From IMG/VR virus record IMGVR_UViG_3300043395_004142: 64,000 bases of DNA, one strand, 5' to 3'. This stretch comes from a virus. The notes beneath the pieces were generated by a model, which saw only the letters and a program-made list of their open reading frames with translations, made no database searches and was not told the DNA's origin. How positions within the stretch are numbered: the stretch's first letter is position 1; the number at the start of each line of letters is the position of its first letter. The translations under genes and the position numbers were made by a program. Positions 1 through 64,000 of this stretch are shown here, in pieces.

Positions 1-383
1 TGGGGAGCCCGTACTCACTGAGTACGTAGTGTCCTATTTCATGGGTGAAGACGAAGTCGCGCGTCTTGGGGTCGAGCGCCCAAAACTTTGGGTACAGGTG
101 GATCTCGTTGCCCGCTTGCCGAGCTTCGGGGTGGGCCCCGCCTCCACCCGAGGACTTGTCCAGGATCTTTGTTGGGGCGTAGCGTTGGAGGCCCGGGTAT
201 CGCTTGAAGAAGGCTGCGACGAACGTTGCAGCCGTGTGGGGTTGCTTCGGAGCTGTTGCGGACCGTTGCACGGGATGAGGGAAGAGACTCTCCCTGACAA
301 AGCGCACATTCATACCGACAAAGCGTTGAGCTACACGGTGGGCGATGACGTTACGGCTCACGTTCGAGATACCTCTCAAAGGG

Positions 384-998
384 TTAGTAGACTTGTTCGA
401 CGAGAAACCAGGCATAGAGGGGTGCGACGGTATTTTCGCCGATACCTGTGATACCGTTGTTGAACAGGATACGGACTTCAGCGACAGACGGCCCGCCGCT
501 CCCAACGTCCGTGAAGACATACGCGAGGCACGGACCGTTGCTCGCGTAGTTTCTGACGTTAAAGCCATCGCCCATACGTGTACCGTTCCCCACGGCATTG
601 CCGGTAGGGTAGAGGCTATTGAACACGTACCATTGGAAGTAGATGTTGCCTGAGCCGGAGATTTGGTTGGGGTTGAACGTGAGCTTGTAGAGGTGGTTTC
701 CGGCGAGGCTGATGCGTCCGATGCTCGCTCCTGGTCTTGTTTGGTAGGGGGATGAGGTGTCGAGGCTGATGTTGTTCCCACCCCCTCCGGCGTCTTCCAC
801 GTTGAACAGGACATGGTCGTTCGCGCTCAAATGAGTGCGTTGGGGCGATGCATGGCCTTGCAACATGTTTGTCATAGCGAACGAAGGCGCGGCATAGGGC
901 ACCCACTGGGTGCCGTCCCACCAAAAGGGCTGCATCGAGTGGTGGTCGAAGTAGTTCATCCCGACAGAAACGTTGTAGGAGCCGTAGAACGCGGCCAC
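384..998 (-). CDS. hypothetical Gly/Asn/Ser/Thr/Tyr-rich protein, possibly virion fibre/structural
   Basis: 204-aa ORF with a low-complexity G/N/S/T composition typical of fibre proteins. Overlapping plus-strand ORFs are Arg-rich shadow frames. Confidence 0.4.
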   Translation of the reverse strand: MAAFYGSYNVSVGMNYFDHHSMQPFWWDGTQWVPYAAPSFAMTNMLQGHASPQRTHLSANDHVLFNVEDAGGGGNNISLDTSSPYQTRPGASIGRISLAGNHLYKLTFNPNQISGSGNIYFQWYVFNSLYPTGNAVGNGTRMGDGFNVRNYASNGPCLAYVFTDVGSGGPSVAEVRILFNNGITGIGENTVAPLYAWFLVEQVY

Positions 999-1081
999 AA
1001 CCCTGGCGAGGCATAAGATGGTTTTCCCGCGGTTTAGGCTTTCTCCGCGGGGAAGCCTAGGGTCTGGTGTAGAAGGACACT

Positions 1082-1366
1082 ATGGTTGAGTTCACATTCA
1101 TGACCTACGACGACGAAGACGGGATGTGCCTAGGATCTGTAAAGTGGCCCGTCCTGCCTCGCAAGGGCGAGACGGTCATCCTCGACGGTCTCATACCCAA
1201 AGACCATGAGATGTCCAAGGATCCTCCGAACGAGGAGGTTATGTTCATCGTCGATGATATTGTGTACCGGGACGACATGGCCAACGACGAGGCCGAGGTG
1301 AATATCGAGGTCTGGCTTACGCTGCCTCCAGGGGAAGCTGTATGGGACGGCGCCATTCGTTCATGA
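1082..1366 (+). CDS. hypothetical small acidic protein
   Basis: 94-aa ORF with non-biased composition. AGGACA lies upstream of the ATG. Confidence 0.4.
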   Translation: MVEFTFMTYDDEDGMCLGSVKWPVLPRKGETVILDGLIPKDHEMSKDPPNEEVMFIVDDIVYRDDMANDEAEVNIEVWLTLPPGEAVWDGAIRS

Positions 1367-1508
1367 ACTGGATCGCGTACATGCAGGCGATCGGCCGTGA
1401 AGGGCTTCTTTTCGTGCCATCCGACCTTCACAACAACCGAGAGTTGAGGACAACCCTCCGGTCCTAGCGGAGGGTATGAGCGATACCGCTACCGTTTGAC
1501 GACCTTCT

Positions 1509-1976
1509 TCAGGGAAGGCACGTGGTTAGAGCCTTGTACCCCTCGCGACCTAAAAGTCCTTCAAGGGAGAGTGGGCGGGCTGGATCGGCCGTTAGGGACG
1601 TGACGAGTGTCCCACGCGCGGGCAGGTGACACTCGAAGGTCTTGGCCTCGACGCGGATCTCGCCCGTGTGGGGGTCGACAGTTCTGGTGCTCCCGACAAA
1701 GGTCCAGAGGCACTCTTTGAAGGCGCCCGTTGTTCGGTGGACGGAGCAATAAAGCCCCACGGGCACAAAATTCTCAAAGGCCCCTTCGCAGAAGGTATCT
1801 CCACAGATGGCGTTGAACGCCGATTGGAGATTGTCCTTCACGGCCCACCATCGTGCGCCCTCGGCCTCCTTCATAAAGTAATCGTCCGCGTCTACGTATT
1901 GCGGAGACAGCTCCGTGCCGAGGATGGGGGTCACGGTGAGAACGCTCACAAGAGCCGCCTGATTAAACCAATGCAT
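1509..1976 (-). CDS. hypothetical secreted Cys-containing protein
   Basis: 155-aa ORF with a hydrophobic N-terminal signal-like segment (AALVSVLTVTPILG). GGGAG sits 8 nt upstream of the ATG. Confidence 0.5.
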   Translation of the reverse strand: MHWFNQAALVSVLTVTPILGTELSPQYVDADDYFMKEAEGARWWAVKDNLQSAFNAICGDTFCEGAFENFVPVGLYCSVHRTTGAFKECLWTFVGSTRTVDPHTGEIRVEAKTFECHLPARGTLVTSLTADPARPLSLEGLLGREGYKALTTCLP

Positions 1977-2063
1977 TTCTCAACTCCCTGCAAATGAAGG
2001 TTGAGCGGGCCCCTTACACCAAGCTCCTTCGCCGAGGAACCAATTTGGTGTAAGAGATGGCCC

Positions 2064-3068
2064 ATGTTCCTTCGTGGGATCAACTTTGGCCATGTCCTAA
2101 ACGCCTCAGGTGCACGCGGGTTTTTTGGGGAGGCGTATTGGTTTCACCGCTACTTTCGCCCCTTTGGCCTTGATTACGCGGGCTCAACCCTCGTCTGCAA
2201 AACAGTGACAGCGGATCCTCGGGCGGGGAACATGCCGCTCGATGAAGGGTTGCAACCGCGGGAAGCGATCCCCAAGTGCATCGTGGTTCGACCCTGGAAA
2301 GGTGTCGCACTCAATGCTGTGGGCCTTTCGAACCCTGGGGCGGAAGCCTACTTGGAGCGGGTGGTCGCGCTCTCTTCTTCGCGAGCCATGGGGGATCCGT
2401 TCATGATGTCCTTCATGGCGGTTCACCCGGAGAGGCCCGAGCGGCTTGCGGAGATCATCTCGTTCGACGCCACCCTGCGCAAGTACATAAGGCTCTTGCG
2501 GCACAGGAAGTTCGGCATTCAGATCAACCTTTCGTGCCCCAACGTCGGGCTCGACCCGGCCGGGCTCTTGAAGGAGGGGCAGCAAGCGCTGACCATTCTT
2601 GGGCAGCATAAGGTCCCGCTCCTCGTGAAGATCAACGCGCTCGTACCCCCAGACGTAGCGGTGGAACTAGCGGCGCACCCTGCTTGCGATGGTCTCGTGT
2701 GCTCGAACACGATCCCGTGGGGGAAGATGGCGGACAAAATCCCCTGGAAGAAGCTCTTTGGAACCGAGACTTCGCCCCTTGCGTCACTTGGAGGTGGCGG
2801 GCTATCCGGGAAGCCTTTGCTCCCCATCGTGCGCGATTGGGTCTATGCCGCGCGTGGCTCTGGCTTCAAAAAAGCCATTGTGGCCGGCGGTGGCGTCCTA
2901 TCCAAGGCGGACGCAGACTCCCTCCTGGACGTAGGTGCGGACGCGATTGAACTTGGGTCCATCTCCATGCTCCGACCGTGGAGGGTTCACGGAGTCATCC
3001 AGCAGATCAATCAACGCTTCGAGCACGGTGTTGACCCGTACACGACAACAGAAAGTACCACCCCATGA
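2064..3068 (+). CDS. pyrD: dihydroorotate dehydrogenase, family 1 (Cys active-site base)
   Basis: Motifs LNASGxxG, NAVGLSNPG, NLSCPNV (catalytic Cys) and GGG..L...DA..L.GA match class-1 DHODH. The ORF track begins at TTG 2001, but ATG 2064 fits the conserved N-terminus. The stop overlaps the pyrC start (ATGA). Confidence 0.8.
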   Translation: MFLRGINFGHVLNASGARGFFGEAYWFHRYFRPFGLDYAGSTLVCKTVTADPRAGNMPLDEGLQPREAIPKCIVVRPWKGVALNAVGLSNPGAEAYLERVVALSSSRAMGDPFMMSFMAVHPERPERLAEIISFDATLRKYIRLLRHRKFGIQINLSCPNVGLDPAGLLKEGQQALTILGQHKVPLLVKINALVPPDVAVELAAHPACDGLVCSNTIPWGKMADKIPWKKLFGTETSPLASLGGGGLSGKPLLPIVRDWVYAARGSGFKKAIVAGGGVLSKADADSLLDVGADAIELGSISMLRPWRVHGVIQQINQRFEHGVDPYTTTESTTP

Positions 3069-4111
3069 CCCCCATGACCCCCGTGACAATCCGACGCCCC
3101 GACGATCTGCATGTTCATCTCCGCGAAGGAGACATGCTCAAGAGAGTAGCCCCCTATACAGCAGAGCTATTCGGGCGGGCCCTCATCATGCCCAACACCT
3201 CAAAGCCCATCGTCACAGCCGAGGATGTGAACCGCTACCGAGGAGAGATCCTTCAGGCCACACAAAAGCATCGGTTCCAGCCCCTCATGACGATCAAACT
3301 CCTCGACCGCACTACCCCCCAGATTGTGCGGGAGGCAAAACTCGCAGGGGCGGTTGCCGGCAAGCTCTACCCCGCGGGCGTGACCACCAACTCAGACGAC
3401 GGGGTCAGGTATATACAAAGTCTCTACGATACCTTTGAGGTTATGCAAGAGGTCGGGATGGTTCTTTCGCTTCATGGGGAGGCCCCGGAGGCGTTCTGTC
3501 TTGACCGGGAAGAGGCGTTCCTAGGTATCCTCAAGGACATTGCGAAGACGTTCCCGCGGCTTCGTATTGTCCTTGAGCACGTGACAACGAACGCTGCGGT
3601 GGAAACCGTCCAGGCTCTACCAGAAACGGTGGCGGCGACGATCACGGCGCACCACTTGGTCTTGACGCTTGACGATGTTGTCGGCGGGAAGATCAACCCA
3701 CACAACTTCTGTAAGCCGCTCGCGAAGAGGCCCGCGGACCGATCCGCGCTTATTGAAGCCGCTTTTAGTTACTCGCCCAAGTTCTTCTTTGGGACAGACT
3801 CGGCGCCGCATATACGCGAGACGAAGGAGTGTGCTGCGGGTTGCGCGGGTTGTTTCACGGCGCCTCTTGCTTTGGAGCTTCTGGCCCATGTAGCGGACGA
3901 GCACGGGTTATCTTTGGAGGGCATTCAAGGTTTTACTTCCGAGTATGGTGCGCAGTTCTATGGGCTTCCATTGAACGAGGGGATGGTGACATTCGTCCGT
4001 GAGCCTTGGACGGTCCCTGATGTCCTTGACGGCGTAGTTCCCTTTTGGGCTGGGCAGACGCTTAATTGGAGGTGCAAGTTCCTGCACGGGGGGCCTTTCT
4101 ATAGCGCGTAG
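3065..4111 (+). CDS. pyrC: dihydroorotase, type II (E. coli-like)
   Basis: DLHVHLREGDM, MPNT, KLYPAGVTTNS, HGE, TAHHL and FGTDSAPH are diagnostic class-II DHOase motifs. The gene is about 348 aa. Confidence 0.85.
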   Translation: MTPMTPVTIRRPDDLHVHLREGDMLKRVAPYTAELFGRALIMPNTSKPIVTAEDVNRYRGEILQATQKHRFQPLMTIKLLDRTTPQIVREAKLAGAVAGKLYPAGVTTNSDDGVRYIQSLYDTFEVMQEVGMVLSLHGEAPEAFCLDREEAFLGILKDIAKTFPRLRIVLEHVTTNAAVETVQALPETVAATITAHHLVLTLDDVVGGKINPHNFCKPLAKRPADRSALIEAAFSYSPKFFFGTDSAPHIRETKECAAGCAGCFTAPLALELLAHVADEHGLSLEGIQGFTSEYGAQFYGLPLNEGMVTFVREPWTVPDVLDGVVPFWAGQTLNWRCKFLHGGPFYSA

Positions 4112-4389
4112 AAATCTTATGCGGCGCCAGGGGTGTGCCGGACGCCGCGATCAAACCAGCGTTGTTTATACAGCTCTTCCACACGGGGGTTTTCCCGGAT
4201 GGGAGAGCCAATACGAACCCTGTTCAGATCACGGATCTGGACGTAGGGTACGAGTATCAGAACCGGAAGGTCCCTGTGTATGTGCCGGTTGGGGGTTCGA
4301 TTATCATCCCTGCCTCATCACGGTCGATGCTTTCGTTTTAGCAGGGGGCGATAGCGAAGTTTGCAGAGGTAGGGATCATCCGAGCACGG

Positions 4390-5403
4390 ATGTTCTATCA
4401 GCCGGAGAGATTTGCCACGGGGGGTTTGCCGCCGGCATCGGAGTTCCCTGCGGGGACGCATGTTTGGAACACGGATGACAACGCTCCAAACTGGTCCGAT
4501 GGGACAGCATGGCACTCGGGGGTGGGCGGGCCGGCAATTCATGGAGCGACACACGCGACGGGCGGTACGGATGCGTTGACGGTCAATGGGACGACAGCGA
4601 CCAACAATCCGTCCACGACGGGCGCGACGATCAATTCTGGGGTCGCCGTTGTAGGGGTCACGGACCCCGGGCATATCCATTCATTGACCGATCCTGGACA
4701 CGTTCATACCGTTAACGCGACCACGGCAGTAAACAATGCCAGCGTTATGCCCGCCTGGTACTTCATTGAGAACTCTGAGGTAGCCGGGGCTGTGATGGGA
4801 GCGATTGCTCAGAATGTTGCCGGGCCCGTGGCACCTACTGCGCAGGCCGGCATACCTCGGCCAATGAACGTCACGTTCCCAGTTGGTTGGGTCGGTGGCA
4901 CTGTGACAATCGAGGGCATCGGAAGAGTCGGGCAGGTTATCTCAGAGACGTTCGTAAACCCTGGCGGGGGTGGAACCGTTGTAGGCCAAGTCCCCTTTGT
5001 GACCCTTTCAAACTTCACGAACTCCGCTCCGGCAGGGGGAGCCGGGACGAGTGCCACTATTGTCACCAGGGATGCTTACGCGGTTCCGCACGACAATGTA
5101 GTGGCCTTTCTGAAGGTTAGCATTGATGGGACCATAGACAGCTTCAACATTTCGGACACGGTAAACGGGGTGTTTGAACCGAGCGGGAATCATCACGGGA
5201 ACCACGGCATAGAGGTGTGGTACACCTACTCGCACACCGTCACTCAGGCAGCGCACTCACACACGGCGTCCACGGCGACGACCGGTGCCTCCGTGGCTTC
5301 TCACGCGACCGGGGTGGTGGTCACCGACTCTGGACATTCACACGGCGTGACTGACCCAGGGCACGTGCATACACAGAACGGGCATACACATACGTTGAGC
5401 TAG
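4390..5403 (+). CDS. tail-fibre-like protein with repeated TDPGH[IV]H / GHxH motifs
   Basis: 337 aa, rich in G/T/A/N/V. TDPGHIH, TDPGHVH, DSGHSHGVTDPGHVHTQNGHTH and a GATHATGGTD segment recur. The composition is typical of receptor-binding fibres. Confidence 0.5.
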   Translation: MFYQPERFATGGLPPASEFPAGTHVWNTDDNAPNWSDGTAWHSGVGGPAIHGATHATGGTDALTVNGTTATNNPSTTGATINSGVAVVGVTDPGHIHSLTDPGHVHTVNATTAVNNASVMPAWYFIENSEVAGAVMGAIAQNVAGPVAPTAQAGIPRPMNVTFPVGWVGGTVTIEGIGRVGQVISETFVNPGGGGTVVGQVPFVTLSNFTNSAPAGGAGTSATIVTRDAYAVPHDNVVAFLKVSIDGTIDSFNISDTVNGVFEPSGNHHGNHGIEVWYTYSHTVTQAAHSHTASTATTGASVASHATGVVVTDSGHSHGVTDPGHVHTQNGHTHTLS

Positions 5404-5709
5404 ACTTCTCCGATGGCTCGATCCGCGCCATCGAAGCGGAGCTATTCGGGCTTGGCCTTCCCGGGATGTTCGCGTGCGACAAGGGCAACGTGAAACGCGT
5501 ACAGTCTCACCGTGCCATCATCCCAACGGATCGTCCAGCCAACATTTTCCAGTTGCCAGTCTTCTTTACGGTCTCCAGGAGCCCCGGACCAGGGCACCGC
5601 CCCATACAAGCTGGCGGTGGCGCCGGTAGCCTTATGCTTCCAGCGCTTCGACTCGATAACCTCACCTTTCCCACGCATCGCGGTCTTAGAGCTAACGCCG
5701 TCAGCTAAC

Positions 5710-5949
5710 TTACTTCTGATTTTCCACGGCGCGGAGGATCTGCGTCTTCAGAGACGAGAAAGACCGACTCCTAAGCTCGACGGCCTTTCCGTCCTTCATG
5801 ACCTGCGCCTCCCACTGGCGCGTCCTCGACCCGCTCGGATCGCCAATCCAAACCTTCGAGCCCTCGAACTCGCCCTTCCACTGCCCCGTGTTCTTTGCCG
5901 TGCGTTCAGCAGAATCCAGTTCCGCCTTGAACTTGTTGAGCTGCTCCAT
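5710..5949 (-). CDS. hypothetical protein
   Basis: 79-aa ORF with balanced composition (K/E-rich, helical). The overlapping plus ORF 5512..5982 is Pro/Arg/Leu-rich and looks like a shadow. Confidence 0.4.
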   Translation of the reverse strand: MEQLNKFKAELDSAERTAKNTGQWKGEFEGSKVWIGDPSGSRTRQWEAQVMKDGKAVELRSRSFSSLKTQILRAVENQK

Positions 5950-6226
5950 CGCCTCGCCTTTCCCACGTTAGGTGTGCTATAAAAAATCGCGACAAGCAAG
6001 GTTTGCTTCTGAAATCCAAGCACCTTGCAGACCTGATCCCATCAGCCCTTAGGGATGAGCCTGTACGTTCCCGGATAACACATTGGCTCCCGAACCCGCC
6101 CCTGCGAAGGCGGTAAGCACGGAGCCATGGGAGGCGTTGATCCCGTCCCTCGTGTAACCTGTCCTACCTCTGGTGACCCCAAAGAAAGTTTGGGATCCCT
6201 TCCCGTTGGGGATCGTAGAGAAGGGC

Positions 6227-7549
6227 ATGGCGAAGATTGACCTCACAATCAAGACGACCTACCTCCCGAATTGGGGCGCCGCGGAAGGGATCCGCGAATT
6301 GGTTCAAAACGGCCGTGACGCCGAGGTCGAGCACAACGCTCCCCTTACGGTCGATTGGTACAACGACACCCTCCGCATTGAGAACGAGGGGACGACGATG
6401 CCGCTTAAGGCGCTCCTCCTCGGGCACACAACCAAGCACGGAAATTCCGAGATGATCGGGAAGTTTGGGGAGGGCCTCAAACTCGGCGTCCTAGCGCTCG
6501 TGCGCGCAGGGCATCCCGTCAAGATCCGCAACGGCGCGGAGGTATGGCTCCCCAAGATCACGCGCTCGGATACCTTCGACGAGAACATCCTATCGTTCTA
6601 CGTAACCGGCGGGCGTGAGGGAAAGAACCGCGTCCGTGTCGAGGTGGGGGGCATCACAAAGGAAGCCTGGGAGAAGATGCGCGAGGGCTTCCTCTTCCTC
6701 GCAAAGCCGAAGAAGAACGAGATGATCTCGACCTACAGTGGGACGCTGCTCCTTGGAGAGCAGCACAAGGGCAGGATCTACGTGAAGGGGATTTTCGTCC
6801 AGACAGATTCAGAAGCCTCCTTCGGCTACGATCTCCGCGACGCGGAGCTGGACCGTGACCGAAAGATGGTCGAAGCGTACAACCTTCGATACCATACACG
6901 GAACATCTTTCTCGACGCAATGAACAAGCAGCCGAGCCTGCACACACAGTTCGATGAAATGCTCCAGGCCCCTACACTGGAAGTCATAGGCATCGAGCCG
7001 TTCTACACGAACGGAATCCCGGACGCTGCCGTGGATTACGTGACGGATGCTTTCCTCAAGCGCCACGGGGAGGACGCTGTTCCGGTGTCTTCGCTGGCGG
7101 AATCGAAAGACATCGAACACCTTGGGAAGAAAGGCGTCATCGTTTCGAAGCAGCTCGGCACCGTGCTCGCGAAGAAGCTAGGGGACGCCATGACGGTCCG
7201 TGAGCGCCTCTCGAAGGAGGAGCGGATGCGCTATAGCTGGGCAGATGTCACCCCAGACGAGCGAGAGAACCTTACGGAAGGGATTGCGTTGGTCAACGCG
7301 GTCGAGCCGCTAACCCTCGATCAGGTCGAGATCGTAGACTTTCGCTCTGATACCATGTGGGGGCAATTCAAGGAAGGGAAGGTATTCCTCGCCCGCAAGG
7401 TTCTTGCCGATCGCGACGAAACCCTCCGCATCCTTGTCCACGAGGTTGCTCACAGGCAGGGGTTCGACGGGGACAAGGGCCATGTCATGCGGATCGAACA
7501 CATCTGGAAGATGATCGTTCGCAACCTCCGAACAAGTGAAGGTCGCTGA
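6227..7549 (+). CDS. GHKL (Bergerat-fold, MORC/Hsp90-like) ATPase domain protein with C-terminal HExxH motif
   Basis: N-box ELVQNGRDA, G1 IENEGTTM and G2 GKFGEGLKLG are present. HEVAH lies close to the C-terminus. GAGAAGGG precedes ATG 6227; the ORF track starts at GTG 6173. Confidence 0.65.
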   Translation: MAKIDLTIKTTYLPNWGAAEGIRELVQNGRDAEVEHNAPLTVDWYNDTLRIENEGTTMPLKALLLGHTTKHGNSEMIGKFGEGLKLGVLALVRAGHPVKIRNGAEVWLPKITRSDTFDENILSFYVTGGREGKNRVRVEVGGITKEAWEKMREGFLFLAKPKKNEMISTYSGTLLLGEQHKGRIYVKGIFVQTDSEASFGYDLRDAELDRDRKMVEAYNLRYHTRNIFLDAMNKQPSLHTQFDEMLQAPTLEVIGIEPFYTNGIPDAAVDYVTDAFLKRHGEDAVPVSSLAESKDIEHLGKKGVIVSKQLGTVLAKKLGDAMTVRERLSKEERMRYSWADVTPDERENLTEGIALVNAVEPLTLDQVEIVDFRSDTMWGQFKEGKVFLARKVLADRDETLRILVHEVAHRQGFDGDKGHVMRIEHIWKMIVRNLRTSEGR

Positions 7550-7593
7550 TAAATACAGGGACTCTTCAACGACCCTAGGTGTAAGGGACGCAC

Positions 7594-7947
7594 ATGAAAA
7601 AAGATCGTCTTGTGTTGGTCGATAAGGCGTACCATTTCAGCATCAAATGGTACTTGGCGGAGGAACATGATTTCGGCGCCACCCTTGGAGAAGACAGCCG
7701 CCCTCCTAGCTCGAAACCCCCCGCGGACCGTGGAGACTGGGAACATTGGGCAGCTAACAAGGCTCTATGGGAGATGCAGCCCCGGCCACGTAGGAACAAG
7801 GAGGGGTTCTACTGGGACACACGTGCCGAGGCCATGAGGGCCCTAGCTGTTGTCAAGGAAGTGATGAAGCAGGGCAGACCCATGCCTGAATGGGCCCAAA
7901 AGGCCCTGGCTGAAGGGTGGAAGCCGCCGAAAGGTTGGAGAGCATGA
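7594..7947 (+). CDS. hypothetical protein
   Basis: 117-aa ORF. Its stop overlaps the next start (ATGA at 7944). Confidence 0.45.
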   Translation: MKKDRLVLVDKAYHFSIKWYLAEEHDFGATLGEDSRPPSSKPPADRGDWEHWAANKALWEMQPRPRRNKEGFYWDTRAEAMRALAVVKEVMKQGRPMPEWAQKALAEGWKPPKGWRA

Positions 7948-8732
7948 ACGTCTGTTACCCTTTTGGTGGCCGGCACGTTGTGCTTCACTGGTGGAGTCAC
8001 AACATGCAATGGAGGGCAGCCCTTGCACGCTCCGAAGAGAGCTTATTTGTAGTCGCTCAACGGATCGCACAGGAGCATAAAGACGCTAAGGTCGGGGCTT
8101 ACCTTGACGTGGACATCGTTGCGCCCCCAGCGCACTTCGATAGTCTTATCGCGGCCTATGAACGGAAGGAGAAGCTTGTCAACTTCCGACAAGAGGTCTG
8201 CTGGCGGCTGAAAGAGGCCCTTCAAGCTGGGCACTCACTACCGCCACTTTTCTCACTGTGCCCTGAGGAGGAACACTACGATTGCGAGGGATGCACGCAA
8301 GGGATCAGGGCATCAATCTCCAAAGAGGAGCTTTACGAACGCTACGCGAAGGCGTGGCCCAAAGACAAGCGCCCTCAAAAGTCCCTTGTGGATTCGAAGT
8401 TCGTCCCGTCGCGAGCCCCGGTAGCGAAGGAAAGGGAGCCTCTTTCCTTCGCGCGGGCTGACTTCGGTCATCATTCACACGGGATACTCTTGGAAGAGGT
8501 CCCACCGAACATTGAGCTGGGACCTTACCGCCCAACGTTCCTCACGGGCGCCCTTTTCTTCTACCACGTCATCGAAGCCAAGAGCACCCATCCCTTACAG
8601 GCCATCTTCGACGACGTACATCGCAAGGAGGAGGAACAAAAGAAGGCTATAGAAGAGGGGCGACGCGCCGCTTACAGACGGGAGAAGGAAGAACGTATCC
8701 AAGCCGTGCTCGCAGTGTTCCGCCCCGGGTGA
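7944..8732 (+). CDS. hypothetical protein
   Basis: In-frame ATG at 7944 overlaps the upstream stop. 262 aa, non-biased, with a K/E-rich C-terminus. Confidence 0.5.
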   Translation: MNVCYPFGGRHVVLHWWSHNMQWRAALARSEESLFVVAQRIAQEHKDAKVGAYLDVDIVAPPAHFDSLIAAYERKEKLVNFRQEVCWRLKEALQAGHSLPPLFSLCPEEEHYDCEGCTQGIRASISKEELYERYAKAWPKDKRPQKSLVDSKFVPSRAPVAKEREPLSFARADFGHHSHGILLEEVPPNIELGPYRPTFLTGALFFYHVIEAKSTHPLQAIFDDVHRKEEEQKKAIEEGRRAAYRREKEERIQAVLAVFRPG

Positions 8733-8738
8733 TTTGTA

Positions 8739-10526
8739 TTAGGCGCGGCCCTCAGGCGTGTCCGTGCCGGCCCTTCTCATAGGGACGGAGGGGCACATTC
8801 GAGGGGATATGGCACCTGCGACCGGATCTGTTGCGGATGTCTTCAGTACGGACCGGAAGCTCTCGGCTTGGTCCCGGGTGATGTTGTACCCCAAGACATA
8901 ATGGGCAAAGACCTCCGCGAAAGCCTCATCGATATTGCTTGCTCCGTAGGTGGAGACTGGAGCAACGGGGGCTGGATTCCTCTCGTAGCTCTCCATCCAT
9001 TCGAGCGTGGCCGGATCACTCTTGAGCTTCTCCTTGGCCCGTTCGTTGTGCTTTTGGACGGCGAAATCAATATAGATGAGGGCCTCACTCACGATCTGGT
9101 CAATGAGCTGGTGAGCCTCCGCGAGCCACTCCTCTTTACCCTCTGGCCTGAGGAGAGAGAAGTTCTCAAAATGCTCTAGGAGCCTCGCCTTGGTCTTATA
9201 CACGTCATCCTTGAGGCTATCCACGTCAGACCCGAGATCCTTATCCACATCGAGGGACATGACGGCAGCAATGATGTCGTCCCCAAAGGCCCAGCCGTCC
9301 TTCCCCACGTTGTCTCGGGCAAGAGAGGTCAGGTTCGCGATATCGCCGTGGACGACATGATACACAAGCCGCTGCTCAGCACGATCTTGGGCTCGGAGTA
9401 CTTGCCGTTTCGAGTCGTCGACGTCCTTATCCTTGAACATCCGAACGTTGACGGTCGGCTTTGATGGGCGAGGCTTCGTGTGCGTCTTGACCAGGGCCTC
9501 GAACTTAGCCCGCTGGGCTGACCCCATCTGCTTGAACCAGAAGCGGTGTCCCAACTCGTGGACCATCAGCTCCACGATGAACACGCCAGGACGCGAGAAA
9601 ATCGAGACGGTGTCCTTTCCGATCTCGTACCAGCCCCCGGTGCCCCCGCCCGTGTTCGGGTTCACACCCCCACAGTCGTTGCACTGGATGAAGACGTTGC
9701 CATACCACGCCTTCTCGAATCCTTTGCTCTTCAGTCGTGTATACGCTTCAGTAAGATACCTCACATACTTCTTGATAAGATCCGTGTCGACGGTCCGATC
9801 ATCTACGATGACCTTGATCCCATGGAGATCAAACTCCCTGAAACCCCCGGTCTCCTGTAGGGCTCGCTCCGAGTAGTTCGCCGCGAGCATCTCGTAAATG
9901 CGGTCGACCCATTTGTTAGCGTCCCAATCGAGCTTACTCCGCTTGACCAAACGGAGAGCGGCTTTCTCGAACCCTACCCTATGCAAGAACTCGTACTTGA
10001 CCCGATACGCGCTATCACTTGTAAGGGCGGCCATTTCTTCCGGCGTCGCAGCCTTAAGCGTCTTTTGCACGAGGCGCTCAAGGGCACCGTTGTCAACAGA
10101 CCACTCCGATTTGAGAAGATCGCCTACGGTAGCCGTGGCCTCCTTCATCTTGTCGAAGATCTGTTGACGGGCATACCAGATGAGATAGGCTTTAGGGTCA
10201 CTGAAGTCGACGTACCCTGAAGTGAAGGGGTCGTACTTCTTGGCGACGGCCTCCAGATAGTCCTTGGCCATCCCGACCCGGTTCTTGATGGAGTCTCGGG
10301 CGGTGTCGAGGGTAACCAGCCCCTCAAACTCCTTCAGGAATCGATCGAAGAATGGAAGCACCCTGTCACGGATAACCCAGCTCCAGTAGGAGGGGTCATC
10401 CTTGAGAGGCTCCTTGAGGATGGCCTTGAGGCCATCCTTTTGGGTCTTGAACCACTTCAACGAGAGGGTGGCAGCGAAAACCAGCCTCTGGTAGCGGCGG
10501 GCGACTTTAAGGGCGATGGCATCCAC
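8739..10526 (-). CDS. HExxH zinc-metallopeptidase-like protein (paralog of 24582..26126)
   Basis: 595 aa. MVHELGHRFWFKQM and a downstream DEAFAEVFAHYVL helix parallel FTHEVGHRFWFRNL and TEAFAEAFRFYIL in the paralog. Confidence 0.6.
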   Translation of the reverse strand: MDAIALKVARRYQRLVFAATLSLKWFKTQKDGLKAILKEPLKDDPSYWSWVIRDRVLPFFDRFLKEFEGLVTLDTARDSIKNRVGMAKDYLEAVAKKYDPFTSGYVDFSDPKAYLIWYARQQIFDKMKEATATVGDLLKSEWSVDNGALERLVQKTLKAATPEEMAALTSDSAYRVKYEFLHRVGFEKAALRLVKRSKLDWDANKWVDRIYEMLAANYSERALQETGGFREFDLHGIKVIVDDRTVDTDLIKKYVRYLTEAYTRLKSKGFEKAWYGNVFIQCNDCGGVNPNTGGGTGGWYEIGKDTVSIFSRPGVFIVELMVHELGHRFWFKQMGSAQRAKFEALVKTHTKPRPSKPTVNVRMFKDKDVDDSKRQVLRAQDRAEQRLVYHVVHGDIANLTSLARDNVGKDGWAFGDDIIAAVMSLDVDKDLGSDVDSLKDDVYKTKARLLEHFENFSLLRPEGKEEWLAEAHQLIDQIVSEALIYIDFAVQKHNERAKEKLKSDPATLEWMESYERNPAPVAPVSTYGASNIDEAFAEVFAHYVLGYNITRDQAESFRSVLKTSATDPVAGAISPRMCPSVPMRRAGTDTPEGRA

Positions 10527-10576
10527 AGCCTTTAGGTGAGATAACTAAATTGGCGTCTCGGCGTACCGAGCCCTCT

Positions 10577-10603
10577 ACGTCTATCCCTATTAGGGATAGA
10601 CGT
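10577..10603. promoter_or_regulatory. perfect 27-bp palindrome in a divergent intergenic region (candidate operator)
   Basis: acgtctatcccta-t-tagggatagacgt has 13-bp arms and a single central base. It lies between the start of minus gene 8739..10526 and plus gene 10669. Confidence 0.5.
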
Positions 10604-10668
10604 CCATAGCAAGGACAACCCAGACGAAATCGCTTGGAGCTGGGGTCCTTCCGGTGTAAAGGGCCCGC

Positions 10669-10869
10669 ATGGCCGAGTTCTACACGACCCATGTTCTAGT
10701 CGAAGTCGAGGTTTCGCACCAGTTCGAGCCCGCGCAAGGGATTCAGCTCGTGAAGGGCAGGATCGAGTGTCCCGCCGTCAAGGAGATTACCGTGCTCAGC
10801 GCGACGAGCAACTACCGGCTGCACGGGCCCCCCTTGAAGGAATTTTGGCCGGTCGAGATCAAGGGATGA
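10669..10869 (+). CDS. hypothetical small protein
   Basis: 66 aa. ATGA overlap with the following ORF start at 10866. Confidence 0.4.
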   Translation: MAEFYTTHVLVEVEVSHQFEPAQGIQLVKGRIECPAVKEITVLSATSNYRLHGPPLKEFWPVEIKG

Positions 10870-11618
10870 CCCTTCCTCGGAGGGACACGTACATCGTCTT
10901 GGGAGACGCCTCGCTAGGGACTCTAGGCCGGGCTCAGGGGCTTCACGTTCGAGACAGCGTGCTCATCCTCGTCCCGGGCCCTTTCGTCATCTCTGCGTGG
11001 CTGCTACGCGCCCCATTGGGGCAGGGCACCGTCACGGAGGCGGTCCTTCGTGGGGAGCTTGCCGCGCTCAACATCGACAAGTCTCGTGTGCGCACGGGAG
11101 AGAAGGTCTCAACCCATAGTCGAGGGTCCAACACCGCGTTCCCGAAGCGTCCCGAAGAGAAAAGCGTCGAAGAGTCGGGACGTACGCAACGGCAAGACAT
11201 CCTCGATCATAGCGAGCGGGATGGCCGATGGCCCTCCAACTTGCTCCTCGTATACACGGCCGGATGCGAACGAACGGGCGAGCGGAAGGTCAAGGCGACC
11301 CGGGATCGGGGTCTTGAGACGACGAACGCTCGGAGCTGGAAGAACGCGAGTAAGGCGGGGATCAACCGGACCGGGTACGCGGGCGCCGACGGGATGGAGT
11401 CCGTAGCTACCTGGGAGTGCGTCGAGGGGTGCCCCGTGGCTTTGCTCGATAGGCAGAGCGGTATTTTGACCACGGGGGCCATGCGGGCCGAAGTTCAACG
11501 CGGCAAGTTCGGACGGCATGGCCGTTACGGCAAGGCAAACGGATCAGGTGAGGGACGAGCCGTACAAGCCAACTCCGGGGGCATCACGGTTCTTCCCTCA
11601 GTTCGGAAGCTTTACTGA
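10866..11618 (+). CDS. hypothetical protein sharing a ~32-aa motif with 17329..17574
   Basis: YIVLGDASLGTLGRAQGLHVRDSVLILVPGP is conserved with the second copy at protein level, with synonymous/wobble DNA differences. This supports plus-strand coding; the exact start is uncertain (ORF track 10767). Confidence 0.4.
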   Translation: MTLPRRDTYIVLGDASLGTLGRAQGLHVRDSVLILVPGPFVISAWLLRAPLGQGTVTEAVLRGELAALNIDKSRVRTGEKVSTHSRGSNTAFPKRPEEKSVEESGRTQRQDILDHSERDGRWPSNLLLVYTAGCERTGERKVKATRDRGLETTNARSWKNASKAGINRTGYAGADGMESVATWECVEGCPVALLDRQSGILTTGAMRAEVQRGKFGRHGRYGKANGSGEGRAVQANSGGITVLPSVRKLY

Positions 11619-11650
11619 CGCCATCTCTTGGTTAGAAAACCTCATCGGCG

Positions 11651-12148
11651 GTGTATGACCCACGCACCATGGGAATGCACGTCTACACGTATCTAGGACC
11701 CTACATTCGCTGTCAGAACACAGATAAGGAAACGGAGCATACGGTGCGATCGTGCTCCAACAATAAATGCTCCAACCATAGCGCTAAGATGGGCCCAGAC
11801 GCCTTTTGCTCTTTGTGTGGTAACCCCGTGGAACTCATCACGAAGAAGAGAAAAGGGCGAGCCGTCGATTGGCACAAGGTCTTCCCCGATGGGACGGTCT
11901 CCTGCAACACGGAGCGGCAGGATAAGCTCGACATCCTCCTTCCGAATGTATCAAAAGGGGGGGAACCACGGGACTTCCATCTAGGAGAGAACAATGAGGT
12001 GACCGTGCTGCCCATTACGGAAGAGATGCGTAAGGCAGAGATCACATGGTTTGAAAGCGCCTTCAAGGAGGAGATCTCGAAAGCGAAAAAAGCTTACGGC
12101 ATGGGTCTTGTCACAGTCGAGTGGGGTCTCGTCACGTACGTTATGTAG
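11651..12148 (+). CDS. hypothetical Cys-rich (zinc-ribbon-like) protein
   Basis: 165 aa with CxxC-type pairs (CSNNKCSN, CSLCGN). Confidence 0.5.
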   Translation: MYDPRTMGMHVYTYLGPYIRCQNTDKETEHTVRSCSNNKCSNHSAKMGPDAFCSLCGNPVELITKKRKGRAVDWHKVFPDGTVSCNTERQDKLDILLPNVSKGGEPRDFHLGENNEVTVLPITEEMRKAEITWFESAFKEEISKAKKAYGMGLVTVEWGLVTYVM

Positions 12149-12182
12149 TAACCGAACCCCCCGCTCGGTGTAATACGAGCGC

Positions 12183-14378
12183 ATGTTCAAAGCTGGCGAA
12201 GCCGCGCGAATCAAAGGGTCTGATCGGATCGTCACCATCCTACCCAACGATCCCATTGGGTCAACACCTCCGTGGCCCATCGCTACTAGCGAGGGGGTCA
12301 TGAACGAGATCGATCTGACCCCGGCCCACCCTTCCGTTCTTGCCACATGCGACGGACGAGATCTGTCCGCAGAAGCCTTCCACGCAGGCCAGGAGGCCAG
12401 GAAAGCCCTCGCAAAGGAGGAAGCGGACGGACGGTCCTTCGTGCTTATGGAGAAGGTCGAAAAGACCCTATCAAAAGCCTCGTTCGACTACAACGGTCAC
12501 TGGAAGAGCGGGGCTCTCCTCGACAAGAATTTCAAGGTGCTGAAGGACTTGTTCCTCGGCCCCAGGTCCCTGAATCGGAAGGACGCCGAGGATCTCGTGC
12601 GCGCCGTCAAGGCTAAGGCGCCCATGGATCGGTGGGTTCGGATCGACTCTGTCCTTCGCATGACGCTGCGGAAATGCCCTCTCTGCGGTGAGGACGACTT
12701 TACCATAGAGACGAACGGCCTCACGGTGAGAATCGCCGGGGATCCGTGCAAATTCGCGAACGGGCTCCCCCACACCGAGTGGGAGCTGAACGTGCCGAGC
12801 GGCAAGCTCGTGGTCGCCAACGACCTCCGGGAGATCTTCCCGCTGCCGGAGGACAAAGACTACGATATCAACACCATCATGGGCTGCCGTCAGACGGCCC
12901 TGGCCTATGCGGCGAATGGGATGTCCCACGCCTTCGTGGGGAACACGTGCCCCGGCGTCTACAAGTGCGGGGACGGTCTGTTCAAGATCGCCAACGAGCC
13001 GCAAGACGAGAAATGGGACGCGAAGAAAGAGAAGTACGTCAAAGTCAAGCCCAAGCCCCCGTTCGAGGGAGAGCAGGTAGCGGGTATCTGCACCGACCTG
13101 TGGTGGTACTCTATCTGCGATCACGACGAGTACAAGCGGCGGTGCAAGCGCTTCAAGGTGAAGAGGGACCGCAACGTCGAGGTCGTCGATGTCAAACCCG
13201 GTGTCTACCGCTTCCGCCACGACGAACACGCCCGATCATACGAAGGGCCGGGAGAGAGCGTCTACACGCGGTTCGAGTGGGTACGGGAACCCGATCCGGT
13301 CAAGGACTTCCTTGCCCACTACGAGGAGGTCGAGGTCAACGCGAACGCCTACGTACAGGCGCAGGTTGCCCGCTGGCCGACACTTTACGGCAAGGCCGAT
13401 CCCCTCAACGTAAAGCGGACAACGGTTCCTTGGTCGAAGATGACTCCAGAGGATCGGCATCACTCGTGGAAGCGGGTAGCTGACGACGTGTTCTGCACGA
13501 TCGGCGGGGGTGTCGAGTGGCACGAGAGAGGCTTCCCACGGGCCAAGGTCGATGCCTCCATCCCCGACGTGGATCCGCCGACCTTCCGGGCGCAGTACAA
13601 CTGGTACCCGTTCTCGAAGCCTTACGGAGGTCTGTTCGCGCCCACGACGCTAGCGCCCTCGTTTGCGAAGCTCGCCTTCCGTGTTCTGGAGTCGGTCATT
13701 TCCTTTGGGACGACCGTGCGGGATGACAATCATTCCCGTGATGTCCGCCACGTTCGAGGGCGAATGATGGTGGCCGTGAAGCGGTACCGCGAGCTGGCCA
13801 AGCGGCACCCGGAGCAGGCCGATCCTGAGTACGTAGCCTGGCTCAGTCAGGAGGGACGTGCCGAGGCGTGGGTCGAGAACTTCCCTCTTGGCCCGGAGTT
13901 CACCGAGAAGCATCGGGAGCACGCGAAGAAGCAGAGGTGGGTCCCCGAGGACGCCTACGCGGTGGCCTTCGACGCTCGCAAGCTTACGGAAGGGCACTTC
14001 GCATGGCATCCCAAGCAGGGCGGATGCTGGGCCCACAAGAAGGACGCACATAGGTATGCTCTTAGAGCATGGGAGGACAACGGGCAGCCCCCCGAGCACA
14101 ATTGCTTCTGGAACTGCCACGCGACCAACACATCCGTGCCGCTATACTCCGTCGCCCGCGTGGTGAAGGTCGGAGAGGTATCTCACATGGGCGAGACCCT
14201 CGTCGAGATCGCCTACGACTACGGAACCCCGTGGATGCAGGACAAGAAGAAGAGGAAGGCACTGGCAGAGGCAAAGGAGCAGGCCGCGATCAAAGTTCTG
14301 TCGAAGGAGGAGTACGAACGACTCCTGCCAGAGGCCATCAAGTTCTACGAGGAGATTGAAAGCGCGGTCGAGGTTTAG
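12183..14378 (+). CDS. large hypothetical protein (731 aa) with CPLCGEDD Cys cluster
   Basis: Long ORF of non-biased composition. Minus-strand ORFs across it are Arg/Pro-rich shadows. Confidence 0.6.
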   Translation: MFKAGEAARIKGSDRIVTILPNDPIGSTPPWPIATSEGVMNEIDLTPAHPSVLATCDGRDLSAEAFHAGQEARKALAKEEADGRSFVLMEKVEKTLSKASFDYNGHWKSGALLDKNFKVLKDLFLGPRSLNRKDAEDLVRAVKAKAPMDRWVRIDSVLRMTLRKCPLCGEDDFTIETNGLTVRIAGDPCKFANGLPHTEWELNVPSGKLVVANDLREIFPLPEDKDYDINTIMGCRQTALAYAANGMSHAFVGNTCPGVYKCGDGLFKIANEPQDEKWDAKKEKYVKVKPKPPFEGEQVAGICTDLWWYSICDHDEYKRRCKRFKVKRDRNVEVVDVKPGVYRFRHDEHARSYEGPGESVYTRFEWVREPDPVKDFLAHYEEVEVNANAYVQAQVARWPTLYGKADPLNVKRTTVPWSKMTPEDRHHSWKRVADDVFCTIGGGVEWHERGFPRAKVDASIPDVDPPTFRAQYNWYPFSKPYGGLFAPTTLAPSFAKLAFRVLESVISFGTTVRDDNHSRDVRHVRGRMMVAVKRYRELAKRHPEQADPEYVAWLSQEGRAEAWVENFPLGPEFTEKHREHAKKQRWVPEDAYAVAFDARKLTEGHFAWHPKQGGCWAHKKDAHRYALRAWEDNGQPPEHNCFWNCHATNTSVPLYSVARVVKVGEVSHMGETLVEIAYDYGTPWMQDKKKRKALAEAKEQAAIKVLSKEEYERLLPEAIKFYEEIESAVEV

Positions 14379-14515
14379 CCCACCGACGGTGGGGCTTCCT
14401 ATCTTGCTCCACGGTGCCATCGATCGCGTCGTTCAAGACCTGCGCACCACGGAGTAAAGAGACGGGCTTCGTCCCGTATGACCACCCCACGAACACTCTC
14501 AGGGGGTAAAGCGAG

Positions 14516-14737
14516 TCATGGATCAAGTGCGGTGATGGCCTTTCGGACCTCGTAGTAGTCACTCAAGGTCCCGTCGAGGACGTCCTCTTCGTTGCCCGTT
14601 TTGACCTTCGTAGGTCCGAACATCGCATGAACAGCCTTCGCGAGAGCATCGGATGCCTTGGCGAGCTTGATAAGGTCCGCCGCGCAGGAAAGGAACGCGG
14701 TATCTGTCGTCGTGTACTTGGGGTTTCGACGCTTCAC
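14516..14737 (-). CDS. hypothetical protein
   Basis: 73 aa. ATGA overlap with upstream gene 14734..15393. Confidence 0.45.
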   Translation of the reverse strand: MKRRNPKYTTTDTAFLSCAADLIKLAKASDALAKAVHAMFGPTKVKTGNEEDVLDGTLSDYYEVRKAITALDP

Positions 14738-15393
14738 GGCGACAGCTTGACCTTTCCCAAGACCTCCCCCGTCGGACCATGAACCATCACGGTCCCGCTG
14801 CTTTCATCGTTCTCGATGAAAGAGGGTTGAGGCCCGAGTGGGGGCAATGCCTTGCCTTCGTCGACCGGCTCCTGGATCCATCCCGTGAGTTGGCACTTGT
14901 GCGGGCATTGATTACCGCTCCATTCGATGCCGCTCCATGTGCCCTTGTGCTTGGGGCACGGGATTGCCCGGAGCTTCTCCCCGCCATAGAGGAGACGTGC
15001 GAGGAGGTTCGACTTCTGGATCTGAAGGAAGAGGAGGTTGACAGAATTGGCATGATCCTCACTATTAAAGAGTTCCTGAAGTTCGTAGAACCTCTTCTCT
15101 TGCCCCTCTTTCGCCATCGCTTCATAGCGGGTGTGACCTGCAATCACGGGCGGGGCGTTATATTTATCCCACTCTTGCTTCGCGGCACAGTAATTCTCCC
15201 AAGCCTTCTCACGTTCGGGGCTTTCTGTACTGTCGGTACCTGGGAACAATTCAGCACGCTTCCGTAAGGCTCTTTCATGAAGAGCCTTCTGCCACGTGCG
15301 AAGGGCTTCGCAATAGCGAGGGATGGGCATCACGGGGCATCCGAAGTGCTTTGACAACTTCGCGAGCATCTCGTTGGCTTCGTCATCGGTCAT
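14734..15393 (-). CDS. hypothetical protein
   Basis: 219 aa, non-biased, with Cys/His pairs (CPKHKG, CPHKC). Confidence 0.55.
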   Translation of the reverse strand: MTDDEANEMLAKLSKHFGCPVMPIPRYCEALRTWQKALHERALRKRAELFPGTDSTESPEREKAWENYCAAKQEWDKYNAPPVIAGHTRYEAMAKEGQEKRFYELQELFNSEDHANSVNLLFLQIQKSNLLARLLYGGEKLRAIPCPKHKGTWSGIEWSGNQCPHKCQLTGWIQEPVDEGKALPPLGPQPSFIENDESSGTVMVHGPTGEVLGKVKLSP

Positions 15394-15495
15394 ACTACCT
15401 TGACTACACCATCTGCCCCTGCGCCCGCGCTGCGCACATGAAGTTCACCGCATTTGAGTAAGGATCAAACGTTCCGAGCATCGTAGATCTAGGGT

Positions 15496-15801
15496 ATGAG
15501 CACCCCGTATACGATCGAGCTGGAAGATGTCGAGATCGGTGACGACTACTACAGCATCACCGCCACAGTGACGAAGGCGGAGAACTTCGACCCGGAAACA
15601 GGGGAATCGACCTCGACCAAGGAGGTTGTCGAGGTTGTCGCCGTGAGCATTTACGAAGATGCCCAGAAGGATTGGCGGGACCTGTCCGAGGACGAGCGTA
15701 AGGTGTTCGTAGAGATCCACAAGGCGGCCATCGACGAGAAGGTCATCGACAAGGCCCATGACGACTGGGTTTCTGCGGGAGAGCGCCGGTACGACAGGTG
15801 A
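15496..15801 (+). CDS. hypothetical acidic protein
   Basis: 101 aa and acidic. First of three consecutive plus-strand small ORFs. Confidence 0.5.
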   Translation: MSTPYTIELEDVEIGDDYYSITATVTKAENFDPETGESTSTKEVVEVVAVSIYEDAQKDWRDLSEDERKVFVEIHKAAIDEKVIDKAHDDWVSAGERRYDR

Positions 15802-16040
15802 GCAAATTCACACTGAGTCAGATCCAGAAGGACGTTTTCCTCAAGGTCGTCCGAAAGACGGTCGCCAAGGGATGGTACCGCGCGGAAACCTCGGGGGAAC
15901 GTGTGACCCTCGTCAGCCTACAGCGGTACGGGCTTCTGATCCGCCGCGTGTGGAGGGGCAATGAAGGGGAGGCTAACACGGCCCGTGAATACCAGGCGGC
16001 CCCCATTGTGCTCGAAACCTTAGGATCGTCGAAGGGATGA
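15798..16040 (+). CDS. hypothetical protein
   Basis: 80 aa. Overlaps the previous stop. Confidence 0.45.
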   Translation: MSKFTLSQIQKDVFLKVVRKTVAKGWYRAETSGERVTLVSLQRYGLLIRRVWRGNEGEANTAREYQAAPIVLETLGSSKG

Positions 16041-16057
16041 CATCGTAGAGGTAAGGC

Positions 16058-16354
16058 ATGACCCACGAAAGCGTTGGCCCCAAACACACACATGACTGCG
16101 ATTACTGCGTCTTCCTGGGGCGAGTGACGCAGGGAGCCAAAGAGGTTGACATCTGGTGGTGTGTGAGCCCCAGTATGAGATCCCTCGACTCCGTGATTGG
16201 CCGCTACGGGAGCGAGGGGCCCGACTACGCTGCCAGCCATCCCCCGGAGGCATTCGCGGACGCGGAGGGCTATGTCAAGCAGGCCGAGCACTGGTACCGG
16301 GAAGCCATGACCCGTGCGAAAGCTCGTGGTCTCTACGCGGGACGGTTTTTCTAA
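16058..16354 (+). CDS. hypothetical protein
   Basis: 98 aa with HDCDYC and WWC Cys motifs. Confidence 0.5.
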   Translation: MTHESVGPKHTHDCDYCVFLGRVTQGAKEVDIWWCVSPSMRSLDSVIGRYGSEGPDYAASHPPEAFADAEGYVKQAEHWYREAMTRAKARGLYAGRFF

Positions 16355-16471
16355 ACCTCGCCTGAAAAGTTTGGGATCCCCCTCCTCTCGTTTCGTAGGA
16401 CAGGGACATGGACATCACCGAAGCCAGCAAGATCTGCGGGAAGCTCCGCAGGTACACCCACGTCACGAGGG

Positions 16472-16876
16472 ATGCGGCGCTCCGCGCTGAGGTGGGGCTT
16501 TATGCAAGAGGTGACGGCGGACAAGGGCTACCTGTCTCGTGAAAACGTGGCGGCGATCCAGTGGGTGGGAGCGACGCCGTACATCCCGATGAAGATCAAC
16601 TCGAAGAGCCGGGGCGCCGAGGCTTGGAAGAAAATGTGGCACCTGTACAACTTCAAGAAGGACGAGTTCGCGGCGCACTACCATGCGCGGTCGAACGCAG
16701 AGACCGTGTTCTCGCAGATCAAGCGAAAGTTCGGCGGGGCCGTCCGGTCCAAGCTATTCCAGGCGCAAGTGAACGAGGTGCTGTGCAAGGTGCTTTGCCA
16801 CAACCTCTCGATGCTCGTGCATTCGTTCCATGAACTTGGGATCGACCCGTCGTTCTGGAAGGGTCCGGCCGTGTGA
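16472..16876 (+). pseudogene. C-terminal fragment of an IS4/IS5-superfamily (DDE_Tnp_1) transposase
   Basis: TADKGYLSRENVAAIQWVGATPYIPMK and HYHARSNAETVFSQIKRKFG match the conserved C-terminal block of IS5-family transposases (ADKGYDS and YxxRxxVExxFxxLK). No N-terminal DDE part is present upstream. Confidence 0.55.
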
Positions 16877-16891
16877 CGGCCCTCCCGCGAT

Positions 16892-17326
16892 TTGCGTGCT
16901 AACCTTCTTACGTACGGTGTAGATGCGATGGGACGAATGACGGACAAGAAGACGACAGATGCCTCGGTGGCCCCCCGCGTAGCCGAGCGGTATGCGATGG
17001 ATATGTTCGCAATGTCCAACCTTCGCTCCACGGATACCGGAGTGGAGGGGGCCGTCATTTGGGTTTCCGTCGGAGAGTTCGCCGGTGCCGATCTCCAGCA
17101 CGGCCCAAGGATCAAAGTCCTCCAAGGGAACAAGATCACGAAGGATGGGTTGAAGGACGCCGTGTCCGTACGGCTCACCGACCCGCCCGAAGTCTTGGGA
17201 ACCCTCCCGGCCAAACTCGAACGCCAGGTCGTCGCTTTCGTCAACCGGAACCGCGACACCCTCCTTCGGTATTGGAACGAAGAGATCAGTACCAGGGAGA
17301 TGCTGGACCTTATCGAGAGGGTCTGA
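16892..17326 (+). CDS. hypothetical protein
   Basis: 144 aa, non-biased. The 356-aa minus ORF over this region is rejected as a shadow frame. Confidence 0.5.
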   Translation: MRANLLTYGVDAMGRMTDKKTTDASVAPRVAERYAMDMFAMSNLRSTDTGVEGAVIWVSVGEFAGADLQHGPRIKVLQGNKITKDGLKDAVSVRLTDPPEVLGTLPAKLERQVVAFVNRNRDTLLRYWNEEISTREMLDLIERV

Positions 17327-17328
17327 TC

Positions 17329-17574
17329 GTGGCTCACACGCCGGGCGAACACTTCGTCGTGATCGGCGGACCCGAGGTCGGGATAGCGGGACGTGAGGCC
17401 GGTCTTCATGTCCGCGATTCGATGCTCGTCCTGGGGCCAGGCCCCCGAACGATGACGGCACGGATACTGGGTCATGGGCATTGGTCGGTTCCGGGAGACG
17501 TTCGGAGGCGGCAAGTGATGGCGTTCGGGATCTTCAGCGATGAGGGTCTCTTGGAGGGGGCTTCTACTCGGTAA
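17329..17574 (+). CDS. hypothetical small protein carrying the GLHVRDSxLxLxPGP motif (paralog of 10866)
   Basis: A GTG start directly follows the previous stop. The motif HFVVIGGPEVGIAGREAGLHVRDSMLVLGPGP matches ORF 10866 at amino-acid level with third-position differences. Confidence 0.3.
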   Translation: MAHTPGEHFVVIGGPEVGIAGREAGLHVRDSMLVLGPGPRTMTARILGHGHWSVPGDVRRRQVMAFGIFSDEGLLEGASTR

Positions 17575-18163
17575 AAGCCCCCCGCACCCGCTGAACCAGA
17601 CGTACACGAAGGATGACGCCGACGTCGCCGAGATCTGCCCGGACCACCCCGAGCAAGAGGGCGAACACTGCGAACTGTGCAACGCCGAGGACAGAATGAT
17701 CACCCATCTCGTCGAAGTGACTAATTCATTTAACTGGGGTAAATTCATGCTCGCGCGCTTCGACGCGGAGGAGTGGCGAAGGCGCAGCGAAATCGATGCA
17801 GGAAGCCTCCTCCTGCGAGGGCGCGGCTGGACACCGCGGCACGTAATGATCCTCGACCTTCAAACAGGGGAGGGGGCTATCTTCCAGCCCGGTGGTTCCG
17901 CGAAGGCAGACCTCCACAAGCATCAGATTTGGTGCTGCCCAATGTTCGAAGTCTTCCTCGATTGGTTCTACAAGCATCCTGAGCACTTCGAGGACATCAC
18001 CACGGTCCCACCTATGCTCGAACTATCCGACAAGGAGGCCATGGACGCCAGTGCCTTCACTGGATATAGGAGGCCGGGACCGGACGAGGAGACCCGCAAA
18101 AAAGCGGAGGACGAAACAAAGGTTGGGATCGCTCCAAAGCGCCGTCGTAGATCAAAGCCATGA
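17540..18163 (+). CDS. hypothetical protein
   Basis: 207-aa ORF. The start is uncertain; internal Met candidates exist. Confidence 0.4.
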   Translation: MRVSWRGLLLGKSPPHPLNQTYTKDDADVAEICPDHPEQEGEHCELCNAEDRMITHLVEVTNSFNWGKFMLARFDAEEWRRRSEIDAGSLLLRGRGWTPRHVMILDLQTGEGAIFQPGGSAKADLHKHQIWCCPMFEVFLDWFYKHPEHFEDITTVPPMLELSDKEAMDASAFTGYRRPGPDEETRKKAEDETKVGIAPKRRRRSKP

Positions 18164-18432
18164 GCAACGTCTACATCGTCGTGCGGCGCGAAGTCGAAGG
18201 TGGCATCTCCCTCGTGGCGGTTCATCCGACCTACAAGGGCCTCACGGATTTCATCCGGGAGCTATTTGGGGAGGGCGCGAGCCAGCGTAGCGTCGAGCAC
18301 TCCTCGCTTCCCGGCCGGATGACGGAGGGCGTCGAGAAGGTCTACCAGCTCTGGGGTGGACCGAATCCTGCGGTGGCCGCGCACGCGAACAAGGCGACCG
18401 ACTACTACGTGCTCGAAGTGAAGGGTCAGTGA
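18160..18432 (+). CDS. hypothetical protein
   Basis: 90 aa. ATGA overlap. Confidence 0.5.
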   Translation: MSNVYIVVRREVEGGISLVAVHPTYKGLTDFIRELFGEGASQRSVEHSSLPGRMTEGVEKVYQLWGGPNPAVAAHANKATDYYVLEVKGQ

Positions 18433-18435
18433 GAC

Positions 18436-18807
18436 ATGAGCACCGAGCACGTGATCGAGTTCCGAAACGGCAGTTACTTTCAAGACCTCAGCTCGAACAA
18501 CGGCGGCCCCTACGCCACCGCACAGAAGTTCCCGACCAAGGACGCCGCGACGGCGTTCATGGACGAGCATGAGTGGATCTACCTCAACGGCGGCATGGCC
18601 GTGCCTGTCACGAAGGCTGAGGTTCAAACCTTCACGCAAGCACTCGACGACTATATCCTCGCTGCCTCCAAGCTCAATCAAGCGTGGCCTGATCACAACC
18701 CCGGCCACGACATCGCGGGCACAGGTTACCCCGAATACCTCCCGAGCTTCGACGAGTTCCTCCATGACGTCCTTCGATGGCGCGAAGCTGCTCGGAATGC
18801 CCGCTGA
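18436..18807 (+). CDS. hypothetical protein
   Basis: 123 aa, non-biased. Confidence 0.5.
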   Translation: MSTEHVIEFRNGSYFQDLSSNNGGPYATAQKFPTKDAATAFMDEHEWIYLNGGMAVPVTKAEVQTFTQALDDYILAASKLNQAWPDHNPGHDIAGTGYPEYLPSFDEFLHDVLRWREAARNAR

Positions 18808-19037
18808 CCCTTAGAAACATGGGCAGACGTCACAAGTGGGTTCACGAAGAGTTCCGAGGTCGTTGCACCGTGTGCGGCCTCACGTACATTGTGCGGCCGT
18901 ACCCGTACGAGCGCAGGTGGTTCAAAGAATGGTCCCGTCCAAATGAAGAGGGGCAAACCGTGGGGAAAACACCGCCTTGTTCGAAAGTCGAGGATCGCGG
19001 CGCCTAGCGAACGTAGACAAAGAAGGGGAGAACGATC

Positions 19038-19292
19038 ATGACGACGCGAACAGACAAGCAGGGTTACTCAACGAAAGTTACGGCGCTCGGCCGTGGGTTC
19101 GGTTGCCGCGTCCTCAAGGACAACAAGGTCGTTTCCGAGGGCTGGGCCCAAACCAAGATGGACATCGCGCCAATTCTACGCGAGATGCTCCGCATGATCG
19201 ACAAGTGCGGAAATCCGAGCGATATGGCCTCGGCCTCTAGAGAGCGCAACTACATCTGGAAGGGTCCATGGGCTACTTCGACATGCTTGTAG
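19038..19292 (+). CDS. hypothetical protein
   Basis: 84 aa. GGGGAG SD-like sequence upstream. Confidence 0.5.
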   Translation: MTTRTDKQGYSTKVTALGRGFGCRVLKDNKVVSEGWAQTKMDIAPILREMLRMIDKCGNPSDMASASRERNYIWKGPWATSTCL

Positions 19293-19422
19293 GGCGAGAC
19301 GGGGAAGGGCCTCGGGCTCATCCCTACAAGCATGTCGGTCGGGGATGTGATCCAGATCGGCAATCAGTTCTACTTTCTGGACCGGGATGGTTTCGTCCCC
19401 CTAAATTCCTGAGAGGGTTCCC

Positions 19423-19692
19423 ATGACGATGTGGTTCAACCGCAAGCCTGGTGATTTCGTCTCCCCGAGCACGGAAGAGGAAGGAGTCTCCCTCGTGGGC
19501 GACGAACCGCCCGACTGGGTGCGCCTCCCGCCCAAGTTAGGCGGCACGCAGCTCAAGGTGCTCTCGCACCATAAAGCTGAATGCCCTAAGTGCAAAACCG
19601 GCACCGTCCGGCACCTCACCCTTGCCGACAGCTACGGCGTTGCCGAATGTAAGGACTGCGGGTTTGTCTGGTATCGACAGGGGGTCCAATGA
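19423..19692 (+). CDS. hypothetical zinc-ribbon protein
   Basis: 89 aa with CPKC and CKDC pairs. Confidence 0.5.
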   Translation: MTMWFNRKPGDFVSPSTEEEGVSLVGDEPPDWVRLPPKLGGTQLKVLSHHKAECPKCKTGTVRHLTLADSYGVAECKDCGFVWYRQGVQ

Positions 19693-19931
19693 GCCTTCGT
19701 ACGATCCGTGACCTTCTGGACGGTCACGACGTGGCGTGGCTCCTCCGTGAGCTGAACGGCGCCGTGGCCGACACCATCGACGCAGGGGCCCTGGAAGCCC
19801 CCCAGGCGCTTCGTACGCTGGAGACGGCCCTCCGGTCGGTACTCTCTGACCCCGAAGCGCTTGACGCACTAAAAGAGGCCCTGGAAGAGGCCCTGGAAGA
19901 GGCCCTGGAAGAGGCCCTGGAAGACGCCTAA
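19689..19931 (+). CDS. hypothetical helical protein with (EEAL)n repeat
   Basis: 80 aa. ATGA overlap. The C-terminus is encoded by a 12-nt x4 tandem repeat. Confidence 0.45.
   Translation: MSLRTIRDLLDGHDVAWLLRELNGAVADTIDAGALEAPQALRTLETALRSVLSDPEALDALKEALEEALEEALEEALEDA
19875..19922 (+). repeat. 12-nt perfect tandem repeat x4 (gaggccctggaa) inside a CDS
   Basis: Four perfect copies read directly from the sequence. They encode EALEEALEEALEEAL. Confidence 0.8.
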
Positions 19932-20000
19932 AGAGGGATTGAAAATAACTTGGGATGACCGCCTCGACGATTCGTAGGACAGGAAAGGAAAACCTGAACC

Positions 20001-20180
20001 ATGAGAGCCTCTGCCAATCTCACGGTCGTCAAGGAAGAGGGGAAGTCCACCTTCACGGACGTTCTCGCGGCCTTGGAGGCATCCATCGCCACGTCGAAGA
20101 AGCGTACTCACAAGCCGCCGCCTCCCCCTGCCGCCGTCGAGGCCCCGGCCAAGAGGTCGCGTAAGAAGGCGGGCGCGTAG
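20001..20180 (+). CDS. hypothetical small basic protein
   Basis: 59-aa ORF below the ORF-track cutoff. GGAAAGGAA upstream; ends 2 nt before the ligase start. Preferred over the Arg/Gly-rich ORF 19955..20164. Confidence 0.4.
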   Translation: MRASANLTVVKEEGKSTFTDVLAALEASIATSKKRTHKPPPPPAAVEAPAKRSRKKAGA

Positions 20181-20181
20181 A

Positions 20182-21294
20182 ATGCCTAACCTCATCGAAG
20201 GTGCGCCGGTCTACATCCAGGGATCCGGCGCCAAGCCCTACGAGCTAAAGAACGTCGGGGGCATCTACTCCTGTAGCTGCCCCGCATGGCGCAACCAATC
20301 CGAGCCGATCAACCGCCGCACGTGCAAGCACCTTCGAGCCCATTGCGGCTCTGCCTCCGAGGACGCTCGCATCGCAGGAAAGGCGGCCCCCAGCCCCGGC
20401 CCTGCCAACGACGTGGTAGCGGAAGAGCGGGTCGTGAGAGCGACCCCGGAAGAGGCGCAACGCATCTTGGACCGCGCTGCCGAGCAAGGGCGCAAGCTCA
20501 GGCAGGACGAGAAGACCAAGCTCAACGGCCCGCCGCTGCTCTTGGCGCACCAGTTCAGTGACTTCGAGATCGACCCTACGGGCTGGTGGATGTCCGAAAA
20601 GCTCGACGGGAATCGGGGCTACTGGGACGGGAAGCGGATGGTCTCCCGACAGGGCAACGTCTTCTCGGCGCCGGACTTCTTTCGGAAGGGGCTCCCTGAC
20701 GTACCGCTCGACGGCGAGCTGTGGATGGGGCGCGGCAACTTCCAGGACACGGGCATCGTCCGCGCAGACAACGCGGGCGTCGAATGGGAGAAGGTTGTCT
20801 ATCTCGTGTTCGACCTACCCTCTAGCAAAGAGCCCTTCGAGGCCCGGATGGCGGAGTTGAAGCGGATCTTCGCCAAGAACAAGCCGCAGTTCGCGCGGGT
20901 TCACGAGCACATTCGCTGCGAGGGCAACGAGCACTTGACGCGAGCCCTGATCGATGTCACTGAAGCTGGCGGCGAGGGCATGATGCTCCGCAAGCCGGGC
21001 TCTCTCTACGTCGCCCGACGGAGCGAGACCCTCCTCAAGGTCATTCGCTGGAAAGAGGAGGAAGGCGTCGTCGTCGCTCACCTCCCGGGCAAGGGGAGGC
21101 ACAAGGGGAGCCTCGGAGCCATCACACTACGGCTTCCGAACGGCATCGAGTTCGACGTGGGCACGGGCTTTTCGGACAAAGAGCGCCGCACGCCCCCTAA
21201 GATGGGCGCCCTGGTGACGTTCAAGTACGGCCACAAGACCCGTGCGGGCAAGCCCCTCAAGGCGTCGTTCGTCCGGGTACGCGACTACGAGTGA
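20182..21294 (+). CDS. ATP-dependent DNA (or RNA) ligase with N-terminal SWIM-like CxC...CxH zinc finger
   Basis: Nucleotidyltransferase motif I EKLDGNR (KxDG) and DGELW are present. The size is that of T7/Chlorella-virus minimal ligases. N-terminal CSCPAW...CKHL. Confidence 0.7.
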   Translation: MPNLIEGAPVYIQGSGAKPYELKNVGGIYSCSCPAWRNQSEPINRRTCKHLRAHCGSASEDARIAGKAAPSPGPANDVVAEERVVRATPEEAQRILDRAAEQGRKLRQDEKTKLNGPPLLLAHQFSDFEIDPTGWWMSEKLDGNRGYWDGKRMVSRQGNVFSAPDFFRKGLPDVPLDGELWMGRGNFQDTGIVRADNAGVEWEKVVYLVFDLPSSKEPFEARMAELKRIFAKNKPQFARVHEHIRCEGNEHLTRALIDVTEAGGEGMMLRKPGSLYVARRSETLLKVIRWKEEEGVVVAHLPGKGRHKGSLGAITLRLPNGIEFDVGTGFSDKERRTPPKMGALVTFKYGHKTRAGKPLKASFVRVRDYE

Positions 21295-21488
21295 GGAACG
21301 CCATGCCGAAGACCTGGCTCATCGTACTCGACCGCGCACTCGGCAAGATTACCTGGGCCGTGAACCACGCGCGGCACAGCATCGAACTACACAAGGTGCA
21401 TGACGCTGAGCTTCAACGTCGGCTACAAGCCGTGGATTCCGCCGTCGAGAGCGTTCAGAAGTATCTCCGTTCGCGTGAGGCGGAGTAG
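21291..21488 (+). CDS. hypothetical protein
   Basis: 65 aa. Overlaps the ligase stop. Confidence 0.4.
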   Translation: MRNAMPKTWLIVLDRALGKITWAVNHARHSIELHKVHDAELQRRLQAVDSAVESVQKYLRSREAE

Positions 21489-21508
21489 CTCGGGTGTAGA
21501 AGAGGGAC

Positions 21509-21949
21509 ATGCCTCTTACTGAGATGCAGGCACGGGCCCTAGAAGTCCTCGACTGGCTCTTCGACGACAGTGACTGTAACCGTGCGCAGGGCCGCACGAC
21601 GGTCTATGCTATTGCACTGATTCGAGCCGCGCTTCGGCAGCCAGGGCACCCCGTAGAAGTCTGCGCCCATACCTACCCCGACGTTCGCGCCAACCGGGAC
21701 GTTCTCTGGCGTATCGTGCGCGGTATGATCGATCGCGACTACATACGAGTCTTCATGGAATTCGATCCCCGTCGACAATACATCCTGAGCACGTCGCACA
21801 GCCCTGTTCTCAACTGGATCCCTGATCTTGGTCCCCCGTGGACGCCGCCCCTACTTCAACGGGTAACCCTACAAGGGTTCAAGCTCAACGAGAGCCTGGG
21901 TCCTCGAAAGACTGCCTGGGAGATGCTGCTCGATGATGGAGGGCTGTGA
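21509..21949 (+). CDS. hypothetical protein
   Basis: 146 aa. Confidence 0.5.
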   Translation: MPLTEMQARALEVLDWLFDDSDCNRAQGRTTVYAIALIRAALRQPGHPVEVCAHTYPDVRANRDVLWRIVRGMIDRDYIRVFMEFDPRRQYILSTSHSPVLNWIPDLGPPWTPPLLQRVTLQGFKLNESLGPRKTAWEMLLDDGGL

Positions 21950-21993
21950 TTTTGGGTTGGGATCGTGGCCGACCGGGATCGTAGATACAGGAC

Positions 21994-22266
21994 ATGGGCA
22001 CCTCACGCACGGTTCGGTTCACGGTTCACTACTCGGTTGACCACGGCGTCTGGACCCCCGGGGAGTGGCGGATGCGCCCCCGATTCAACGGGCAAGCCCC
22101 CGCGCACGGGCAGGCAACGCCCGAGAACCTCAAGAAGCACGTCGAGCACGTCGAAGCTTCGACACAACCAGGCGGGGTCAACGCTCACATCGGCGTGACC
22201 AAGATCCTCTCCGCCCGCATCGTGGACAACTTCACGGGCGAAACTCTCGCAACCTACAAAGCGTGA
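21994..22266 (+). CDS. hypothetical protein
   Basis: 90 aa. Confidence 0.45.
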   Translation: MGTSRTVRFTVHYSVDHGVWTPGEWRMRPRFNGQAPAHGQATPENLKKHVEHVEASTQPGGVNAHIGVTKILSARIVDNFTGETLATYKA

Positions 22267-22343
22267 ACCGACTGTACCGAAAAAGATCGGGTTGTCGAGG
22301 GTCGGAAGATCCCTAACGAGGGCGCGGGTGGTAAAGGGAGGGG

Positions 22344-23285
22344 ATGTTGACAACACTGAACAAGGAAGCCCTGGCAGAGCTGGCCTTCAAGATCTGGAGC
22401 GCTATCGGGTTCAGGCGCGGCCTAACGGGGCAAGAGGTCCGAGAGGCCATTGAATCGGCCTCAACGGGTGCTGATATTTTGGCACTCCTGCTCGTAAGTC
22501 CAGATGGGCAGATCGTTTTGCAGGGGCTGGCTCGATGGGCTTGGGAAAGCTTCCCCTCGATTCTCCTCGGGCACAAGTATGCCGCTGCTCTTCTCGCGAC
22601 AGAGACCCCTCTGAGCATCCTTCGCGAGGTGGCCCCTCCATGGGAGGGGTTCATGATCGACGTACCCACGGGATTACTATGGGTGAACGATCCTGCCCTC
22701 GGGCGAGACGTGGAAGTGCGGCGCATCCTCGCATGTCAGATCATGCACGAGGGATCCCCCGGCCCGTCACCAGGAGGGCTTAAATGGGCGTGGCTTGCCT
22801 TCACTGAGTCCCACGTATCCCTCTGGCGCTACGGGGTGGACGCCGAAGGACTTCTCCCACCGGATCTGGAAGGTAACGCTTGGGAGGGTTCGCCGCTGCT
22901 CCTCGACACCACCGATCAAGACGACCGAACGTGCACGCTCATTGGCCGGCTGATCCTCAACACTTGCCTCGCCATGCGGGACCCGGATTTCATCCGAGAG
23001 GCAGGACCTGGGCACGAAATCCACCGGCGAGCCGCCGCTCGACAAATGCGCCCCCTGCGTCCCGTACCACGGATCTTCCGCGTTGGAAAGGACGTCTCTA
23101 TCGACCTTCGAGGTGTGGTCCGGAACTACCTTCAACACGGAAAGAAGCTCCAAGCAACTCAATATGTCATAGGACACTGGAAGAGGGTACCTTACGGACC
23201 GAATAGCTCGCTTCGCAAAATAGTCTGGATCATGCCATACGAGCGCGGCCCAGATACGACAGAAATGGTTGGGATCCGCCTCTAA
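22344..23285 (+). CDS. hypothetical protein
   Basis: 313 aa, non-biased. Confidence 0.55.
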   Translation: MLTTLNKEALAELAFKIWSAIGFRRGLTGQEVREAIESASTGADILALLLVSPDGQIVLQGLARWAWESFPSILLGHKYAAALLATETPLSILREVAPPWEGFMIDVPTGLLWVNDPALGRDVEVRRILACQIMHEGSPGPSPGGLKWAWLAFTESHVSLWRYGVDAEGLLPPDLEGNAWEGSPLLLDTTDQDDRTCTLIGRLILNTCLAMRDPDFIREAGPGHEIHRRAAARQMRPLRPVPRIFRVGKDVSIDLRGVVRNYLQHGKKLQATQYVIGHWKRVPYGPNSSLRKIVWIMPYERGPDTTEMVGIRL

Positions 23286-23305
23286 CTCAAATCGTAGGAA
23301 ACCCC

Positions 23306-23611
23306 ATGACTATCAGAGCCGACGTAACTCAAGAGGGAGTGCGCACGCTCATCGTGGACCCCGGCAATGCGTCCCGTTATGTCATCATCCTTGCGCGGCT
23401 CCCCGATGAGGCGTGCCGTGCTCTCGGAGCTGACCCCGGGTCATTTCTCGTCGCGGTCCCCAACCAAGGGTCTAAGACGATGTTACTCTCACCGGACGGG
23501 TTCGCATCCGCTACATACATTCACGAGAAGCTTGCCCTCTCATGGAGAGATGCGGAGATCATCGAGGCCATCCTTCAATCTCAGTGTGCCAAGCCATCCG
23601 GCCCTTTCTAA
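23306..23611 (+). CDS. hypothetical protein
   Basis: 101 aa. Confidence 0.5.
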   Translation: MTIRADVTQEGVRTLIVDPGNASRYVIILARLPDEACRALGADPGSFLVAVPNQGSKTMLLSPDGFASATYIHEKLALSWRDAEIIEAILQSQCAKPSGPF

Positions 23612-23658
23612 CAGGCATTGAAGCCTTTACAACCAGGTCTTCCACCCTGGTTCAATTC

Positions 23659-23712
23659 GTATGACGCCAAAGCACGGAGAGGTCCGTATGACGCCAAAGC
23701 ACGGAGAAGTCC
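23659..23712 (+). repeat. 27-nt tandem duplication x2 (1 mismatch)
   Basis: gtatgacgccaaagcacggaga[g/a]gtcc occurs twice back to back. Each copy includes an ATG. Confidence 0.8.
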
Positions 23713-23930
23713 GCCACCACGGCCTTCGAAGGGTCGATGGGAAAGAGACAACATACGAGGACAAGCAAGGGCGACTGGTGTACCGGGGCCCTACGCTCCC
23801 CGTCGTGGAGAGCGTGACCGAAACCTACTGCACCCACTGCAAGACGTGGGTGCAAACCAACGGTATCATGGGTCCCCTCAAGTACATGGCCGAGCACCGG
23901 GACGGAGACTGCGTGAAGGCGAAGCCATGA
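23661..23930 (+). CDS. hypothetical Cys-containing protein with duplicated N-terminus
   Basis: 89 aa. MTPKHGEVR is encoded twice by a 27-nt tandem duplication. CTHC...C..C. Confidence 0.45.
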   Translation: MTPKHGEVRMTPKHGEVRHHGLRRVDGKETTYEDKQGRLVYRGPTLPVVESVTETYCTHCKTWVQTNGIMGPLKYMAEHRDGDCVKAKP

Positions 23931-24346
23931 GCAAGCACAAGCCTTACGGGATGATGACCCCGTGTGAGAACTGCCCGTTCCGTTCAGACGTGCAGCCTTA
24001 CATCCACCCGACGCGCGTTCGAGAGATCGAGCGTAGCCTCATACGGTCGGAGTTCCCCTGCCACAAGACCACGACCCATGACGAGGAGGGGGAGCAGGTC
24101 CGATCGGGCGAAGAGATGCACTGCGCGGGGGCCCTCATCCTCATGGAGAAGGAAGGACGTTCCTCGCAGATGATGCGGATTTCGGAGCGCCTCGGGATGT
24201 ACGACTCCCGCAAGCTCGACATGGGCGCCCCTGTCTACGACTCCTTCGACGCCATGTTCGAGGCTCACCGCGCGGCCGAGAGGAAGACCGTCACCAAGGC
24301 AAAGAAGGTCCAGAAGGATTCCGCCGCCACCCGGCGGCGGTCGTAG
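23927..24346 (+). CDS. hypothetical zinc-binding protein (CENCPF...CHK...HC)
   Basis: 139 aa from the ATG that overlaps the previous stop (ATGA). A partial decayed copy is at 60134..60296. Confidence 0.5.
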   Translation: MSKHKPYGMMTPCENCPFRSDVQPYIHPTRVREIERSLIRSEFPCHKTTTHDEEGEQVRSGEEMHCAGALILMEKEGRSSQMMRISERLGMYDSRKLDMGAPVYDSFDAMFEAHRAAERKTVTKAKKVQKDSAATRRRS

Positions 24347-24375
24347 GAGTAGGGGCGCGCGTAGCCCATACCTCT

Positions 24376-24585
24376 CTACGGGCTGGAACAGTAGACTATG
24401 CCCTCCCGGACAAGCCGGCGTGTCTCCGTCCTGAACTGGCCCTTGGCAGCCTTTCGACACATCCGCTTGAAGTCACGGAGGTTCGAAAGCTTCCGGCAGC
24501 ACGGGCACCCGTATATCCCGCGTTTCGTCGGGGACGCGCTCGCGCAGAAGGGCTTTTGAAACTTACGAAAGTCGTCCTTTGTCAT
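24376..24585 (-). CDS. hypothetical Cys-rich small protein
   Basis: 69 aa with CPCC. ATGA overlap with upstream gene 24582..26126. Confidence 0.45.
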   Translation of the reverse strand: MTKDDFRKFQKPFCASASPTKRGIYGCPCCRKLSNLRDFKRMCRKAAKGQFRTETRRLVREGIVYCSSP

Positions 24586-26126
24586 CGGCGCCGGGCTGGA
24601 AGGGCAAGACCCCTAGACCACGTGTTGTGGAGACGGTTCTGTCCCCAATCACCTTCTCCCCACGCTACACGTACACCAAGGAGTCGCCCGACGCCACGAA
24701 GAATGTCTTCCTCGGACTCTTCCAATAGGCCGCGGCTCACGGAGTCCCGATCGACCTCGACGGTGGCCGACGCTTGCCCATCGTCTTGGACATCGACGAC
24801 TAGGCTCACGGTCAGCGACTCACATCGAACATCGTACTCCTGGACGCCGGGCCTAGTGAGGGGGCTCATCGCCGCGATCTTGGCGCCCCCAGATCGCATA
24901 ATTTCCCTAAAGAACCATCGCGTCCAAGGGCCAAGAACGCCAGGCCCCTGGAGGATATAGAACCTAAATGCCTCCGCGAAGGCTTCTGTAGGGCTCGTTG
25001 TCGCGTATTCAGAGATTGCTTCGATGTGAACCTTCTCCCCTACGCCCAACCGAAGCAACGCTTCTCGTAGACCCGCGATATCATCGTTACGGAGGCCCAT
25101 AGGGCGAGACCAAAAGGCAAGCGCCTTGAACTTGGCCTCTTTGATAGGGTCTTCTTCGTCCACGGCTCGGACGAGATCTTTCGTGGACCATAGGTCCGTG
25201 TGCTTCACGAGGAACGTATTGACGTACTCATTTACGTCATCGGCGTCGATGACGTGAGTCCGCTCAGTAAAAACCTCTTCCCAACGTGCACGTGCTTGCG
25301 GGGTCAAGTTGCGGAACCAGAAGCGGTGACCCACCTCATGCGTGAACGTTCCCCCATCGCTTTTGATGAATCCCAGGGGAAAGACCTGCATCGTATCTGT
25401 TGCCGCGTTGTACTGGCCTGCCGTAAGACCCGTAGGGCGCCCAAGTTTCTCCGGATCGGCAAACTGAACGCTGACCGTCATCCCCTTGAGGGCGTCTCCG
25501 AACCCAGCACGCTCGATCCGCTTTGCGAAACCATCGAGCTTACGCATGAAATCATCGAGATCCTCCTCGTAGGCGCCGTTGTCATCATCACGGCCAAAGT
25601 TGTAGACGACGACGTTCATCCCTGCGATCGAATGCTTCTCAATCGCATCGCGCCGCTCTAGAGGTCCCTTACGTTCCTGATCCTCGATGTACTCCTCAAT
25701 GACCTTGAACGCCTCCGTGAACTCCTTCTGATACCTACGTACGTTCTTTTCGATGTCCTGTGCAAGCTTCGAGGGAGAATCCTGATGTGTGTCTGTCTTG
25801 TAGTCCCATACGGATGGAAAGAGTCCGCCCAGCGAGATAGCTGCGTCCCAAGCCTTTGTTCGGACTTGCTCTTCTAGCCAGCCTTTACCCTCTTTCTTGT
25901 TCGTAGGGAGCAAATGCCGGTAGACCCAATCCTCAAAATTCTTGCGAAATCCATTGAAGAGCTGGCGCGCCTCCCGGAACAGATCCAGCCGGTCCTCTTC
26001 CTTCGCCGCGGGAATCGATCTGTAGATCTTTGTCATTCGACGAAGATCGGCCTTCCAGCGCTCTACATCATGCTTGGTGATAGCAGCGGCCTGACGCCGG
26101 TCATAGGAGTATCGCTGGTAGTCCAT
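24582..26126 (-). CDS. HExxH zinc-metallopeptidase-like protein (paralog of 8739..10526)
   Basis: 514 aa. FTHEVGHRFWFRNL and TEAFAEAFRFYIL are present. Confidence 0.6.
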   Translation of the reverse strand: MDYQRYSYDRRQAAAITKHDVERWKADLRRMTKIYRSIPAAKEEDRLDLFREARQLFNGFRKNFEDWVYRHLLPTNKKEGKGWLEEQVRTKAWDAAISLGGLFPSVWDYKTDTHQDSPSKLAQDIEKNVRRYQKEFTEAFKVIEEYIEDQERKGPLERRDAIEKHSIAGMNVVVYNFGRDDDNGAYEEDLDDFMRKLDGFAKRIERAGFGDALKGMTVSVQFADPEKLGRPTGLTAGQYNAATDTMQVFPLGFIKSDGGTFTHEVGHRFWFRNLTPQARARWEEVFTERTHVIDADDVNEYVNTFLVKHTDLWSTKDLVRAVDEEDPIKEAKFKALAFWSRPMGLRNDDIAGLREALLRLGVGEKVHIEAISEYATTSPTEAFAEAFRFYILQGPGVLGPWTRWFFREIMRSGGAKIAAMSPLTRPGVQEYDVRCESLTVSLVVDVQDDGQASATVEVDRDSVSRGLLEESEEDILRGVGRLLGVRVAWGEGDWGQNRLHNTWSRGLALPARRR

Positions 26127-26227
26127 GCCTACCCAACGGAATAGAAGGAATCCTTAGCCCTTAGTTAGGAACATATGAGAACTCCCAACGTACTGGAAAA
26201 GGCGGGCTTAACGGCGTAACCAGGCAC

Positions 26228-26659
26228 CTATACGCCACCGCAGAGGATTCCACGCCAGTTGTGAACAAATACCCCGCGGCCCTGCTTAGTATTAGAAATC
26301 ATGCCTAAGAGGAAAGGTGACGTGACGGCAATAGCCACCCCTTTCGGTATGAGAACGCTCTCGTAAATAGAGTAGCTGCCCTCCTCGAAAGGCGTGTGGG
26401 GCGCCACCAGAATCGAACTAACATCGAGATCTGAGGCTGCGAAGTCAGAGAACACCTTGAGGTACTCTAGCTTGGTTACCGTACGATTATGAAGGATTGC
26501 GGCCAATTGTATCTGGCCTAGGATTTCTATAGCGACCTCTTGGTCGCTCATCTCTCGAAGGGGGAGTCGGATCTTCCCCGTGGGGGTATCGTACCAGGGC
26601 ACCCCTAAATGAAAAGTGTCCTCGTAGAGAAGTTCCAGAAGGTTTGTCCGCCGCATCAC
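26228..26659 (-). CDS. hypothetical protein
   Basis: 143 aa. Confidence 0.45.
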   Translation of the reverse strand: MMRRTNLLELLYEDTFHLGVPWYDTPTGKIRLPLREMSDQEVAIEILGQIQLAAILHNRTVTKLEYLKVFSDFAASDLDVSSILVAPHTPFEEGSYSIYESVLIPKGVAIAVTSPFLLGMISNTKQGRGVFVHNWRGILCGGV

Positions 26660-26946
26660 ATGCAGCCGTGTGCGATCCAGCCCAACCCTAGGATCACGAA
26701 GGGGCTAACGACCGTGTTGCGGATAAGCTTCTCGGCAGCATCCTTGGGTCTATACTCACTATCTATGCTTAGGTCGCGGGGCAAAAACGCAAAGACTGTG
26801 AGGGCCAGACCGTAGGCAGCCACCATCCCAAGGGAGGGTAGGCCAAAGAGGGGTACCATAAACCACCCCCACATGGTCTTGAGCACGAAGGCTCGAATGA
26901 AGGGGGTCACCACGATGCATAGAAAGAGAACTGGAGCGTAGGCCAT
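26656..26946 (-). CDS. small membrane protein (2-3 TM; holin-like topology)
   Basis: 96 aa with hydrophobic segments FLCIVVTPFIRAFVL, WFMVPLFGLPSLGMVAAYGLALTVFAF and VVSPFVILGLGWI. Confidence 0.45.
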   Translation of the reverse strand: MAYAPVLFLCIVVTPFIRAFVLKTMWGWFMVPLFGLPSLGMVAAYGLALTVFAFLPRDLSIDSEYRPKDAAEKLIRNTVVSPFVILGLGWIAHGCM

Positions 26947-27126
26947 AACACTCTTTTACACCGCGCGGGCTCTGCCCGAGGGATTAGAAAAGGTCGAGGA
27001 TTGCAGAAAGGGTTGTTACGACGGCTACAAATGTTCCTACTGCGACCACGAAGCACGAATAGAAGAGCCGAATCGACGGGGCATTGATAGGGCATTGATG
27101 GGACCGTTACGACAGAGGAAGCCTTC

Positions 27127-27753
27127 ATGGATCGCACGACCACCATTCGACTCGTCGCCGCCCGGTTCACGAACCGTGTAGCCCTAAATATTGGGGATAC
27201 CTTCGAGAATGAGAAGTGGCGGATCCACCGCTACTCCAACTCAATCGTCATCACAGACCTGGCGAACGCTGGCAAGCGGGGCAAGAAGGTTGACTCCTGG
27301 GTGGTAATGAGCCGAAGCGGGCTCAACAACGATCTACCCCTGGAGAGCATGGCGATGGAGTATATCCTCTGGGCCAAGCGGGGTGTCGACGGCGCTAAGA
27401 TGAAGGCCGTGATCGACGAAGAGCAAGAGGCTTTTGGCGATACGATGACGGTCTACATCCGACAGGAGCGTGGCGTTGACGTGATGCCAGGAGGCTTCGA
27501 GCCATTCCAGCTCAAGACGAACAAGATCTTCGTCGAGGTTACGCCTAGGGACTTCACGGTCAAGAATCTCTCCGACGTCAACAACGATCCGACGTGCATC
27601 CCTGCATCCAAAGGCGGGCTGAAGAGCATACCGACCTTTTACGCATGGGTCAAGGACAACGAGGCCAAGCTGAAGGGCATGGACTATGGACAAGTGCTGT
27701 CGGTTATGGATAACCTCGGGGTCAAGTACCACGACTTTTGCGCGATGGATTGA
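27127..27753 (+). CDS. hypothetical protein
   Basis: 208 aa. Confidence 0.5.
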   Translation: MDRTTTIRLVAARFTNRVALNIGDTFENEKWRIHRYSNSIVITDLANAGKRGKKVDSWVVMSRSGLNNDLPLESMAMEYILWAKRGVDGAKMKAVIDEEQEAFGDTMTVYIRQERGVDVMPGGFEPFQLKTNKIFVEVTPRDFTVKNLSDVNNDPTCIPASKGGLKSIPTFYAWVKDNEAKLKGMDYGQVLSVMDNLGVKYHDFCAMD

Positions 27754-27756
27754 CCG

Positions 27757-28557
27757 ATGAGTAACCTGATACGTCGAGTTTTCGAACGCTTCCTCCAGGC
27801 TGGGGCCGTGATGCCCTTCAAGCCCAAAGCTGGGGTGCCCACCATCCCCATCGCGGGCCGCAAGTACGTCCTTTCCACCGACGGGGGACCTCTTGGGGAT
27901 CGCGAGTACGACCCTCCACCGGGTATCGAACGAGGGGAGGGGGGTGCTCGGGTCATCACAGGGCCGCAGGGTACGAAGTGGAAATACCTCTGGGCCTACG
28001 ACATCGACAAGCAATTCTTGGCGATGTGGCGTGTTTCGGATGGTAATGAGAAAATGGGGGGATCGGCCAGGAATGAGCAAGGAAGGATCGTCCGACTCGA
28101 AAAGAAGGGTCAGCTCAACCGGGTGACGCACGAAGAATTCCGCCAGGTGGAGGCGGAGATGCGTCAACGAGAAGCCGATACGATCCGGGAGTTGCAAAAA
28201 GTCGTCGAAGAGAGCAAAGATGACGCGATCCAGGCTGTAGACAAGTATACGCGAGAGTTCTTCTCGAAGAACGTTGAGTCCAAGCTCCAGCGCGCGCTTG
28301 CGGACATCGACCGCGGCGTTGTTCCGATCGGGTTCAAGCCCTTTGGCCCTGGGGAGGATGATCCCGCGTGGAAGCGTCGCCAGATGTTCTCCCACGTGCT
28401 CAGAAAAGTCTTCGAGCGAGAGATGCCACTTGCAAAGGTCGAAGGCTACCTCACGTCCAAAGGTGTGAACGTAGAAGAGGCAGGCCAGTGGGTCGAATGG
28501 GCGATTGGTGACGTGCGTGACGCCGCTATCGAAAAGTACCTGCCCCCACGGCCCTAG
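27757..28557 (+). CDS. hypothetical protein
   Basis: 266 aa. Followed by a GC hairpin. Confidence 0.5.
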   Translation: MSNLIRRVFERFLQAGAVMPFKPKAGVPTIPIAGRKYVLSTDGGPLGDREYDPPPGIERGEGGARVITGPQGTKWKYLWAYDIDKQFLAMWRVSDGNEKMGGSARNEQGRIVRLEKKGQLNRVTHEEFRQVEAEMRQREADTIRELQKVVEESKDDAIQAVDKYTREFFSKNVESKLQRALADIDRGVVPIGFKPFGPGEDDPAWKRRQMFSHVLRKVFEREMPLAKVEGYLTSKGVNVEEAGQWVEWAIGDVRDAAIEKYLPPRP

Positions 28558-28573
28558 CCATCCCCTTGGGAAG

Positions 28574-28604
28574 GCAGAGGGGCGGCCTTTAGCCGCCCCT
28601 CTGC
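28574..28604 (+). terminator. intrinsic-terminator-like GC hairpin
   Basis: gcagaggggcggc-cttta-gccgcccctctgc has a 13-bp stem. A T6 run lies about 20 nt downstream. Sits 17 nt after the stop of 27757..28557. Confidence 0.5.
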
Positions 28605-28767
28605 GTCGTGCTCGCGGAGTTTTTTGAACGTCGCGACAACCTTTGGGATGCCGTTAATGGGATGAACGAGGTCATCCCAGTTGAGTTGCTTCAGCAGCTC
28701 GAACGCGAAGTATTCGTCCCATGAGTGCATGAGACGATACTACACTAACGCGCATACCCGGACACTA

Positions 28768-28974
28768 TCACGCGGCGAAGTGAGCCTCAATCCCTTCGCG
28801 GATGGCGTCAACCGTACCCGCGTCCCACTTGTATAGACGCGCGTCCATTTGAAGGTTCGCAAGCGCGTCGGCCTGCGACATGCCGTTGAGGGTCGAGAGG
28901 AAGTTCGCAACCGCGATACGACGGACACCCTTGCGCGCGACCAACTGTTCGATCTTTTCCGCGGTGATAGCCAT
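28768..28974 (-). CDS. hypothetical helical protein
   Basis: 68 aa. Confidence 0.4.
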   Translation of the reverse strand: MAITAEKIEQLVARKGVRRIAVANFLSTLNGMSQADALANLQMDARLYKWDAGTVDAIREGIEAHFAA

Positions 28975-28977
28975 GGC

Positions 28978-29151
28978 TCATACCCTCCGAGCAAGATCTA
29001 CGAACAGAGACGCGTGAGGATCCCAAACAATCTTAGGGTCCTGATGTAATACATAAACACCTTGGATCGCATCTTCTACCGCCTCGTGCCACTTCCTTAG
29101 AAGAAGGCTCGACTGAAACGCGGTATCACACATGACCTCGAAAAAGGTCAT
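28978..29151 (-). CDS. hypothetical protein
   Basis: 57 aa from the ATG (ORF track uses GTG at 29160). Confidence 0.35.
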   Translation of the reverse strand: MTFFEVMCDTAFQSSLLLRKWHEAVEDAIQGVYVLHQDPKIVWDPHASLFVDLARRV

Positions 29152-29218
29152 GCCGGCCACAGCCTACACGGCGAGAGGCCCTCTAACAGTCTCGCCTGTA
29201 ACAGGTCGGCGAATCCCC

Positions 29219-29244
29219 TCAAAAGGATTTACCGAGCAAAGCCC
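29219..29244 (+). promoter_or_regulatory. conserved intergenic motif copy (tcaaaaggatttaccgagcaaagccc)
   Basis: 25 of 26 nt identical to the copy at 62019. About 50 nt upstream of ORF 29293. Confidence 0.45.
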
Positions 29245-29292
29245 AACGTCTGAGAGGACAGCCCACGAGAGATGGGTTAGGTTGCACCCCCG

Positions 29293-29619
29293 ATGCGATC
29301 CACGACCCCTAACCCAAGCACCCCCCTTCAAGCGCTTGTTGAGCGCGCCAAAGCGCGGTCGATGATGAACTTTGCGCTTGTGCTCTTCATCGCCCTGCTG
29401 ATTCAAGCCGTGCACGGACGTAGCAGCAGACTGCTCCTCATGGAGACCCTGGTCGGATTACTCCTAAACCTCGCCGATCAGCACCTCCGTGCCTTCCTTG
29501 CCGAACGGCGCATGAATAGGCTCACGGAGCAAGGCTACAAGGCCCATATTGTCGTTGGCTTCGAGAGGCCCAGCGGCGATCTACCCGGGAACGACCCTCA
29601 TACTGATTCGACGAGCTAG
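29293..29619 (+). CDS. hypothetical membrane-associated protein
   Basis: Contains the hydrophobic segment MMNFALVLFIALLIQ. Start uncertain. Confidence 0.35.
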   Translation: MRSTTPNPSTPLQALVERAKARSMMNFALVLFIALLIQAVHGRSSRLLLMETLVGLLLNLADQHLRAFLAERRMNRLTEQGYKAHIVVGFERPSGDLPGNDPHTDSTS

Positions 29620-30034
29620 GCGGCTTTCCTCAAGAAAGTTTTGAGGCTGGGGCGCGCCAAGAAGTGGAGAGCGATCGTAGAGGTGGGTTTTTCGTCGAAC
29701 ACGATAGGGGTCACACGGTTCTTTAGTTTCATACTTGAGGTCGAAGTGCGCCCTCTATAGGGCGTCGACGATCGGACGCTAGAAATACTCGGAGGTCTTC
29801 GTAGAAGCGTGTGGCCCTCTCCTTCTTGGTCCACCCTACGAACCGTGGGGGAGTCATACCCATGCGGAGATAAAGCGCGAAAGTACCGGTTCGGGTTGCG
29901 AACCCACGGTGAAAGGTCGTGCGTAAACGATCTTTACAGGTCGAACATAGTTCTCGCGTATGAGGTGCGGTAGGACAGCTATTCATGAGATCCCATACCT
30001 TAGTATAGGATCCTCTCTCATGGCGAGTAGAGAT

Positions 30035-30307
30035 TCAACCCTGTTCCTTCCAACGCGCTCGTACAATCTTCTGGGCCTCCTTGATCGAAGCATGATGCTC
30101 GCACGGCACCATGCTCAAGGGGAGCGACACGATAGTGATCGGGTCGAGGTACTGCCCTAGCTCGCCGCACTTTACGCAGATAACAACAGTACCAGGAGTA
30201 GGATCAACGAACGCGCCCTCCCCTGTCGCCGCTGCGACAAACACGTAACCGCAGGCAGGGCACTTCGCGTTGGTACTGGTGTGACGCGCGAGTATAGCTT
30301 TTCGCAT
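30035..30307 (-). CDS. zinc-ribbon protein
   Basis: 90 aa with CPACG...CVKCG. Confidence 0.45.
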   Translation of the reverse strand: MRKAILARHTSTNAKCPACGYVFVAAATGEGAFVDPTPGTVVICVKCGELGQYLDPITIVSLPLSMVPCEHHASIKEAQKIVRARWKEQG

Positions 30308-30388
30308 TGTTTGACCTATGAGATGAGGAGGGCGGTGTCGTCTTCGTAGGGCTCAAACGATCTTATCTGCGCGTCGTAACCCCCGAAT

Positions 30389-30955
30389 TCACGGATGGGA
30401 GTTGCGGCTGCTTCGGGGCACTTCCACGAGGAGGGGGCCCGGCTTTGGGTACATGCTCGCCGCCACATCCGAGACATTAACTTTCATGCCCTTACGCGAT
30501 GGCAGAGAACTCCACCGGCACTCGGCCGTATGGATCGAAGTCATGAGCCACGCCTCCTTTGCGAGCTTTTCGACCCACTTAGGAAGGGCTGCCGATCGTG
30601 TGCACTCCGTCAGTACCACGGGTATGGGAAATGCAGCAAGCCGGTCCAGCTCTTCCCGAACGGTCGACGAATCCCATGGACGCCAAAGTAGACCGTCCAC
30701 AAGAGCCATCGAACAACCCTCTATACTTTTGAGGTTATCGAGGGGGCCTGGGATCAGCCTCACGGATGCCCCAGGCGCCCCCTTATGAAGGCGTACCTGG
30801 CACAGATCCGCATCCTCGTAGAACTCATCCCCAGGGATAAGAACCGTTCCGGTCGGTGCCTCTTTGGCCACCTTGAAGAGAAACAGAGTTTTACCGAGAC
30901 CTGGGCGGCCAGCTACAACCGTCAGGCCCGCGGGGAAAGGGAGTGTCGTATTCAT
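30389..30955 (-). CDS. small RecA-superfamily P-loop ATPase (Sak4/KaiC/DnaB-C-like)
   Basis: Walker A VVAGRPGLGKT near the N-terminus. Its ~188-aa size is that of the minimal RecA-fold ATPases found in phage recombination modules. Confidence 0.5.
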   Translation of the reverse strand: MNTTLPFPAGLTVVAGRPGLGKTLFLFKVAKEAPTGTVLIPGDEFYEDADLCQVRLHKGAPGASVRLIPGPLDNLKSIEGCSMALVDGLLWRPWDSSTVREELDRLAAFPIPVVLTECTRSAALPKWVEKLAKEAWLMTSIHTAECRWSSLPSRKGMKVNVSDVAASMYPKPGPLLVEVPRSSRNSHP

Positions 30956-31036
30956 GCGACACTCCTTACACCGAGGGTTGTCTTCGGAAAGGGTTATTCA
31001 GGGCCCCTAAACAATTTCTAGCACACAACCTGGGGG

Positions 31037-32956
31037 TTATGTAGATGGGTGACCGATGGGAGGGGCTCCAAGGTTGTTGCTCGACCCTCCCTTCACCTTC
31101 TCGGTAACCGCAGTGACTGTCTCGACAGCGACCTCCGTGAGCTTCTTGGCCGCTTCCTGCGTCCCTTCGCTGGCGCCCGAGAGGAAGCCCTCGATAGCCT
31201 GCGATATTCCCATCCCACGGGCGAAGGCATCGCCCATCCGGGCAACGTCCTTGGGGGTACCGTAGACGTTAGCCGTGATCTTCCCGTAGATTTGAGCCGT
31301 CGCCTTCGCGCTCTCGATACGGACCTCTGCCTCCTTCTCGATACGGAATTTAGCTAATTCGAAGTCCTGTGCCACGGAACCACTCTGTGCACGGGCCTCT
31401 AGCTCAGGTTTAAGGACCTCTTCAACCCGCTGCTTATCTACCTCGACTTCACGCGCACGAACTTCGATAGGTACCATCGCAACGGCCTTCTGACCCTCTG
31501 CTTCTGCGAGAAGACGGGCCCGCGTACCCTCGGCTTCTGCAAGCTTCTGAGCTTTGTCACCCTCTGCTCTAGCCTGTTGAGCCGCCATTTCAGCCTGAGC
31601 CCGTTTGCGAGTAGCTTCAGCATCCGCGTCTGCACTGGCCTTGCGGGCATCCGCTTCAGTCTTGGTCTTATAAGCCGCGGCATCCGCCGCCTTCTCGGCC
31701 GTCACGTACTGCTTCTCGGCCTCTGCCTTGGCCGCGAGAACTGCTTTAGCCTTCTCACGCTCGGCCGTCGCTATCTGCTCCACCGTGATGACTTGCTGAC
31801 GAGCCTTCTGACGCTCAGCCTCCGCCTCGGCCAACCGAGCCTCTGCCTGAGCCTTCTCAGCCTCTGCCACGGCCACGGCCTGTTGTTGAGCACGTTTGGC
31901 GACTTCGACCTTCTGATCGGCCTCCGTAACCGCCTGTAGCTTTGCTTTCTCGGCGATCTCAATATCCCGAGCTTGAGCACGTTTGGCGACTTCAACAATC
32001 TTCTGCTGCTCAACTTGAGCCACCTGAAGAGCCTGTTGCGTAGCGATTTGCTTTTCTTGAGCTATGCGTTGCTGTTCGGCTTCAATAACTGCAATCTGGG
32101 AGGTCTGCGCAGCTTCCGCCTCAGCCTTCGCGCGCTCAAGTTCGAGCACTTGCTTGCGCGTGGTCACGTCCTGCGCCGTGCGGGCCTGCTCCCCCTTACG
32201 AACGATCTCGTTGCGTTCGGTGAGGTTTTTCTGGGTGATCTCCGCGATCGTCCTCATGCCCTGCGCGTCGAAAATATTGTTCGCCTTGAGATGTTGCTCG
32301 TCGGTCTGATCGAGCTTCGAGATCGTCACAGTCTCCAACTTGAACCCGTTATGGTTCAGGTCCGTCGAGACGAGTTGCGTAACCTCCTTCAAGAACTCAT
32401 CACGCTCTGAATTGAGCTGCTCCAGCGTCTTCCGAGCGGCGGCCGTTCGGAGAGCTGACACGAGCTTGTCCTCGATGAGCTTAGCGACGTTCTGCCGCGG
32501 GTCATCCATCTTGTCCCCAAGAGAGCGAGCCGCCGATTGAATAGACTCGTCGTCGGGCTGGACACGCACGAAGAACTCGCTCTTGATATCCGCACGGAGC
32601 TTGTCGGCCGTAATGAGAGCGTCGGCCCCTTTGCGTTCGACATCCAGGCGAACGGTCTCCAGAGAGACCCGGACGTACTGGTGAACGACGGGAAGAACAA
32701 TCGCACCCCCATCCCGAATGACCTTCAGACCGCCCATACCCGTCCGCACGAAGGCTTCAGAAGCGCGCGTCTTTACGTAGAGCTTCGTGATCGTGAGGAG
32801 CACGGCGCACGTTACGACGAGGAGGATCCCAGATGCCACCATGAAGCTCGAAGAAAACCCGCCGATCTCATGGTGCGTGACGTTCAAAGCAATAGGCGCC
32901 CCAATGAGCAGGAGCCCGAAGACCAGAACCAACGCGAGTGCGAATCCCATTTTCAT
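31037..32956 (-). CDS. yqiK: flotillin-like SPFH/band-7 protein (YqiK family)
   Basis: N-terminal TM helices, then an SPFH domain (VRTGMGGLKVIRDGGAIVLPVVHQ...) and a long Ala/Glu/Gln-rich coiled coil. AGGA SD upstream. Confidence 0.75.
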   Translation of the reverse strand: MKMGFALALVLVFGLLLIGAPIALNVTHHEIGGFSSSFMVASGILLVVTCAVLLTITKLYVKTRASEAFVRTGMGGLKVIRDGGAIVLPVVHQYVRVSLETVRLDVERKGADALITADKLRADIKSEFFVRVQPDDESIQSAARSLGDKMDDPRQNVAKLIEDKLVSALRTAAARKTLEQLNSERDEFLKEVTQLVSTDLNHNGFKLETVTISKLDQTDEQHLKANNIFDAQGMRTIAEITQKNLTERNEIVRKGEQARTAQDVTTRKQVLELERAKAEAEAAQTSQIAVIEAEQQRIAQEKQIATQQALQVAQVEQQKIVEVAKRAQARDIEIAEKAKLQAVTEADQKVEVAKRAQQQAVAVAEAEKAQAEARLAEAEAERQKARQQVITVEQIATAEREKAKAVLAAKAEAEKQYVTAEKAADAAAYKTKTEADARKASADADAEATRKRAQAEMAAQQARAEGDKAQKLAEAEGTRARLLAEAEGQKAVAMVPIEVRAREVEVDKQRVEEVLKPELEARAQSGSVAQDFELAKFRIEKEAEVRIESAKATAQIYGKITANVYGTPKDVARMGDAFARGMGISQAIEGFLSGASEGTQEAAKKLTEVAVETVTAVTEKVKGGSSNNLGAPPIGHPST

Positions 32957-32962
32957 TCCTTT

Positions 32963-33619
32963 CTAGTTGGACTCAAATCCGTCGGTCGGGTCCGGGCAGA
33001 CATCGTAAACATCGTTCTTCTCATCGTACTCCGTGAGGAGCACGTGCCGTCCCTTATCCAAGGGCTCAGATGCTCTGCAAGCCACCAGGTAGAGATCCCC
33101 GCCCTTGCGGACGTGTGCAATCCCCCCGGCCTTATCGCAGGGGAGTGTCAAAACCCCAGTGCAGCCGACGAGATCGGAGCGCGTTGTGCTCGTCGTCTCC
33201 AGAGTCGGCATGTAGTGCGCGACGAGACGTGCGAACATCCCCGTCATCGTCGCCATGACCACGGAGGCCGCGGGAAACGTGATGAAGATCCCAAAACCGC
33301 CGACCCTCTCCAAGAACCCTTGAAAGAGGAAGTTCACGATGACGCCCGTGCCACCGAAGGTGAGGGCCATCGTCATAAAGACGAGAAGCGCAGGCGCGCG
33401 TCCGAACCCGAGAAGGAACAACGGCGACGAAAAGTGGTGCACCCCATCGTGATCAGTTTCCCACATATCCGGGTGACCATCACCGTCGAGATCGATGCCG
33501 TGAGGGACCTCGGCAACCCCGAGCGCCATTCCTAGCGCCATCAAGACCCCCACCGCAAGGGGAATATAGAAGACGAGATGCTGCCAATCGAGGAAATTCA
33601 TCTTGGCCCGTACATACAC
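32963..33619 (-). CDS. NfeD-like membrane protein (YqiJ family)
   Basis: Multi-TM N-terminal part plus a C-terminal soluble beta domain, immediately upstream of the flotillin gene. This is the conserved NfeD-flotillin operon arrangement. Confidence 0.65.
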   Translation of the reverse strand: MYVRAKMNFLDWQHLVFYIPLAVGVLMALGMALGVAEVPHGIDLDGDGHPDMWETDHDGVHHFSSPLFLLGFGRAPALLVFMTMALTFGGTGVIVNFLFQGFLERVGGFGIFITFPAASVVMATMTGMFARLVAHYMPTLETTSTTRSDLVGCTGVLTLPCDKAGGIAHVRKGGDLYLVACRASEPLDKGRHVLLTEYDEKNDVYDVCPDPTDGFESN

Positions 33620-33821
33620 CGCGACTACCGAGGGTTGCCGGTGTAATTGAGGTCCCGGTGGGCAAAATCTTCGTCTTGCGCGTCAAACAAGGCGTCGAGT
33701 CTGACCAGTGCACCCAGTGCGGCTAGGCAAGCGGTACAACTCCTGACTGCGAAAGTCCGCGGACAACAGAACCCGGTTCTATGAAGAGAGGCCAAGCCCC
33801 CTCATCAAGAGGTCTACGGCG

Positions 33822-34574
33822 ATGAACGAAGAAAGAGGGAGCTTCACCGACGAGTGCCTAATCGAGGCCCTTCGAATCCCGACTACATTACGAATGCAGT
33901 ATTGGTCTGACGCTCTCGCAGAGCATTCACGCCACCCCACCTTCCACACCGAGGGGTGGGTCACCGAGCGGATGGTTGGATTTACTTGTTCTTGCTCCGG
34001 GGAAGAGCAGACATGGAGGATCTCTCTCGCGACCCTCCGACAGCAGCTCCCGGAGGCCCGTGCGGCATTCCAGAGCCTCTACTCTAGGGACCTCCTACGG
34101 GACGGGATACGCCGTGCGAAGGAGTCGTCCCAGGCAAACAAGCGAGCGAAGGCACTCCTTCACCGTTACCTCAGCCGCGAACAACGATTCGACCTTCGCG
34201 CCCATGGGTACTTCATGGTCACGGGGCAGGACGGTCGTGCTTACCGGATCAAAGATAGCGCCAGCCAGAACGTCTTCCTCGTTGAGAATGGGGTTGAGGT
34301 CGTTCGGTACTGCATCGTGTCCACCACGATTCGGATCCCTACCTACGATTTGATGCTTGCGCAGAAAGTCATGCTCGAATGCGACATCACTAGCTTTATG
34401 GCCAAAGCCCACATTAGTAATATCGGCGAGATGCACGAGATGCAGCCCTTCACGGTCCTCCCAGGGGACCTGGAAGAGCCTATTCTCTGGGCACAACGGC
34501 AACTCGAAACAATCAACCCAAATGGAGATGTACATGAACGCAGCAACGGTGAGCCGAGACAAGCGCCGGGGTAA
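33822..34574 (+). CDS. hypothetical protein
   Basis: 250 aa. Confidence 0.5.
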   Translation: MNEERGSFTDECLIEALRIPTTLRMQYWSDALAEHSRHPTFHTEGWVTERMVGFTCSCSGEEQTWRISLATLRQQLPEARAAFQSLYSRDLLRDGIRRAKESSQANKRAKALLHRYLSREQRFDLRAHGYFMVTGQDGRAYRIKDSASQNVFLVENGVEVVRYCIVSTTIRIPTYDLMLAQKVMLECDITSFMAKAHISNIGEMHEMQPFTVLPGDLEEPILWAQRQLETINPNGDVHERSNGEPRQAPG

Positions 34575-34803
34575 CGCCACGGGTGAAATCGCCGTCATGG
34601 GTAAAGAGGGGGACTCGAAACACTACTGGAACGTGAAGAACTGGGATGAGGTTCGGCTCGCCAAGGAGGTGTTCGACAAGTACGTGGGCGCGAAGTTCAA
34701 GCCCTACAACATGAACTCGAAGGGAGACAAGGGGGAGCCGATGTCCGAGTTCGACCCCTCCGCGGGTTCAATCCTCTTCATACCCGCAATGCAGGGCGGA
34801 TGA
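34522..34803 (+). CDS. hypothetical protein
   Basis: Protein-like from MEMYMNAATVS. Overlaps the previous gene end; start uncertain (34522 or 34534). Confidence 0.4.
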   Translation: MEMYMNAATVSRDKRRGNATGEIAVMGKEGDSKHYWNVKNWDEVRLAKEVFDKYVGAKFKPYNMNSKGDKGEPMSEFDPSAGSILFIPAMQGG

Positions 34804-34916
34804 GCGTCTTGAGGGGTTATCCGAGAGTCATGGTAGATCAAGTCAAGGTCGGCGCCTCGTCAAAGAGGTCTACGCAAGGCCAGTCCACGATCTAGTAATC
34901 CAAAGAGGTGTTTCCA

Positions 34917-35540
34917 TCACCCGGCCGCTGACGCCTTCTTCTCCCGCCCCCTGCGCTTATAGATACCCTTTACAATGTCCAGGTAAGGATCGAGCATGTA
35001 GAAGTTTGACCAATCACAGATAGGGATAACCAGGTGATCTCCCCATCCGGCTGAATCGATCGCGTCCCAGATCCGTCCTCTCTGGTCCCACTGCCTCTGG
35101 CTGATGTGCGATGGTCGGTCCGTATTGTTCCAATAGGCATAGTCCTCAAGACGCTTGTCTCGTTTGAGAAAATCCAGCGCCTTACACATCAAAGAGTCGC
35201 AGTGAGGTATAACGTAGAGGCGGTCAGCGTGCTCGCGAATAGCCACGCACACATCAAAGTTGAAGGTGTCGCGTTCAAGCTTGCCGAGCTGAGCGCGATA
35301 CATCTCACGTATAGCGTTTCCAACTATGCGTAACCGGGCTATTTCTTCGTCACCGTTATAGACGGCCAAGGTCTTCTGATATGCCTCGGACTTGGTATCA
35401 ACCCCGTCCAGCATAGTCTTATACAACTTGACCAACTCCTTCTTGACGTTCTCCTCACCCCTCCGCCGGGTATCTCGAACGAAAGGCCATAAGTGGCGAG
35501 AGTCCTTGAGCCGGTAAGCGACATAGATCTTTGTGGACAT
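34917..35540 (-). CDS. hypothetical protein
   Basis: 207 aa, non-biased. Confidence 0.5.
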   Translation of the reverse strand: MSTKIYVAYRLKDSRHLWPFVRDTRRRGEENVKKELVKLYKTMLDGVDTKSEAYQKTLAVYNGDEEIARLRIVGNAIREMYRAQLGKLERDTFNFDVCVAIREHADRLYVIPHCDSLMCKALDFLKRDKRLEDYAYWNNTDRPSHISQRQWDQRGRIWDAIDSAGWGDHLVIPICDWSNFYMLDPYLDIVKGIYKRRGREKKASAAG

Positions 35541-35637
35541 AAAGGCTCATTACACCGAGCCGCTGATTCTGCCCGAAAAGTCCTTTAGTGTGCCCGTTTG
35601 TCGGGCAGTCGGTGTATTTGGAGGGCAGCGAGATCCC

Positions 35638-37077
35638 ATGAAGCGTTCGCGGAAACTCTACGTCCACGAGGAAGTCAACGAGGGGAAGATATCCTCTCTC
35701 GACGATCTCCACGTCGAATACCGTCGCTACCTCCAAGCCTGCATCGATGCGATGCTCGCCGCTCATCGAACCATCATCTCTCGCAAGGATCTCCTCGACT
35801 TCTTCCCACCCGAGTCCGTCCTCTCCACCAACATCGTCGCGGCCTGCCAACAGCACGCCGTCGCGATCGTCTCCGGGTGGGCTATCTCTCGCTATACGAA
35901 TCACGTCAAGAAGGCGATCCAACGATTCGCTCGTGAGGACGTCATCGACGAACCCACGAAGATCCAGCTCTTCACAATCGGAAAGTACAACCTCGACAAG
36001 CCCACCAAGACCATCTCCCAAGAGGCGCTCGACCTCTATTGGACGCTTTTGCTCGACGCCGGGAAGGCCCCGACGGTTTCAAGTCGTGTTGGGATCCGAA
36101 CCTCGATCCATACGAGCGATCTCCGACTCAACGAAGACACCTCACTGACTCCCTGGTGGCTGGGGTTCTCCGGCCTCGCAAAAGGCAAGAGAACGTGGCT
36201 TCCTCTCAAAGCCAATCCGTTCGTGAAGTCACCCAAAGATGTCACGAAGGGATGTCTCCTCAAACGAGATCGAAAGGGGAGATGGCGCGTCGAGGTCGTC
36301 GAGACGAAAGAGTACGAAGTCCCCGATCCGCTTCCCGACGCGCCTCGTCTCGGGATGGATGTTGGCCTCAACGTCATCGCTGCGACGAGTGACGGGCGAC
36401 TCTTCGGAGAAGCGGTCAAATCCAAGTTTGACGTTCTCTACGGGAAGATGCGATCGACGCGAGCGAACCGACAGAGACAGGGATTGAAAGAGAACTCGGC
36501 GAGGTTGGATAGCCTCGAAGACCGTTTGAGCGGGTTCATCAAGACCGTCACGGGAACGATCGCGAACGATCTGATCAAGAGTCACCCTGCACATGTCTTC
36601 GTCCTAGAGGATCTCGATCTTCGGGGGTGTCGCGGGCAGAAGAGGTTCGCCTATCGAGCGCTTCATCGTGCGTTGAGTATGAGGACACTCACGATCGCGA
36701 TAAACGCGGCGTACACGAGTCAGATGTGCCCTTCTTGTGGGTACGTCTCGCGAGGGAACCGAACTGGAGTCAGGTTTATCTGCCGCAGTTGTGGCAGGAA
36801 AAGTCATGCGGATGTGGTGGGAGGGATCAACGTGCTCGGACGTTCCGAGGACACACACGTTGGTCTCGACGATCATCCTTCCGAAGTGAAGGCTTTGTTA
36901 AGAGAGCGATACCGCGCACGTAGGCGGGACAGTTCCTCAAGAGAGCCCGAAGTAACCGCGCTGCTAGCTTGCAGCCGAAGGCTTACTACGCGGGGATCTC
37001 CCTCGGGAGACACGCGCACAGCCTTGAACGCCTATGGTATTTCTCGGGCAGTCCCACCTCTTGGCGGGCACCCGTGA
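35638..37077 (+). CDS. tnpB: TnpB-like RuvC nuclease (IS200/IS605 OrfB, IS1341-type)
   Basis: RuvC-I GMDVGLN, RuvC-II VFVLEDLDL, zinc finger AYTSQMCPSCG...CRSCG, and RuvC-III HADVVGGINVL are present. GGAGGG sits upstream of ATG 35638. Confidence 0.8.
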   Translation: MKRSRKLYVHEEVNEGKISSLDDLHVEYRRYLQACIDAMLAAHRTIISRKDLLDFFPPESVLSTNIVAACQQHAVAIVSGWAISRYTNHVKKAIQRFAREDVIDEPTKIQLFTIGKYNLDKPTKTISQEALDLYWTLLLDAGKAPTVSSRVGIRTSIHTSDLRLNEDTSLTPWWLGFSGLAKGKRTWLPLKANPFVKSPKDVTKGCLLKRDRKGRWRVEVVETKEYEVPDPLPDAPRLGMDVGLNVIAATSDGRLFGEAVKSKFDVLYGKMRSTRANRQRQGLKENSARLDSLEDRLSGFIKTVTGTIANDLIKSHPAHVFVLEDLDLRGCRGQKRFAYRALHRALSMRTLTIAINAAYTSQMCPSCGYVSRGNRTGVRFICRSCGRKSHADVVGGINVLGRSEDTHVGLDDHPSEVKALLRERYRARRRDSSSREPEVTALLACSRRLTTRGSPSGDTRTALNAYGISRAVPPLGGHP

Positions 37078-37290
37078 CTTGCCGGGCAAAGCCCGAGCCG
37101 CTGGCTATCGGAGTCGATCCGTCTCTTGTCTAGTACCTTGAGTAAGTAGAGGGGGCTTCAGAAAGCCTAACGGCCCTAACGTTGAGCTTAGGGACGGAGA
37201 GCGATTGAATGCCGCGACAGGGGCCTTCCTTCGCACCTTACATTGACTGGCGCAACACCCCCGCCAACCCTAGCGGGGGGTTTGCTTTGG
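37078..37290 (+). ncRNA. candidate TnpB-associated omega-RNA/right-end region ending in a hairpin terminator
   Basis: ~210-nt non-coding tract directly 3' of tnpB. Hairpin cgggc-aaa-gcccg at 37083..37095. Terminator-like ccccgc-caacccta-gcgggg followed by gggtttgctttggttc near 37254..37290. Confidence 0.3.
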
Positions 37291-37315
37291 TTCAGTCGGA
37301 AGCGCCTGGGCACCC

Positions 37316-38338
37316 CTAACAGCTTGCCATCTTAGACTCGCGCTTCTTCGCGATGATCTCCGCGGCGTTACTGAAATCCGCCGGGTACTTCCACTTCTTC
37401 CAGTCCGGGAAGCCTGCGTCGGCGTCGAAGCCGCTGAGTACCGTCAACACTTCATCAACACTCTTCTTGATCTGGTCCCCGTACCGCTGAAGTTCGTTGA
37501 GCCGTAGCTCGCCGAAATCCTCGTCGAATTGCGTGATGATGCTGTGGCAACGGCTGTAGATGTCGTCCCAAGCCAGGGGCACTTCCTCACTCGTCACGAT
37601 GAGAGACATGAGCTTACCCGACTCGGTGCGAAGCGCCTTGAAATCGGAGACAAACTTCGTGGTCTCCGAATAGAGGGTAAAGATCGCGTCGAATGTGACA
37701 TCTTCGGACGCTCCGAGCCCAACGAGGCCGGCGCTGACGTAGGCGTGCTTTCGCTTCAAGGCGGTGAACTTGCTCCCCATGCGAAGTGCCTTACTGGAAA
37801 GGCTATGCACGAGGTCAAAGGCCGTTTTCCAATCCTTGTGCGCTTTCTCAGGAGCCTCCGTGTCCTGGATAAGGTCCAAGGCATCGGCAAGGTCATCCGT
37901 CAGGAACTCCTTGAGTTCCCGCTTCCACTTAGGGTTGATCTCTACCGAGGAGAGAGCCCTGTGGAAGGCGTCTAGAACCTTGTTGGACTCGACCTTGATG
38001 GTTGCAAGGCCACGTTGAATCTTCCGCTCGGCTTCCTGCCGAGCCTTAGCTACGGGATCCTCTTCCTCGTAGCGCTTGGTGAGGTCTCGCGTGCGTTTAC
38101 CGTCGAGTATCTCTTTGGCAACGTTTAGCTCGACCATCTTCCGAGGGTCACCACCGCGGTCTGGGTGGAACTGAATCGCTCGGTTCTTGTACGCCTTGGC
38201 TATCTCACCGGGGGATGGAGAGTAGTCTGGAGGGAACCCCAGGACTTCCTTTGCGTCGTCCATGTTCATGGACATGAACAAACGGGTGTGAAGCGCGGCA
38301 GTGCGACGATCGTAGTCCATCAGGTTGAACCTCTTCAC
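37316..38338 (-). CDS. J-domain (DnaJ-like) protein
   Basis: KAYKNRAIQFHPDRGGDPRKMVELNVAKEIL contains the canonical HPD motif. The rest of the protein has no recognisable family. Confidence 0.65.
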   Translation of the reverse strand: MKRFNLMDYDRRTAALHTRLFMSMNMDDAKEVLGFPPDYSPSPGEIAKAYKNRAIQFHPDRGGDPRKMVELNVAKEILDGKRTRDLTKRYEEEDPVAKARQEAERKIQRGLATIKVESNKVLDAFHRALSSVEINPKWKRELKEFLTDDLADALDLIQDTEAPEKAHKDWKTAFDLVHSLSSKALRMGSKFTALKRKHAYVSAGLVGLGASEDVTFDAIFTLYSETTKFVSDFKALRTESGKLMSLIVTSEEVPLAWDDIYSRCHSIITQFDEDFGELRLNELQRYGDQIKKSVDEVLTVLSGFDADAGFPDWKKWKYPADFSNAAEIIAKKRESKMASC

Positions 38339-38537
38339 TGGAGGTCCGATAAAAAAAGATTGCGCCCCCTACATGAGTCGAATGTGCGGCCAACGGACTA
38401 AAATCACGCATGGGCTTTGCCCGACAGTACGTTTAGCACCCCCACTTACTGGGCATACGTGACTTCCAGACAAAGCCCAAAATGGTAACAGCCCCTGCTC
38501 TACCCACTAGGGTCGGCAGGGGCTTGCTTAGGTTCGG

Positions 38538-39494
38538 TCAGGGCTTACCGATGATATAGGTGGTCTCCATCTCACCGTTTGGAAGAACCTTGAACCGGAT
38601 CTTCTCACGGTCCCCGTTGGTCGTACTGCCGTCGTTAAGCCAAACGTGGAACTCGCGTCCTGGCTTCAAGTGGACAGCCCATACCCAAAGCGCGCCGGTG
38701 ACCTTCCGGCCTTCCCAGAGGACGTCGCCATCCTCTCCGAAATTCTTGTTCGCGCTGACGGCACGCCCGTCTTCATGCACGAGAATGTTGTCCCCCGAGC
38801 GCGGGATGACACTCTTCTCCCCCATCACCTTGCCACTAATGTTGTACTCATGGTCGTCCCCCTCACGTGTAAAGCGCGACGAAATGAAGAATCCGATGTT
38901 AGAAAACCCTGGAAGCTTCCTGACCATGAGGCGCGGCTTGCCGTTCGGGTAAAACGGAGAAAGCGCGCGATCCCTTACTGTCTGTAGAGCGATCTGGAGC
39001 TTCGAGGGTTCTGGCGGGGTAGCTACCTCTGGTTGAGCGAGGATATCATCCGCCCAATCGTCGCTTACAAGAGCAATCCCATTCGTAGGCCCTGCGGCAG
39101 TGACAGTAGATACGAGAGGTGGACTGGAATCCACTCCCGCAAGTAGTTCATCGAAGTCCAACGACTCAGATTCTGACGCTTCGGAAGCTAAAGAAACAGC
39201 GGATACTTCTTCCACGGGAGGTGGAGGAAGCGATGAGACCATCATCTGATTAGCAGGTTCAGGACCCCACGTTGCGATGGCAAGTTTCCTCGCCTCTTCA
39301 AGGGCTTCCCTCTTGAGTTTGAGCAACCGCGGAGAGCCCCTATGCAGCTTTTCGAGCATGTGGACGTAAGCCCATCCGCCCGTTCTGACCCCCGCTTGTG
39401 CGGAACACCCATACAACTCATGCCTAGGACCTATCGGCCTCTCCGTACCAGACTCCATGCGAGCCTCCCAGGAAACCATGCGTTCACTGCGCAC
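38538..39494 (-). CDS. hypothetical protein
   Basis: 318 aa. Followed on the minus strand by the hairpin gcccctgc...gcaggggc. Confidence 0.5.
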   Translation of the reverse strand: MRSERMVSWEARMESGTERPIGPRHELYGCSAQAGVRTGGWAYVHMLEKLHRGSPRLLKLKREALEEARKLAIATWGPEPANQMMVSSLPPPPVEEVSAVSLASEASESESLDFDELLAGVDSSPPLVSTVTAAGPTNGIALVSDDWADDILAQPEVATPPEPSKLQIALQTVRDRALSPFYPNGKPRLMVRKLPGFSNIGFFISSRFTREGDDHEYNISGKVMGEKSVIPRSGDNILVHEDGRAVSANKNFGEDGDVLWEGRKVTGALWVWAVHLKPGREFHVWLNDGSTTNGDREKIRFKVLPNGEMETTYIIGKP

Positions 39495-39592
39495 TAAACG
39501 AGACCCGACTCCATTCGGTACTCGCTGAGTCCGGAAAGCTCTACCACCTATTCGCTGAACAACACCAGATCAAAATACAGAGGCTAGATTTA

Positions 39593-39802
39593 CTAAGGAA
39601 GGGGGTCCTTGCCCGTCTTCTTCCTCAGTTGAACGAAGCGACGGAAGCGTTCCTCGGCGAGCTTTTTGAAGTAGAAGAACTTTGGATGGTTCCGAAGCTC
39701 ACAATCAGTTGGCGCGCGGCACGCGCACTCACCTTTTCCGCTCCCACCAAAGCAGGTGAGTTTGCAGTAGAGTAGGAACGTTGTCTTCTCGCCCGTGCTC
39801 AC
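39593..39802 (-). CDS. hypothetical Cys-rich small protein
   Basis: 69 aa with CKLTCFGGSGKGECAC. Confidence 0.4.
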   Translation of the reverse strand: MSTGEKTTFLLYCKLTCFGGSGKGECACRAPTDCELRNHPKFFYFKKLAEERFRRFVQLRKKTGKDPLP

Positions 39803-39932
39803 GGAAACCTAATCTTAGACAGCTTTTACTGATTTACCTACTATAAACTCTTCATCATCGAGCGGGACTGACGGTTTTCCCCTGAATACCGCCACCAGTC
39901 CAGGGATCTAGGGGTCTAAGGCTAGACCGACC

Positions 39933-41951
39933 GTGCCCATCTCCACACCCCTTAGGATGGCACGGTACGCCGAGACTTATGCGACCTATGTAGGCATGAG
40001 CACAGCTTTTCGTGTCGCGCACCGGTATCTGGCCGCCGCAAAGTATGACCACATTGACTTCAAACCACCGAAAAGCGTTGCCGAAACAGCGGCAAAAGGC
40101 TTGGAGTACCGCAAGAAGCAGACTGACAAAGCCGGTCTAACCCCCTCGGAAGCCTCGAAAGAGGGCATTGGTTCTGGGGTGCAACGGGCGGTGAATCTGA
40201 AAAACCGGGACAATGTGAGCCCCGAAGTTATCCGTCAAATGAGTGCCTTCTTTGCAAGGCACGAAAAGAACAAGAGCATCTCCCCCGAGCATCGCAATGA
40301 GCCGTGGAAAGACAAAGGCTACGTGGCTTGGTGCCTTAAGGGGGATACGGACGTTCTCTTGGCCGATGGAACTTGGCTACCTATCTCCAAGATCGTTGAG
40401 GACAAGCTGAGTGTGAGGGTCTGGTCCTACAATGAGGCGACCAAGACCTTTGAACCGAAAAAAGTGGTCGGATGGAGTGTTGCCCCCGCAAGCCTTGAGG
40501 ACTTCTACATCGTCGGGAAGCACAAGACAATGCGGCAAGGTATCAGTGATCGCACTTTTCTGGCCGCTACCGCCGAACACCCATTTTACGTAGAGGGGGA
40601 ATGGGTTGAGGCTAAGGACATGAAAGGGCGTGTTCTTAGCATCGTAGATCGGGGCCTGGACCCGATCTCGGAACAAGTCCTTCTCGGTACCCTTCTTGGA
40701 GATGCTTACATTTGGAAGTCTAGTGACAGTGCGGGCACGCTTCGCATGGCCCACGGGTCTGACCAACGAGAATACCTGCATGAAAAAACTCGCCTACTAC
40801 ACCCGTTAGTCTGTAGTCAGTTTGACACTCCTAACGAGAGTGGTTTTGGGCGAATGGGATTGGTAAAGTGCTGCACTTATACGGCAAGCACGCTCTACCT
40901 AAGTTACATCCGTGATCGTTTCTACGACGAGGAGGGTGTCAAGAGAGTTACCCCCACACTATTGAGGTCACTTGAAGACGTTGGAGTAGCCTTTTGGCTC
41001 ATGGATGATGGGAAACTCAAATTCTCGGAGAGAGACGGCCACTCCTCATGGATTCTGCATACCGAAGGGTTCGATGAAGAAAGTGTCGAAAACATCGTAC
41101 AATTTCTGAGGGGCCGTTATGAAATAGATGCTCGCGCCCAAAGGCGGGAGAACACGGACGGATCCACCGTATACTTTACCGTAGAAGGTACTCGGAAGAT
41201 GATGGCTCGGCTAGCACCCTTCTTCCACCCCTCTATGCGCTACAAGCTACTACCCGAATACCATGACGTTCCTTACGTATTAGCGGATCATTCCCCAAAA
41301 AGCGAGTTGGTGCTGTGTCCCCAACCTGTGACTCGGTTTGGGAAAGCTACGGATGAATACACAAGCAAGGCCGCTCGGAAGCCGTATAAATGGGAGTGGC
41401 GGTATAACCTTGAAGTGGAAGGCAACCACAACTTCATCGCCAATGGGGTGCTGGTTCACAACTGCCTTTGGGGCGGAGACCCTGGCAAAGCCTGGGCGGA
41501 CAAGATCAAAAAGCAGATGGAGGCCGCCGACCAAAAGACCGCGTCCCTTGGTGCAGGGGCCCTCACCCATGAATTGATGAACGATCTGGCTTCCGCCTAC
41601 CGGGGCAAGCGTATGCGCGATGCTATCCGTGACATGGAGCTTGCCGAGGTGCCCCAGGTAATGGCCGAAGAAGTCTACCGCAAGGTAGGGCAACACGCCG
41701 ATGAGGTTCGCGGTAACCTCCACCGTCTTCTCTCAGGCGTGCGAGTCGAATTCGAAGGAGGAGACCGGCCTGGCTGGGTCTGCTCCGACGAAACCGGCAC
41801 CATCTTCGTCCCGGCAGACGGAAGCCCTCCTCCACACGGAGGCTCGATCGCTCTTCGATCTGTAGCGGGCGCTATGCACGAATGGTGCAAAACCGATGTC
41901 CTGAGATATGGTGGTGCGAATCTCACAAAGATGATGAAGTCCACGGAGTAA
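39933..41951 (+). CDS. hypothetical protein interrupted by a LAGLIDADG intein
   Basis: Exteins total about 295 aa (res 1-133 and 511-672). Predicted spliced junction: ...KDKGYVAW|CLWGGDPGKAWADKI. Confidence 0.6.
   Translation: MPISTPLRMARYAETYATYVGMSTAFRVAHRYLAAAKYDHIDFKPPKSVAETAAKGLEYRKKQTDKAGLTPSEASKEGIGSGVQRAVNLKNRDNVSPEVIRQMSAFFARHEKNKSISPEHRNEPWKDKGYVAWCLKGDTDVLLADGTWLPISKIVEDKLSVRVWSYNEATKTFEPKKVVGWSVAPASLEDFYIVGKHKTMRQGISDRTFLAATAEHPFYVEGEWVEAKDMKGRVLSIVDRGLDPISEQVLLGTLLGDAYIWKSSDSAGTLRMAHGSDQREYLHEKTRLLHPLVCSQFDTPNESGFGRMGLVKCCTYTASTLYLSYIRDRFYDEEGVKRVTPTLLRSLEDVGVAFWLMDDGKLKFSERDGHSSWILHTEGFDEESVENIVQFLRGRYEIDARAQRRENTDGSTVYFTVEGTRKMMARLAPFFHPSMRYKLLPEYHDVPYVLADHSPKSELVLCPQPVTRFGKATDEYTSKAARKPYKWEWRYNLEVEGNHNFIANGVLVHNCLWGGDPGKAWADKIKKQMEAADQKTASLGAGALTHELMNDLASAYRGKRMRDAIRDMELAEVPQVMAEEVYRKVGQHADEVRGNLHRLLSGVRVEFEGGDRPGWVCSDETGTIFVPADGSPPPHGGSIALRSVAGAMHEWCKTDVLRYGGANLTKMMKSTE
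40332..41462 (+). mobile_element. intein (377 aa) with LAGLIDADG homing-endonuclease domain
   Basis: Block A CLKGDTDVLLADGTWLPISKIV. LAGLIDADG-like LLGTLLGDAYI and AFWLMDDGKL. C-terminal EVEGNHNFIANGVLVHN followed by +1 Cys. Confidence 0.8.
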
Positions 41952-42393
41952 TCATTTGCTTAGGGGAAGCCCGCAACCCCACACGGAGCACTACGGATCC
42001 GATCCGCGCGCTGAAGGTGGGCGCGCGCCGGTGTGCCCACACTCGATCAGACCCAATTTCGTGCACGGATAGATGCACGTCACCAAGCTCACCGTGCGGG
42101 CAGCCGACGGAATAACTCCTGGTAAAGCGATAGGCGTGCTTCTCCGGGTAAGGGATCTCGACGAGATCATCGCTCTCGTCGTCCTCGACGGTCATGGCGA
42201 AGGGAAACACCTCACTCCAGACAGTAATGCCGTGAACCGTGCGGACGAACAAATCCCCGACCTTGATCTCGAAAGCCCACTCTGGGATGCGCTCGAACGC
42301 AACCTTTTGGGCTCCCGCCTCGGCAGCGAAAAAGTCGTCGATGTCGATAAAGTCCATGACCATGACTCCTTCTTGCCCTAAATTTACGATCAT
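41923..42393 (-). CDS. hypothetical acidic protein
   Basis: The N-terminal half is protein-like (MVMDFIDIDDFFAAE...). The 3' end overlaps the previous gene, so its extent is uncertain. Confidence 0.3.
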   Translation of the reverse strand: MIVNLGQEGVMVMDFIDIDDFFAAEAGAQKVAFERIPEWAFEIKVGDLFVRTVHGITVWSEVFPFAMTVEDDESDDLVEIPYPEKHAYRFTRSYSVGCPHGELGDVHLSVHEIGSDRVWAHRRAPTFSARIGSVVLRVGLRASPKQMITPWTSSSL

Positions 42394-42453
42394 ACCCCCG
42401 AGGGGATCCCAACCTAGACTTGTCGTTTTATCCTACATCAGGAACCTTGAGAG

Positions 42454-43071
42454 TCACCCTTGGCTCGACCCCCAGGATGAAACCTCGCGAAAGTCGTCGC
42501 CGTGGATCTCGACAGCCCGCGGCTCAAAATTGAGCCGAAGTGTCACGTCCTGGTAAAGATCCTTGTACCCTGTCCAATGTGACAGGAATGCGATGAACTG
42601 GTGCTCGACCAGGGTGAAGGCGAACGGGCGCTTAAGGCACTTCAGCTCGTCAAGGCGACGCCTGTACGGTTTGGGGATGCGGAGGGTATGCTTCTCCGAG
42701 GATCGCGAGGGGACCCTCCAGAGGAACATCGAAAGAGCGCCCTTCTCAATGGCGTAACTCACTTGGAAGACCTCGCCACTCTTGCGATCAATCGCAATGG
42801 GGGTGGGTCGCCCTTTTCGCCCATCGTCAAAAAGGTGACTGCGTAAATCACTGGGAAGAATTGTATCACCACTGACTTCGTAGAGAACAATCAGGTCATG
42901 GTCTCTCGTCTTAAGGTCAAAGTTTGGCAGCTTGGACTTACCAGGGATCCGCACTCGCACACGATACGACGCGTAATGGTTATCCGTATCGTAAACGCGG
43001 CAGATGGTCTTTCCTTGGGCCTTAGTGGACGTAATCAGTTTGGGCTTCGACATTGGAACCACCTCGGCCAC
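42454..43071 (-). CDS. hypothetical protein
   Basis: 205 aa, non-biased. Confidence 0.5.
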   Translation of the reverse strand: MAEVVPMSKPKLITSTKAQGKTICRVYDTDNHYASYRVRVRIPGKSKLPNFDLKTRDHDLIVLYEVSGDTILPSDLRSHLFDDGRKGRPTPIAIDRKSGEVFQVSYAIEKGALSMFLWRVPSRSSEKHTLRIPKPYRRRLDELKCLKRPFAFTLVEHQFIAFLSHWTGYKDLYQDVTLRLNFEPRAVEIHGDDFREVSSWGSSQG

Positions 43072-43415
43072 TACCTACGCCGGTCAAGGGGTCCGATCCC
43101 AAGGGGATTCATCAAGGCGGCCCTCTCCAAGGGGTTCCCACGACAAAGAAGGTCTTGCAGTCAGTATCCGAACTAACCTGACATCTCACGACTGGCCAAG
43201 ACGTGGTTTTAACGGCATTTGACCCCGAACTAGGGGCCGCGCACCTAAGAACCAGAAAGCCGAAGGCGAGAGTTAGGGTTCGAAAATCTAACGGAAAGGC
43301 TTGCAAGGGGTTCTTTTTTCGGTCACGACTAGGATCAGTGAGGGTTCGAATCGTAGGATCAAGGAGAACCCCGGGTTACCGGGATCCTGAACCCCGCAAA
43401 GGATGGAGATAAACC

Positions 43416-44075
43416 ATGACGACCGAAACGACTGAAACGACCGCAACGGAGGCCCCGAAGAAGACGACTACGAAGAAGGCGACTTCCAAGAAGGCGACTT
43501 CCAAGAGGCGAGCGAAAGCGGCCCCCATCAATAAGGCTGCCTTCGTCCGAAAGTTCGACGAGGAGGTGCCTGCGAAGAAGATCGTCGAAGCCGCTGCAAA
43601 GAAAGGTGTCGAGATTACCGACACCTACGTGTACGCAGTGCGAGCGTACATGCGGGCCAAATCCAAGAAGGTTTCAGCCAAGAAGGTCTCGACCAAGAAT
43701 GCTTCGGCCAAAAAGGTCTCGACCAAGAATGCTTCGAGGGCCCGCGGGCCGCGGGGCCCTCGTGCTGGATCGAAGAGGGCCTTCGTCCTCGGGCTTCCCA
43801 AGGATATGTCCGCAAAGGATGTCATCGAGACCGCCGCGACGAAGGGGATCCAGTTGACAGCCGCATACGTCTACGCGATCCGGTCGGCTGCGAAGGGCCA
43901 GTCCGGTCCCAAGGCCCCCGCAGCGGCTCCTCCGGCCCCAACTTCCGACATCACCCTCAGCGGCAACGCTGCGGCTCGGGAACTGGCCAAACGAGCGGTT
44001 GCCCAGTTTGGGGGATTCGAAGGAGCCGCGGAGATCCTCTCGGAAGCCCAGGCGATGATCGCCCCTTTCGTCTAG
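43416..44075 (+). CDS. Lys/Ala-rich histone-H1-like DNA-binding protein with two internal repeats
   Basis: KKATSKKATSKRRAKAA and KKVSTKNAS x2 low-complexity basic tracts. A ~45-aa duplicated domain: AFVRKF...ITDTYVYAVRAY and AFVLGL...LTAAYVYAIRSA. Confidence 0.55.
   Translation: MTTETTETTATEAPKKTTTKKATSKKATSKRRAKAAPINKAAFVRKFDEEVPAKKIVEAAAKKGVEITDTYVYAVRAYMRAKSKKVSAKKVSTKNASAKKVSTKNASRARGPRGPRAGSKRAFVLGLPKDMSAKDVIETAATKGIQLTAAYVYAIRSAAKGQSGPKAPAAAPPAPTSDITLSGNAAARELAKRAVAQFGGFEGAAEILSEAQAMIAPFV
43666..43740 (+). repeat. 30-nt tandem repeat x2.5 inside a CDS
   Basis: agaaggtctcgaccaagaatgcttcggcca is repeated with minor changes. It encodes KKVSTKNASA. Confidence 0.75.
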
Positions 44076-44159
44076 AACTGAACGAACGTACCGGTCTTTC
44101 GCACGATCTGTTAAGAGTCCTCCACCGGGATAGCCCGGCGGTGTAATAGATGACCACCG

Positions 44160-44588
44160 ATGGATCGTGCAAAGGCTCTGGAACGCGTTCACGCGCTTAT
44201 ACAACGCACCCGATCAGGGACCGAGGAAGAATCGCGCACATGCGCCGTCATCGCAGTGCGCTTAATCAATGAGCACAAGCTGCTCATTGAGAACCTTGAG
44301 CCTGATCGCAAGAAGCTACACCAGATGGCCAACAAGGCTATCGGCCTCTGGTTGGCCACGCTTTGGGAGAACCGGCGTAAGCGCGGGGACTTCGTTCCGG
44401 TCCGACTTGCGCTCGATCTCCTTCAGCCACCGCCCGACCCGTCGCTGCGCAAAGACCTCCACATCCTTATCCGACGGCGAGCATCCGCTCTTCGGGTGGA
44501 GGGCTTTCTCATTGCGCAAAAAGGGAAGACCGGGGGTTTCAAGCTTGCGCCGGGGATTGCCCGCCGAAGGTGGAGGGCCGCCGCTTGA
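44160..44588 (+). CDS. hypothetical protein
   Basis: 142 aa. Confidence 0.45.
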   Translation: MDRAKALERVHALIQRTRSGTEEESRTCAVIAVRLINEHKLLIENLEPDRKKLHQMANKAIGLWLATLWENRRKRGDFVPVRLALDLLQPPPDPSLRKDLHILIRRRASALRVEGFLIAQKGKTGGFKLAPGIARRRWRAAA

Positions 44589-44633
44589 AACTTTTTGCGT
44601 TTTTAGCGGACCTCATGCCATAGTGAGGGAGCT

Positions 44634-45098
44634 ATGCCCCTGATGATGCGTAAGCGGGATCTTGTGCTCTACCTGCGAGCCCAAGGATGGACCCTGAAGG
44701 ACATCATGGAAGGGTACCCAGGTACCATCGGGTTACCTTGGTGGATCCAATGGCAGGAACTAAACCGAAAGGGATTTACCACCGAGGAGTATGCGGAATT
44801 TGTGGGTAAGTCCACGGAAGACGCTATCCTGGACCTCATTAAGTTGGAGGCCCGTGGGATGGTGACCTACCACGTGGCAGGCCCGCAGAAGAGAAACCGG
44901 CAGCCCCCTCTTTGGTACCGCAACCCGCAGCTACCCCTTGATGAAAATGGCAATCCGCCCGTGATGAAGCCAAAGATTGCAAAGGGGCGAGCCAACGCAG
45001 GCGGTTGCACGCGGAACCGACTCCCCAAGATCAAGATCAACACTAAAGCGGCAAAGACTCTTCGGGGGAGGATGTCTGGGCCCTTCGCCTTTAAGTGA
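44634..45098 (+). CDS. hypothetical protein
   Basis: 154 aa. Confidence 0.5.
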   Translation: MPLMMRKRDLVLYLRAQGWTLKDIMEGYPGTIGLPWWIQWQELNRKGFTTEEYAEFVGKSTEDAILDLIKLEARGMVTYHVAGPQKRNRQPPLWYRNPQLPLDENGNPPVMKPKIAKGRANAGGCTRNRLPKIKINTKAAKTLRGRMSGPFAFK

Positions 45099-45377
45099 TG
45101 TAGAAAACACCTGCCATCGGCCCGATCTCGGGCCGCGATGACGAAGAGTTGGCTCACCCATCGAGGAGATAGTCTCGGACGTGGTTGCGAGCCCCCGCGC
45201 GAGGCACACGACGATCCTTCATACGCCCGCTCTTATGGCGCTTTTGCATAGCGACCACAAGTCCAGAACGGGGCGTTAGCAGAGGAATTTTAATCGTAAT
45301 CTTCATGACGAGCCTATCGCAGAGTATAGTACGAACGCGAGGTCTGTCGATCCCCTTCAGGCAAATCCCCAGCCTCG

Positions 45378-45776
45378 GTGTACTCCGATCCCATGGAGCA
45401 AAAGGCCGACCTCCGGTTCCTTGGAGATCACGCGGTGTACCCCGGGCACGCCATTACGATCGCGTACCTTATCGCGATGACGTTCAAGAACCTGGAAGAA
45501 GCCGAAGCTACTACCCCTGCGGGGTACCCCGCAGGGGTAGCGGATAGCCGCATTCCCGGGGCCGGAGGGAACATATACAGCGGACTCCTACTCCTTCGGC
45601 ATCTCCGAGATGGGCTGCCCTACGACCTTGTTCTGTCGAACGCTGACCGAGAATGGCTCGACGAGACGGCCACTGTCTACGCGAAGTGCCGGAAGGAGGG
45701 GCAACGTCAGGCGGACGCTCTCAAGCACCGGTTCGCCGAGGATGTCTTGCCCTGGTTGACGCAGCACGCGGCGTGA
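45378..45776 (+). CDS. hypothetical protein
   Basis: 132 aa. Confidence 0.45.
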   Translation: MYSDPMEQKADLRFLGDHAVYPGHAITIAYLIAMTFKNLEEAEATTPAGYPAGVADSRIPGAGGNIYSGLLLLRHLRDGLPYDLVLSNADREWLDETATVYAKCRKEGQRQADALKHRFAEDVLPWLTQHAA

Positions 45777-46368
45777 GCTTTTGCCGGAGCTTCTTCCCCT
45801 CCGCCTCTGTGCTCGCGAGGATGGCGTGCAGCCCCGCAAGGCTCTCCGCAAGAACACCGTGAGCTTCGCCCCACTTGAGTACCTTCGACATTTCGCGCCA
45901 AAGGACCCTGTACCGGGCTAAGGCAGCACGGGCCACCCACATGTGGAACGTCCGCTCATGCTCCTTCGACGGAACCCGCCCCCGGCAATCGCACCGAAAG
46001 CAACCCCCGGGCACCCCCAAATGAAGGATGTGGAGATACTTTGTAACCCCTGTACCCCCACACCGAGAGCACGTCAAGGTCTCGCCAAAAGAGGGGGCCT
46101 CATCCATGACGGCCATGTGGGCCTTTGAAGCGGCCTCAAAAGCGGCCTGTTCCATGCGAAGAAGCTCATGGGTCGCGAGGAGGGCGTCTTTCGTGCGGCT
46201 CATACCAGAGCCTACGATCAGACCCACGGGTGATCCGATACTATTACCGGCCGCCCCCAAATAAGCCTTTCGAGCAGAACCCAACGAGCCCACACAGTAG
46301 CCGGAAAAAGCTCCAATACTTGAGTTAAGCATGAGGCAGCATTCATGTGACGATAACGCCGTGCACAC
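45721..46368 (-). CDS. hypothetical zinc-finger protein (CSRCGGTG...CFRCDCRG)
   Basis: Protein-like from about MSRTKDALL. Start uncertain. Convergent 56-nt overlap with 45378..45776. Confidence 0.4.
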   Translation of the reverse strand: MCTALSSHECCLMLNSSIGAFSGYCVGSLGSARKAYLGAAGNSIGSPVGLIVGSGMSRTKDALLATHELLRMEQAAFEAASKAHMAVMDEAPSFGETLTCSRCGGTGVTKYLHILHLGVPGGCFRCDCRGRVPSKEHERTFHMWVARAALARYRVLWREMSKVLKWGEAHGVLAESLAGLHAILASTEAEGKKLRQKLTPRAASTRARHPRRTGA

Positions 46369-46561
46369 ATGTACAGCGCAGGGCCATCACATTGTGTGGT
46401 GCTCTATCTGCTCAAACCTCAACGGGTACACTGTATGCAATCACGTGAATCCGGTACCGGAGACCGACGAACCTGTCTCCGGGGGTCGTCTCCAACGGTT
46501 CGTTGATCTCGATCCCTCACAACCGCGAAAGAAACGGCGCGTCGTCAACAGGACAACCTAG
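46331..46561 (+). CDS. hypothetical Cys/His-rich small protein
   Basis: 76 aa. Followed by a hairpin with a 9-bp stem. Confidence 0.35.
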   Translation: MRQHSCDDNAVHTCTAQGHHIVWCSICSNLNGYTVCNHVNPVPETDEPVSGGRLQRFVDLDPSQPRKKRRVVNRTT

Positions 46562-46571
46562 ACGGATTTGT

Positions 46572-46599
46572 CCGAGGCTCTCTTCGAGTCGAGCCTCGG
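46572..46599 (+). terminator. hairpin ccgaggctc-N10-gagcctcgg after ORF 46331..46561
   Basis: Perfect 9-bp inverted repeat read from the sequence. No strong T tract follows. Confidence 0.3.
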
Positions 46600-46749
46600 C
46601 GTGCTAAGTCATTGGGGTCTGCCCTATAAGGCTAATGTACCACAACTTGACCCTGGCTGCTGACAGAACCCACAAATCCGACTTTTGGCAAACCGTCATG
46701 GGGATCACCCGAAAGCCCGTTCGTAGACATCCAAACGAAAGGGCCCACC

Positions 46750-46998
46750 ATGAATCTCTCACGACAGATCGCCTATGAACTACGGCAAACAGGCGTCATA
46801 ACCCTCACACGGACATGCCCCCTTCAACAGACCGTAACGTATGTTAAAATCACCTTCGAGGGCGGTCGGTTCGACGTAAGCATGGTGACGTTCCGTCTCG
46901 ATGGGGTCCTCTGCGGCATAAGGGCGGGCGCCGCGGGTTGGAAGTCCATCCTCCGGGCCATCAAGGGTTATGCGCGCGAGCGTCGGGAGATTAACTGA
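46750..46998 (+). CDS. hypothetical protein
   Basis: 82 aa. Confidence 0.4.
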   Translation: MNLSRQIAYELRQTGVITLTRTCPLQQTVTYVKITFEGGRFDVSMVTFRLDGVLCGIRAGAAGWKSILRAIKGYARERREIN

Positions 46999-47015
46999 CA
47001 TAAGGTCCCACGAGT

Positions 47016-47321
47016 TCAGGTACCTAGGGCGCCAAGACATTTCGCATGACAAGAGCGATGAAATACGGCTTCCGTCCGAGGGTCGTTGGGCACGCCCGCG
47101 AAAGGCATAACGACCCCCTGATCGCCATCAACAATGAGGTTGCCGCATCCAAAACACTCAAATCCGATAGGGGTAGGAACGGGATCGAACGTGCAGAGAG
47201 GCGAGTCCCATCGTTCACCGAACCACTTCATGGTCGAATCCTGGACCGAATAAACTCGACCCCCAAGCCGACAGCCGCGAGGCTGGCCACAACACCGAGG
47301 CCCCAGAACAACCAGAGGCAC
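47016..47321 (-). CDS. hypothetical Cys-containing protein
   Basis: Protein-like from MKWFGERWDSPLCTF. The upstream part is doubtful. Confidence 0.3.
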   Translation of the reverse strand: MPLVVLGPRCCGQPRGCRLGGRVYSVQDSTMKWFGERWDSPLCTFDPVPTPIGFECFGCGNLIVDGDQGVVMPFAGVPNDPRTEAVFHRSCHAKCLGALGT

Positions 47322-47547
47322 TTGAGTTTTCGGGCAATGTAGGGATCCTCGTCGTGGTACCGCATAAACTACCGTTACACTGGGACCAAAGATCTCTCAA
47401 GCCTTGTCTGGTAAGTTACGGATGCCAACCAAATGGCAGGTCTGCCTGAGAAGTACCCTAGGCGTTTAAGGCCGTGCGTATGAATCGTAAGGGTGCGCTA
47501 AAGAACCTCTCGGGCCAAGCTGTCCTTTTGATGTAAAAGACAGGGGG

Positions 47548-48096
47548 ATGGGAACACCTTACCTACCCACACCTTCCAAAGCGCTCCTGGCCGAATTACC
47601 CAAAGCGCTCCTCATCGCTGTTCCAATTAAAGTACGAGAAGCCATATCCATCCGGGCCTTGGGAGAGAGCGCTTGGGAGATCGGACACCCTCGGGATACA
47701 CGACTGCGAACCGTGATCAAGGTCGATGGCACGCAGATCGTAACCGATCCGATAAATCATGTGTGGCCTGATTGGCTCGCCCACCGACTCCTAGCCGTCC
47801 TAGCTCGGCAATACAAGATCACGATCGTCCCGGGTTCAGAAGACGGGCTTAAAAGTGGCCCCCTTCAAATCCCAGATACTGATGATCCCTGGCCTACTTT
47901 CGAGGAATGGCTCCGCATCCGTTACGAGCACGCGATCAGTACATTTGGTGAAGAGATCATCTGGACCACCATGGCAGAATTGCCCGACGACATTCGAGAT
48001 GTATCCCCCACCATCAAGAAAGGCGAAGAATTCTGGAACCGCGTGACGTCTCCCCCGCCCCCACTCGAACTAGGTAGGGTGCGAAGGAAAAAATAA
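47548..48096 (+). CDS. hypothetical protein
   Basis: 182 aa. Confidence 0.5.
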   Translation: MGTPYLPTPSKALLAELPKALLIAVPIKVREAISIRALGESAWEIGHPRDTRLRTVIKVDGTQIVTDPINHVWPDWLAHRLLAVLARQYKITIVPGSEDGLKSGPLQIPDTDDPWPTFEEWLRIRYEHAISTFGEEIIWTTMAELPDDIRDVSPTIKKGEEFWNRVTSPPPPLELGRVRRKK

Positions 48097-48150
48097 CGGG
48101 AGCAAAGACGGCTCCAGCCCGTCATCGGTTCAATAACAAGGCTTGACCCC

Positions 48151-48606
48151 TTAGCGCGGCGTTTCGTCCGTCAAGATATCCTTCAGGAGTTCGCTAGGTA
48201 GATACGGAAGGATCGTCTTTCGTTGCCCCCACGGAAACGGCATCGTCTTCTGAGGGCCCGCTATCTCGGTAACATTAGCCTCAGTCCATCGTATGATCTC
48301 AACGTGCGCAACCTCGACGTCGCGCAAGCGATCATCCAGGTTCTTGATGGCGCGCCGTAGACGTGAAAAGTCCTTGACGATCTGACCTAACAGGGTGGAA
48401 GTTGCCGACCGTCGAGTCTCAAAGAGACTCCGCAGCCGCTCCACTTCGAGCTGCGCTTGTCGCAAGCGCACCAGCAGGAAGATATGGGCAAAGACGACCA
48501 CGATAACCCCAAGAACCCAGGGAACCCAGGGATGACCAAGCAACCAATCCCCTAACCTGTGGATCCGATCCAGCATAAATAAGCACATTGAAAAGTGCTT
48601 CCGCAA
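48151..48606 (-). CDS. membrane-anchored hypothetical protein
   Basis: N-terminal TM segment (WVPWVLGVIVVVFAHIFLLV) followed by a coiled-coil-like segment. Confidence 0.5.
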   Translation of the reverse strand: MRKHFSMCLFMLDRIHRLGDWLLGHPWVPWVLGVIVVVFAHIFLLVRLRQAQLEVERLRSLFETRRSATSTLLGQIVKDFSRLRRAIKNLDDRLRDVEVAHVEIIRWTEANVTEIAGPQKTMPFPWGQRKTILPYLPSELLKDILTDETPR

Positions 48607-48711
48607 ACCTCTTCCCTAGCAAGAGCCCCGGGTCAAAGAGAGCCGTGATATTTAACCCTTCGACGCCAACAGGCGGAGAAGTATAAGCGACCTCCCGGTG
48701 TATTAGACGCC

Positions 48712-49173
48712 ATGGCCGCGACAGTACCCATGACAGTTAGAGTCCCGGAGGCACTTCACGCAAAGCTCTCCGTGGAAGCAACGCGTCAGGGCCTCACAAT
48801 GAACGATCTCGTACGGCGCCTTCTTGAAGAGGGCTGCCAACCCACGGAGCCCAGCGGACCCGACAGCTCAGGTTTCTGCGCCATTCGGGGTGCGGGTCTT
48901 CTGTGGATGGGTTTTTCGCCGAACATCCGTTCGTGGCATCGCTTCCTTCTTTGCCAGCTCGACGGAGATGCGCGACTTGAAGTCGCGATCCCTATGGATG
49001 GTCCCACGGGACGTGACTTCGCGCTCAGGATCGTCCGCAAGCCTCTCATTGAGGCGCACGTCAACGAGAGTTGGTATCTTGCGACCACGGAGGTTGAGAT
49101 TCTCCTTGAACGACTGAAGATTAGAACGTCGGAGAAAATAGAAGAAGGGCTGCATCATGAATCTGCGAGATAG
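48712..49173 (+). CDS. ribbon-helix-helix (CopG/Arc-like) DNA-binding protein
   Basis: The N-terminus MTVRVPEALHAKLSVEATRQGLTMNDLVRRLLEEG is a typical RHH beta-strand plus two helices. Confidence 0.55.
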   Translation: MAATVPMTVRVPEALHAKLSVEATRQGLTMNDLVRRLLEEGCQPTEPSGPDSSGFCAIRGAGLLWMGFSPNIRSWHRFLLCQLDGDARLEVAIPMDGPTGRDFALRIVRKPLIEAHVNESWYLATTEVEILLERLKIRTSEKIEEGLHHESAR

Positions 49174-49384
49174 ACTCGAAGAGTTGGCCGTCAATTTCGG
49201 GGAGCAGTTGATCGCGACCATTCTCACCTGCCCCATCAGCGAGTTAGACGACGGAAGACCTACACCTAGGCTACCCACAGCTCGCAAGAGAGCCGCCAAG
49301 GCACTTCCCCCCAAGAGAGCCGCCAAGGCACTTCCCCCCCAGCGGAACATAAACATGCTCCCACCCCCCTCCAAATTACGCTGA
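49157..49384 (+). CDS. hypothetical protein with KRAAKALPP x2
   Basis: 75 aa. Contains a perfect 27-nt tandem duplication. Confidence 0.4.
   Translation: MNLRDRLEELAVNFGEQLIATILTCPISELDDGRPTPRLPTARKRAAKALPPKRAAKALPPQRNINMLPPPSKLR
49286..49339 (+). repeat. perfect 27-nt tandem duplication x2
   Basis: aagagagccgccaaggcacttcccccc occurs twice with no mismatch. Confidence 0.85.
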
Positions 49385-49437
49385 GAGGTTTACAATCACC
49401 TAAGGGCTCTCCGATCCTACCGGCGTAGGTAAAGAGC

Positions 49438-49647
49438 ATGGTGCCCAAGACATCCGCTCCCACCTATCAGAACATCATCAAGGTGTGCCCTTGTTGCGGC
49501 TTGAAGTTCGATATGACGGGCTGGCGGGCTCTCCAGAGGCTCCCTGATTGGGTTCTCCTCGGGACAACTCTAGAGCTTCGCAACTGCGGTTGTGGGTCCA
49601 CCATCGCGATCAAGCGGGCGAGTCCCCTCCCGCCCAGCTCGTGCTAG
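49438..49647 (+). CDS. zinc-ribbon protein
   Basis: 69 aa with CPCCG...CGCG. Confidence 0.45.
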   Translation: MVPKTSAPTYQNIIKVCPCCGLKFDMTGWRALQRLPDWVLLGTTLELRNCGCGSTIAIKRASPLPPSSC

Positions 49648-49656
49648 ACTTGGTGG

Positions 49657-49878
49657 ATGGCAGCAAAAAAGCAGCGCGAGAAGGTCGAAGCGTGGTCTGA
49701 ACAAGAAGTTCTCGGGTTCATCGAAGATTTACTCGATGACCAGATCAACGAAGCGGGCATCGGCAACCAACTCAAGGGTGGGTACATCGAACCAGGCGGA
49801 GGTGAAGGCGGCTTCATACTCGTCACGCCTCCGAACGGGGCCCGGTTCCGAGTGATCGTCCAGCGCCTAGAAGAGTGA
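49657..49878 (+). CDS. hypothetical acidic protein
   Basis: 73 aa. Confidence 0.45.
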   Translation: MAAKKQREKVEAWSEQEVLGFIEDLLDDQINEAGIGNQLKGGYIEPGGGEGGFILVTPPNGARFRVIVQRLEE

Positions 49879-50109
49879 CGAGCCAGTCAAGCGCTGCTCC
49901 AAGGCCCCCACTGAAAGCGACGGGGCATCCCGAGGTGCACACTCCGTCCCGACACCTAGAAGCGTGGACGAGGGGACGATTTGGAGGCCATCGGCCCGCC
50001 TGGTGGGGTAGGTTCGCCTGGTCACCCGCGTAGCCCACCCTGAGGCCGCGAGCGTGCCCAAGACCAGACCGGGGCTTCCCGTCGCCTTCGAGAAGAACTC
50101 CGAGGGGTC

Positions 50110-50139
50110 CATTTTCACGCGACTTACCGGGCAAAGTCC
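50110..50139 (+). promoter_or_regulatory. conserved motif copy (cattttca...gacttaccgggcaaagtcc) upstream of pyrB
   Basis: The core ttaccgggcaaag is identical to the copy at 62031. The 5' block cattttca matches cactttca there. It lies 39 nt upstream of the pyrB ATG. Confidence 0.45.
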
Positions 50140-50162
50140 ACCGCGGTGTAGAGGGGCCTGCG

Positions 50163-51086
50163 ATGGCTATCCTTCGGCACCTCATCTCAATCAACGACCT
50201 GACACCCGATGAAATCAAAAGTCTCTTCTTCCACGCGAACCTACTCCGAGGGTGCGAGCACCTCTGGGACCCCTTACAAAAGAAGCCCCTAGCCGGCAAG
50301 ATCCTCGCCTGCCTCTTCTACGAGCCCTCGACACGAACGAGCAGCTCGTTCATCGCCGCTATGGCACGCCTTGGAGGCACGGTCATCCCCATTACGCAGG
50401 GCGTCCAGTTCTCTTCTGTGTCGAAGGGCGAGACCCTGGAGGATACGATCCGCACCCTCGGACAATACGCCGACGCCATCGTCCTCCGGCACCCCGTAGA
50501 AGGATCCGCGAAGTCCGCTGCTGCGGTCTCCCCTGTTCCCGTGATCAACGCGGGCGACGGAGCCGGAGAGCACCCAACGCAGGCCCTCTTAGACCTCTTC
50601 ACGATGCGTGACGTGAAGCATGACCTCGAAGGAAAGACTATCGCCCTCGTCGGGGACCTCCTCTACGGGCGGACCATTCACTCCCTCGTGCGCCTCCTCC
50701 CACGAGAAGGCGCCAAGCTCATCCTCGTGAGCCCACCCGAACTACAACTCCCCATCGAGCTACGAAGCTTCGTACCTGCGGACACCGTAGAGGTCCATAG
50801 CCTCGGTGACGCCATCGAGCACGCGGACATCGTATACATGACCCGGGTCCAGAAAGAGCGCTTCCCCTCTCTGGAAGCCTACGAGCATGTAAAAGACGCC
50901 TGTGTACTCACGCGCGCCCTTATGCAGAGGGCCAAGCCCGATGCGGCCATCATGCATCCATTACCACGCGTAAATGAGATCGAACGCGAGATCGATGACG
51001 ACCCTCGCGCCGTCTACTTCACACAGGTCAGGAACGGCATGTTCGTTCGTATGGCCATCCTCCAAAGACTCATCCAACAACAATAA
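50163..51086 (+). CDS. pyrB: aspartate carbamoyltransferase catalytic subunit
   Basis: EPSTRTSSSF (STRT motif), GEHPTQALLD (HPTQ) and MHPLPR (HPLP) are present. 307 aa. GAGGGG SD upstream. No pyrI follows. Confidence 0.85.
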   Translation: MAILRHLISINDLTPDEIKSLFFHANLLRGCEHLWDPLQKKPLAGKILACLFYEPSTRTSSSFIAAMARLGGTVIPITQGVQFSSVSKGETLEDTIRTLGQYADAIVLRHPVEGSAKSAAAVSPVPVINAGDGAGEHPTQALLDLFTMRDVKHDLEGKTIALVGDLLYGRTIHSLVRLLPREGAKLILVSPPELQLPIELRSFVPADTVEVHSLGDAIEHADIVYMTRVQKERFPSLEAYEHVKDACVLTRALMQRAKPDAAIMHPLPRVNEIEREIDDDPRAVYFTQVRNGMFVRMAILQRLIQQQ

Positions 51087-51137
51087 GACCCTAGCCCCAC
51101 GGACACCTCACAAATTCCTTGACTGCCAAGTGTTGCA

Positions 51138-51156
51138 TGTTGTACCACGTACAACA
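51138..51156. promoter_or_regulatory. operator-like palindrome tgttgtac-cac-gtacaaca
   Basis: 8-bp perfect inverted repeat with a 3-nt spacer. It lies 7 nt upstream of the XRE regulator ATG, and TTGACT sits 5 nt further upstream. Confidence 0.45.
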
Positions 51157-51162
51157 CTGGAC

Positions 51163-51537
51163 ATGAAAATGAGCGAGAGTGCACGTCGGGCCTTTGGTGA
51201 CCACGTGCGGCAACTACGAGAGGAGCGTCGTCGAATTGATGGCGCCTTCTCTCTGAGGAAGGTTGCGGAGAGGGTTGGTATCGAGCCGGGGTACCTGAGT
51301 CGAATTGAGAGGTGGGACGTAGACCCGCCCGCAGACGAGAAGATCATCGCGCTCGCGAACGTGCTTGGGGCGGACCCTGATGTCCTTCTCGCCATGGCAG
51401 GGCGCATACACCCGGATCTCGTCGAGATCATCGGAAGCAAACCAAGGTTCTTCGCAACACTGCTAAGGCAACTGAGGGATGCGCCGGATGAGCAACGCGA
51501 GGCGATTGCAGCCCTCGTGAGGGACGGTAATTGGTGA
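51163..51537 (+). CDS. XRE-family helix-turn-helix transcriptional regulator
   Basis: SLRKVAERVGIEPGYLSRIERW is a classic HTH_3 (Cro/CI) motif. The ORF track starts at 50974 inside pyrB; ATG 51163 is preferred. Confidence 0.65.
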   Translation: MKMSESARRAFGDHVRQLREERRRIDGAFSLRKVAERVGIEPGYLSRIERWDVDPPADEKIIALANVLGADPDVLLAMAGRIHPDLVEIIGSKPRFFATLLRQLRDAPDEQREAIAALVRDGNW

Positions 51538-51552
51538 GGAGAGAGGCTAATT

Positions 51553-52590
51553 ATGGCAACAGTAGAATTGAAGAACGACACACTCTGGTTCGAGTTCCCG
51601 GAAGTCCACGAAGATGCGAAACTCGGGATTGATCTTCAGCGCACACTGCGCATCCCGGATGACGGGAAGAAGTACAGCCTCCCGCCCGGACTAGGCAGCT
51701 TTCCGATGTGCCGTGTGGACGAGTACAAGGCAAACGCCCCAGCCTCGTGGATCGAACATGGTGGTATCATGATCCCCATGTATCAATCGGAAGCCATGTG
51801 GATTCGCTTCCAGCCAAGTCACACCTATGATCGTGACAGCGCCTATCCTTTCGCGATCAAAATCTCCACGGGCAAGGTGAGTGCAGTCACCGGCGAGACA
51901 TACCAAAAGGGGCTTAAAAAGGGCGACTATCTAGTTGCGCCCCTCCAACCATGGCTCGATGGGTACGTCGTAGAGAAGGGGCTCATCCGCCAGTTCGTGG
52001 CAACCCCCCTAGGGTCCGGCTTCAGCGCAGAGGCACAGATCACCGGGCAGGACATCCACGGCGGCATCCAAGTCGAAGTCATCCCGATGAAGAAGGAGAA
52101 CTTCGAGCGCCGATTCCCAAAGCGCAAACCCGTGCTCTACTCCACATGCGATTCCATCGAATACGAACGCGGTTTTGGTCCGTCTGCTGCGGCAGCGTCA
52201 ATCGATATGAGTCTCGCGCCCGGCGGTATGATGAAGCAGGAGATCTACGAAGACCCGTACGGACTCGAAGAGTGGGCCCGAGGGTACACAGCCCGGTGCT
52301 TCATCCACATTGCCAACTCTCTCGTCTGGAGTGCCATTACGGGCAAGCAGCCCCCGACGACGCCCCCGACGGCCAAGCAGTACACGAACGCGGGGCTCCC
52401 GTGGTTCGAATACTACAACGATGCGCTCAAGCACGTGAACGCGACCGACAAGCTCAAGGGCCTGAAGGGCGTTGCTGAAATGGGCAAAGAGAAGAAGATG
52501 CCCATGCTCCCGGAGAATGAGCCCGTCTCAGGTGAAAAGGTCGTCGTCCTCAAGGGCAAACCCAACGAAGTACGCCAGGGGACTTGGTGA
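51553..52590 (+). CDS. hypothetical protein, tandem paralog A (unknown family)
   Basis: 345 aa. About 50% identical to the next gene along its length: NDTLWFEFP, QRTLRIPDDGK.Y.LPPGLG.FP, QPWLDGYVVEKG.IRQFVA.PLG, GGIQ.EV.PMK.E.FER.F. GAGGAG SD. Confidence 0.6.
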   Translation: MATVELKNDTLWFEFPEVHEDAKLGIDLQRTLRIPDDGKKYSLPPGLGSFPMCRVDEYKANAPASWIEHGGIMIPMYQSEAMWIRFQPSHTYDRDSAYPFAIKISTGKVSAVTGETYQKGLKKGDYLVAPLQPWLDGYVVEKGLIRQFVATPLGSGFSAEAQITGQDIHGGIQVEVIPMKKENFERRFPKRKPVLYSTCDSIEYERGFGPSAAAASIDMSLAPGGMMKQEIYEDPYGLEEWARGYTARCFIHIANSLVWSAITGKQPPTTPPTAKQYTNAGLPWFEYYNDALKHVNATDKLKGLKGVAEMGKEKKMPMLPENEPVSGEKVVVLKGKPNEVRQGTW

Positions 52591-53618
52591 GGGAGCCTGC
52601 CATGACAAAACTCAATAACGATACCCTGGTCTTCGAGTTCCCCGACACACACCCCAACGCGCGCCTGACCATCGAGTTCCAGCGCACGCTACGCATCCCG
52701 GATGACGGGAAGGACTACCTTCTGCCTCCGGGCTTGGGTCGATTCCCCCTCCGCCTCGTGGACGACTTCAAGGATGAAGTGCCCTCGGAGTGGCGCGAAC
52801 ACGGGGGCGCTATGCTCCCTATATTCCAAAGCGAAGCCCTGTGGCTCAACTTCCGATCCGAGAACGTCCCGACTCAGGGGACCTACCCTTTCGCGGTCAA
52901 AGTCGCGGCGGGAAAGATGAGCGCGGTGACCGGAAGGCTATGGCAGTCGGGCCTCCATGAAAAGGACTACCTGATCATCCCGAAGCAACCATGGCTCGAC
53001 GGCTATGTAGTGGAGAAGGGCATCATCCGCCAGTTTGTCGCAGCACCTCTCGGAGCAGGCGTCACGGTCGAAGAACAGCTCACCGGTAAGGCGGAGTTCG
53101 GAGGTATCCAAATCGAGGTCTTTCCAATGAAGCGGGAAGCCTTTGAGAGGCATTTCCCAGTACAAGATCGCACCAATATTTCAAATAGGCGTGGGCTACT
53201 AAAATCCTGCGCTGTTCGTAGCAGATCCACATATGACATGGGACTCGCCGCAGGCGGTCGTATGAAGCAACAGATCTTTGAGGACCCCTATGAACTCGAA
53301 GACTGGGATGTTAGTCACAAGGCCCAGTCGAATCGCTGCTTCGTCCACCTTGCGAACTCTCTCGTCTGGAAAGCCATCACAAAACAGGATCCGCCCACGA
53401 CCCCATGCACATCGAAAGCATACTCCCAGGCGGGCTATCCATGGTTCGATTACTACGTCGAGGGAGCCCACGCCGTGAGCGCAACGTCAGCCCTCGAAGG
53501 TATCAAGAGCATCGGGGAGATAGCTCCTTTCCTCCTCCCTGAGAACGAGTCCGCAGTGCCGAAGGTCGTCAAAAACCTATCCCCCGGAAGTCCCATTCGG
53601 GACGGTAAATGGGCGTGA
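52584..53618 (+). CDS. hypothetical protein, tandem paralog B
   Basis: 344 aa. Its start overlaps paralog A by 7 nt. It has the same conserved blocks as paralog A. Confidence 0.6.
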   Translation: MVREPAMTKLNNDTLVFEFPDTHPNARLTIEFQRTLRIPDDGKDYLLPPGLGRFPLRLVDDFKDEVPSEWREHGGAMLPIFQSEALWLNFRSENVPTQGTYPFAVKVAAGKMSAVTGRLWQSGLHEKDYLIIPKQPWLDGYVVEKGIIRQFVAAPLGAGVTVEEQLTGKAEFGGIQIEVFPMKREAFERHFPVQDRTNISNRRGLLKSCAVRSRSTYDMGLAAGGRMKQQIFEDPYELEDWDVSHKAQSNRCFVHLANSLVWKAITKQDPPTTPCTSKAYSQAGYPWFDYYVEGAHAVSATSALEGIKSIGEIAPFLLPENESAVPKVVKNLSPGSPIRDGKWA

Positions 53619-53626
53619 AAAGGAGA

Positions 53627-53654
53627 AGGACTACGTATAACTACACGTAGTCCT
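53627..53654 (+). terminator. hairpin aggactacgt-N8-acgtagtcct immediately after paralog B
   Basis: 10-bp perfect stem 8 nt after the stop. A TATAAT-like hexamer lies 20 nt downstream. Confidence 0.4.
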
Positions 53655-53752
53655 TCGTAGGGGGATAACCCCTATAATTTGACCATTGAGTGCGTCACAA
53701 CCCATCACACAACCGAGCTACTGCCCCGGTGTAATAGCAACACCGAGGTATC

Positions 53753-54226
53753 ATGAAGGTATGGGAACGTGTATGCGGACTGGTCCTATCGTTCTTTCGG
53801 CAGGACATGGTGGGCCCTGACCTCGGCAGAGACCTCCAGTTAGCGAAAGAGGTTGCGATCCGTGTAGGAACGGAGGAACCCGATGACGGACCTCCCACAT
53901 CAGCATACGCCGTGATCTATCTAGATCAGTTGCCGCTTCTTCAGGTACAGCGAAGTTTCACGGGGGCTGGGTTGACCCCGTTGATGGCGGGTCCTGATGA
54001 GTGGCGCATCGAGGTCCCCCTCCAAGCAAATTACCGTCGCCACTTAGCTCAAGTCTACGCAATCGTCGAAGTTCTGCGAATGAGAGGCTGGGATGCCCAC
54101 GCCGTAGAGGTTCCCCCCGAGCCGCACACACCCCAGGACTCGTACACCCCTCAAAAGCCAGGACCAGGGCTAAACCAAAGAAAAACGAGAACCTTCGGCC
54201 AAAGACGAAGACGACAACATCCCTAA
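53753..54226 (+). CDS. hypothetical protein
   Basis: 157 aa. The C-terminal tail is Arg/Pro-rich. Confidence 0.4.
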   Translation: MKVWERVCGLVLSFFRQDMVGPDLGRDLQLAKEVAIRVGTEEPDDGPPTSAYAVIYLDQLPLLQVQRSFTGAGLTPLMAGPDEWRIEVPLQANYRRHLAQVYAIVEVLRMRGWDAHAVEVPPEPHTPQDSYTPQKPGPGLNQRKTRTFGQRRRRQHP

Positions 54227-54243
54227 GCACGGCAAAACAGCCC

Positions 54244-56658
54244 TTACGTCCCTGTAACGCTCTTCCAGCCGGCTGTGGTCTTGAAGTAGATCTTGTTGTT
54301 TGCAGCATCCACTGCGATGGCTCCTTGAGGGGGCGCAGATGGGAACGAGCTATCACTGACTGCACCTGCGATGGCAGGGAGGACTGGAGCTTCGTTCGTG
54401 CGGTTACCGTGTATGAAGTCATCGGTTGAACTAGAGAGGACGAGCCCGCTCTCCATATTCATACCGATGTTGTCGAACACCATGTTATGAGAACTGAAGG
54501 TAGAGTCGCTTTGAAACATATATTTCAAGTGACCCGTCACGTCGCGCTCCGCAGAGTTCGCGGGATCCCCTGCGATGAAAGGTCGGTTCGCAACAAGGTT
54601 TCGACAGATGACGTTGTATGAGGAGGACTCCTCCTCCCAGTTGCACGATTCTCCATTTACTCCCGCGGCGTTCGTATAAGTAACCGACGTAGTAGTAGGT
54701 ACCGTCAGGATGGTGAAGACACCGTTATTCCCAGGGGATGGAGCCCCTGTAACCTTGATCTTCGCCCCCACGTCTGCGGCAGCTTGATCACCGGATGTAA
54801 GCATCAAGGTAATGGTTGATCCGCTCTTGGCGATCATCGCGGTGCCTGTCTTCGGGGTCTCGAAGTGGATCGCGGATCCAGAAGCGCCTGAGGAGTTATC
54901 CTTGTTGCAGTCAAGGATAGTATTCCCGTCAACCAGACTCCGGTAAGTACGCTTACGAACGCGAATGCCAGAGCGATCACACATCTCGACAATGTTGTTC
55001 TTCACCGTAACGTGAGAAGCACGGCTGATCGAGATCCCAATTCCATTACCGCCGCCCTCACCAGAACCAGTGCCCTTCACGTCCGCGGCACCTGTAGCGA
55101 TATTCTTGATGTGTCGAATGACGTTGCCTTCGACAACGCACCCAGAACCGATGAAAGTAGGTGCGGAGGATGAGGCATGGCCTATCTGGATGCCTCCAGA
55201 GCACCTTTCGATTGAGCAGCCCACGATGCGGCAAGACTTCCCACGCATTAAGATGCCGGCGTTGTCGCAGTTGCTAGCCGTGCACCCCATGATATGAACA
55301 CCCTCACACTCCGCGTGCGTGCTGAACGCAGCCGCGGTCGCGTGACTCACCACGATCCCAGAAACGACCATCCCGCGGACAACCCCGAAGCCGCTCACAG
55401 GAGAAGACGGCGCCGCCCACTGGCCCGTGTCGACCCCGTGCCGGACGCGAGAGATAACTGAGTCGGAGACCACGATGTTCTCGGAGGCGTTGCCCACGAG
55501 GATCCCGTACCCGTACTCCCCCGATGTACCAGAGAAGTCCCATAGGTCATGGATTCGACAATCGCGGACTTGCGTACTGACACTTGACTCAATGACAACC
55601 CCCGGGCCGTCATTGTTGTGGAGATAGACGTTCTCAACGGTCCCGTTGAGAACGCGCCTCATACTGATGAACGGCGGGGCCCCATCCCGCGTTCCGTCCG
55701 TTGCGAGCTGGAACATCTCCAGGTTGCGGATGGTCACGTTCTTTACGAACGCCATCCGATAAGCCCGAGCAAGATCCGTCACGAGATACTCGTCTCGTGC
55801 ACCCGCACCATAGAGTGTCAGAGTAGGACCCGACCAAGCTATCGAGCCGTTGTTCACATCTGTTCCGGTAAGCCCCGAACGAGGGTTATATAATGTGATC
55901 TGTGTGCCAGGCCCATTCACGGACAGAATGAGAAAGGTTCCATTCTGGTTCGAATTGCTGGCCCCAGAGATAGTGATTGTATACCCTACGTCGGTTACAG
56001 AGTTGAATCCGGACACGTTAGAGAGGGTGACCACCTTATTGGAGTAGGCCGTGATACTCGCCCCAGAGCCGTTCCGGTTGATGCCCTTGTTAACGACCTT
56101 GATATACTCACCACGCTTGCGACCCGAGAACGCCGTGTCCTCCCATAGAGCCTCGGAGAGTAGAAACAGGTAGTCGTCGCGTTGGATGGCATCCACGTCC
56201 CCGCTCGGTGACACCTTAATGGTCGTCTGACCATGAAAAGCATCAGCAGTCAGGTTGATCAGAGAACCAGTAGTTGCCCCTATGGCTCCGATGACGTGAT
56301 TGAGAGTGTTCGGGAAGGTAAGACCCGCTACTACCTTGGTCTTCCCCATCCCTGAGCCTTCCAGAGTGATGTTGTCCTTCAAGTTGACCATGTCCGTGTC
56401 GATCACGAACTGGCCTGGAAGGAGAAGCACGGTGCCACCGTGTTTCGAGCTATCAGTGGCAGCAGAGATCGCGTCGTTGATCTCCACCTCGTCCTGAACC
56501 CCATCGCACACGAAATCCGCCTGGCTCCCAGCCGGACCCACGGTCACGACGTTGTTTGGCCGGACCTTGGACGCCCAGATCGAGCCGTTCCAAAAGAGGG
56601 ACGGATTGAGCGGCGGGCCCGGCGGGGAGATATAGGGCATGGGGACGAGTCCTTTCAA
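54244..56658 (-). CDS. right-handed beta-helix (pectate-lyase-fold) tailspike-like protein
   Basis: 804 aa. Repetitive beta-helix rungs rich in G/N/S/T/V and Ile/Val (e.g. NNIVEMCDRSGIRV, GNVIRHIKN, ILMRGKSCRIVGCSIE). The N-terminal ~100 aa differ and may be a virion adaptor. Confidence 0.55.
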   Translation of the reverse strand: MKGLVPMPYISPPGPPLNPSLFWNGSIWASKVRPNNVVTVGPAGSQADFVCDGVQDEVEINDAISAATDSSKHGGTVLLLPGQFVIDTDMVNLKDNITLEGSGMGKTKVVAGLTFPNTLNHVIGAIGATTGSLINLTADAFHGQTTIKVSPSGDVDAIQRDDYLFLLSEALWEDTAFSGRKRGEYIKVVNKGINRNGSGASITAYSNKVVTLSNVSGFNSVTDVGYTITISGASNSNQNGTFLILSVNGPGTQITLYNPRSGLTGTDVNNGSIAWSGPTLTLYGAGARDEYLVTDLARAYRMAFVKNVTIRNLEMFQLATDGTRDGAPPFISMRRVLNGTVENVYLHNNDGPGVVIESSVSTQVRDCRIHDLWDFSGTSGEYGYGILVGNASENIVVSDSVISRVRHGVDTGQWAAPSSPVSGFGVVRGMVVSGIVVSHATAAAFSTHAECEGVHIMGCTASNCDNAGILMRGKSCRIVGCSIERCSGGIQIGHASSSAPTFIGSGCVVEGNVIRHIKNIATGAADVKGTGSGEGGGNGIGISISRASHVTVKNNIVEMCDRSGIRVRKRTYRSLVDGNTILDCNKDNSSGASGSAIHFETPKTGTAMIAKSGSTITLMLTSGDQAAADVGAKIKVTGAPSPGNNGVFTILTVPTTTSVTYTNAAGVNGESCNWEEESSSYNVICRNLVANRPFIAGDPANSAERDVTGHLKYMFQSDSTFSSHNMVFDNIGMNMESGLVLSSSTDDFIHGNRTNEAPVLPAIAGAVSDSSFPSAPPQGAIAVDAANNKIYFKTTAGWKSVTGT

Positions 56659-56889
56659 GGAACACGTCCCGCAAAAAGGCTATCGACCGACACTGACCGA
56701 TGTTAACGCCAGGGGTGATCTTCGGGAGCGGACCCCGTCATTGATCGGGGTCCCACGGCCACCCTCACGGTCAGCTTTATCGACGTCGAACCATTGCATA
56801 CCTGCCTCTACACCGTGACAGGAACTCGATCCCAAAAACATCTCTCTCGGTTGGGATCGTGGGTCGGATTCGTCGTAGGGATCCTCAAG

Positions 56890-59800
56890 ATGAAAAACCG
56901 TTACCCTGGCAAGTGCGGCAAATGCGGCGTCAACGTTCCCGTGGGTGCGGGTGACTGGACCGCGGGGGTTACCACCTGCGCTGCGTGTGGTGGTGCACCC
57001 AAGGCTGAGGAGAACCGGGTCCGGTTTACCCTCGCCGGGCACCAGGCGGCCGTGAAGCCCCTGGGTTACCTCGACAGTAAGTTCAATGACTACCGAGCGG
57101 CCGTGAATGGTAGCCGGTTCGACGGCAACACGAAGTCCTACCTTGTAGACTTCGACAAGGTCGCGAAGGTCGTTGCGGCGCTTCAAGCCGCCGGGTTTGT
57201 CGTGGATGTCTCTCCAGAGGTGGCCGCACGGGCACAGGCAAAGGCTTCTCAAATCCACGTCGATGTCGCAGGGGCGGATCTCCGAGCGGACAAGGCGGAT
57301 GAGATTCTCCGTAAGCGGGGGCTGTATCTCTTCCCATTTCAGCGGTCGGGCGTCAAATGGCTCGCCTCCCGTACCGGGGCCTTGCTCGCCGATGAAATGG
57401 GGCTCGGGAAAGCCCAGCCAATCTCCGAGCCCGTCCTCACTCCATCAGGTTGGCGTCCTATCGGGGATCTCCGTGTTGGAGACGAGGTGATTGGCTCAAA
57501 CGGTTTGCCTACCAGAGTTACGGGCGTGTTTCCGCAAGGCGCGAAGGAAATCTTCGAAGTCACCCTGACGGACGGTGCGAACACGAGATGTTGTGAGGAG
57601 CACCTGTGGAGCGTTCAAACGCCGAATGATCGATTCCGTGACGGAAAACATCGAGTTATGTCGCTCAAAAATATCATGGAGAGCGGGCTCCAACACACGT
57701 CTGGGTTTAAGTGGTTCGTACCGGTAGTCGAACCGGTTCAGTTCTCGGAGAAAGAATTTCCCGTGCACCCTTACGTGCTAGGAGCGCTCATCGCGAACGG
57801 CAATTTGGGAACTTCGACGCTTCACAGTGGTCAGGCTGAACAACGCTCGATGATGGCGCCTTATCTCCCGAATGGCTTGAGCTTTAACTTCTCGGAAGGT
57901 GTTACCTATCGCATTGCGACGGAACATGCTGGTGTCCCAAACCAGCTAACCCGATCGATTGAAGCGCTCGGCCTCCAATTCACCGAGAGTCACACCAAGT
58001 TCATCCCCGGAATGTACCTCTTCGGATCAGTACAACAACGCCGGGATCTGCTCGCTGGTCTTATCGACAACGACGGCACCATCTCCAAGGACGGCGCGAC
58101 CATCGAGTACAACACAGTGTCACCTCAATTGGCTAAAGATGTGGTCGCTCTTGTTAGATCACTAGGTGGATCTGCGTGGGTGTCAACTCGAATCCCGAAG
58201 TACACTTACAAAGGAGAGAAGAAAGAGGGGAAGGTCGACTATCGGATCCGTATGGCTCTTACATTCTGTCCCTTCCGAGTGTCTTGGAAGCTTGATCGAT
58301 ACGTGCCTCGGTCCAAGTACCCCCCGGCGCATGCAATTGAATCTATCAAACCCATCGGAACCGAAGAGTGTGTATGCATCTCTGTAGATGCTGCCGATCA
58401 TCTGTACGTGACCAAGGACTATATTGTCACGCACAACACGATCCAGGCGCTGATCTCGATCCCGGAGGGAGTCCCCGTGCTCGTGATCGGCCCCGCGGTG
58501 GCCAAGGGCGTATGGGCGCGTGAAGCCGCCAAGTGGCGCCCGGACCTCAAGGCCAACGTCCTCTCGGGGCGGGGTTCCTTCCGATGGCCCGAGCCCGGTG
58601 AGATCCTGATCACGAACTACGACATCCTGAGTGACCTCCCTGAGACCGAGGTGGCTCCGGCGAATGTCGTCGTGATCGCTGATGAGGCCCACGCGGTCAA
58701 GTCGACTAAAACAGGCCGAGGAAAGCGCTTCCGGGTCATCTCTACCCTTGCCCGCAAAGCTGGGGGGAAGGTTTGGCTTCTTACGGCAACCCCTCTCCTG
58801 AACAAGCCCACGGAGCTTTGGAGCATCCTTGGGGCGGCGGGCCTCTCGACCGAGGCTTTCGGATCGTGGAAGAACTTCGTGGGGGTCTTCAACGGGCACC
58901 AGGACGACTACGGGTATGTATGGGGAACTCCCGATCGTGAGGTTATAGGAGAGCTTCTGCGCAAGGTCCAACTTCGGCGCCTTCGCGCTGAGGTGCTTCC
59001 TGACCTGCCCACCAAGCAGTGGCGTGAGATCCCTGTCACCCTCGATAGCAGCACTCGTAAGCAGTGTGACAAGGTTCTGGAAGCCCTGGCCAAAGGTGCT
59101 TCGAAAAAGAAGGTCAAGGGATCAGACCTGACGGCGGAGCAAGCGGAAGCCTTGCTCACGGATCTCGGAGCTATCTCCTCCAAAGACTGTCCTGCGTTCG
59201 AGGAGATGGCGAAGGCTCGTGCCGCCTTGGCGAAAGCCAAAATCGAGGCGATGCTTCAAATCGTCGAGGAGTACGAGGAGCAGGAAGAACCCCTCGTGGT
59301 CTTCTCGGCCCACCGCGCCCCCATCGATCTCTTGGAGGGTCGTGAGGGGTGGGCGGTCATCACGGGTGATACTCGCCCGGAGGACCGCACGAAGATCGAG
59401 GATGCCTTTCAACGTGGAGAACTTCGGGGCATTGCTTGCACAATCAAGGCGGGGGGTGTAGCTATCACCCTCACTCGTGCTTCTCATGCGCTTTTCGTAG
59501 ATCTGGAGTGGACCCCGGCACTCAACGCGCAGGCGGAGGATCGGATCTGCCGCATCGGACAGTCGCGAGGGGTGATCATCACTATCCTTGTAGCAGATCA
59601 CCCCCTCGACATAAGGATCGCACAGCTTCTCGCTCAGAAGCGAGTCTACATTGAGGGGTCCGTGGATGCGGCCCGCTTGGTCAATGGGGTAGACCCTGAG
59701 ATTCCGGTCATGCCGGAGATAGACTTTCAGGCTCTTGCGGCCAAGGCCGCAGAAGAAGCCGAGAAAGCCGAGAGGGCACTTCTTGCCTCGAAGGAGCGTC

Positions 59801-60129
59801 AGGCCCTTTACGAGGCGGAGAAGGCAGCGGCACAGGCCGCTAAGCGTGCAATCCGTGAAGACTTGATGGCTCCCGGCCGTCGACCGGCGAAGACGGCTCG
59901 TGAGGAGTGGGCCGCGGAAGCTCTAGGGATCCTGGCGGGTATGGATCCGGATCGTGCCCGTGAGCAAAATGGGATTGGTTTCAATGGGGCAGATGGACAG
60001 ATGGGGCACAATCTTGCCCGTCAAGTGTATCTCGGTTTGACTGAGGCACAGTGGCAGCTCGCCTTGGAGATTTGCCCCAAATACTGGCGCCAGGTAGGTC
60101 GTCCCCCAGCAGAGAAAATTGAGTCATGA
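56890..60129 (+). CDS. SNF2-family DNA helicase with N-terminal zinc ribbon, interrupted by an intein in motif I
   Basis: CGKCG...CAACGG ribbon. LADEMGLGK|intein|TIQALI reconstitutes DEMGLGKT. Further along: DEAH-like VVIADEAHAVKS, LLTATPLLNKPTELWSIL and helicase-C QAEDRICRIGQSRGV. The ORF track offers an upstream GTG/TTG at 56794. Confidence 0.75.
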   Translation: MKNRYPGKCGKCGVNVPVGAGDWTAGVTTCAACGGAPKAEENRVRFTLAGHQAAVKPLGYLDSKFNDYRAAVNGSRFDGNTKSYLVDFDKVAKVVAALQAAGFVVDVSPEVAARAQAKASQIHVDVAGADLRADKADEILRKRGLYLFPFQRSGVKWLASRTGALLADEMGLGKAQPISEPVLTPSGWRPIGDLRVGDEVIGSNGLPTRVTGVFPQGAKEIFEVTLTDGANTRCCEEHLWSVQTPNDRFRDGKHRVMSLKNIMESGLQHTSGFKWFVPVVEPVQFSEKEFPVHPYVLGALIANGNLGTSTLHSGQAEQRSMMAPYLPNGLSFNFSEGVTYRIATEHAGVPNQLTRSIEALGLQFTESHTKFIPGMYLFGSVQQRRDLLAGLIDNDGTISKDGATIEYNTVSPQLAKDVVALVRSLGGSAWVSTRIPKYTYKGEKKEGKVDYRIRMALTFCPFRVSWKLDRYVPRSKYPPAHAIESIKPIGTEECVCISVDAADHLYVTKDYIVTHNTIQALISIPEGVPVLVIGPAVAKGVWAREAAKWRPDLKANVLSGRGSFRWPEPGEILITNYDILSDLPETEVAPANVVVIADEAHAVKSTKTGRGKRFRVISTLARKAGGKVWLLTATPLLNKPTELWSILGAAGLSTEAFGSWKNFVGVFNGHQDDYGYVWGTPDREVIGELLRKVQLRRLRAEVLPDLPTKQWREIPVTLDSSTRKQCDKVLEALAKGASKKKVKGSDLTAEQAEALLTDLGAISSKDCPAFEEMAKARAALAKAKIEAMLQIVEEYEEQEEPLVVFSAHRAPIDLLEGREGWAVITGDTRPEDRTKIEDAFQRGELRGIACTIKAGGVAITLTRASHALFVDLEWTPALNAQAEDRICRIGQSRGVIITILVADHPLDIRIAQLLAQKRVYIEGSVDAARLVNGVDPEIPVMPEIDFQALAAKAAEEAEKAERALLASKERQALYEAEKAAAQAAKRAIREDLMAPGRRPAKTAREEWAAEALGILAGMDPDRAREQNGIGFNGADGQMGHNLARQVYLGLTEAQWQLALEICPKYWRQVGRPPAEKIES
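57412..58437 (+). mobile_element. intein (342 aa) with two LAGLIDADG motifs, Ala at position 1
   Basis: Starts AQPISEPVLTPSGWRPIGDLRVGDEV (block-A-like). LGALIANGNLG and LLAGLIDNDGTI. Ends YIVTHN with +1 Thr, the T of GKT. Confidence 0.7.
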
Positions 60130-60133
60130 CGTC

Positions 60134-60296
60134 ATGACCAAGCCCTACGGAATAACAAGCCCGGCTTTGCCCGATAAATCAAAGTTGCCCACCCAAGGAC
60201 GGAGTTCCCCAGCCACGAGACCACGGCACACGACGATGACGGGGAGCAGGTCCGATCGAGCGAAGAGATGCATTGCGCGGGGGCCACATCCCCATA
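60134..60296 (+). pseudogene. decayed partial duplicate of gene 23927..24346
   Basis: MTKPYGITSP matches MSKHKPYGMMTP. 60201..60284 is ~85% identical at DNA level to 24049..24132 (ggagttcccc...gcgcgggggcc). An internal ~50-nt deletion/frameshift and an early stop are present. Confidence 0.5.
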
Positions 60297-60342
60297 GAAA
60301 AGGGGACGATCGTAGATGCGGTTGGGGACGCCCTTCAGGCCC

Positions 60343-60753
60343 TTAAGATTCACCAACACCTACAACGGGATCGAGATCGTAATATGGAAGCGCGCCATCA
60401 GGGAGGGGCTCTACCTTGATCAGATTCCGTCCGATTGCCTCATAAAAACCCATGTGCCTATGACACGAAGCACAACAATAGCCTCGTGGGCGAGCGAGCG
60501 ATCTTATGATGTGAAGGCCCATGAGCGTCGCGCCATGTTCACGAACCCAACGTTTGAGTTGTTTCTTTCGAATGCGCCGATTCCGACTCCGCCTCGGACC
60601 AGGAGCTATCTTGGGTGGCGGAGGTATCAAGCGTTGGTGGAGGACGCCCCCACACGTACATTGAAGCTCGGTTGCCGGTCCGAGCGGTTCATCCGGCCGC
60701 TTCGTTTCTAGCGCCTGTCGAATAATCTTTTCCGCAATTTCATTCGAAATCAT
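60343..60753 (-). CDS. hypothetical protein
   Basis: 136 aa. Lies co-directional, directly downstream of the HNH gene on the minus strand, with AAGGGA SD. A competing plus ORF 60316..60711 cannot be excluded. Confidence 0.35.
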   Translation of the reverse strand: MISNEIAEKIIRQALETKRPDEPLGPATELQCTCGGVLHQRLIPPPPKIAPGPRRSRNRRIRKKQLKRWVREHGATLMGLHIIRSLARPRGYCCASCHRHMGFYEAIGRNLIKVEPLPDGALPYYDLDPVVGVGES

Positions 60754-60921
60754 TTCAATCCGTCCCTTTGATATTACAGAGAGGGTACAATCGCCGATCC
60801 ACCCGGCCGATATATACCTCCCGTCTTGGGAAGGACGTAATGGTTCTCGCCGGCCTTGGTGACCGCGTACTTGAGGGGCATAACCGTGCTTTCGCTGAAG
60901 GAACCCGACCCTAGCACGTTT

Positions 60922-61263
60922 CTAGGGTCGGGGGGATACGCCGAGTCCGGCGTACTGGATCGGGGCGTGAACCCACCGGAGAAACGCCTTCTGGCCCATA
61001 GCTTCCCGAATCTTAGAGAGCCGGGCGGCGGTCCATAGGAAGGAATGATCCCCGCGGATATAGTTGCAAACCCAATGGGCGGGCGCGAGGTTCCATTTCT
61101 TGTCGGAGCCCCCACAAGAAAGGGGAATGAGGTGCTCGACGGTCAGATTCCTCGTGATGATCTCACCGCAGAGAACGCAGCACCCATTGAACAAACGCAT
61201 CAACCCGCGCCGCAAACACACCTGCTGCTTGTCGTTGCGCGGTCGCTGACGGGAGCGTCCCAT
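60922..61263 (-). CDS. HNH endonuclease
   Basis: CVLCGE...LTVEHLIPLSCGGSDKKWNLAPAHWVCNYIRGD is a canonical HNH Cys/His/Asn arrangement. ATG 61263 lies 7 nt after the upstream stop; the ORF track extends to 61317. Confidence 0.65.
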   Translation of the reverse strand: MGRSRQRPRNDKQQVCLRRGLMRLFNGCCVLCGEIITRNLTVEHLIPLSCGGSDKKWNLAPAHWVCNYIRGDHSFLWTAARLSKIREAMGQKAFLRWVHAPIQYAGLGVSPRP

Positions 61264-61270
61264 CGACTTC

Positions 61271-61987
61271 TCATGGTTTGGGGGGTAGCGCCTTCGACTT
61301 CTTGCCCGGTAGACCACGTGCGTTCGCTTTCATGTTGGCTTCCGCTTCCGCGATGCGTGCCTTACGACGCGCTTCGATGGCATCCTGAGTGCCCTGAGAA
61401 AGAACCTTGTGGGCGCGGTTGAAGGCGATACTGATTGTCTCGTCGCACACTCGGCCTGGGACCGGCTTCTTGGGATCCAAGGTCGGGTTGGAGATGTCGA
61501 AGAGGCTGTCCGAGAGCCGAACGACCCCGCCCCCCGTAACCGGGAAGAGGAGGGTTAGACCGATGACACGCTCTTCATACGTCATACGATCGCTGCGGAA
61601 GGCACTGCGAACCGTGACCTTATACCCGCTCGTCGAAAGGGCCACGAGTTCGAGCCCGGAGACCCCTTGAGCATTGAACATGAGGTCGAAAGGGAGCCAA
61701 TAGTCCAGGGCCTCAAAGCCGGACTCCCCTTCAATGGGATACGATTGAAGAGGTTCTAGTTGATGGTTCTGAGGTTCTCCGTTCTGTAGGTCTGCAACGA
61801 AGGAAAACAGCACACCCCCATCTGAGACCCCGCCACGTCGAAGGGTCTGGATACGGAAGTGCTCGGGGGCATCCGCGGGGTTGAGAACAGGTCGTGGGGC
61901 CGAGGCTTGAAGAAGCATAGGCGCTGTACTACACTTTCTGCGTGGCTTTGCCTGACAAATAGATTGATCCTTTGTTTGACCCGACAT
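61271..61987 (-). CDS. hypothetical protein
   Basis: 238 aa, non-biased. Confidence 0.5.
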   Translation of the reverse strand: MSGQTKDQSICQAKPRRKCSTAPMLLQASAPRPVLNPADAPEHFRIQTLRRGGVSDGGVLFSFVADLQNGEPQNHQLEPLQSYPIEGESGFEALDYWLPFDLMFNAQGVSGLELVALSTSGYKVTVRSAFRSDRMTYEERVIGLTLLFPVTGGGVVRLSDSLFDISNPTLDPKKPVPGRVCDETISIAFNRAHKVLSQGTQDAIEARRKARIAEAEANMKANARGLPGKKSKALPPKP

Positions 61988-62018
61988 AGAAGCGGATCTC
62001 TCAGGTGCTTAGGCACTT

Positions 62019-62043
62019 TCAAAAGGATTTACCGGGCAAAGCC
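62019..62043 (+). promoter_or_regulatory. conserved intergenic motif copy (tcaaaaggatttaccgggcaaagcc)
   Basis: Near-identical to the copy at 29219. Overlaps the last codons and stop of minus ORF 62029..62370. Confidence 0.4.
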
Positions 62044-62370
62044 TTTCTGCTTCTCCGATAGCAAGACCCCACAACCCTTGTTCAGGCAGAAAAGCTCAAT
62101 CGTATCAGGCCAATCTACGCGGAGAATACGCCGTACCATCATGCGGCAGTGGGGGCACTTCCGACCAATCTTGGACTCTACCTCCCTCGCCGTAGAGCCC
62201 TGGTACAACCTTCGAAAAAGGCGCACCCACTCAAAAGGTTCGATGAGCGTGTCATCGCCCATGCACGTCAGGTAAGAGTGATGTGCCTCAACTGGGCTTT
62301 GCCTAGAAAGTCCCTTGTGAGGACGTTCTAGGCTTCGGCCAGACTTCATCAACGTCATAGGTCTCTCCAC
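62029..62370 (-). CDS. hypothetical zinc-ribbon protein
   Basis: 113 aa with CPHC...CLNKGC. Confidence 0.45.
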   Translation of the reverse strand: MERPMTLMKSGRSLERPHKGLSRQSPVEAHHSYLTCMGDDTLIEPFEWVRLFRRLYQGSTAREVESKIGRKCPHCRMMVRRILRVDWPDTIELFCLNKGCGVLLSEKQKGFAR

Positions 62371-62544
62371 GAGATCTACTCCTCAGAAGCCATGATACCC
62401 CGCATCCAGCCGAACGGCACTGGCCGTTTTTACAGCTCTTTTAGAGCCCAGCTTCTTCCGCTTTGACTCCTAGATCCCTCAAAGGGGATCAACAATCCCC
62501 CTCAACTGCAACCGTAGAAGCTTTCCTAAAAGAGGGGTTTGCCC

Positions 62545-63129
62545 TCACAACGAGTGACTACGCCTGCTGTGCCGAAGCATGTTCAGAAACAACAGCCCTT
62601 GCTCAATAGCATCATCTGAAGCGACGTGGGTATGCTTAGGAAGACCGTGAAACCATTCGCGGGGCATGTTTTTCTTGGTCGTTTCTCGAAATGGTGTTTT
62701 TAGTACAGCACATGCAAACGTCTTAATGTCCAGGCAAGAGAACGAGAACGGACTGTCCCCAGCAAACCTCCGTAAGTACCAGTAGATCCACATGAAGTCA
62801 TAGCCCGCCGGGTAAGCGACGCATACAGGCTTGCCCCCTAGTCCCTTCACCCACGCGACGAATTCCTTCATGGCAACATGGGGATCGACCTGGTTCTGGC
62901 GGCAAGCTTCCCACGCATTCTTGTTTTCCTCCCGCCCCCACCAGGCCATCGTGTCCGGGTCACCCTCCGAGCCAGGCAATTCCGTGAGGTTCCTAGTGAA
63001 GATAGAGGGCTTCCCCTGAAGAAGCCCGGGTTCTATAGCGAAGGCAGCGGCCCCGAAACTGAGCATCGAGTTGGGGCCAGGGATGGGCCCGTTTGCCTCC
63101 ACGTCTACACTTACATAGATCTCTGTCAT
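62545..63129 (-). CDS. DEDDh-type 3'-5' exonuclease
   Basis: Exo I VSVDVEANGP (DxE) and Exo III HVASDDAIEQGLLF (H-x4-D) are present. 194 aa. Confidence 0.6.
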   Translation of the reverse strand: MTEIYVSVDVEANGPIPGPNSMLSFGAAAFAIEPGLLQGKPSIFTRNLTELPGSEGDPDTMAWWGREENKNAWEACRQNQVDPHVAMKEFVAWVKGLGGKPVCVAYPAGYDFMWIYWYLRRFAGDSPFSFSCLDIKTFACAVLKTPFRETTKKNMPREWFHGLPKHTHVASDDAIEQGLLFLNMLRHSRRSHSL

Positions 63130-63203
63130 AGTGAGAGGTCACTACACCGATGAAATAGGAAAAGGCCGGGGTGGCCTTGACCACCCCGGCCTTCAGTGAT
63201 ACC

Positions 63204-63983
63204 TCACGCCTTCCCGCGGGAAGCGGCGGAGTTGTCCTTCGACTGATTGAGCTGCATGGCCGCCTCGAAGGCGTCGCGCTTGCTCGAACCCTCGATGGCC
63301 TTCGTCGCGATGGACTCGACCTTCGCGTTGGCCGCATCGAGCTGCGCCTGGAGACGCGCATTGGCTGCGTTGGACGCTTCGAGCTGCTTGGTTAGATCGT
63401 TGATTTGGGCCTGCTGGATGCGGGCGTTCGTCTCCATGTCCTTCGACTTGAGAGCGAAGTCCTGCTCCAGGTTTCGCTTGAGGGAGTTCGTCGCGATGGC
63501 CACTGCTGCGTCGGTCTCCTTCTTCAGGCGATCCGGGAAGCCCGTGACCTCCTCGCGGAGCTTCACGACATCGGCCTCCTGGGCTGCGAGAGTGACCTCG
63601 CGCTGGGTCCAGGTGCGCTCCTGCTCCTCCTGCCGGATCGCATTGTTGCGAGCCTGGACGCGCATCTTCTCGTTGAACTCGTCCTCGACGCGAGCGCGCT
63701 CCTGGGTCTTCCTGTACTCGTACTCATCGCGCTCACGCTTGCGCTGATCCGCGAGGAGCCGATCCTCGTCCTGACGGCGACGAGCCCTCTCGGCCTCCTC
63801 ACGCTCGAAGCCAGCCTTGCGCTCGTCGTAGGCTTCCTCCAGCTCCTTGTTCTTGGCATCGTAGTCCTGAACGAGGATCGCAATGCTGGTGGCTGCCACG
63901 TCGAGCTTGTGGAGGTTCTCCAGCTCCTCCTTTTCGAGCCGCACGGCCTCCGTGGTGTCCGCCAGCTCCTTCGCAGTCTCCAC
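63204..63983 (-). CDS. coiled-coil protein (may extend beyond window end)
   Basis: 259 aa and highly charged (E/K/R/A/Q-rich heptad-like). The start codon is 17 nt from the window edge, so the true start may lie outside. Confidence 0.5.
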   Translation of the reverse strand: METAKELADTTEAVRLEKEELENLHKLDVAATSIAILVQDYDAKNKELEEAYDERKAGFEREEAERARRRQDEDRLLADQRKRERDEYEYRKTQERARVEDEFNEKMRVQARNNAIRQEEQERTWTQREVTLAAQEADVVKLREEVTGFPDRLKKETDAAVAIATNSLKRNLEQDFALKSKDMETNARIQQAQINDLTKQLEASNAANARLQAQLDAANAKVESIATKAIEGSSKRDAFEAAMQLNQSKDNSAASRGKA

Positions 63984-64000
63984 GAGCTTCTCGTTGATGT

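Follow-up and report, generated by a model that had tools for sequence, protein, structure and literature searches.

Genes for the de novo synthesis of both purines and pyrimidines are present in many huge phages (Al-Shayeb et al., 2020; PMC7162821), and apart from this general statement a search of the literature gave no account devoted to the pyrB, pyrC or pyrD genes of phages, or to a dihydroorotate dehydrogenase (DHODH) from Patescibacteria. One of the curated phages in that study, SR-VP_PHAGE_64_16 (296 kb; Al-Shayeb et al., 2020, Nature 578:425; PMC7162821, supplementary GenBank), which was included in its terminase and capsid trees, carries a pyrD-pyrC pair whose DHODH-like member is annotated merely as an "uncharacterized protein". 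A similar pair is found in an operon of Patescibacteria (MAG GCA_049325475.1, contig JBMOLN010000001.1). The individual proteins can be compared with the PyrD subunit of L. lactis DHODB (class 1B; PDB 1EP1-3), with the type II dihydroorotases (PyrC) of E. coli and Vibrio cholerae (PDB 1J79, 5VGM), and with two forms of aspartate carbamoyltransferase (ATCase), viz. the eukaryotic CAD/archaeal/Chloroflexota type (human CAD, PDB 5G1N) and the regulated PyrB6-PyrI6 holoenzyme of the E. coli type.

The locus described here is part of a 64-kb stretch of DNA, which is referred to below as the window. The features upon which the argument is based are as follows:

2064..3068, + strand: pyrD-like gene for a divergent FMN-type dihydroorotate dehydrogenase of 334 aa (PF01180, motifs, AF2/Foldseek)
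3065..3068, + strand: ATGA in which the stop of pyrD and the start of pyrC overlap (read from the sequence)
3065..4111, + strand: pyrC, a homodimeric-type (bacterial type II) dihydroorotase of 348 aa (TIGR00856, motifs)
4135..5403, + strand: fibre-like gene directly 3' of pyrC, with an in-frame TAG at 4339-4341 (homologues, AF2)
6173..7549, + strand: RIIA-like phage protein (phrog_6077, E 3e-57)
8739..10526, - strand: 595-aa ORFan with a HELGH motif, common to huge-phage contigs (identity to relatives)
50163..51086, + strand: pyrB, the catalytic chain of aspartate carbamoyltransferase, 307 aa, without pyrI (TIGR00670, motifs)

The ORF that holds the pyrD-like gene extends to position 3068 from either a TTG at 2001 or an ATG at 2064. 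Because the aligned N-termini of 33 DHODH-like homologues all read M-x-L/V-R-G, the ATG at 2064 was taken as the start. The encoded protein is recognized by the DHO_dh model (PF01180) with a score of 58 bits, the cut-off being 27 (E 8e-16), which is far beyond chance, and its best sequence match in the PDB is the PyrD subunit of L. lactis DHODB (E 2e-7). In the alignment of these two proteins, K46 and the motifs LNAVGLSNPG, NLSC158PN, K189, SN215T, GGGLSG and GGG could be placed, and the residues K46, N84, N155, C158, N160, K189 and N215, all of which are equivalent to residues of the L. lactis enzyme, were invariant in 34 homologues. The hallmarks of a class 1 DHODH, consisting of a catalytic Cys in an N-x-S-C-P-N loop, two FMN lysines and the orotate-binding asparagines, are thus present. 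An AF2 model of the protein (pLDDT 88) retrieved 1ep2_A as its first match in Foldseek (E 8.6e-15), and its best matches comprised DHODB, DHODA and dihydropyrimidine dehydrogenase (DPD), with E-values of about 1e-14 to 1e-13. The Pfam, AF2 and Foldseek results all place it in the FMN-binding TIM-barrel fold of the DHOD/DPD superfamily.

The original prediction of a class-1 DHODH was therefore borne out for the fold and the catalytic motifs, but not by the curated family models. Among the NCBIfam models PRK07259 came closest, with 69 bits where 269 are required; PRK02506, the model for class 1A, gave 27 where 301 are required, and the protein fell far below the cut-off of every NCBIfam DHODH equivalog. 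As it is under all of these cut-offs, it can be called a class-1 DHODH by its fold and catalytic motifs alone, and its distances from class 1A, class 1B and dihydropyrimidine dehydrogenase are roughly the same. With the PyrD subunit of L. lactis DHODB, which is its best PDB match by both sequence and structure, it has in common the TIM-barrel FMN fold, the FMN lysines, four orotate-binding asparagines and the S-C-P-N loop with the catalytic Cys; however, identity between the two is only about 22% (TM about 0.65-0.70), and the window protein has insertions after the first lysine and before GGGLSG. It also differs from class 1B in that its gene has no nearby partner gene for PyrK (FAD/2Fe-2S). 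No FAD/NAD-binding or DHODB Fe-S domain was detected in the window ORFs scanned, and such domains were likewise absent from the called genes near the homologues in four related loci (L001, L003, L008 and L010). In view of this lack of a PyrK gene nearby, NAD+ coupling in the manner of class 1B is unlikely for this protein. It departs from the standard enzymes of classes 1A and 1B and falls into a divergent clade of which Patescibacteria also have members. The family as a whole, which comprises at least 900 proteins, is conserved and is missed by the curated DHODH models.

The assignment of pyrC as a type II dihydroorotase, as predicted, is confirmed by the TIGR00856 "pyrC_dimer" model (385 bits against a cut-off of 293), in which residues 7-337 of the protein correspond to positions 2-340 of 341. 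Its matches in the PDB include the V. cholerae dihydroorotase (315 bits) and that of E. coli (1j79, 270 bits). Upon alignment with the V. cholerae enzyme the motifs H16-x-H18, K100 (AGKLYPA), the T107-T108 loop, H137, H172 and D245-x-x-x-H249 were observed, and K100, T107, T108, H137, H172, D245 and H249 are invariant in eight relatives. The alignment thus contains the complete binuclear metal site (HxH, carboxylated Lys, His, His and Asp) together with the Thr-Thr substrate loop. The protein aligns end to end with the E. coli and V. cholerae enzymes and shares their zinc ligands, carboxylated lysine and Thr-Thr loop, but differs from them in being part of a phage-borne, Patescibacteria-associated lineage.

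The coordinates of the pyrD-pyrC pair and its ATGA overlap were likewise confirmed from the sequence, where in the context cccc ATGA cccc the ATG of pyrC (3065-3067) and the TGA of pyrD (3066-3068) overlap by 4 nt. An overlap of this kind would be expected to couple the translation of pyrD and pyrC. To our knowledge, an overlap of pyrC with pyrD is not the arrangement found in E. coli. The same gene order and 4-nt overlap are present in the Patescibacteria operon mentioned above (MAG locus L008) and in SR-VP_PHAGE_64_16 (genes _131/_130), and in 48 of 90 related loci pyrC lies directly 3' of the DHODH-like gene.

The third gene, pyrB, was predicted at 50163 without an accompanying pyrI, and this was upheld by a score of 336 bits with TIGR00670 (cut-off 237), by the detection of both OTCace_N and OTCace domains and by the absence of a PyrI domain from the window ORFs scanned; the ORF downstream of pyrB encodes an HTH protein and not pyrI. 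The OTCase models scored 138-157 bits, which is under their own cut-offs. The translation contains the motifs STRT, KGE, RHP, HPTQ, GRT, RVQKER and HPLPR, and its best PDB match is the ATCase domain of human CAD (287 bits), with which the substrate-binding motifs align. All of these motifs, including the STRTS variant of the carbamoyl-phosphate motif, are common to the eukaryotic CAD/archaeal/Chloroflexota type of ATCase; however, in contrast to CAD, the window protein stands alone without PyrI and is unfused to other CAD domains, and unlike the PyrB6-PyrI6 holoenzyme it has no pyrI gene adjacent to it. Although Chloroflexota ATCases show about 57% identity to the window PyrB, the latter falls outside the Chloroflexota cluster, together with further phage-like copies; PyrB gives a weak hint of a Chloroflexota host. 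The pyrB region was also recovered from two Logan assemblies, and SRR35532381 and SRR35181285 contain the same genome at 99.99-100% identity. Exact-protein look-ups of PyrC and of the JGI DHODH call, and a scan of metagenome contigs for an exact 50-mer, gave no match, and a protein scan of such contigs retrieved relatives alone.

With the catalytic motifs intact in all three proteins, these genes are predicted, as originally claimed, to specify three consecutive steps of UMP synthesis (ATCase, DHOase and DHODH). No domains of PyrI, PyrK, PyrE, PyrF or CarAB were detected in the 78 window ORFs scanned, which are nearly all of the ORFs of at least 100 aa, and a tblastn search of the window with a phage PyrE gave no match. 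In the absence of PyrK, PyrE, PyrF and CarAB, the pathway is incomplete in the window.

Of the alternatives to this reading, one is that the DHODH-like/PyrC pair does not make orotate and serves another pyrimidine role, either reductive breakdown or salvage (as a dihydropyrimidine dehydrogenase with a cyclic amidohydrolase) or the formation of a modified base. The large shortfall from the DHODH equivalog cut-offs accords with it, as do the lack of a PyrK match and the presence of pig DPD among the best structural matches in the same range of E-values as true DHODHs. The catalytic loop of DPD reads S-C-P-H. The loop of the window protein is however S-C-P-N, as in DHODHs, PyrC is above the dihydroorotase equivalog cut-off with all of the metal ligands and substrate-loop residues of a DHOase, and related phages have PyrB and PyrE alongside the pair, all of which makes a role apart from orotate synthesis unlikely.

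The nature of the element that carries these genes bears upon the other alternatives. Immediately downstream of the pair, the predicted tail-fibre-like gene does adjoin pyrC, starting 24 nt past its stop, and is fibre-like, but its description needs correction: its homologues (393-550 aa) have a single ORF across both halves and the TAG is in the same frame, and hence 4135-5403 represents one gene interrupted by TAG. The best BFVD matches of the beta-sandwich core in its AF2 model are proteins of uncultured Caudovirales (E 4e-11), followed by weaker matches to tail-fibre and collagen-like proteins; in the PDB nothing matched below 1e-3. A genome-wide recoding of TAG was considered as the source of the in-frame codon and was found to be unsupported, since TAG terminates 12 of 49 long ORFs and the window has no suppressor tRNA. 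The RIIA-like protein gave tblastn matches in 110 phage records, one of which is annotated as "RIIA lysis inhibitor". The 595-aa ORFan shows 78% identity to a gene of the 363-kb genome IMGVR_UViG_3300013121_000005, which also carries PyrB and two further homologues of window genes, with four common genes within 21 kb, and 37% identity to a gene located 5 kb from a pyrB-pyrD-pyrC cluster in locus L003. Many HNH endonucleases, endonuclease VII, an exonuclease and a phage-type ligase are also encoded, inteins are present in an SNF2 helicase, and about 80% of the window ORFs have no Pfam match.

A search of the 78 window ORFs with PHROGs and Pfam gave no terminase, portal or major capsid gene, and the viral assignment is in consequence indirect. 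The PHROG matches of the SNF2 protein (ORF 56794-60129) to "terminase large subunit" were rejected as intein-derived, because they are confined to residues 180-552, the part that holds the Hint and homing-endonuclease domains. A megablast search of 25 kb against the INPHARED phages gave no match. The original prediction of a phage-like element is thus supported by the RIIA-like gene, the HNH endonucleases, the inteins and the ORFans shared with huge phages, but not by any virion hallmark gene, and the virion-like genes said to surround pyrB were not verified.

This lack of hallmark genes is also what might be expected of a megaplasmid or other large, non-viral extrachromosomal element carrying pyr genes. 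TnpB, HicB, a FitA-like antitoxin and a DnaJ-domain protein are encoded in the window, and plasmid-like large elements were also recovered by Al-Shayeb et al. (2020; PMC7162821). However, replication-initiator, partition and conjugation domains were not found in the window, its RIIA-like and fibre-like genes match those of phages, and its nearest relatives are IMG/VR viral genomes and the curated phage of the above terminase and capsid trees; we therefore regard a non-viral element as improbable. Least probable is that the window is a piece of the chromosome of a Patescibacteria-like or other uncultured bacterium, with pyr genes that are ordinary housekeeping genes, for although capsid and terminase genes are absent, the DHODH-like family is present in 167 GTDB loci that are mostly from Patescibacteria, and in a Patescibacteria MAG the pair with an equal 4-nt overlap lies amid genes for BipA, Mur ligase, PBP and RuvB-like proteins, the 64 kb contain no tRNA and no ribosomal, cell-wall or other housekeeping gene, they share ORFans with IMG/VR genomes of 300-360 kb and contain the RIIA-like, HNH endonuclease, intein and fibre-like sequences noted above, and the window DHODH groups with phage-borne copies. 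The evidence supports surroundings that are virus-like and not chromosomal. The source contig itself is 71,572 bp, and its relatives suggest that it derives from a huge phage.

The three pyr genes recur across many phage-like contigs of 100-550 kb; IMG/VR genomes between 156 and 529 kb in size encode the DHODH-like protein, PyrC and PyrB and share ORFans with the window, and in locus L003 the order pyrB-pyrD-x-pyrC is contiguous. SR-VP_PHAGE_64_16, which like the window is ORFan-rich and of high GC, has DHODH-like and PyrC proteins with 52% and 58% identity to those of the window; its pyrE lies 2 kb from the pair and no pyrB was found in the parts examined, whereas in the window pyrB is 46 kb away and pyrE is lacking. 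The suggestion that such a set would be unusual for a virus of this kind is contradicted by the pair and pyrE in this phage, by the recurrence in phage-like contigs and by the statement of Al-Shayeb et al. (2020). A tblastn search of INPHARED with the DHODH-like protein gave no match. Matches of PyrC in INPHARED were dropped as proof of phage carriage, since the records are short, unannotated or host-like; that in Pseudomonas phage Y5 we take to be host DNA.

A host-derived origin, which had been raised as a question for phylogeny, was examined with trees and composition. In an NJ tree the window DHODH branched with phage-borne copies (bootstrap 67/100), and the GC, GC3 and codon usage of the three pyr genes are typical of the window. 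As their composition fits the element and they group with phage-borne copies, recent capture from a host was rejected. The family members of the Patescibacteria pair show 40-52% identity to the window proteins, but in Patescibacteria, where the pair is a common and normal part of the chromosome, it lies amid cellular housekeeping genes.

We consider it probable that the window is part of the genome of a tailed phage of the huge-phage type, and that steps 2-4 of UMP synthesis have for a long time been encoded by copies belonging to this lineage itself. In the pathway envisaged, PyrB, which without a PyrI chain is probably not inhibited by CTP/UTP, would condense carbamoyl phosphate of the host with aspartate; PyrC, as a binuclear-zinc homodimeric dihydroorotase, would close the ring; and the DHODH-like flavoenzyme, with FMN and a cysteine base, would convert dihydroorotate to orotate. 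From orotate, UMP could be made by PyrE and PyrF of the host or by phage copies located outside the window, and the ATGA overlap would couple the translation of the pyrD and pyrC genes. Judged from the gene content, the most likely role of these genes, if expressed, would be a feedback-insensitive supply of orotate during infection, the net effect of which would be to provide pyrimidines for copying a very large genome outside the regulation of the host.

Since published genomes of huge phages already contain the pyr module, its occurrence here is a solid finding but not one of a new kind, and the window provides a further example and no new principle. What is added is the conserved coupling of pyrD and pyrC, the variable presence of pyrB and pyrE and the link to Patescibacteria. 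The most interesting part of the analysis, and that of practical value, is the DHODH-like enzyme family. It is possible, although we advance this only tentatively, that it constitutes an uncharacterised DHODH subclass (not 1A, 1B or 2) that works without PyrK, perhaps with another electron acceptor, and which together with its coupled PyrC is common to Patescibacteria and a huge-phage lineage; in that case the phages would have an orotate pathway that is self-contained and insensitive to feedback, made up of genes exchanged with ultra-small bacteria. Down-regulation of UMP synthesis by the host on phage infection has been reported (PMC10986495). If the three enzymes are active, very large phages would go beyond the tuning of nucleotide salvage and encode those committed steps of pyrimidine synthesis that are normally under feedback control, by which the replication of a very large genome would be sustained without the regulatory subunit of the host, and this may serve to counter hosts that shut down UMP synthesis upon infection.

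The three pyrimidine genes and the gene adjoining the pyrD-pyrC pair are placed in the window as follows:

2001-3068, + strand, pyrD-like ORF beginning with TTG, with an internal ATG at 2064
3065-4111, + strand, pyrC ORF
4135-5403, + strand, fibre-like gene, made up of ORFs 4135-4341 and 4390-5403 in one frame with a single TAG (4339-4341) between them
50163-51086, + strand, pyrB ORF, 46 kb from the pair

The predicted overlap of pyrD and pyrC was confirmed in the DNA at their junction, accccATGAcccc, where the ATG (3065-3067) and the TGA (3066-3068) lie within the four shared bases. The start of the pyrD-like gene is fixed at ATG 2064 by the N-terminal motif M-x-L/V-R-G-x-x-F/W-G, which is present in 33/33 DHODH-like homologues and has the counterpart MFLRGINFG in the window. 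The DHODH-like ORF matched DHO_dh (PF01180) with 58 bits (E 8e-16), PyrC scored 385 bits against TIGR00856 "pyrC_dimer" (cut-off 293), and PyrB scored 336 bits against the ATCase model TIGR00670 (cut-off 237), with the ornithine carbamoyltransferase models scoring much lower. Based upon these family scores the observation is real and far beyond chance, and both the location of pyrB at 50163, about 46 kb away, and the core of the original prediction, viz. genes for consecutive steps of UMP synthesis on a virus-like element, are upheld.

PyrC aligned end to end with the dihydroorotases of Vibrio cholerae and E. coli, and it keeps H16-x-H18, K100 (in AGKLYPA; the equivalent lysine is the carboxylated one in the E. 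coli enzyme), the Thr-Thr substrate loop, H137, H172, and D245-x-x-x-H249, all of which from K100 onwards are invariant in eight relatives. The PyrB translation contains the motifs STRT, KGE, RHP, HPTQ, GRT, RVQKER, and HPLPR. Its top-scoring match among PDB sequences is human CAD, in the ATCase domain (287 bits), with which it has the STRTS variant in common; archaeal and plant enzymes come next, and after them the E. coli (226 bits) and the B. subtilis enzyme (165 bits). As anticipated, pyrB is not accompanied by a gene for the regulatory PyrI in the window.

The DHODH-like protein scored far under all of the NCBIfam DHODH cut-offs (top score 69 bits vs. 269), and its top match among PDB sequences, the PyrD subunit of L. 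lactis DHOD B, had an E-value of only 2e-7. In the alignment to this subunit, both FMN lysines (K46 and K189) are kept, and N84, N155, N160, and N215, the counterparts of the orotate-binding asparagines of class 1 enzymes (L. lactis DHODA/B), are present together with GGGLSG, GGG, and the catalytic cysteine of the N-L-S-C-P-N loop. The FMN-lysine, asparagine, cysteine-loop, and glycine-motif residues are invariant over 34 homologues of ~50% identity. An AlphaFold model built on the alignment of these homologues was confident (pLDDT 88.3), and its top structural matches were DHODB, pig dihydropyrimidine dehydrogenase, and class 1A trypanosomatid enzymes, with similar E-values, ~20% identity, and TM 0.6-0.7; the three are about equally near to it in structure. 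The sub-cut-off scores, intact motifs, and model matches together identify it as a deep-branching, Cys-type member of the DHOD/DPD superfamily. The initial assignment to class 1 is accordingly retained with respect to the motifs and the Cys-type membership, but the protein is neither a standard 1A nor a standard 1B enzyme. As no PyrK-like gene was found in the 64-kb window or beside the homologues examined elsewhere, coupling to NAD+ of the class 1B kind is unlikely, and the enzyme may use fumarate or some other soluble electron acceptor.

The catalytic motifs, whose integrity was to be checked, are intact in all three proteins by alignment and translation, and at the sequence level these observations establish an intact set of predicted enzymes for three consecutive steps, with pyrD and pyrC coupled. 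A role for the DHODH-like/PyrC pair unrelated to orotate is improbable, since PyrC is clearly an equivalog, the DHODH-like protein carries the S-C-P-N loop, and the pair co-occurs with PyrB and PyrE.

The same module is found in SR-VP_PHAGE_64_16, a published huge phage from vernal-pool mud with a genome of 296,433 bp (Al-Shayeb et al., 2020, PMC7162821, GenBank supplement), which is included in the terminase and capsid trees of that study. Its genes _131 ("uncharacterized protein") and _130 ("dihydroorotase, homodimeric type") overlap by 4 nt, as in the window, show 52% and 58% identity to the window DHODH-like protein and PyrC, respectively, and lie 2 kb from pyrE. In the public JGI call (protein P0001) the window DHODH-like protein is 278 aa long instead of 334 aa; judging from the difference in length (334 - 56 = 278), this call apparently starts at Met57, an internal methionine, and so lacks the N-terminal strands together with the first of the two FMN lysines. 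The family is systematically under-annotated.

The DHODH-like query retrieved 926 relatives, the best 120 of which were 48-57% identical and 278-364 aa long. PyrC directly follows the DHODH-like gene on several ORFan-rich contigs of 100-550 kb:

L001, 99.7 kb contig, DHODH-like gene then PyrC
L003, 108 kb contig, also on a 469 kb contig, order pyrB-pyrD-small ORF-pyrC, purE and a gene for a release factor close by
L010, 549 kb contig, DHODH-like gene then PyrC

PyrC was immediately downstream on the same strand in 48 of the 90 DHODH-like loci examined. The IMG/VR contigs are 120-436 kb long for the DHODH-like family, 156-529 kb for this type of PyrC, and 231-529 kb for PyrB, which is also on one contig of 27 kb; in IMGVR_UViG_3300035182_002586 (529 kb; L111, L114) PyrC and PyrB are ~260 kb apart, a split like that in the window. 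Relatives carry pyrE beside the pair, and the completeness of the pathway varies between them. Across phage-like genomes, the module is conserved under purifying selection. Given its presence in a published genome and on numerous phage-like contigs in public data, and given that the general phenomenon was put on record in 2020, the claim that this is an unusual auxiliary metabolic set does not hold for this class of viruses. A PyrC of 41% identity was also seen on a giant-virus MAG contig, GVMAG-S-ERX556019-34 (L119).

The fibre-like gene begins 24 nt past the pyrC stop, as its two parts are in the same frame and its homologues (20 found; mostly single ORFs of 393-550 aa) span both. Opposite the TAG these have Q/H/E/D/N; the TAG itself is due to a nonsense mutation or a sequencing error, or else it is read through or suppressed. 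As TAG ends 12/49 long window ORFs, there is no sign of recoding across the genome. A homologue of the PCRF/RF-1 release factors is encoded at L003, a related phage-like locus. In the AlphaFold model of the fibre-like protein, the beta-sandwich core (residues ~110-290) is confident and the His-x-His repeat regions are of low confidence; the best matches of the model were uncharacterised proteins of uncultured Caudovirales (E 4e-11), followed more weakly by tail-fibre and collagen-like proteins, with none in the PDB below 1e-3. The position directly downstream of pyrC was correctly predicted, but the tail-fibre identity is not proven, and "fibre-like phage protein" is a reasonable description from the model.

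The window represents 64 kb of a 71,572-bp source contig, with a GC content of 55-63% throughout. Very few of its 78 scanned ORFs had Pfam matches. The following features were located:

35533-37077, + strand, TnpB-like transposase (OrfB_IS605/Cas12f1-like TNB domain), 514 aa
39933-41951, + strand, intein-containing 672-aa protein (Hint and LAGLIDADG_2 domains)
48712-49173, + strand, HicB-family antitoxin-like gene upstream of pyrB
51169-51537, + strand, HTH_31/HTH_3 protein, called directly downstream of pyrB in identical Logan contigs
56794-60129, + strand, SNF2 helicase, 1111 aa, its SNF2 domain interrupted by a Hint/homing-endonuclease insert

The Pfam/PHROG scan also detected a phage-type ATP-dependent DNA ligase (phrog_114), a beta-helix protein, a FitA-like RHH antitoxin ORF, a DnaJ-domain ORF, an Rv2179c-like exonuclease, many HNH endonuclease families, and endonuclease VII. 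"Terminase large subunit" PHROG matches of the SNF2 protein are spurious, as they cover its intein. ORF 6173-7549 matched phrog_6077 (E 3e-57) and, by tblastn, 110 phage records, one annotated as RIIA; the 731-aa ORF 12183-14378 had weak matches to the jumbo phages XacN1 and Vibrio phage D479. A gene of the 363-kb genome IMGVR_UViG_3300013121_000005 (L112) shares 78% identity with the 595-aa ORFan 8739-10526, and within 21 kb this genome also has PyrB (58%) and counterparts of the window ORFs 37316-38338 and 22344-23285. Several further window ORFans are common to loci with the pyr module. The 595-aa ORFan (- strand) has an HExxH-like motif, HELGH, and is possibly a metallopeptidase; its homologues recur a few kb from pyr genes (L003, 37%; L112, 78%). 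Megablast against 50,697 phage records gave no match, and no tRNA was found in the window. The capsid, portal, and terminase families by which the viral context was to be confirmed had no match among the 78 ORFs (Pfam, PHROG). The phage matches described above and the absence of housekeeping genes place the window in a large phage genome, an assignment that is indirect, as the virion genes are not within the available 64 kb; a large element of non-viral nature is an unlikely reading. A cellular chromosome is highly improbable, the normal housekeeping genes expected of such a segment being absent from the window. The same genome is present in two public sequencing runs, with 100% (L103, SRR35532381) and 99.99% (L104, SRR35181285) nucleotide identity over 40206-57594.

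Patescibacteria are generally regarded as unable to synthesise nucleotides de novo. When a single genome of each GTDB species was scanned, 167 loci were found (L011-L090 among them), for the most part in Patescibacteria MAGs and with identities of 40-52%; the divergent DHODH-like gene is widespread in these MAGs and is often followed directly by PyrC. One of these MAGs (L008) has the pair, here too overlapping by 4 nt, in a true cellular context, amid BipA, a DEAD helicase, a Mur ligase, a PBP, and a RuvB-like gene. Genes for the de novo synthesis of purines and pyrimidines occur in many huge phages, whose gene sets of this kind resemble those of very small symbiotic bacteria (Al-Shayeb et al., 2020, PMC7162821), and the Patescibacteria loci bear out this resemblance here. 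The DHODH-like gene was also observed in one Nanoarchaeota MAG and in Vicinamibacterales, here in two assemblies (L085 and L090, of which L090 is a contig of 2.5 Mb), as well as on several contigs of 114-431 kb that were binned as "Gammaproteobacteria" and may be huge phages placed in the wrong bin.

Neighbour-joining analysis of 94 DHODH-like sequences placed the window protein with SR-VP_PHAGE_64_16, two IMG/VR genomes, the three ORFan-rich contigs, and soil/peat metagenome contigs. This 12-taxon clade (67/100 bootstrap) was nested among Patescibacteria; as the trees are distance-based and midpoint-rooted with moderate support, the direction of transfer is not settled. Other phage-like contigs were placed elsewhere in the tree, which suggests several exchanges of the gene. 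PyrB has relatives of 67-69% identity on ORFan-rich contigs (L105); its identity to Chloroflexota ATCases, which form a tight cluster, is ~57%, and the phage-like copies fall outside this cluster. The pyrD-pyrC pair and pyrB differ in history. The GC, GC3, and codon usage of all three genes are in the normal range for the window; from this composition and the grouping with phage-like copies, the genes are long-standing residents of this phage lineage and not recent captures from a host.

During infection, a phage ATCase trimer, free of CTP/UTP feedback, would use carbamoyl phosphate and aspartate from the host, and its product would be converted by phage enzymes to dihydroorotate and then to orotate, with the last two steps carried out by the host or by phage copies of PyrE/PyrF whose genes lie elsewhere. 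According to its title, a study of Lactococcus reports that down-regulation of UMP biosynthesis is the major early response to phage infection (PMC10986495); this provides a plausible selective reason for phage pyr genes, though in a different system. De novo pyrimidine genes of huge phages, and the module in a published genome, were already known. The present work adds that pyrD-pyrC coupling is a conserved unit common to phage-like genomes and Patescibacteria, that the DHODH would represent an unrecognised divergent subclass, unannotated in the published genome and truncated in the JGI call, and that pyrB has a separate history in a pathway whose completeness varies among relatives.

Follow-up and report, generated by a model that had tools for sequence, protein, structure and literature searches.

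Flotillin and its NfeD partner are proteins of a cellular type, and their occurrence side by side on a fragment assigned to a virus (IMGVR_UViG_3300043395_004142) raises the question of whether the element encodes a membrane-scaffolding module of its own or has captured a host operon, and which of the neighbouring genes belong to it. A sequence-only reading of the window, i.e. the whole 64-kb stretch of DNA that was analysed, had posed the first two as alternatives, had grouped the pair with a RecA-like ATPase and a zinc ribbon, and had called such genes rarely reported in viruses. That they are rarely reported is borne out by two reviews of jumbo phages, which are silent on flotillin and SPFH proteins, and by a literature search that found no study of a phage flotillin. 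The four minus-strand open reading frames were all confirmed:

30035..30307, minus strand: predicted Zn-ribbon protein, 90 aa (CPAC at residue 16, CVKC at residue 44)
30389..30955, minus strand: small P-loop protein, 188 aa (Walker A GRPGLGKT, Walker-B-like ALVDG)
31037..32956, minus strand: predicted SPFH2-type flotillin of the YqiK/FloT kind, 639 aa (homology, fold search and gene order)
32963..33619, minus strand: predicted NfeD2/YqiJ-type partner, 218 aa (YqiJ_N, profile match to YqiJ)

The product of 31037..32956 is assigned to the flotillins on strong evidence and not on chance similarity. Homologs with E-values down to 0 are named flotillin or YqiK by their sources, and E. coli K-12 YqiK is 36% identical over 440 aa (E = 7e-66). 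A PDB profile search returned Flotillin-1 (9BQ2, 9L3G) at E ~1e-6, and the top Foldseek matches were the Band-7 domain of flotillin-2 (1WIN; TM 0.70, target-normalised) and flotillin cage complexes. Pfam Band_7 was found in nearly all homologs and matched the window protein at E = 4e-4 with 20.8 bits, against a gathering threshold of 23.6. The NCBIfam FloT model matched at E = 4.8e-13 with 49 bits versus its 700-bit equivalog cut-off, and a designation as FloT equivalog was rejected on that score. The predicted anatomy fits the YqiK-type flotillin with transmembrane segment, SPFH domain and coiled coil of ~350 aa that had been described before. Two N-terminal hydrophobic helices (residues 1-28 and 30-63) include a transmembrane hairpin at 2-61 and are followed by the SPFH/Band-7 domain (~64-217), by long A/E/K/Q/R-rich helices at 228-559 (~330 aa) and by a C-terminal tail. 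Residues 251-550 consist to 60-80% of A/E/K/Q/R, with 34 EA/AE dipeptides in 251-520, and the AF2 model, of moderate confidence (pLDDT 61), has helices at 228-386, 394-493 and 497-559. Translation probably starts at M3 (coordinate 32950), which has an AAAGGA Shine-Dalgarno sequence; homologs start with 'MG...'.

The upstream gene (32963..33619, possibly with its true start at the ATG at 33601) is placed in the YqiJ/NfeD2 family by profile comparison. Aligned with its homologs, the family profile matched E. coli YqiJ with a probability of 98.2% (hhalign, E = 4e-14). YqiJ_N was detected in 21 of the 23 aligned members at E <=0.01 (best 6e-14), NfeD in 3/23 and YqiJ_OB in 2/23; the window protein itself scored 22.8 bits against the YqiJ_N cut-off of 23. 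From the N-terminus, the protein comprises a transmembrane helix, an acidic/His-rich loop (DLDGDGHPD...), an LGFGRAP motif, further transmembrane helices, a PTLET motif and, at the C-terminus, a putative OB-like beta domain, with four hydrophobic segments by hydropathy. Matches of the family profile to the NfeD OB structures 3WWV (stomatin operon partner protein) and 2K14 (YuaF) were weak (E = 0.006-0.008). With these similarities to YqiK and YqiJ, the earlier description of a flotillin with an NfeD partner of cellular type holds. The partner's reading frame stops 6 nt ahead of the annotated flotillin start. Of 104 loci, 100 have a YqiJ-like gene immediately upstream of the flotillin gene in the same orientation, among them all 14 from IMG/VR; the arrangement also occurs in E. 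coli. Linkage of the two genes is tight and their co-translation probable, and a search for a sigma-70-like promoter found none. The pair is best read as a phage-borne copy of a bacterial operon of the yqiJ→yqiK type (NfeD2-SPFH2).

The pair recurs in homologous phage genomes. Copies turned up on at least 14 IMG/VR contigs (25-465 kb), on contigs of 117-659 kb that are rich in ORFans, and in the cultured Sinorhizobium phage Phosso (469 kb). The closest relative of the window flotillin (73% identity) is encoded on a 117-kb phage-like contig, hereafter the sister contig. The contexts of P0002, P0004, P0010, P0016, P0017, P0029 and P0035 are rich in ORFans and include genes for PTH2, RF-1, Acb5, Tad2-like proteins, a K1-lyase tailspike, TopoIB and HNH proteins. 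Other huge-phage lineages, Phosso included, have pairs that are more distantly related.

What the two proteins might do during infection can be modelled on bacterial flotillins. The flotillin would enter the host inner membrane via its N-terminal hairpin and oligomerise through its long coiled coil on the cytoplasmic face, and the predicted OB fold of the YqiJ-like partner would bind and stabilise the assembly. The assembly would organise membrane microdomains and, without ATP, hold membrane proteins that are stressed or unfolded; the envelope and the energy-generating machinery might thereby be kept working while a very large phage completes its long infection cycle. We regard this membrane-protection role, proposed by analogy, as a serious candidate that falls somewhat short of probable. 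It is borrowed from S. aureus FloA, an SPFH1-like type from a Gram-positive bacterium, whose oligomers are stabilised by the OB-fold of NfeD and where unfolded membrane proteins are held without ATP (PMC11222466); E. coli yqiK mutants show little phenotype (PMC2636767, PMC10434171). More tentatively, huge phages with Myxococcota-like hosts may use a selected flotillin-NfeD2 module to build inner-membrane microdomains or cages of their own, with phages and plasmids acting as vehicles of SPFH-NfeD operons. If true, such microdomains or cages could preserve the membrane proteome and the proton-motive force, or could scaffold a membrane-bound site of replication or assembly, on behalf of elements whose contigs reach ~660 kb. 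Phages and plasmids would then account for the long-noted patchy lateral distribution of these operons among bacterial phyla.

The SPFH proteins HflK/C modulate the FtsH protease for phage lambda CII, and a flotillin-NfeD assembly could serve in conflict and not in housekeeping, by superinfection exclusion, by blunting membrane-targeting abortive-infection effectors or by modulating FtsH. Two related huge-phage contigs encode Acb5 and Tad2-like anti-defence proteins 5-8 kb from the pair, Phosso has a TelA-like 'toxic anion resistance' gene two genes downstream of it, and FtsH of E. coli is regulated by SPFH cages (PMC10434171). We nevertheless consider a conflict function unlikely, as none of the four window proteins (0/4) matched a PADLOC defence model, no neighbouring gene of the pair is conserved across phage groups, and the case is indirect throughout.

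The pair could also be a recently captured passenger operon that plays no part in the phage life cycle. Its bacterial origin is clear, lateral transfer of SPFH-NfeD operons as a unit is known (PMC2636767), such operons are present on 329 plasmid records (263 conjugative), and the local context of the pair differs between phage groups. Against a passenger stand the intactness of both reading frames in every phage contig examined, across a GC range of 27-65%, and the presence of the pair in three or more phage groups that stand apart in the phylogeny and in a cultured jumbo phage. Substitutions at synonymous sites have reached saturation, while dN/dS is ~0.1-0.3, with values of 0.07-0.15 for the flotillin, compared with phage and cellular relatives, and 0.16-0.37 for the partner. 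The passenger explanation is thus improbable. In neighbour-joining trees, the only kind calculated, the window and sister-contig flotillins group with 97.5% bootstrap support within a core clade of 67 protein clusters, which is recovered with 95% support when L014 is included and 75% without it. Genomic context was classified for nine of the 67 core-clade sequences, and two of these nine are cellular. Nested inside the core clade are the cellular sequences L006 (69% identical to the window flotillin; MurB, ETF and kinase genes nearby) and L024 of the Polyangiales (62% identical), and the tier of 50-55% identity outside it is cellular. A comparison of the SPFH phylogeny with host candidates had been proposed; the nearest cellular relatives of the pair are Polyangiales (Myxococcota), interleaved with phage sequences in the tree. 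The phage clade that bears the pair lies among these Myxococcota sequences and probably trades genes with them. Its contigs are those of large and huge phages (117-659 kb), and across them the pair is under purifying selection. The pair goes back to bacteria, and it is at the same time a long-resident, selected phage module and not a fresh capture, because the phage contigs that carry it span GC contents of 27-65%, synonymous sites are saturated and dN/dS is ~0.1. The choice between own module and captured host operon was therefore a false one, in which bacterial origin and a selected phage module both stand and fresh capture falls away.

The long-resident phage module presupposes that the window is phage DNA. 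The 74 ORFs of the window include no identified capsid, portal, tail or terminase gene, yet the window shares genes with recognised phages. The region at 6173-7549 matches 110 phage records, with 62-68% identity to IMG/VR contigs of 286-407 kb; 12183-14378 matches the jumbo phages XacN1 and D479; and the best match of 39933-41951 is a 484-kb uncultured phage. At least eight non-flotillin genes are common to the window and the ORFan-rich sister contig. The window is itself dominated by ORFans and contains inteins and HNH/LAGLIDADG endonucleases; PHROG matches to 'terminase', primase and DnaC were rejected, as all map onto the intein of an SNF2 helicase. An 804-aa beta-helix protein might be a tailspike and has no PHROG match. 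Neither tRNA genes nor ribosomal or other core housekeeping genes were found in the 64 kb, and megablast of the window gave no matches to plasmids or phages. The window itself was not found in IMG/VR. As no virion or packaging gene was identified in the window, phage status rests on gene content and relatives; by these, the window looks like a fragment of a very large phage genome and not host chromosome. That the region is a Myxococcota chromosome or mis-assembled host DNA, and the pair a plain cellular yqiJK operon, is very improbable. Cellular homologs are nearly as close as phage ones (see L006 and L024 above), and the window holds pyrimidine-biosynthesis genes next to its want of an identified virion gene. 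Set against this, every gene within the flanks of more than 15 kb on either side of the pair is an ORFan or of mobile-element or phage type, with none of the housekeeping flanks expected of a chromosome; synteny on the yqiJ side is common to the window and the sister contig, where the closest relative resides; and the gene GC content (58.4%) equals that of the window (57.7%) with no break in composition.

The remaining two genes were considered separately. The P-loop gene begins 81 nt downstream of the flotillin stop and its ATG at 30955 has a strong Shine-Dalgarno sequence of its own (AAGGAG, 6 nt upstream). The JGI start at V29 would remove the P-loop and was rejected; the 188-aa form is right, because AAGGAG stands 6 nt before the ATG and the sole homolog aligns from residue 1. 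This homolog (P0123; 47-49% identity over the full length) was the only one among 1.84 billion representatives, and an exhaustive HMMER search likewise yielded one true homolog and nothing annotated. Invariant between the two proteins are the Walker A motif (GRPGLGKT, residues 16-23), present as previously noted, and a hydrophobic strand that terminates in LVDG (85-88). Searches of Pfam, PHROG and PADLOC assigned the protein to no family. NCBIfam DnaB matched over 25 residues (E = 0.0055), and PDB matches covered the P-loop only (E >=0.19), with AAA+ scores equal to those of RadA/DnaB. The AF2 model (pLDDT 40) was too low in confidence for a fold search. The label 'RecA-like' was accordingly dropped: the P-loop alone matches known ATPases (E > 0.1), and neither homology nor fold links the protein significantly to the RecA/DnaB core.

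The 90-aa protein is a predicted zinc ribbon with two conserved CxxC knuckles, in agreement with the earlier description. A word-indexed search of 5.8 billion proteins returned only the protein itself, and tblastn found a 39%-identical homolog on the sister contig (E = 3e-23; 4/4 Cys conserved), which follows the P-loop homolog with one small ORF in between. On that contig P0123 lies ~11.9 kb from the flotillin gene, on the opposite strand. The P-loop gene and, second in order, the Zn-ribbon gene make up a phage-specific unit of their own outside the flotillin module, and the idea of a four-gene module fails because their sister-contig homologs adjoin each other ~12 kb from the flotillin. Linkage within the flotillin pair is thus conserved, and its linkage to the other two genes is not. 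That an ATPase and a Zn-ribbon regulator power or control the flotillin scaffold, as the common orientation, the short gaps (81 nt each) and the lack of a convincing terminator between flotillin and P-loop gene would suggest, is largely refuted by this unconserved linkage and has very little probability, given 103 flotillin loci free of P-loop or Zn-ribbon homologs, the distant and inverted position in the sole other genome, the P-loop gene's own Shine-Dalgarno sequence and the ATP-free action of known flotillin-NfeD systems (PMC11222466). A rearrangement probably placed the two-gene unit beside the flotillin in this genome only. Overall, the identity of the pair, its phage setting and the two-plus-two gene structure are likely to be correct.

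The two-gene pair is of a familiar bacterial kind, in a setting that has been little described. Its operon class, NfeD2-SPFH2, comprises E. coli yqiJ-yqiK and B. subtilis yuaF-yuaG (floT) (Hinderhofer et al. 2009; PMC2636767). As in these operons, a small NfeD-like gene precedes the flotillin gene with a gap of a few nucleotides, the flotillin shares the membrane anchor, SPFH domain and long EA-rich coiled coil of YqiK and FloT, and the partner resembles YqiJ and YuaF in its transmembrane helices and would share with them a putative C-terminal OB-like domain. Unlike them, the window pair is carried by a phage-like element and not a chromosome, and has its closest cellular relatives in Myxococcota and not in Enterobacteria or Firmicutes; its flotillin exceeds YqiK in length by ~85 aa and begins with two hydrophobic helices. 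S. aureus FloA-NfeD is likewise a flotillin with an NfeD partner, whose OB-fold there binds the flotillin coiled coil, but FloA is short (37 kDa) and from a different SPFH subgroup (PMC11222466), and gene order and NfeD architecture differ from the window pair. Client stabilisation is known for FloA-NfeD, to which YqiK-type and phage copies are likened by analogy only. Closer in setting are Phosso gp491-492 (PV764938.1) and the 'flotillin family protein' of the crAss-like phage csAssE-Sib (OR575929.1), known as annotations, for which we found no published study. In both, a small membrane protein precedes the flotillin; that of Phosso is clearly homologous to YqiJ (probability 99.3% by hhalign) and that of csAssE-Sib is not recognisably YqiJ-like. 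Their flotillins are 30-41% identical to the window flotillin over the SPFH domain and belong to other branches. Rhizobium and Agrobacterium megaplasmids and many conjugative Escherichia plasmids also carry pairs of flotillin and 'OB-fold-containing protein', with <=43% identity, confined to the SPFH region, and no similarity to the window at the nucleotide level.

The window carries a linked and selected NfeD2-SPFH2 gene pair in a phage-like genome. The pair belongs to a run of four minus-strand open reading frames (ORFs) whose coordinates were exactly as claimed by the sequence-only reading:

30035-30307, minus strand, Zn-ribbon protein (90 aa) with two CxxC motifs
30389-30955, minus strand, P-loop protein (188 aa) with Walker A motif GRPGLGKT
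31037-32956, minus strand, flotillin (639 aa)
32963-33619, minus strand, YqiJ/NfeD-like partner (218 aa)

All four ORFs were picked as genes, with weak values for the P-loop and Zn-ribbon ORFs in a codon-usage score trained on the long ORFs of the window. Translation of the flotillin probably starts at M3. The JGI gene call of the P-loop ORF starts at V29 and gives a product of 160 aa from which the Walker A motif is deleted; the 188-aa form is correct, because an AAGGAG Shine-Dalgarno sequence precedes its upstream ATG and its sole homolog aligns from residue 1. Promoter and terminator scans gave counts not above those of shuffled sequence.

The 639-aa protein has two hydrophobic helices at the N-terminus, an α/β SPFH domain at residues ~64-217, and ~330 residues of helix rich in A, E, K, Q, and R. 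It shares 36% identity over 440 residues with YqiK of E. coli K-12 (E = 7e-66). Homology and domain make-up agree with its initial description as a YqiK-type flotillin with a transmembrane (TM) segment, an SPFH domain, and a ~350-aa coiled coil. The flotillin-family profile matches the human Flotillin-1 cage structures, and the best structural neighbours of the AF2 model were the flotillin-2 Band-7 domain (TM 0.70) and flotillin complexes, followed by stomatin, prohibitin, and HflK/C. Database searches returned 1,895 relatives, the best 120 of which are 51% to 73% identical (own database copy aside) and in many cases bear flotillin or YqiK as source name; an exact-protein look-up of the flotillin retrieved no record. 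In the 218-aa partner, four hydrophobic segments occur together with a loop rich in acidic residues and His, and the β-rich C-terminus has a weak match to the NfeD OB-fold structures 3WWV and 2K14. Its identification as an NfeD partner was confirmed by Pfam YqiJ_N, matched by 21 of 23 aligned members of the partner family, and by E. coli YqiJ, which matched the partner profile with a probability of 98.2%. Despite Pfam scores slightly below threshold for the window's own two sequences, homology of the pair is, as judged from these comparisons, not in doubt. The partner gene precedes the flotillin gene with few nucleotides between them. This operon context, proposed earlier as a check, is conserved for these two genes: in a local profile search, 100 of the 104 loci with a complete flotillin ORF had a YqiJ-like gene as the immediate same-strand neighbour upstream, and three of the other four are cut by a contig end.

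Homologous phage genomes, likewise named as a place to look, carry the pair. The nearest flotillin (P0002, 73% identity) is encoded on a 117-kb sister contig (ENA ERZ27247880 k141_4292151) that consists almost wholly of ORFans and has at least eight further genes in common with the window. Six more close homologs (62-70% identity; P0004, P0010, P0016 on 489 kb, P0017 on contigs up to 659 kb, P0029 on 435 kb, and P0035 on 197 kb) have a similarly ORFan-rich context, with genes for PTH2, RF-1, HSP20, Acb5, Tad2-like proteins, K1-lyase tailspikes, TopoIB+HNH, methyltransferases, UDG, and Ro60, which are typical of huge phages. Fourteen IMG/VR contigs (25-465 kb) contain relatives, all 14 with a YqiJ-like gene. 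The cultured 469-kb Sinorhizobium jumbo phage Phosso (PV764938.1, locus L108 at 355001-359181 of the record) encodes an annotated 'SPFH domain-containing protein' preceded by a YqiJ homolog (probability 99.3%) that is annotated only as hypothetical. Two genes downstream of this pair (gp491-492), Phosso encodes a TelA-like 'toxic anion resistance protein', which hints at a small membrane-stress cluster. Also annotated is a 'flotillin family protein' of a crAss-like phage, whose partner is ambiguous; the TM protein encoded upstream was not demonstrated to be YqiJ-like (probability 13%). Outside phages, 329 plasmid records (e.g., NZ_CP022567.1, NZ_CP039925.1), of which 263 are predicted to be conjugative and 230 come from Escherichia, have a flotillin beside an 'OB-fold-containing protein', and the NfeD-flotillin unit is thus common mobile-element cargo in general.

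Several loci of huge-phage relatives show recurrent neighbours. The YqiJ-like genes of the flotillin loci L005, L104, and L105 and of the P0029 contig have small PTH2 (peptidyl-tRNA hydrolase), DUF488, or NUDIX genes within ~1.5 kb upstream; PTH2 itself is ~7 kb upstream on the P0029 contig. Downstream, both L105 and L008 have a TopoIB+HNH pair. The window has none of these genes beside its pair. Four GTDB MAG contigs of 17-42 kb (L026, L027, L032, L039) encode flotillins 50-55% identical to that of the window. Their bin labels, 'Enterobacteriaceae' (at 68.6% GC), Magasanikbacteria, and Uhrbacteria, seem questionable, and the contigs may stem from mobile elements placed in the wrong bins.

The sequence-only reading had grouped the pair with the P-loop and Zn-ribbon genes, which was not borne out. 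Neither gene was present in any of 103 flotillin loci. Word-indexed searches of 5.8 billion proteins matched the P-loop and Zn-ribbon proteins only to themselves, and an exhaustive HMMER scan of 1.84 billion representatives recovered one real P-loop homolog, P0123, which aligns over the full length with 47-49% identity and invariant Walker A and LVDG motifs. P0123 is encoded on the sister contig, ~11.9 kb from the nearest flotillin and on the opposite strand, and a Zn-ribbon homolog (39% identity, all four Cys kept) is encoded one small ORF downstream of it. The P-loop and Zn-ribbon genes therefore form a conserved unit of their own, as they are adjacent in the sister contig away from the flotillin and absent from the 103 loci; only in the window does this unit adjoin the flotillin operon. 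No Pfam, PHROG, or PADLOC family was found for either protein, and PADLOC defence models matched none of the four proteins. The name 'RecA-like' ATPase is likewise untenable, because the P-loop alone aligned with known ATPases and AAA+ proteins scored equal to RadA or DnaB. The AF2 model of the P-loop protein, unreliable at pLDDT 40, has a strand and helix order that fits a minimal P-loop NTPase.

The window is not host chromosome. Housekeeping flanks, as envisaged for a host region, were not found; most of the 74 candidate genes lack a Pfam or PHROG function, no tRNA genes occur in the 64 kb, and no composition break was detected at the flotillin pair. The recognisable genes are of mobile-element or phage kind and include an ATP-dependent DNA ligase, HNH endonucleases, an exonuclease, and the TnpB-like, DnaJ-domain, intein/LAGLIDADG, β-helix, and SNF2 genes below. 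A putative peptidase and a pyrimidine-synthesis set are listed with them:

24582-26126, minus strand, putative HExxH peptidase (514 aa), HEVGH near residue 262, weak PHROG 'peptidase' match
35533-37077, plus strand, TnpB-like protein (514 aa), Cas12f1-like TNB domain (E = 1.6e-11), PHROG transposase (E = 1e-25)
37316-38338, minus strand, DnaJ-domain protein (340 aa), DnaJ domain N-terminal
39933-41951, plus strand, intein/LAGLIDADG protein (672 aa), intein and endonuclease at residues ~143-510
about 50163-53618, plus strand, probable site of a pyrimidine-synthesis set (Pfam matches)
54244-56658, minus strand, right-handed β-helix/NosD-like protein (804 aa)
56794-60129, plus strand, SNF2-family helicase (1111 aa), intein with homing endonuclease (Hom_end, LAGLIDADG_3)

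ORF 6173-7549 has matches in 110 deposited phage genomes and is 62-68% identical to IMG/VR contigs of 286-407 kb, ORF 12183-14378 matches the jumbo phages XacN1 and D479, and the best match of ORF 39933-41951, which takes in the extein parts, is to a 484-kb uncultured phage (LR756508.1; 31% identity, 79% query coverage). The last ORF was rejected as a terminase, having only homing-endonuclease and intein matches. The batch PHROG scan named a 'terminase large subunit', a 'DNA primase', and a 'DnaC-like helicase loader', strong matches that are nevertheless spurious, since every one of them lies in the intein of the SNF2 helicase (residues 180-552); as they are intein artefacts, no virion or packaging gene was identified in the 64 kb, and automated annotation could mislabel the window. 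The phage assignment rests on gene content and relatives. Megablast of 24 kb against phage and plasmid collections gave no nucleotide-level match, nor did an exact 46-mer search of IMG/VR.

Located ~2 kb from the flotillin pair, the TnpB-like gene overlaps ORF 34917-35540 at the latter's end and has no full-length counterpart in the compared parts of the sister contig, where only a marginal 28-aa match was found; it may be a recent insertion tied to local rearrangement. Its product and the putative peptidase, both 514 aa, bracket the region and thereby suggested a composite transposon, which was rejected as the two ORFs are unrelated; the peptidase has a 22%-identical counterpart on the sister contig. 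PDB sequence searches of ORFs 8739-10526, 12183-14378, and 24582-26126 gave no match. Pfam matches to aspartate/ornithine carbamoyltransferase (E = 1e-46), amidohydrolase (dihydroorotase-like), and dihydroorotate dehydrogenase belong, we infer, to three ORFs of 307-345 aa at ~50163-53618, which would be a pyrimidine-synthesis gene set borne by a phage-like element. The β-helix protein, for which no PHROG match was found, is a possible tailspike or depolymerase.

Phage-like and cellular sequences fell into a shared core clade in a neighbour-joining tree built from 95 flotillins and bootstrapped 200 times for a subset of 37, along the lines of the SPFH phylogeny against host candidates proposed earlier. 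Window and sister contig group with 97.5% bootstrap, and the core clade also comprises the phage-like loci, four IMG/VR loci, locus L006, and two Polyangiales MAG contigs, with a support of 75%, or 95% with IMG/VR locus L014 included. L006 is clearly cellular (flanked by MurB, ETF, and Ser/Thr kinases), as is L024 (P-type ATPase, TetR, SDR, DsbA), the one of the two Polyangiales contigs whose context was examined; a clade without L006 was recovered in 1% of bootstrap replicates. Addition of the 120 database homologs expanded the core clade to 67 distinct protein clusters, and the contexts sampled for nine of these were phage-like in seven and cellular in two. Outside the core clade, the 50-55% identity tier is cellular and includes 0.8-2.6 Mb contigs labelled delta-proteobacteria and P0082, flanked by ribosomal protein S15 and malic enzyme. 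L015/L020 and L016-L023, which are more distant IMG/VR groups, fall in other parts of the tree and must therefore have been acquired separately. GC contents of the phage loci of the core clade and L014 range from 27% to 65%, and the window's pair (58.4%) is close to its own genome (57.7%). Synonymous sites are saturated (pS 0.68-0.75), with dN/dS values of 0.07-0.15 (flotillin) and 0.16-0.37 (partner). Taken together, tree, contexts, GC, and dN/dS show that the pair came from bacteria, that its closest cellular lineage is Myxococcota/Polyangiales, and that it has long been resident and under selection in phage genomes, with a degree of exchange between phages and hosts, either one way or both. 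The choice posed by the sequence-only reading, a membrane-scaffolding module of the element's own or a captured host operon, thus does not hold as an either/or, as both bacterial origin and long phage residence stand.

Flotillins of the YqiK type are oriented towards the cytoplasm and gather in membrane foci (PMC10434171). NfeD partners have an OB-fold in common and evolve together with the cognate SPFH protein (PMC2636767). In the S. aureus system, the OB-fold of NfeD attaches to the coiled-coil of the flotillin and makes its oligomers more stable; unfolded membrane proteins are retained by the complex with no need for ATP, which is important when cells are stressed and depleted of energy (PMC11222466). 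A link to PspA-type membrane-stress systems also exists for flotillin/NfeD genes (PMC9239133). This published bacterial work makes a membrane-protection role the most likely one. By analogy, we tentatively suggest that the pair would keep the inner membrane of the host organised and protected while a very large phage goes through its long infection. The main alternative is a role in conflict, i.e., superinfection exclusion, countering of membrane-targeting abortive infection, or modulation of FtsH. That a pair so long resident and under selection is a functionless passenger is unlikely.

Flotillin/SPFH annotations are already present in some deposited phage genomes. Two jumbo-phage reviews make no mention of flotillin, SPFH, stomatin, or prohibitin, and full-text literature searches found no study of phage-encoded flotillins, so the initial remark that such proteins are rarely reported in viral genomes holds. 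The function of bacterial flotillins is hard to assign. A phage retains only genes that pay for themselves during infection, and as the pair is selected in several huge-phage lineages, there is a defined situation in which it should matter. E. coli yqiK mutants show little phenotype (PMC2636767, PMC10434171). The phage-borne pair could reveal what flotillin-NfeD scaffolds do, and its role is testable in Phosso on Sinorhizobium meliloti, which is cultured and genetically accessible. Membrane organisation would join the list of host processes taken over by huge phages, and the pair points to Polyangiales/Myxococcota as a probable host group of an otherwise unassigned huge-phage lineage. The pair itself is a member of a well-known operon class in an under-described setting, with the same gene order as yqiJ-yqiK of E. 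coli and the NfeD2-SPFH2 operon class (Hinderhofer et al., PMC2636767).

Follow-up and report, generated by a model that had tools for sequence, protein, structure and literature searches.

The window, a 64,000-nt stretch of viral DNA (IMG/VR record IMGVR_UViG_3300043395_004142), contains a tnpB gene bordered by short repeats and overlapped at its 3' end by a predicted structured RNA (Table 1). The ATG of the gene coincides with the conserved MKxSR start of its homologues in a 33-sequence family alignment. In the same alignment the RuvC residues D241, E324, and D392 are invariant, as are the four cysteines of the C4 zinc finger (C364/C367/C382/C385; CxxC..CxxC), located between RuvC-II and RuvC-III in the TNB domain. 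The TNB domain was also detected by Pfam (PF07282; 1.5e-11, 44.7 bits vs a cut-off of 26.3), with the NCBIfam guided_TnpB model scoring 93.5 bits, slightly below its cut-off of 100, and PF01385 scoring 17.8 bits vs a cut-off of 30.5. An AF2 model of the protein (pLDDT 82.8) was matched by Foldseek to AsCas12f (1e-14), ISFba1 TnpB (5e-11), and ISDra2 TnpB (7e-11), with the whole set of matches, Fanzor2 included, ranging from 1e-14 to 9e-9 over ~430-490 alignment columns. The WED-REC-RuvC-TNB fold is present across the full length of the model, and a PDB sequence search with the TNB / RuvC-III region gave CasPhi-3 as the best match. Judged by these alignments and by the predicted structure, the ORF is an intact TnpB with a Cas12f/TnpB fold. 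An earlier, sequence-only reading of the locus had proposed an intact TnpB with all RuvC blocks and the zinc finger retained, and both points were borne out.

Table 1. Features of the tnpB locus and of related copies in the window (positions are those of the window)
Feature	Position	Strand	Description
TACAC motif, predicted TAM / target-site motif	35551..35555	+	directly 5' of the left duplicate
TSD, left copy	35556..35564	+	9 bp, CGAGCCGCT; identical to 37094-37102
Left TIR	35565..35583	+	GATTCTGCCCGAAAAGTCC; family consensus GGCTTTGCCCGrnAAGTC; reverse complement of the right end
Left end / 5' UTR	35565..35637	+	homology to L002 throughout
tnpB, intact	35638..37077	+	479 aa; open frame
Omega-RNA (reRNA) scaffold	36952..37093	+	covariance model, fold
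Right TIR	37075..37093	+	TGACTTGCCGGGCAAAGCC; doubles as scaffold 3' end; reverse complement of the left-end consensus
TSD, right copy	37094..37102	+	9 bp, CGAGCCGCT; identical to the left copy
Predicted omega-RNA guide	37094..37113	+	right duplicate and first flank bases; analogy with TnpB systems
Downstream non-coding tract	37104..37315	.	ordinary flank outside the element; not conserved in relatives
Mini-element	38413..38477	+	65 bp, GGCTTTGCCCGACAG...CGTGACTTCCAGACAAAGCC; flanks degenerate
MITE-like copy	61930..62052	+	100 bp (61944-62043), same TIRs; TACAC 61930-34; duplicates TTTCTGCGT / TTTCTGCTT
Possible MITE	62286..62508	+	205 bp (62295-62499); perfect 9-bp duplicate CCTCAACTG, weak right repeat, TACAC absent
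TSD words of relatives			L002 CGTCCTGGT; L169 CACGACGCC; L170 CGCCGATGC; L251 CACCGCCGG; each perfect at both ends

PHROG matches among the window ORFs place the gene in a phage context. Relatives occur on IMG/VR contigs 137-618 kb long and the family is present in huge phages, while a survey of 185,579 species genomes returned only five close matches, all on MAG contigs and four of these shorter than 10 kb. A megablast of the 30-45 kb segment against phage records gave no match. No tRNA was found in the window, nor any CRISPR array-like tandem repeats. As the sequence-only reading had stated, the gene stands alone with no tnpA adjacent: of the two neighbouring ORFs, one (207 aa) has no family match and the other (340 aa) matches DnaJ only weakly. 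No transposase was found among 32 window ORFs scanned with Pfam and/or PHROGs, and a serine-recombinase tnpA is absent from the window and from all 11 loci of its subclade. Relatives at 45-57% identity carry a MerR-HTH + Resolvase TnpA directly upstream, overlapping the tnpB start.

The ends of a 1,529-bp element (35565-37093) could be placed by comparison with related loci. An 11-nt direct repeat, ccgagccgctg, occurs at 35555-35565 and 37093-37103; the repeat noticed earlier is thus real and its first copy correctly placed, with the second copy at 37093 and not 37099. Its core is the 9-bp duplication. The repeat does not reach significance on the window sequence by itself (four matches with ≤1 mismatch vs 2.6 expected); only the relatives make it significant. 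Directly inside the two duplicates lie inverted repeats with an 11-bp consensus, GGCTTTGCCCG on the left and CGGGCAAAGCC on the right. This core is perfect in L002, the closest relative (84% amino acid identity, different neighbour genes), and extended identity read from the sequences reaches 16-17 of about 20 positions in L002, L251, and L253; the left TIR of the window element itself has three mismatches to the consensus. Homology to L002 spans the left TIR to CGGGCAAAGCC, broken only by the 9-mer, with TACAC just outside, and homology to L002, L169, L170, L251, and L253 ends exactly at the right TIR. A further repeat, TTTGTCGGGCAGTC, is subterminal (35597-35610, recurring at 37040-37053), and its two copies co-vary between the window (GCAGTC) and L002 (GCAGCC). 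Paired tgcccg hairpins had also been described upstream of the gene. A left-end hairpin does exist in the window (TGCCCG at 35587-92, CGGGCA at 35598-603), but it is not conserved as a hairpin. The first TGCCCG belongs to the TIR, and the second is missing in L002.

Five different 9-mer words, each a perfect 9/9 duplicate, border the elements in the window, L002, L169, L170, and L251 (5/11 subclade loci). Those in the four relatives surround homologous elements lying between unrelated neighbours, which upholds the earlier suggestion that the repeats mark element ends. Among all TIR-like pairs examined the flank matches were bimodal, mostly 0-5, with a match of 9 in four pairs and of 8 in one more. 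In six more distant subclade members (L253, L255, L256, L172, L174, and L179) the 9-mers are mismatched and TACAC is mostly kept, a pattern that fits recombination between copies and would also fit TACAC as a part of the element. At the level of sequence, these comparisons show an element with TIRs of 11-19 bp, a 9-bp TSD, and one intact tnpB.

TACAC is found in 10/11 TnpB loci of the subclade. It lies exactly 9 nt before the left TIR in the window, L002, L169, L170, L251, L253, L255, the MITE-like copy, and at 45368(-), and with less exact spacing in L172, L174, and L179; the base preceding it is not conserved. The comparison of related TnpB loci thus defined the left and right ends, and it yielded TACAC as a predicted TAM or target-site motif.

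Within the window the TIR motif occurs 51 times vs 25.5 ± 4.8 in shuffles, about a twofold excess reached in 0/100 shuffles. The duplicates of the 100-bp MITE-like copy match at 8/9 positions. In the 65-bp mini-element, the right end resembles that of the tnpB element, stop-codon region included. We regard the 205-bp MITE as tentative because a random 9-mer match within 3.2 kb, with about 10 ends tested, has roughly a 10% chance. Two ORFs lie inside an end-like pair at 26968-29243, and neither is a transposase.

The position of the guide RNA differed from that expected initially, when an omega-RNA scaffold was placed in the ~210-nt tract downstream of the gene. We used a covariance model (R1) built from 64 relatives with the window subclade left out; in the family structure 21/23 pairs are compensatory, and 93.7% is paired vs 72% in shuffles. 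On the window the model matched 36952-37038 (57.6 bits, E = 1.8e-12), and a single-sequence fold of the scaffold reproduced P1 and P2 (z = -2.1). The full scaffold takes in the final ~125 nt of the ORF and extends 16 nt past the stop codon. Its 5' two-thirds are common to more distant relatives, and its 3' module (37039-37093) is subclade-specific. The C-terminal 46 residues of TnpB (434-479), predicted to be disordered in the AF2 model, are encoded exactly at the scaffold position. Covariation and folding together show that a structured RNA of the family's omega-RNA type, as recognised by the model, overlaps the tnpB 3' end and ends at the right TIR. The covariance-model search proposed earlier thus did detect a structured RNA, within the ORF 3' end and not in the tract. 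Rfam, searched at the gathering threshold over the whole window and at E ≤ 10 over 35400-37400, gave no omega-RNA, RAGATH-18, or other match.

The tract itself is non-coding, as had been noted, with no ORF of at least 50 aa between 37134 and 37315, and a terminator scan recovered the terminator-like hairpin (37258-37279, followed by GTTTGCTTTG). Apart from the first ~20 nt, the would-be guide, it reads as ordinary flank: it has neither a covariance-model nor an Rfam match, its fold is not unusually structured overall (z = -0.85), and it is not conserved in L002, L169, L170, or L251; in L002 another gene starts 39 nt past the tnpB stop codon. For annotation, this argues for looking for the omega-RNA within the ORF 3' end rather than in the subsequent intergenic tract. 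In TnpB systems the guide is the ~16 nt past the right end (PMC13565253), and by analogy we infer that here it would be the ~20 nt directly after 37093.

We consider it probable that 35565-37093 is a non-autonomous TnpB element of the TIR/TSD type residing in a phage genome, mobilized by a transposase in trans, using TACAC as its TAM, and maintained by homing. A transposase acting in trans would make 9-bp staggered cuts and insert the element. TnpB would bind the omega-RNA, whose guide would comprise the right duplicate and flank (37094 to about 37113), and TACAC directly 5' of the left duplicate would be the TAM. With the guide after the right end and TACAC as the TAM, the unoccupied allele (TACAC + CGAGCCGCT + GGCTATCGG...) would be a perfect target; the reconstructed empty site of the window would read ...CTCATTACAC-CGAGCCGCT-GGCTATCGG... 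The occupied allele would be spared, its left junction matching over 9 nt only and its right junction having no TAM. Empty alleles, for instance those of a co-infecting phage or those left by precise excision, would be cleaved, and recombinational repair would then copy the element back (restorative or canonical homing). A homing role of TnpB and a link between TAM and target preference have been described (PMC13565253). The empty site was not recovered: the neighbour proteins are without relatives in IMG/VR, and tblastx with the flanks of L002, L169, L170, L251, and L253 found no syntenic unoccupied locus in the DNA examined. The same protein is encoded on a second contig (L003), which agrees with the window at 99.99% identity and has no polymorphism. 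An IMG/VR pattern scan for the subclade right end returned one match, unrelated.

The accepted role of TnpB, restoring the transposon after scarless excision, was worked out in IS605 and IS607, elements that create no duplication. In the present case a TnpB/omega-RNA module of serine-recombinase lineage would ride in a phage TIR/TSD element with MITE-like satellites, and the order TAM / duplicate / element / duplicate / flank would still give a guide matching the empty site. The homing logic would thereby transfer to cut-and-paste elements in viruses of prokaryotes, much as has been proposed for the Fanzors of eukaryotes. The predictions are testable: a compact 479-aa nuclease, a scaffold at 36952-37093, and a candidate TAM, TACAC, that is neither G-rich nor T-rich.

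Since the guide would start with the right duplicate and TACAC precedes the left one, each insertion would also create, at the left end, a pseudo-target made up of a TAM and a 9-nt seed. The 9-bp duplication might then be functionally exploited and the RNA-guided nuclease mechanistically coupled to the cut-and-paste transposase, in either of two variants, although we hold such coupling to be unlikely. In one, TnpB-omega-RNA would dock at the left end without cutting, for autoregulation or for marking the end for the transposase; in the other, TAM-bound TnpB would steer the in-trans transposase to insert directly after TACAC.

Alternatively, TACAC and the left 9-mer could be parts of the element, not a scar, forming a functional pseudo-target (TAM plus 9-nt seed match to its own guide) where TnpB-omega-RNA docks without cutting and represses its own promoter or couples to transposition. 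A precedent exists in TldR, nuclease-dead TnpB relatives that bind partial matches (PMC10705468); TACAC is conserved in more loci than the 9-mer match (10/11 vs 5/11), and in L171 and L252, which are without the left repeat, it directly adjoins the conserved left-end sequence. However, five different perfect 9-mers adjoining both TIRs are explained only by duplication at insertion; the TSD is therefore needed anyway, with any regulatory use coming on top of it. The same layout without a tnpB is seen in the MITE, and the left end has no promoter-like site. We therefore rate this reading, too, as doubtful.

Less plausible still is a decayed IS607 element that has lost its serine recombinase, the inverted repeats and duplicates being secondary coincidences. 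The more distant members with a MerR-HTH + Resolvase TnpA overlapping the tnpB start, which have the 5' two-thirds of the scaffold in common with the window, speak for such a descent. Canonical relatives, however, end in ...GGAACGGT (...ACGGT) and follow G-rich flanks (GGGT), and in the GGAACGGT-type relatives we found no inverted repeats and, by a longest-common-substring test, no matching left and right words. In the window subclade the 3' RNA module has been replaced, the 5' motif is another one, and the elements have TIR/TSD ends. We give slightly less credence to a fixed, domesticated phage nuclease, with the GGCTTTGCCCG motifs on either side serving as regulatory hairpins of the phage (promoter/terminator) and not as ends. 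The motif does recur in intergenic regions of the window, GGC-TTT-GCC itself forms a small hairpin, and no transposase was found among the window ORFs scanned; against this, homologous elements lie between unrelated neighbours in four relatives, the perfect 9-bp duplicates differ by locus, and the 100-bp copy has its own duplicate. The label first given to the locus, a solo TnpB of IS200/IS605 (IS1341-type) with scaffold and guide in the 210-nt tract and repeats as peel-and-paste ends, accounts for the missing tnpA and for the non-coding tract with its hairpin, but is now highly improbable given the covariance match inside the ORF and none in a tract that is missing in relatives and not unusually structured, the TIRs and 9-bp TSD where IS200/IS605 has neither (PMC13565253, PMC3119063), and transposase-bearing relatives that carry IS607-type serine recombinases, not Y1 TnpA.

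Three further origins of the duplicate or of target choice were set aside. The att-core of a site-specific integrase was rejected in view of the variation of the 9-mer from copy to copy. A duplication made by TnpB's own staggered cut was likewise rejected: ISDra2 TnpB cleaves at a distance of 15-21 bp from the TAM, and the duplicate lies right beside it. An IS110-like element-encoded target specifier is unlikely, the TIR/TSD architecture being the simpler account of the data.

Several known systems come close to the element as read here, a TIR/TSD-type element carrying tnpB. With IS607 tnpB/omega-RNA elements (ISFba1 TnpB-reRNA, PDB 8iaz) it shares the protein family, a fold matching ISFba1 TnpB, and a scaffold that overlaps the tnpB 3' end with its 5' two-thirds in common. 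Inverted repeats and target duplications are both missing from IS607 elements, which end in GG (PMC13565253, PMC6188088), whereas the window element lacks tnpA and has TIRs and a 9-bp duplication; its 5' motif is TACAC and not G-rich, its 3' RNA module is replaced, and it has no RAGATH-18 match. The IS1341 group of IS200/IS605 and PATEs resemble it in the solo tnpB, the miniature non-coding derivatives in the same genome, and a short conserved motif directly 5' of the left end. IS605-type elements use subterminal hairpins and have no inverted repeats or target duplications (PMC3119063, PMC13565253); here, in contrast, there are an 11-19-bp TIR and a 9-bp TSD, and L002 does not share the upstream hairpin. 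Cas12f and Cas12j (CasPhi) of huge phages are similar in the whole-length Cas12f fold and in the occurrence of the family in huge phages, but the window has no CRISPR array, the protein is 479 aa long, and the guide is predicted to be a single flank-derived segment.

Unusually for a TnpB element, the ends appear to be those of TIR/TSD (DDE-type) IS, with terminal inverted repeats and a fixed-length TSD that differs between insertions (five perfect, one 8/9). DDE-transposase-associated TnpB branches with inverted terminal repeats have been noted, as have solo TnpBs within such ends (Altae-Tran et al. 2023, PMC10691335), and Fanzors occur in TIR/TSD transposons where the TSD adjoins the TAM and the scaffold (PMC13565253). 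Common to these and the window element is a TnpB-family nuclease with a guide RNA inside symmetrical inverted ends. In contrast to these, no DDE transposase is linked in the window or any of the 11 subclade loci examined, the protein belongs to a serine-recombinase-linked clade, and the host is a bacteriophage. The TSD here is long (9 bp) and variable, and so would make up the 5' portion of the guide, not a part of the TAM or the scaffold.

The tnpB gene is intact and encodes a predicted TnpB-family nuclease, as a sequence-only reading had proposed: its frame is open, and RuvC residues D241, E324 and D392 together with the four zinc-finger cysteines are invariant in an alignment of 33 homologous sequences (50-84% identity). 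The ATG start matches the conserved MKxSR N-terminus of the homologues; the start of a longer GTG-initiated ORF from 35533 does not match it. Pfam identified a Cas12f1-like TNB domain (1.5e-11) and, only below threshold, OrfB_IS605, and NCBIfam guided_TnpB scored 93.5 bits, below its cut-off of 100. Apart from residues 434-479, an AlphaFold model generated from the same alignment was confident (pLDDT 82.8); across nearly its full length it resembled AsCas12f (1e-14), the TnpBs of ISFba1 (IS607-type, 5e-11) and ISDra2 (7e-11), and Fanzor2. By sequence, the solved structure nearest to the RuvC-III/zinc-finger segment was CasPhi-3 (7odf), which outranked TnpB and Cas12f entries, and a closer evolutionary tie between this family and Cas12j is possible because both are borne by huge phages.

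The 11-mer ccgagccgctg has exactly two occurrences, 35555-35565 and 37093-37103. The direct repeat reported earlier is therefore real and its first copy correctly placed, the second lying six bases away from the position given (37099). Judged from the window alone, it is not significant (4 matches versus 2.6 expected with one mismatch allowed). The nearest related locus (L002, 84% amino acid identity) has neighbours unrelated to those of the window, with 39 nt between the tnpB stop codon and the next gene start. DNA homology between the two begins just ahead of the left repeat and stops at ...CGGGCAAAGCC, and the next nine bases beyond both edges are equal within each locus and different between them (window CGAGCCGCT, L002 CGTCCTGGT). 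Three more loci showed the same pattern (L169 CACGACGCC, L170 CGCCGATGC, L251 CACCGCCGG), so that the suspicion that the repeats mark the element ends now has behind it five loci with 9-mers matching at both ends and a different word at each. The stretch just inside the left 9-mer (consensus GGCTTTGCCCG, reaching ~19 bp) and the one just inside the right 9-mer are reverse complements. Inverted sequences within locus-specific 9-mers show, at the level of sequence comparison, an architecture of terminal inverted repeats (TIRs) and a 9-bp target-site duplication (TSD); the 11-mer consists of this 9-bp duplicate extended by one chance match on either side.

When every inverted pair of the TIR motif in the window and related loci was scanned, flank matches were bimodal: most pairs scored 0-5, whereas four reached 9/9 and a fifth 8/9. 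The window's own pair was missed because its left repeat carries three mismatches. The element was found at different loci in different phages. With up to two mismatches, the motif is twice as frequent in the window as in shuffles, and miniature derivatives were shown to exist (see the table); MITE-like and solo copies of the ends are spread over intergenic regions. A subterminal direct repeat of 12-16 nt, one copy per end, changes in step at the two ends of an element (the window has GCAGTC, L002 has GCAGCC and the related locus L253 has GCGATCACTCG; also seen in L251) and may be a protein-binding site or a mark of concerted evolution of the ends. Directly 5' of the left neighbour's start codon lies a hairpin, GGCTC-GGTGTAAT-GAGCC; since it is built partly from the left duplicate and the adjoining TACAC, the 5' UTR of that gene may have been changed by the insertion.

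Positions of the element, its derivatives and accompanying features in the window
Feature	Position	Strand	Remarks
tnpB ORF	35638..37077	+	open, 479 aa
RuvC-III / zinc-finger segment	36634-36843		residues 333-402; best sequence match CasPhi-3
tnpB element	35565-37093	+	1,529 bp, TIR to TIR
Subterminal repeat	35597-35610; 37040-37053
Hairpin at left neighbour	35544-35561	-
Terminator-like hairpin	37258-37279		downstream tract
MITE-like copy	61944-62043		100 bp; the 8/9 flank match
Mini-element	38413-38477		65 bp
Tentative MITE	62295-62499		perfect duplicate, without TACAC
Solo ends	26968; 60163	+
Solo ends	29243; 45368; 50138	-
Weak covariance-model match	61640-61767	+	13.7 bits, E = 0.17
Intein-type ORF	39933-41951	+	Hint/intein-splicing and LAGLIDADG domains
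SNF2-family helicase	56794-60129	+	split by homing-endonuclease insert (Hom_end / LAGLIDADG_3)
Pyrimidine-biosynthesis-like genes	2001-3068; 3065-4111; 50163-51086
Tandem repeat	43419-43737		inside ORF 43416-44075
Tandem repeat	19873-19928		just upstream of 20182-21294
Tandem repeat	23658-23713		ORF 23618-24346
Tandem repeat	49285-49339		near 50163

Family members share DNA-level conservation of the final ~100-130 nt of the ORF plus a few dozen bases past it. From an alignment of 64 canonical members (the family outside the window's TIR/TSD-type subclade, which was deliberately left out), RNAalifold predicted five helices totalling 23 pairs, of which 21 show compensatory changes; 93.7% of cells were paired versus 71.8% in shuffles and 24-51% with partners slid, and the covariation score was 0.64 versus 0.24. 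The resulting covariance model gave a single significant match in the window, 36952-37038 (+) (57.6 bits, E = 1.8e-12), and matched every subclade locus at the homologous position. A single-sequence fold of the window RNA gave helices P1-P3 (z = -2.1). The disordered TnpB tail is encoded exactly by this stretch, which suggests that the sequence for residues 434-479 is constrained as RNA. Subclade members have, in place of the canonical 3' module (helix 5 and GGAACGGT), a short hairpin and ...CAGGCAAAGCC, the right inverted repeat. A structured RNA was thus predicted, although at the ORF 3' end and not in the downstream tract where it had been expected: 37104-37300 matched neither the covariance model nor Rfam, and the tract is unconserved in relatives and unexceptional in structure. 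With the match inside the ORF and nothing in the tract, the predicted omega-RNA scaffold spans 36952-37093; the guide would be at ~37094-37113, and the rest of the tract is flank. The tract itself is non-coding with a terminator-like stem, as described earlier: there is no ORF of at least 50 aa from 37134 to the end of the convergent gene at 37316, and the hairpin may terminate read-through transcripts or that gene. The weak second match, ~180 nt upstream of the MITE-like copy, is probably chance.

TACAC stands directly 5' of the left duplicate and in that position only. Its spacing is exact in the window, L002, L169, L170, L251, L253, L255, the MITE and the end at 45368(-), and less so in L172, L174 and L179; the preceding base is not conserved. 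Being outside the duplicate, TACAC is most simply read as target DNA, which would reflect an insertion preference. Alternatively, it may belong to the element: six more divergent subclade members mostly keep it (one as TAACAC) though their 9-mers match at just 2-5/9, and in L171 and L252, which have no left repeat, it directly adjoins conserved left-end sequence. The tentative MITE at 62295-62499 has a perfect duplicate but lacks TACAC. Mismatched flanks beside an intact TACAC can be explained by recombination between copies. A search for the unoccupied site, through neighbour proteins in IMG/VR and the flanks of related loci, found none. In TnpB systems the TAM occupies the position that TACAC has here, which makes TACAC a candidate TAM. 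A guide starting with the right duplicate would make an empty site of TACAC, 9-mer and flank a perfect protospacer; that the left TACAC and 9-mer form a self pseudo-target is speculative. We propose that a transposase acting in trans would make 9-bp staggered cuts, that TACAC would serve as the TAM and the right duplicate plus flank as the guide, and that TnpB would cleave unoccupied alleles, with recombinational repair then copying the element in. Such copying would be plausible in co-infection, as for other phage homing endonucleases, and the predictions are directly testable.

The window looks like phage DNA: besides PHROG families whose function is unknown, it carries a DNA ligase and genes for pyrimidine synthesis, and neither a tRNA nor a CRISPR-like array was found in it. 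The pyrimidine-like set comprises a dihydroorotate dehydrogenase, a dihydroorotase-like amidohydrolase and an aspartate/ornithine carbamoyltransferase, and L251 also has a DHO-dehydrogenase, there adjoining its tnpB element. Several sorts of selfish elements are present, including two intein-containing genes, and in-frame-looking tandem repeats (period 9-30 nt) lie within or beside ORFs. The protein family is large (at least 483 clusters); the contigs that carry it in IMG/VR measure 137-618 kb, and a genome often has several copies. A search of 185,579 species-representative genomes turned up just five close relatives, each on a MAG contig and four on contigs below 10 kb.

Several distant members (45-57% identity) have a MerR-HTH and Resolvase ORF overlapping the tnpB start, which is the IS607 arrangement; they end in ...ACGGT, follow G-rich left flanks and show neither inverted repeats nor duplicates. 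The canonical loci L023 (1083-3437), L028 (1101-3438) and L091 are three-gene IS607-like elements, with a conserved small ORF (MKRTxIVRVT...) upstream of tnpA (MerR-HTH and Resolvase) and tnpB, and left flanks reading AAGGG(G)T. In the tnpA-less loci L025, L032 and L041, the left end opens, just past a GGGTAC boundary and ~80 nt upstream of tnpB, with a sigma-70 promoter close to consensus (TTGACA-17-TAAAAT). Canonical relatives carry G-rich left flanks in place of TACAC, and such flanks have been reported for IS607 (PMC13565253). No transposase was identified among the 32 window ORFs scanned. Both IS607 and IS200/IS605 are described as having neither TIRs nor TSDs (PMC13565253, PMC6188088, PMC3119063), in contrast to the TIRs and 9-bp TSD of the window element. 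TnpBs within inverted terminal repeats are known from six DDE-transposase-linked branches, solo copies included (PMC10691335), and eukaryotic Fanzors also occur within TIR/TSD transposons (PMC3627910, PMC13565253). As TnpBs and Fanzors within TIR-ended elements are already known, what is new is the combination: a serine-recombinase-lineage TnpB with its predicted omega-RNA, in a non-autonomous TIR/9-bp-TSD element with MITE satellites, in a bacteriophage host.
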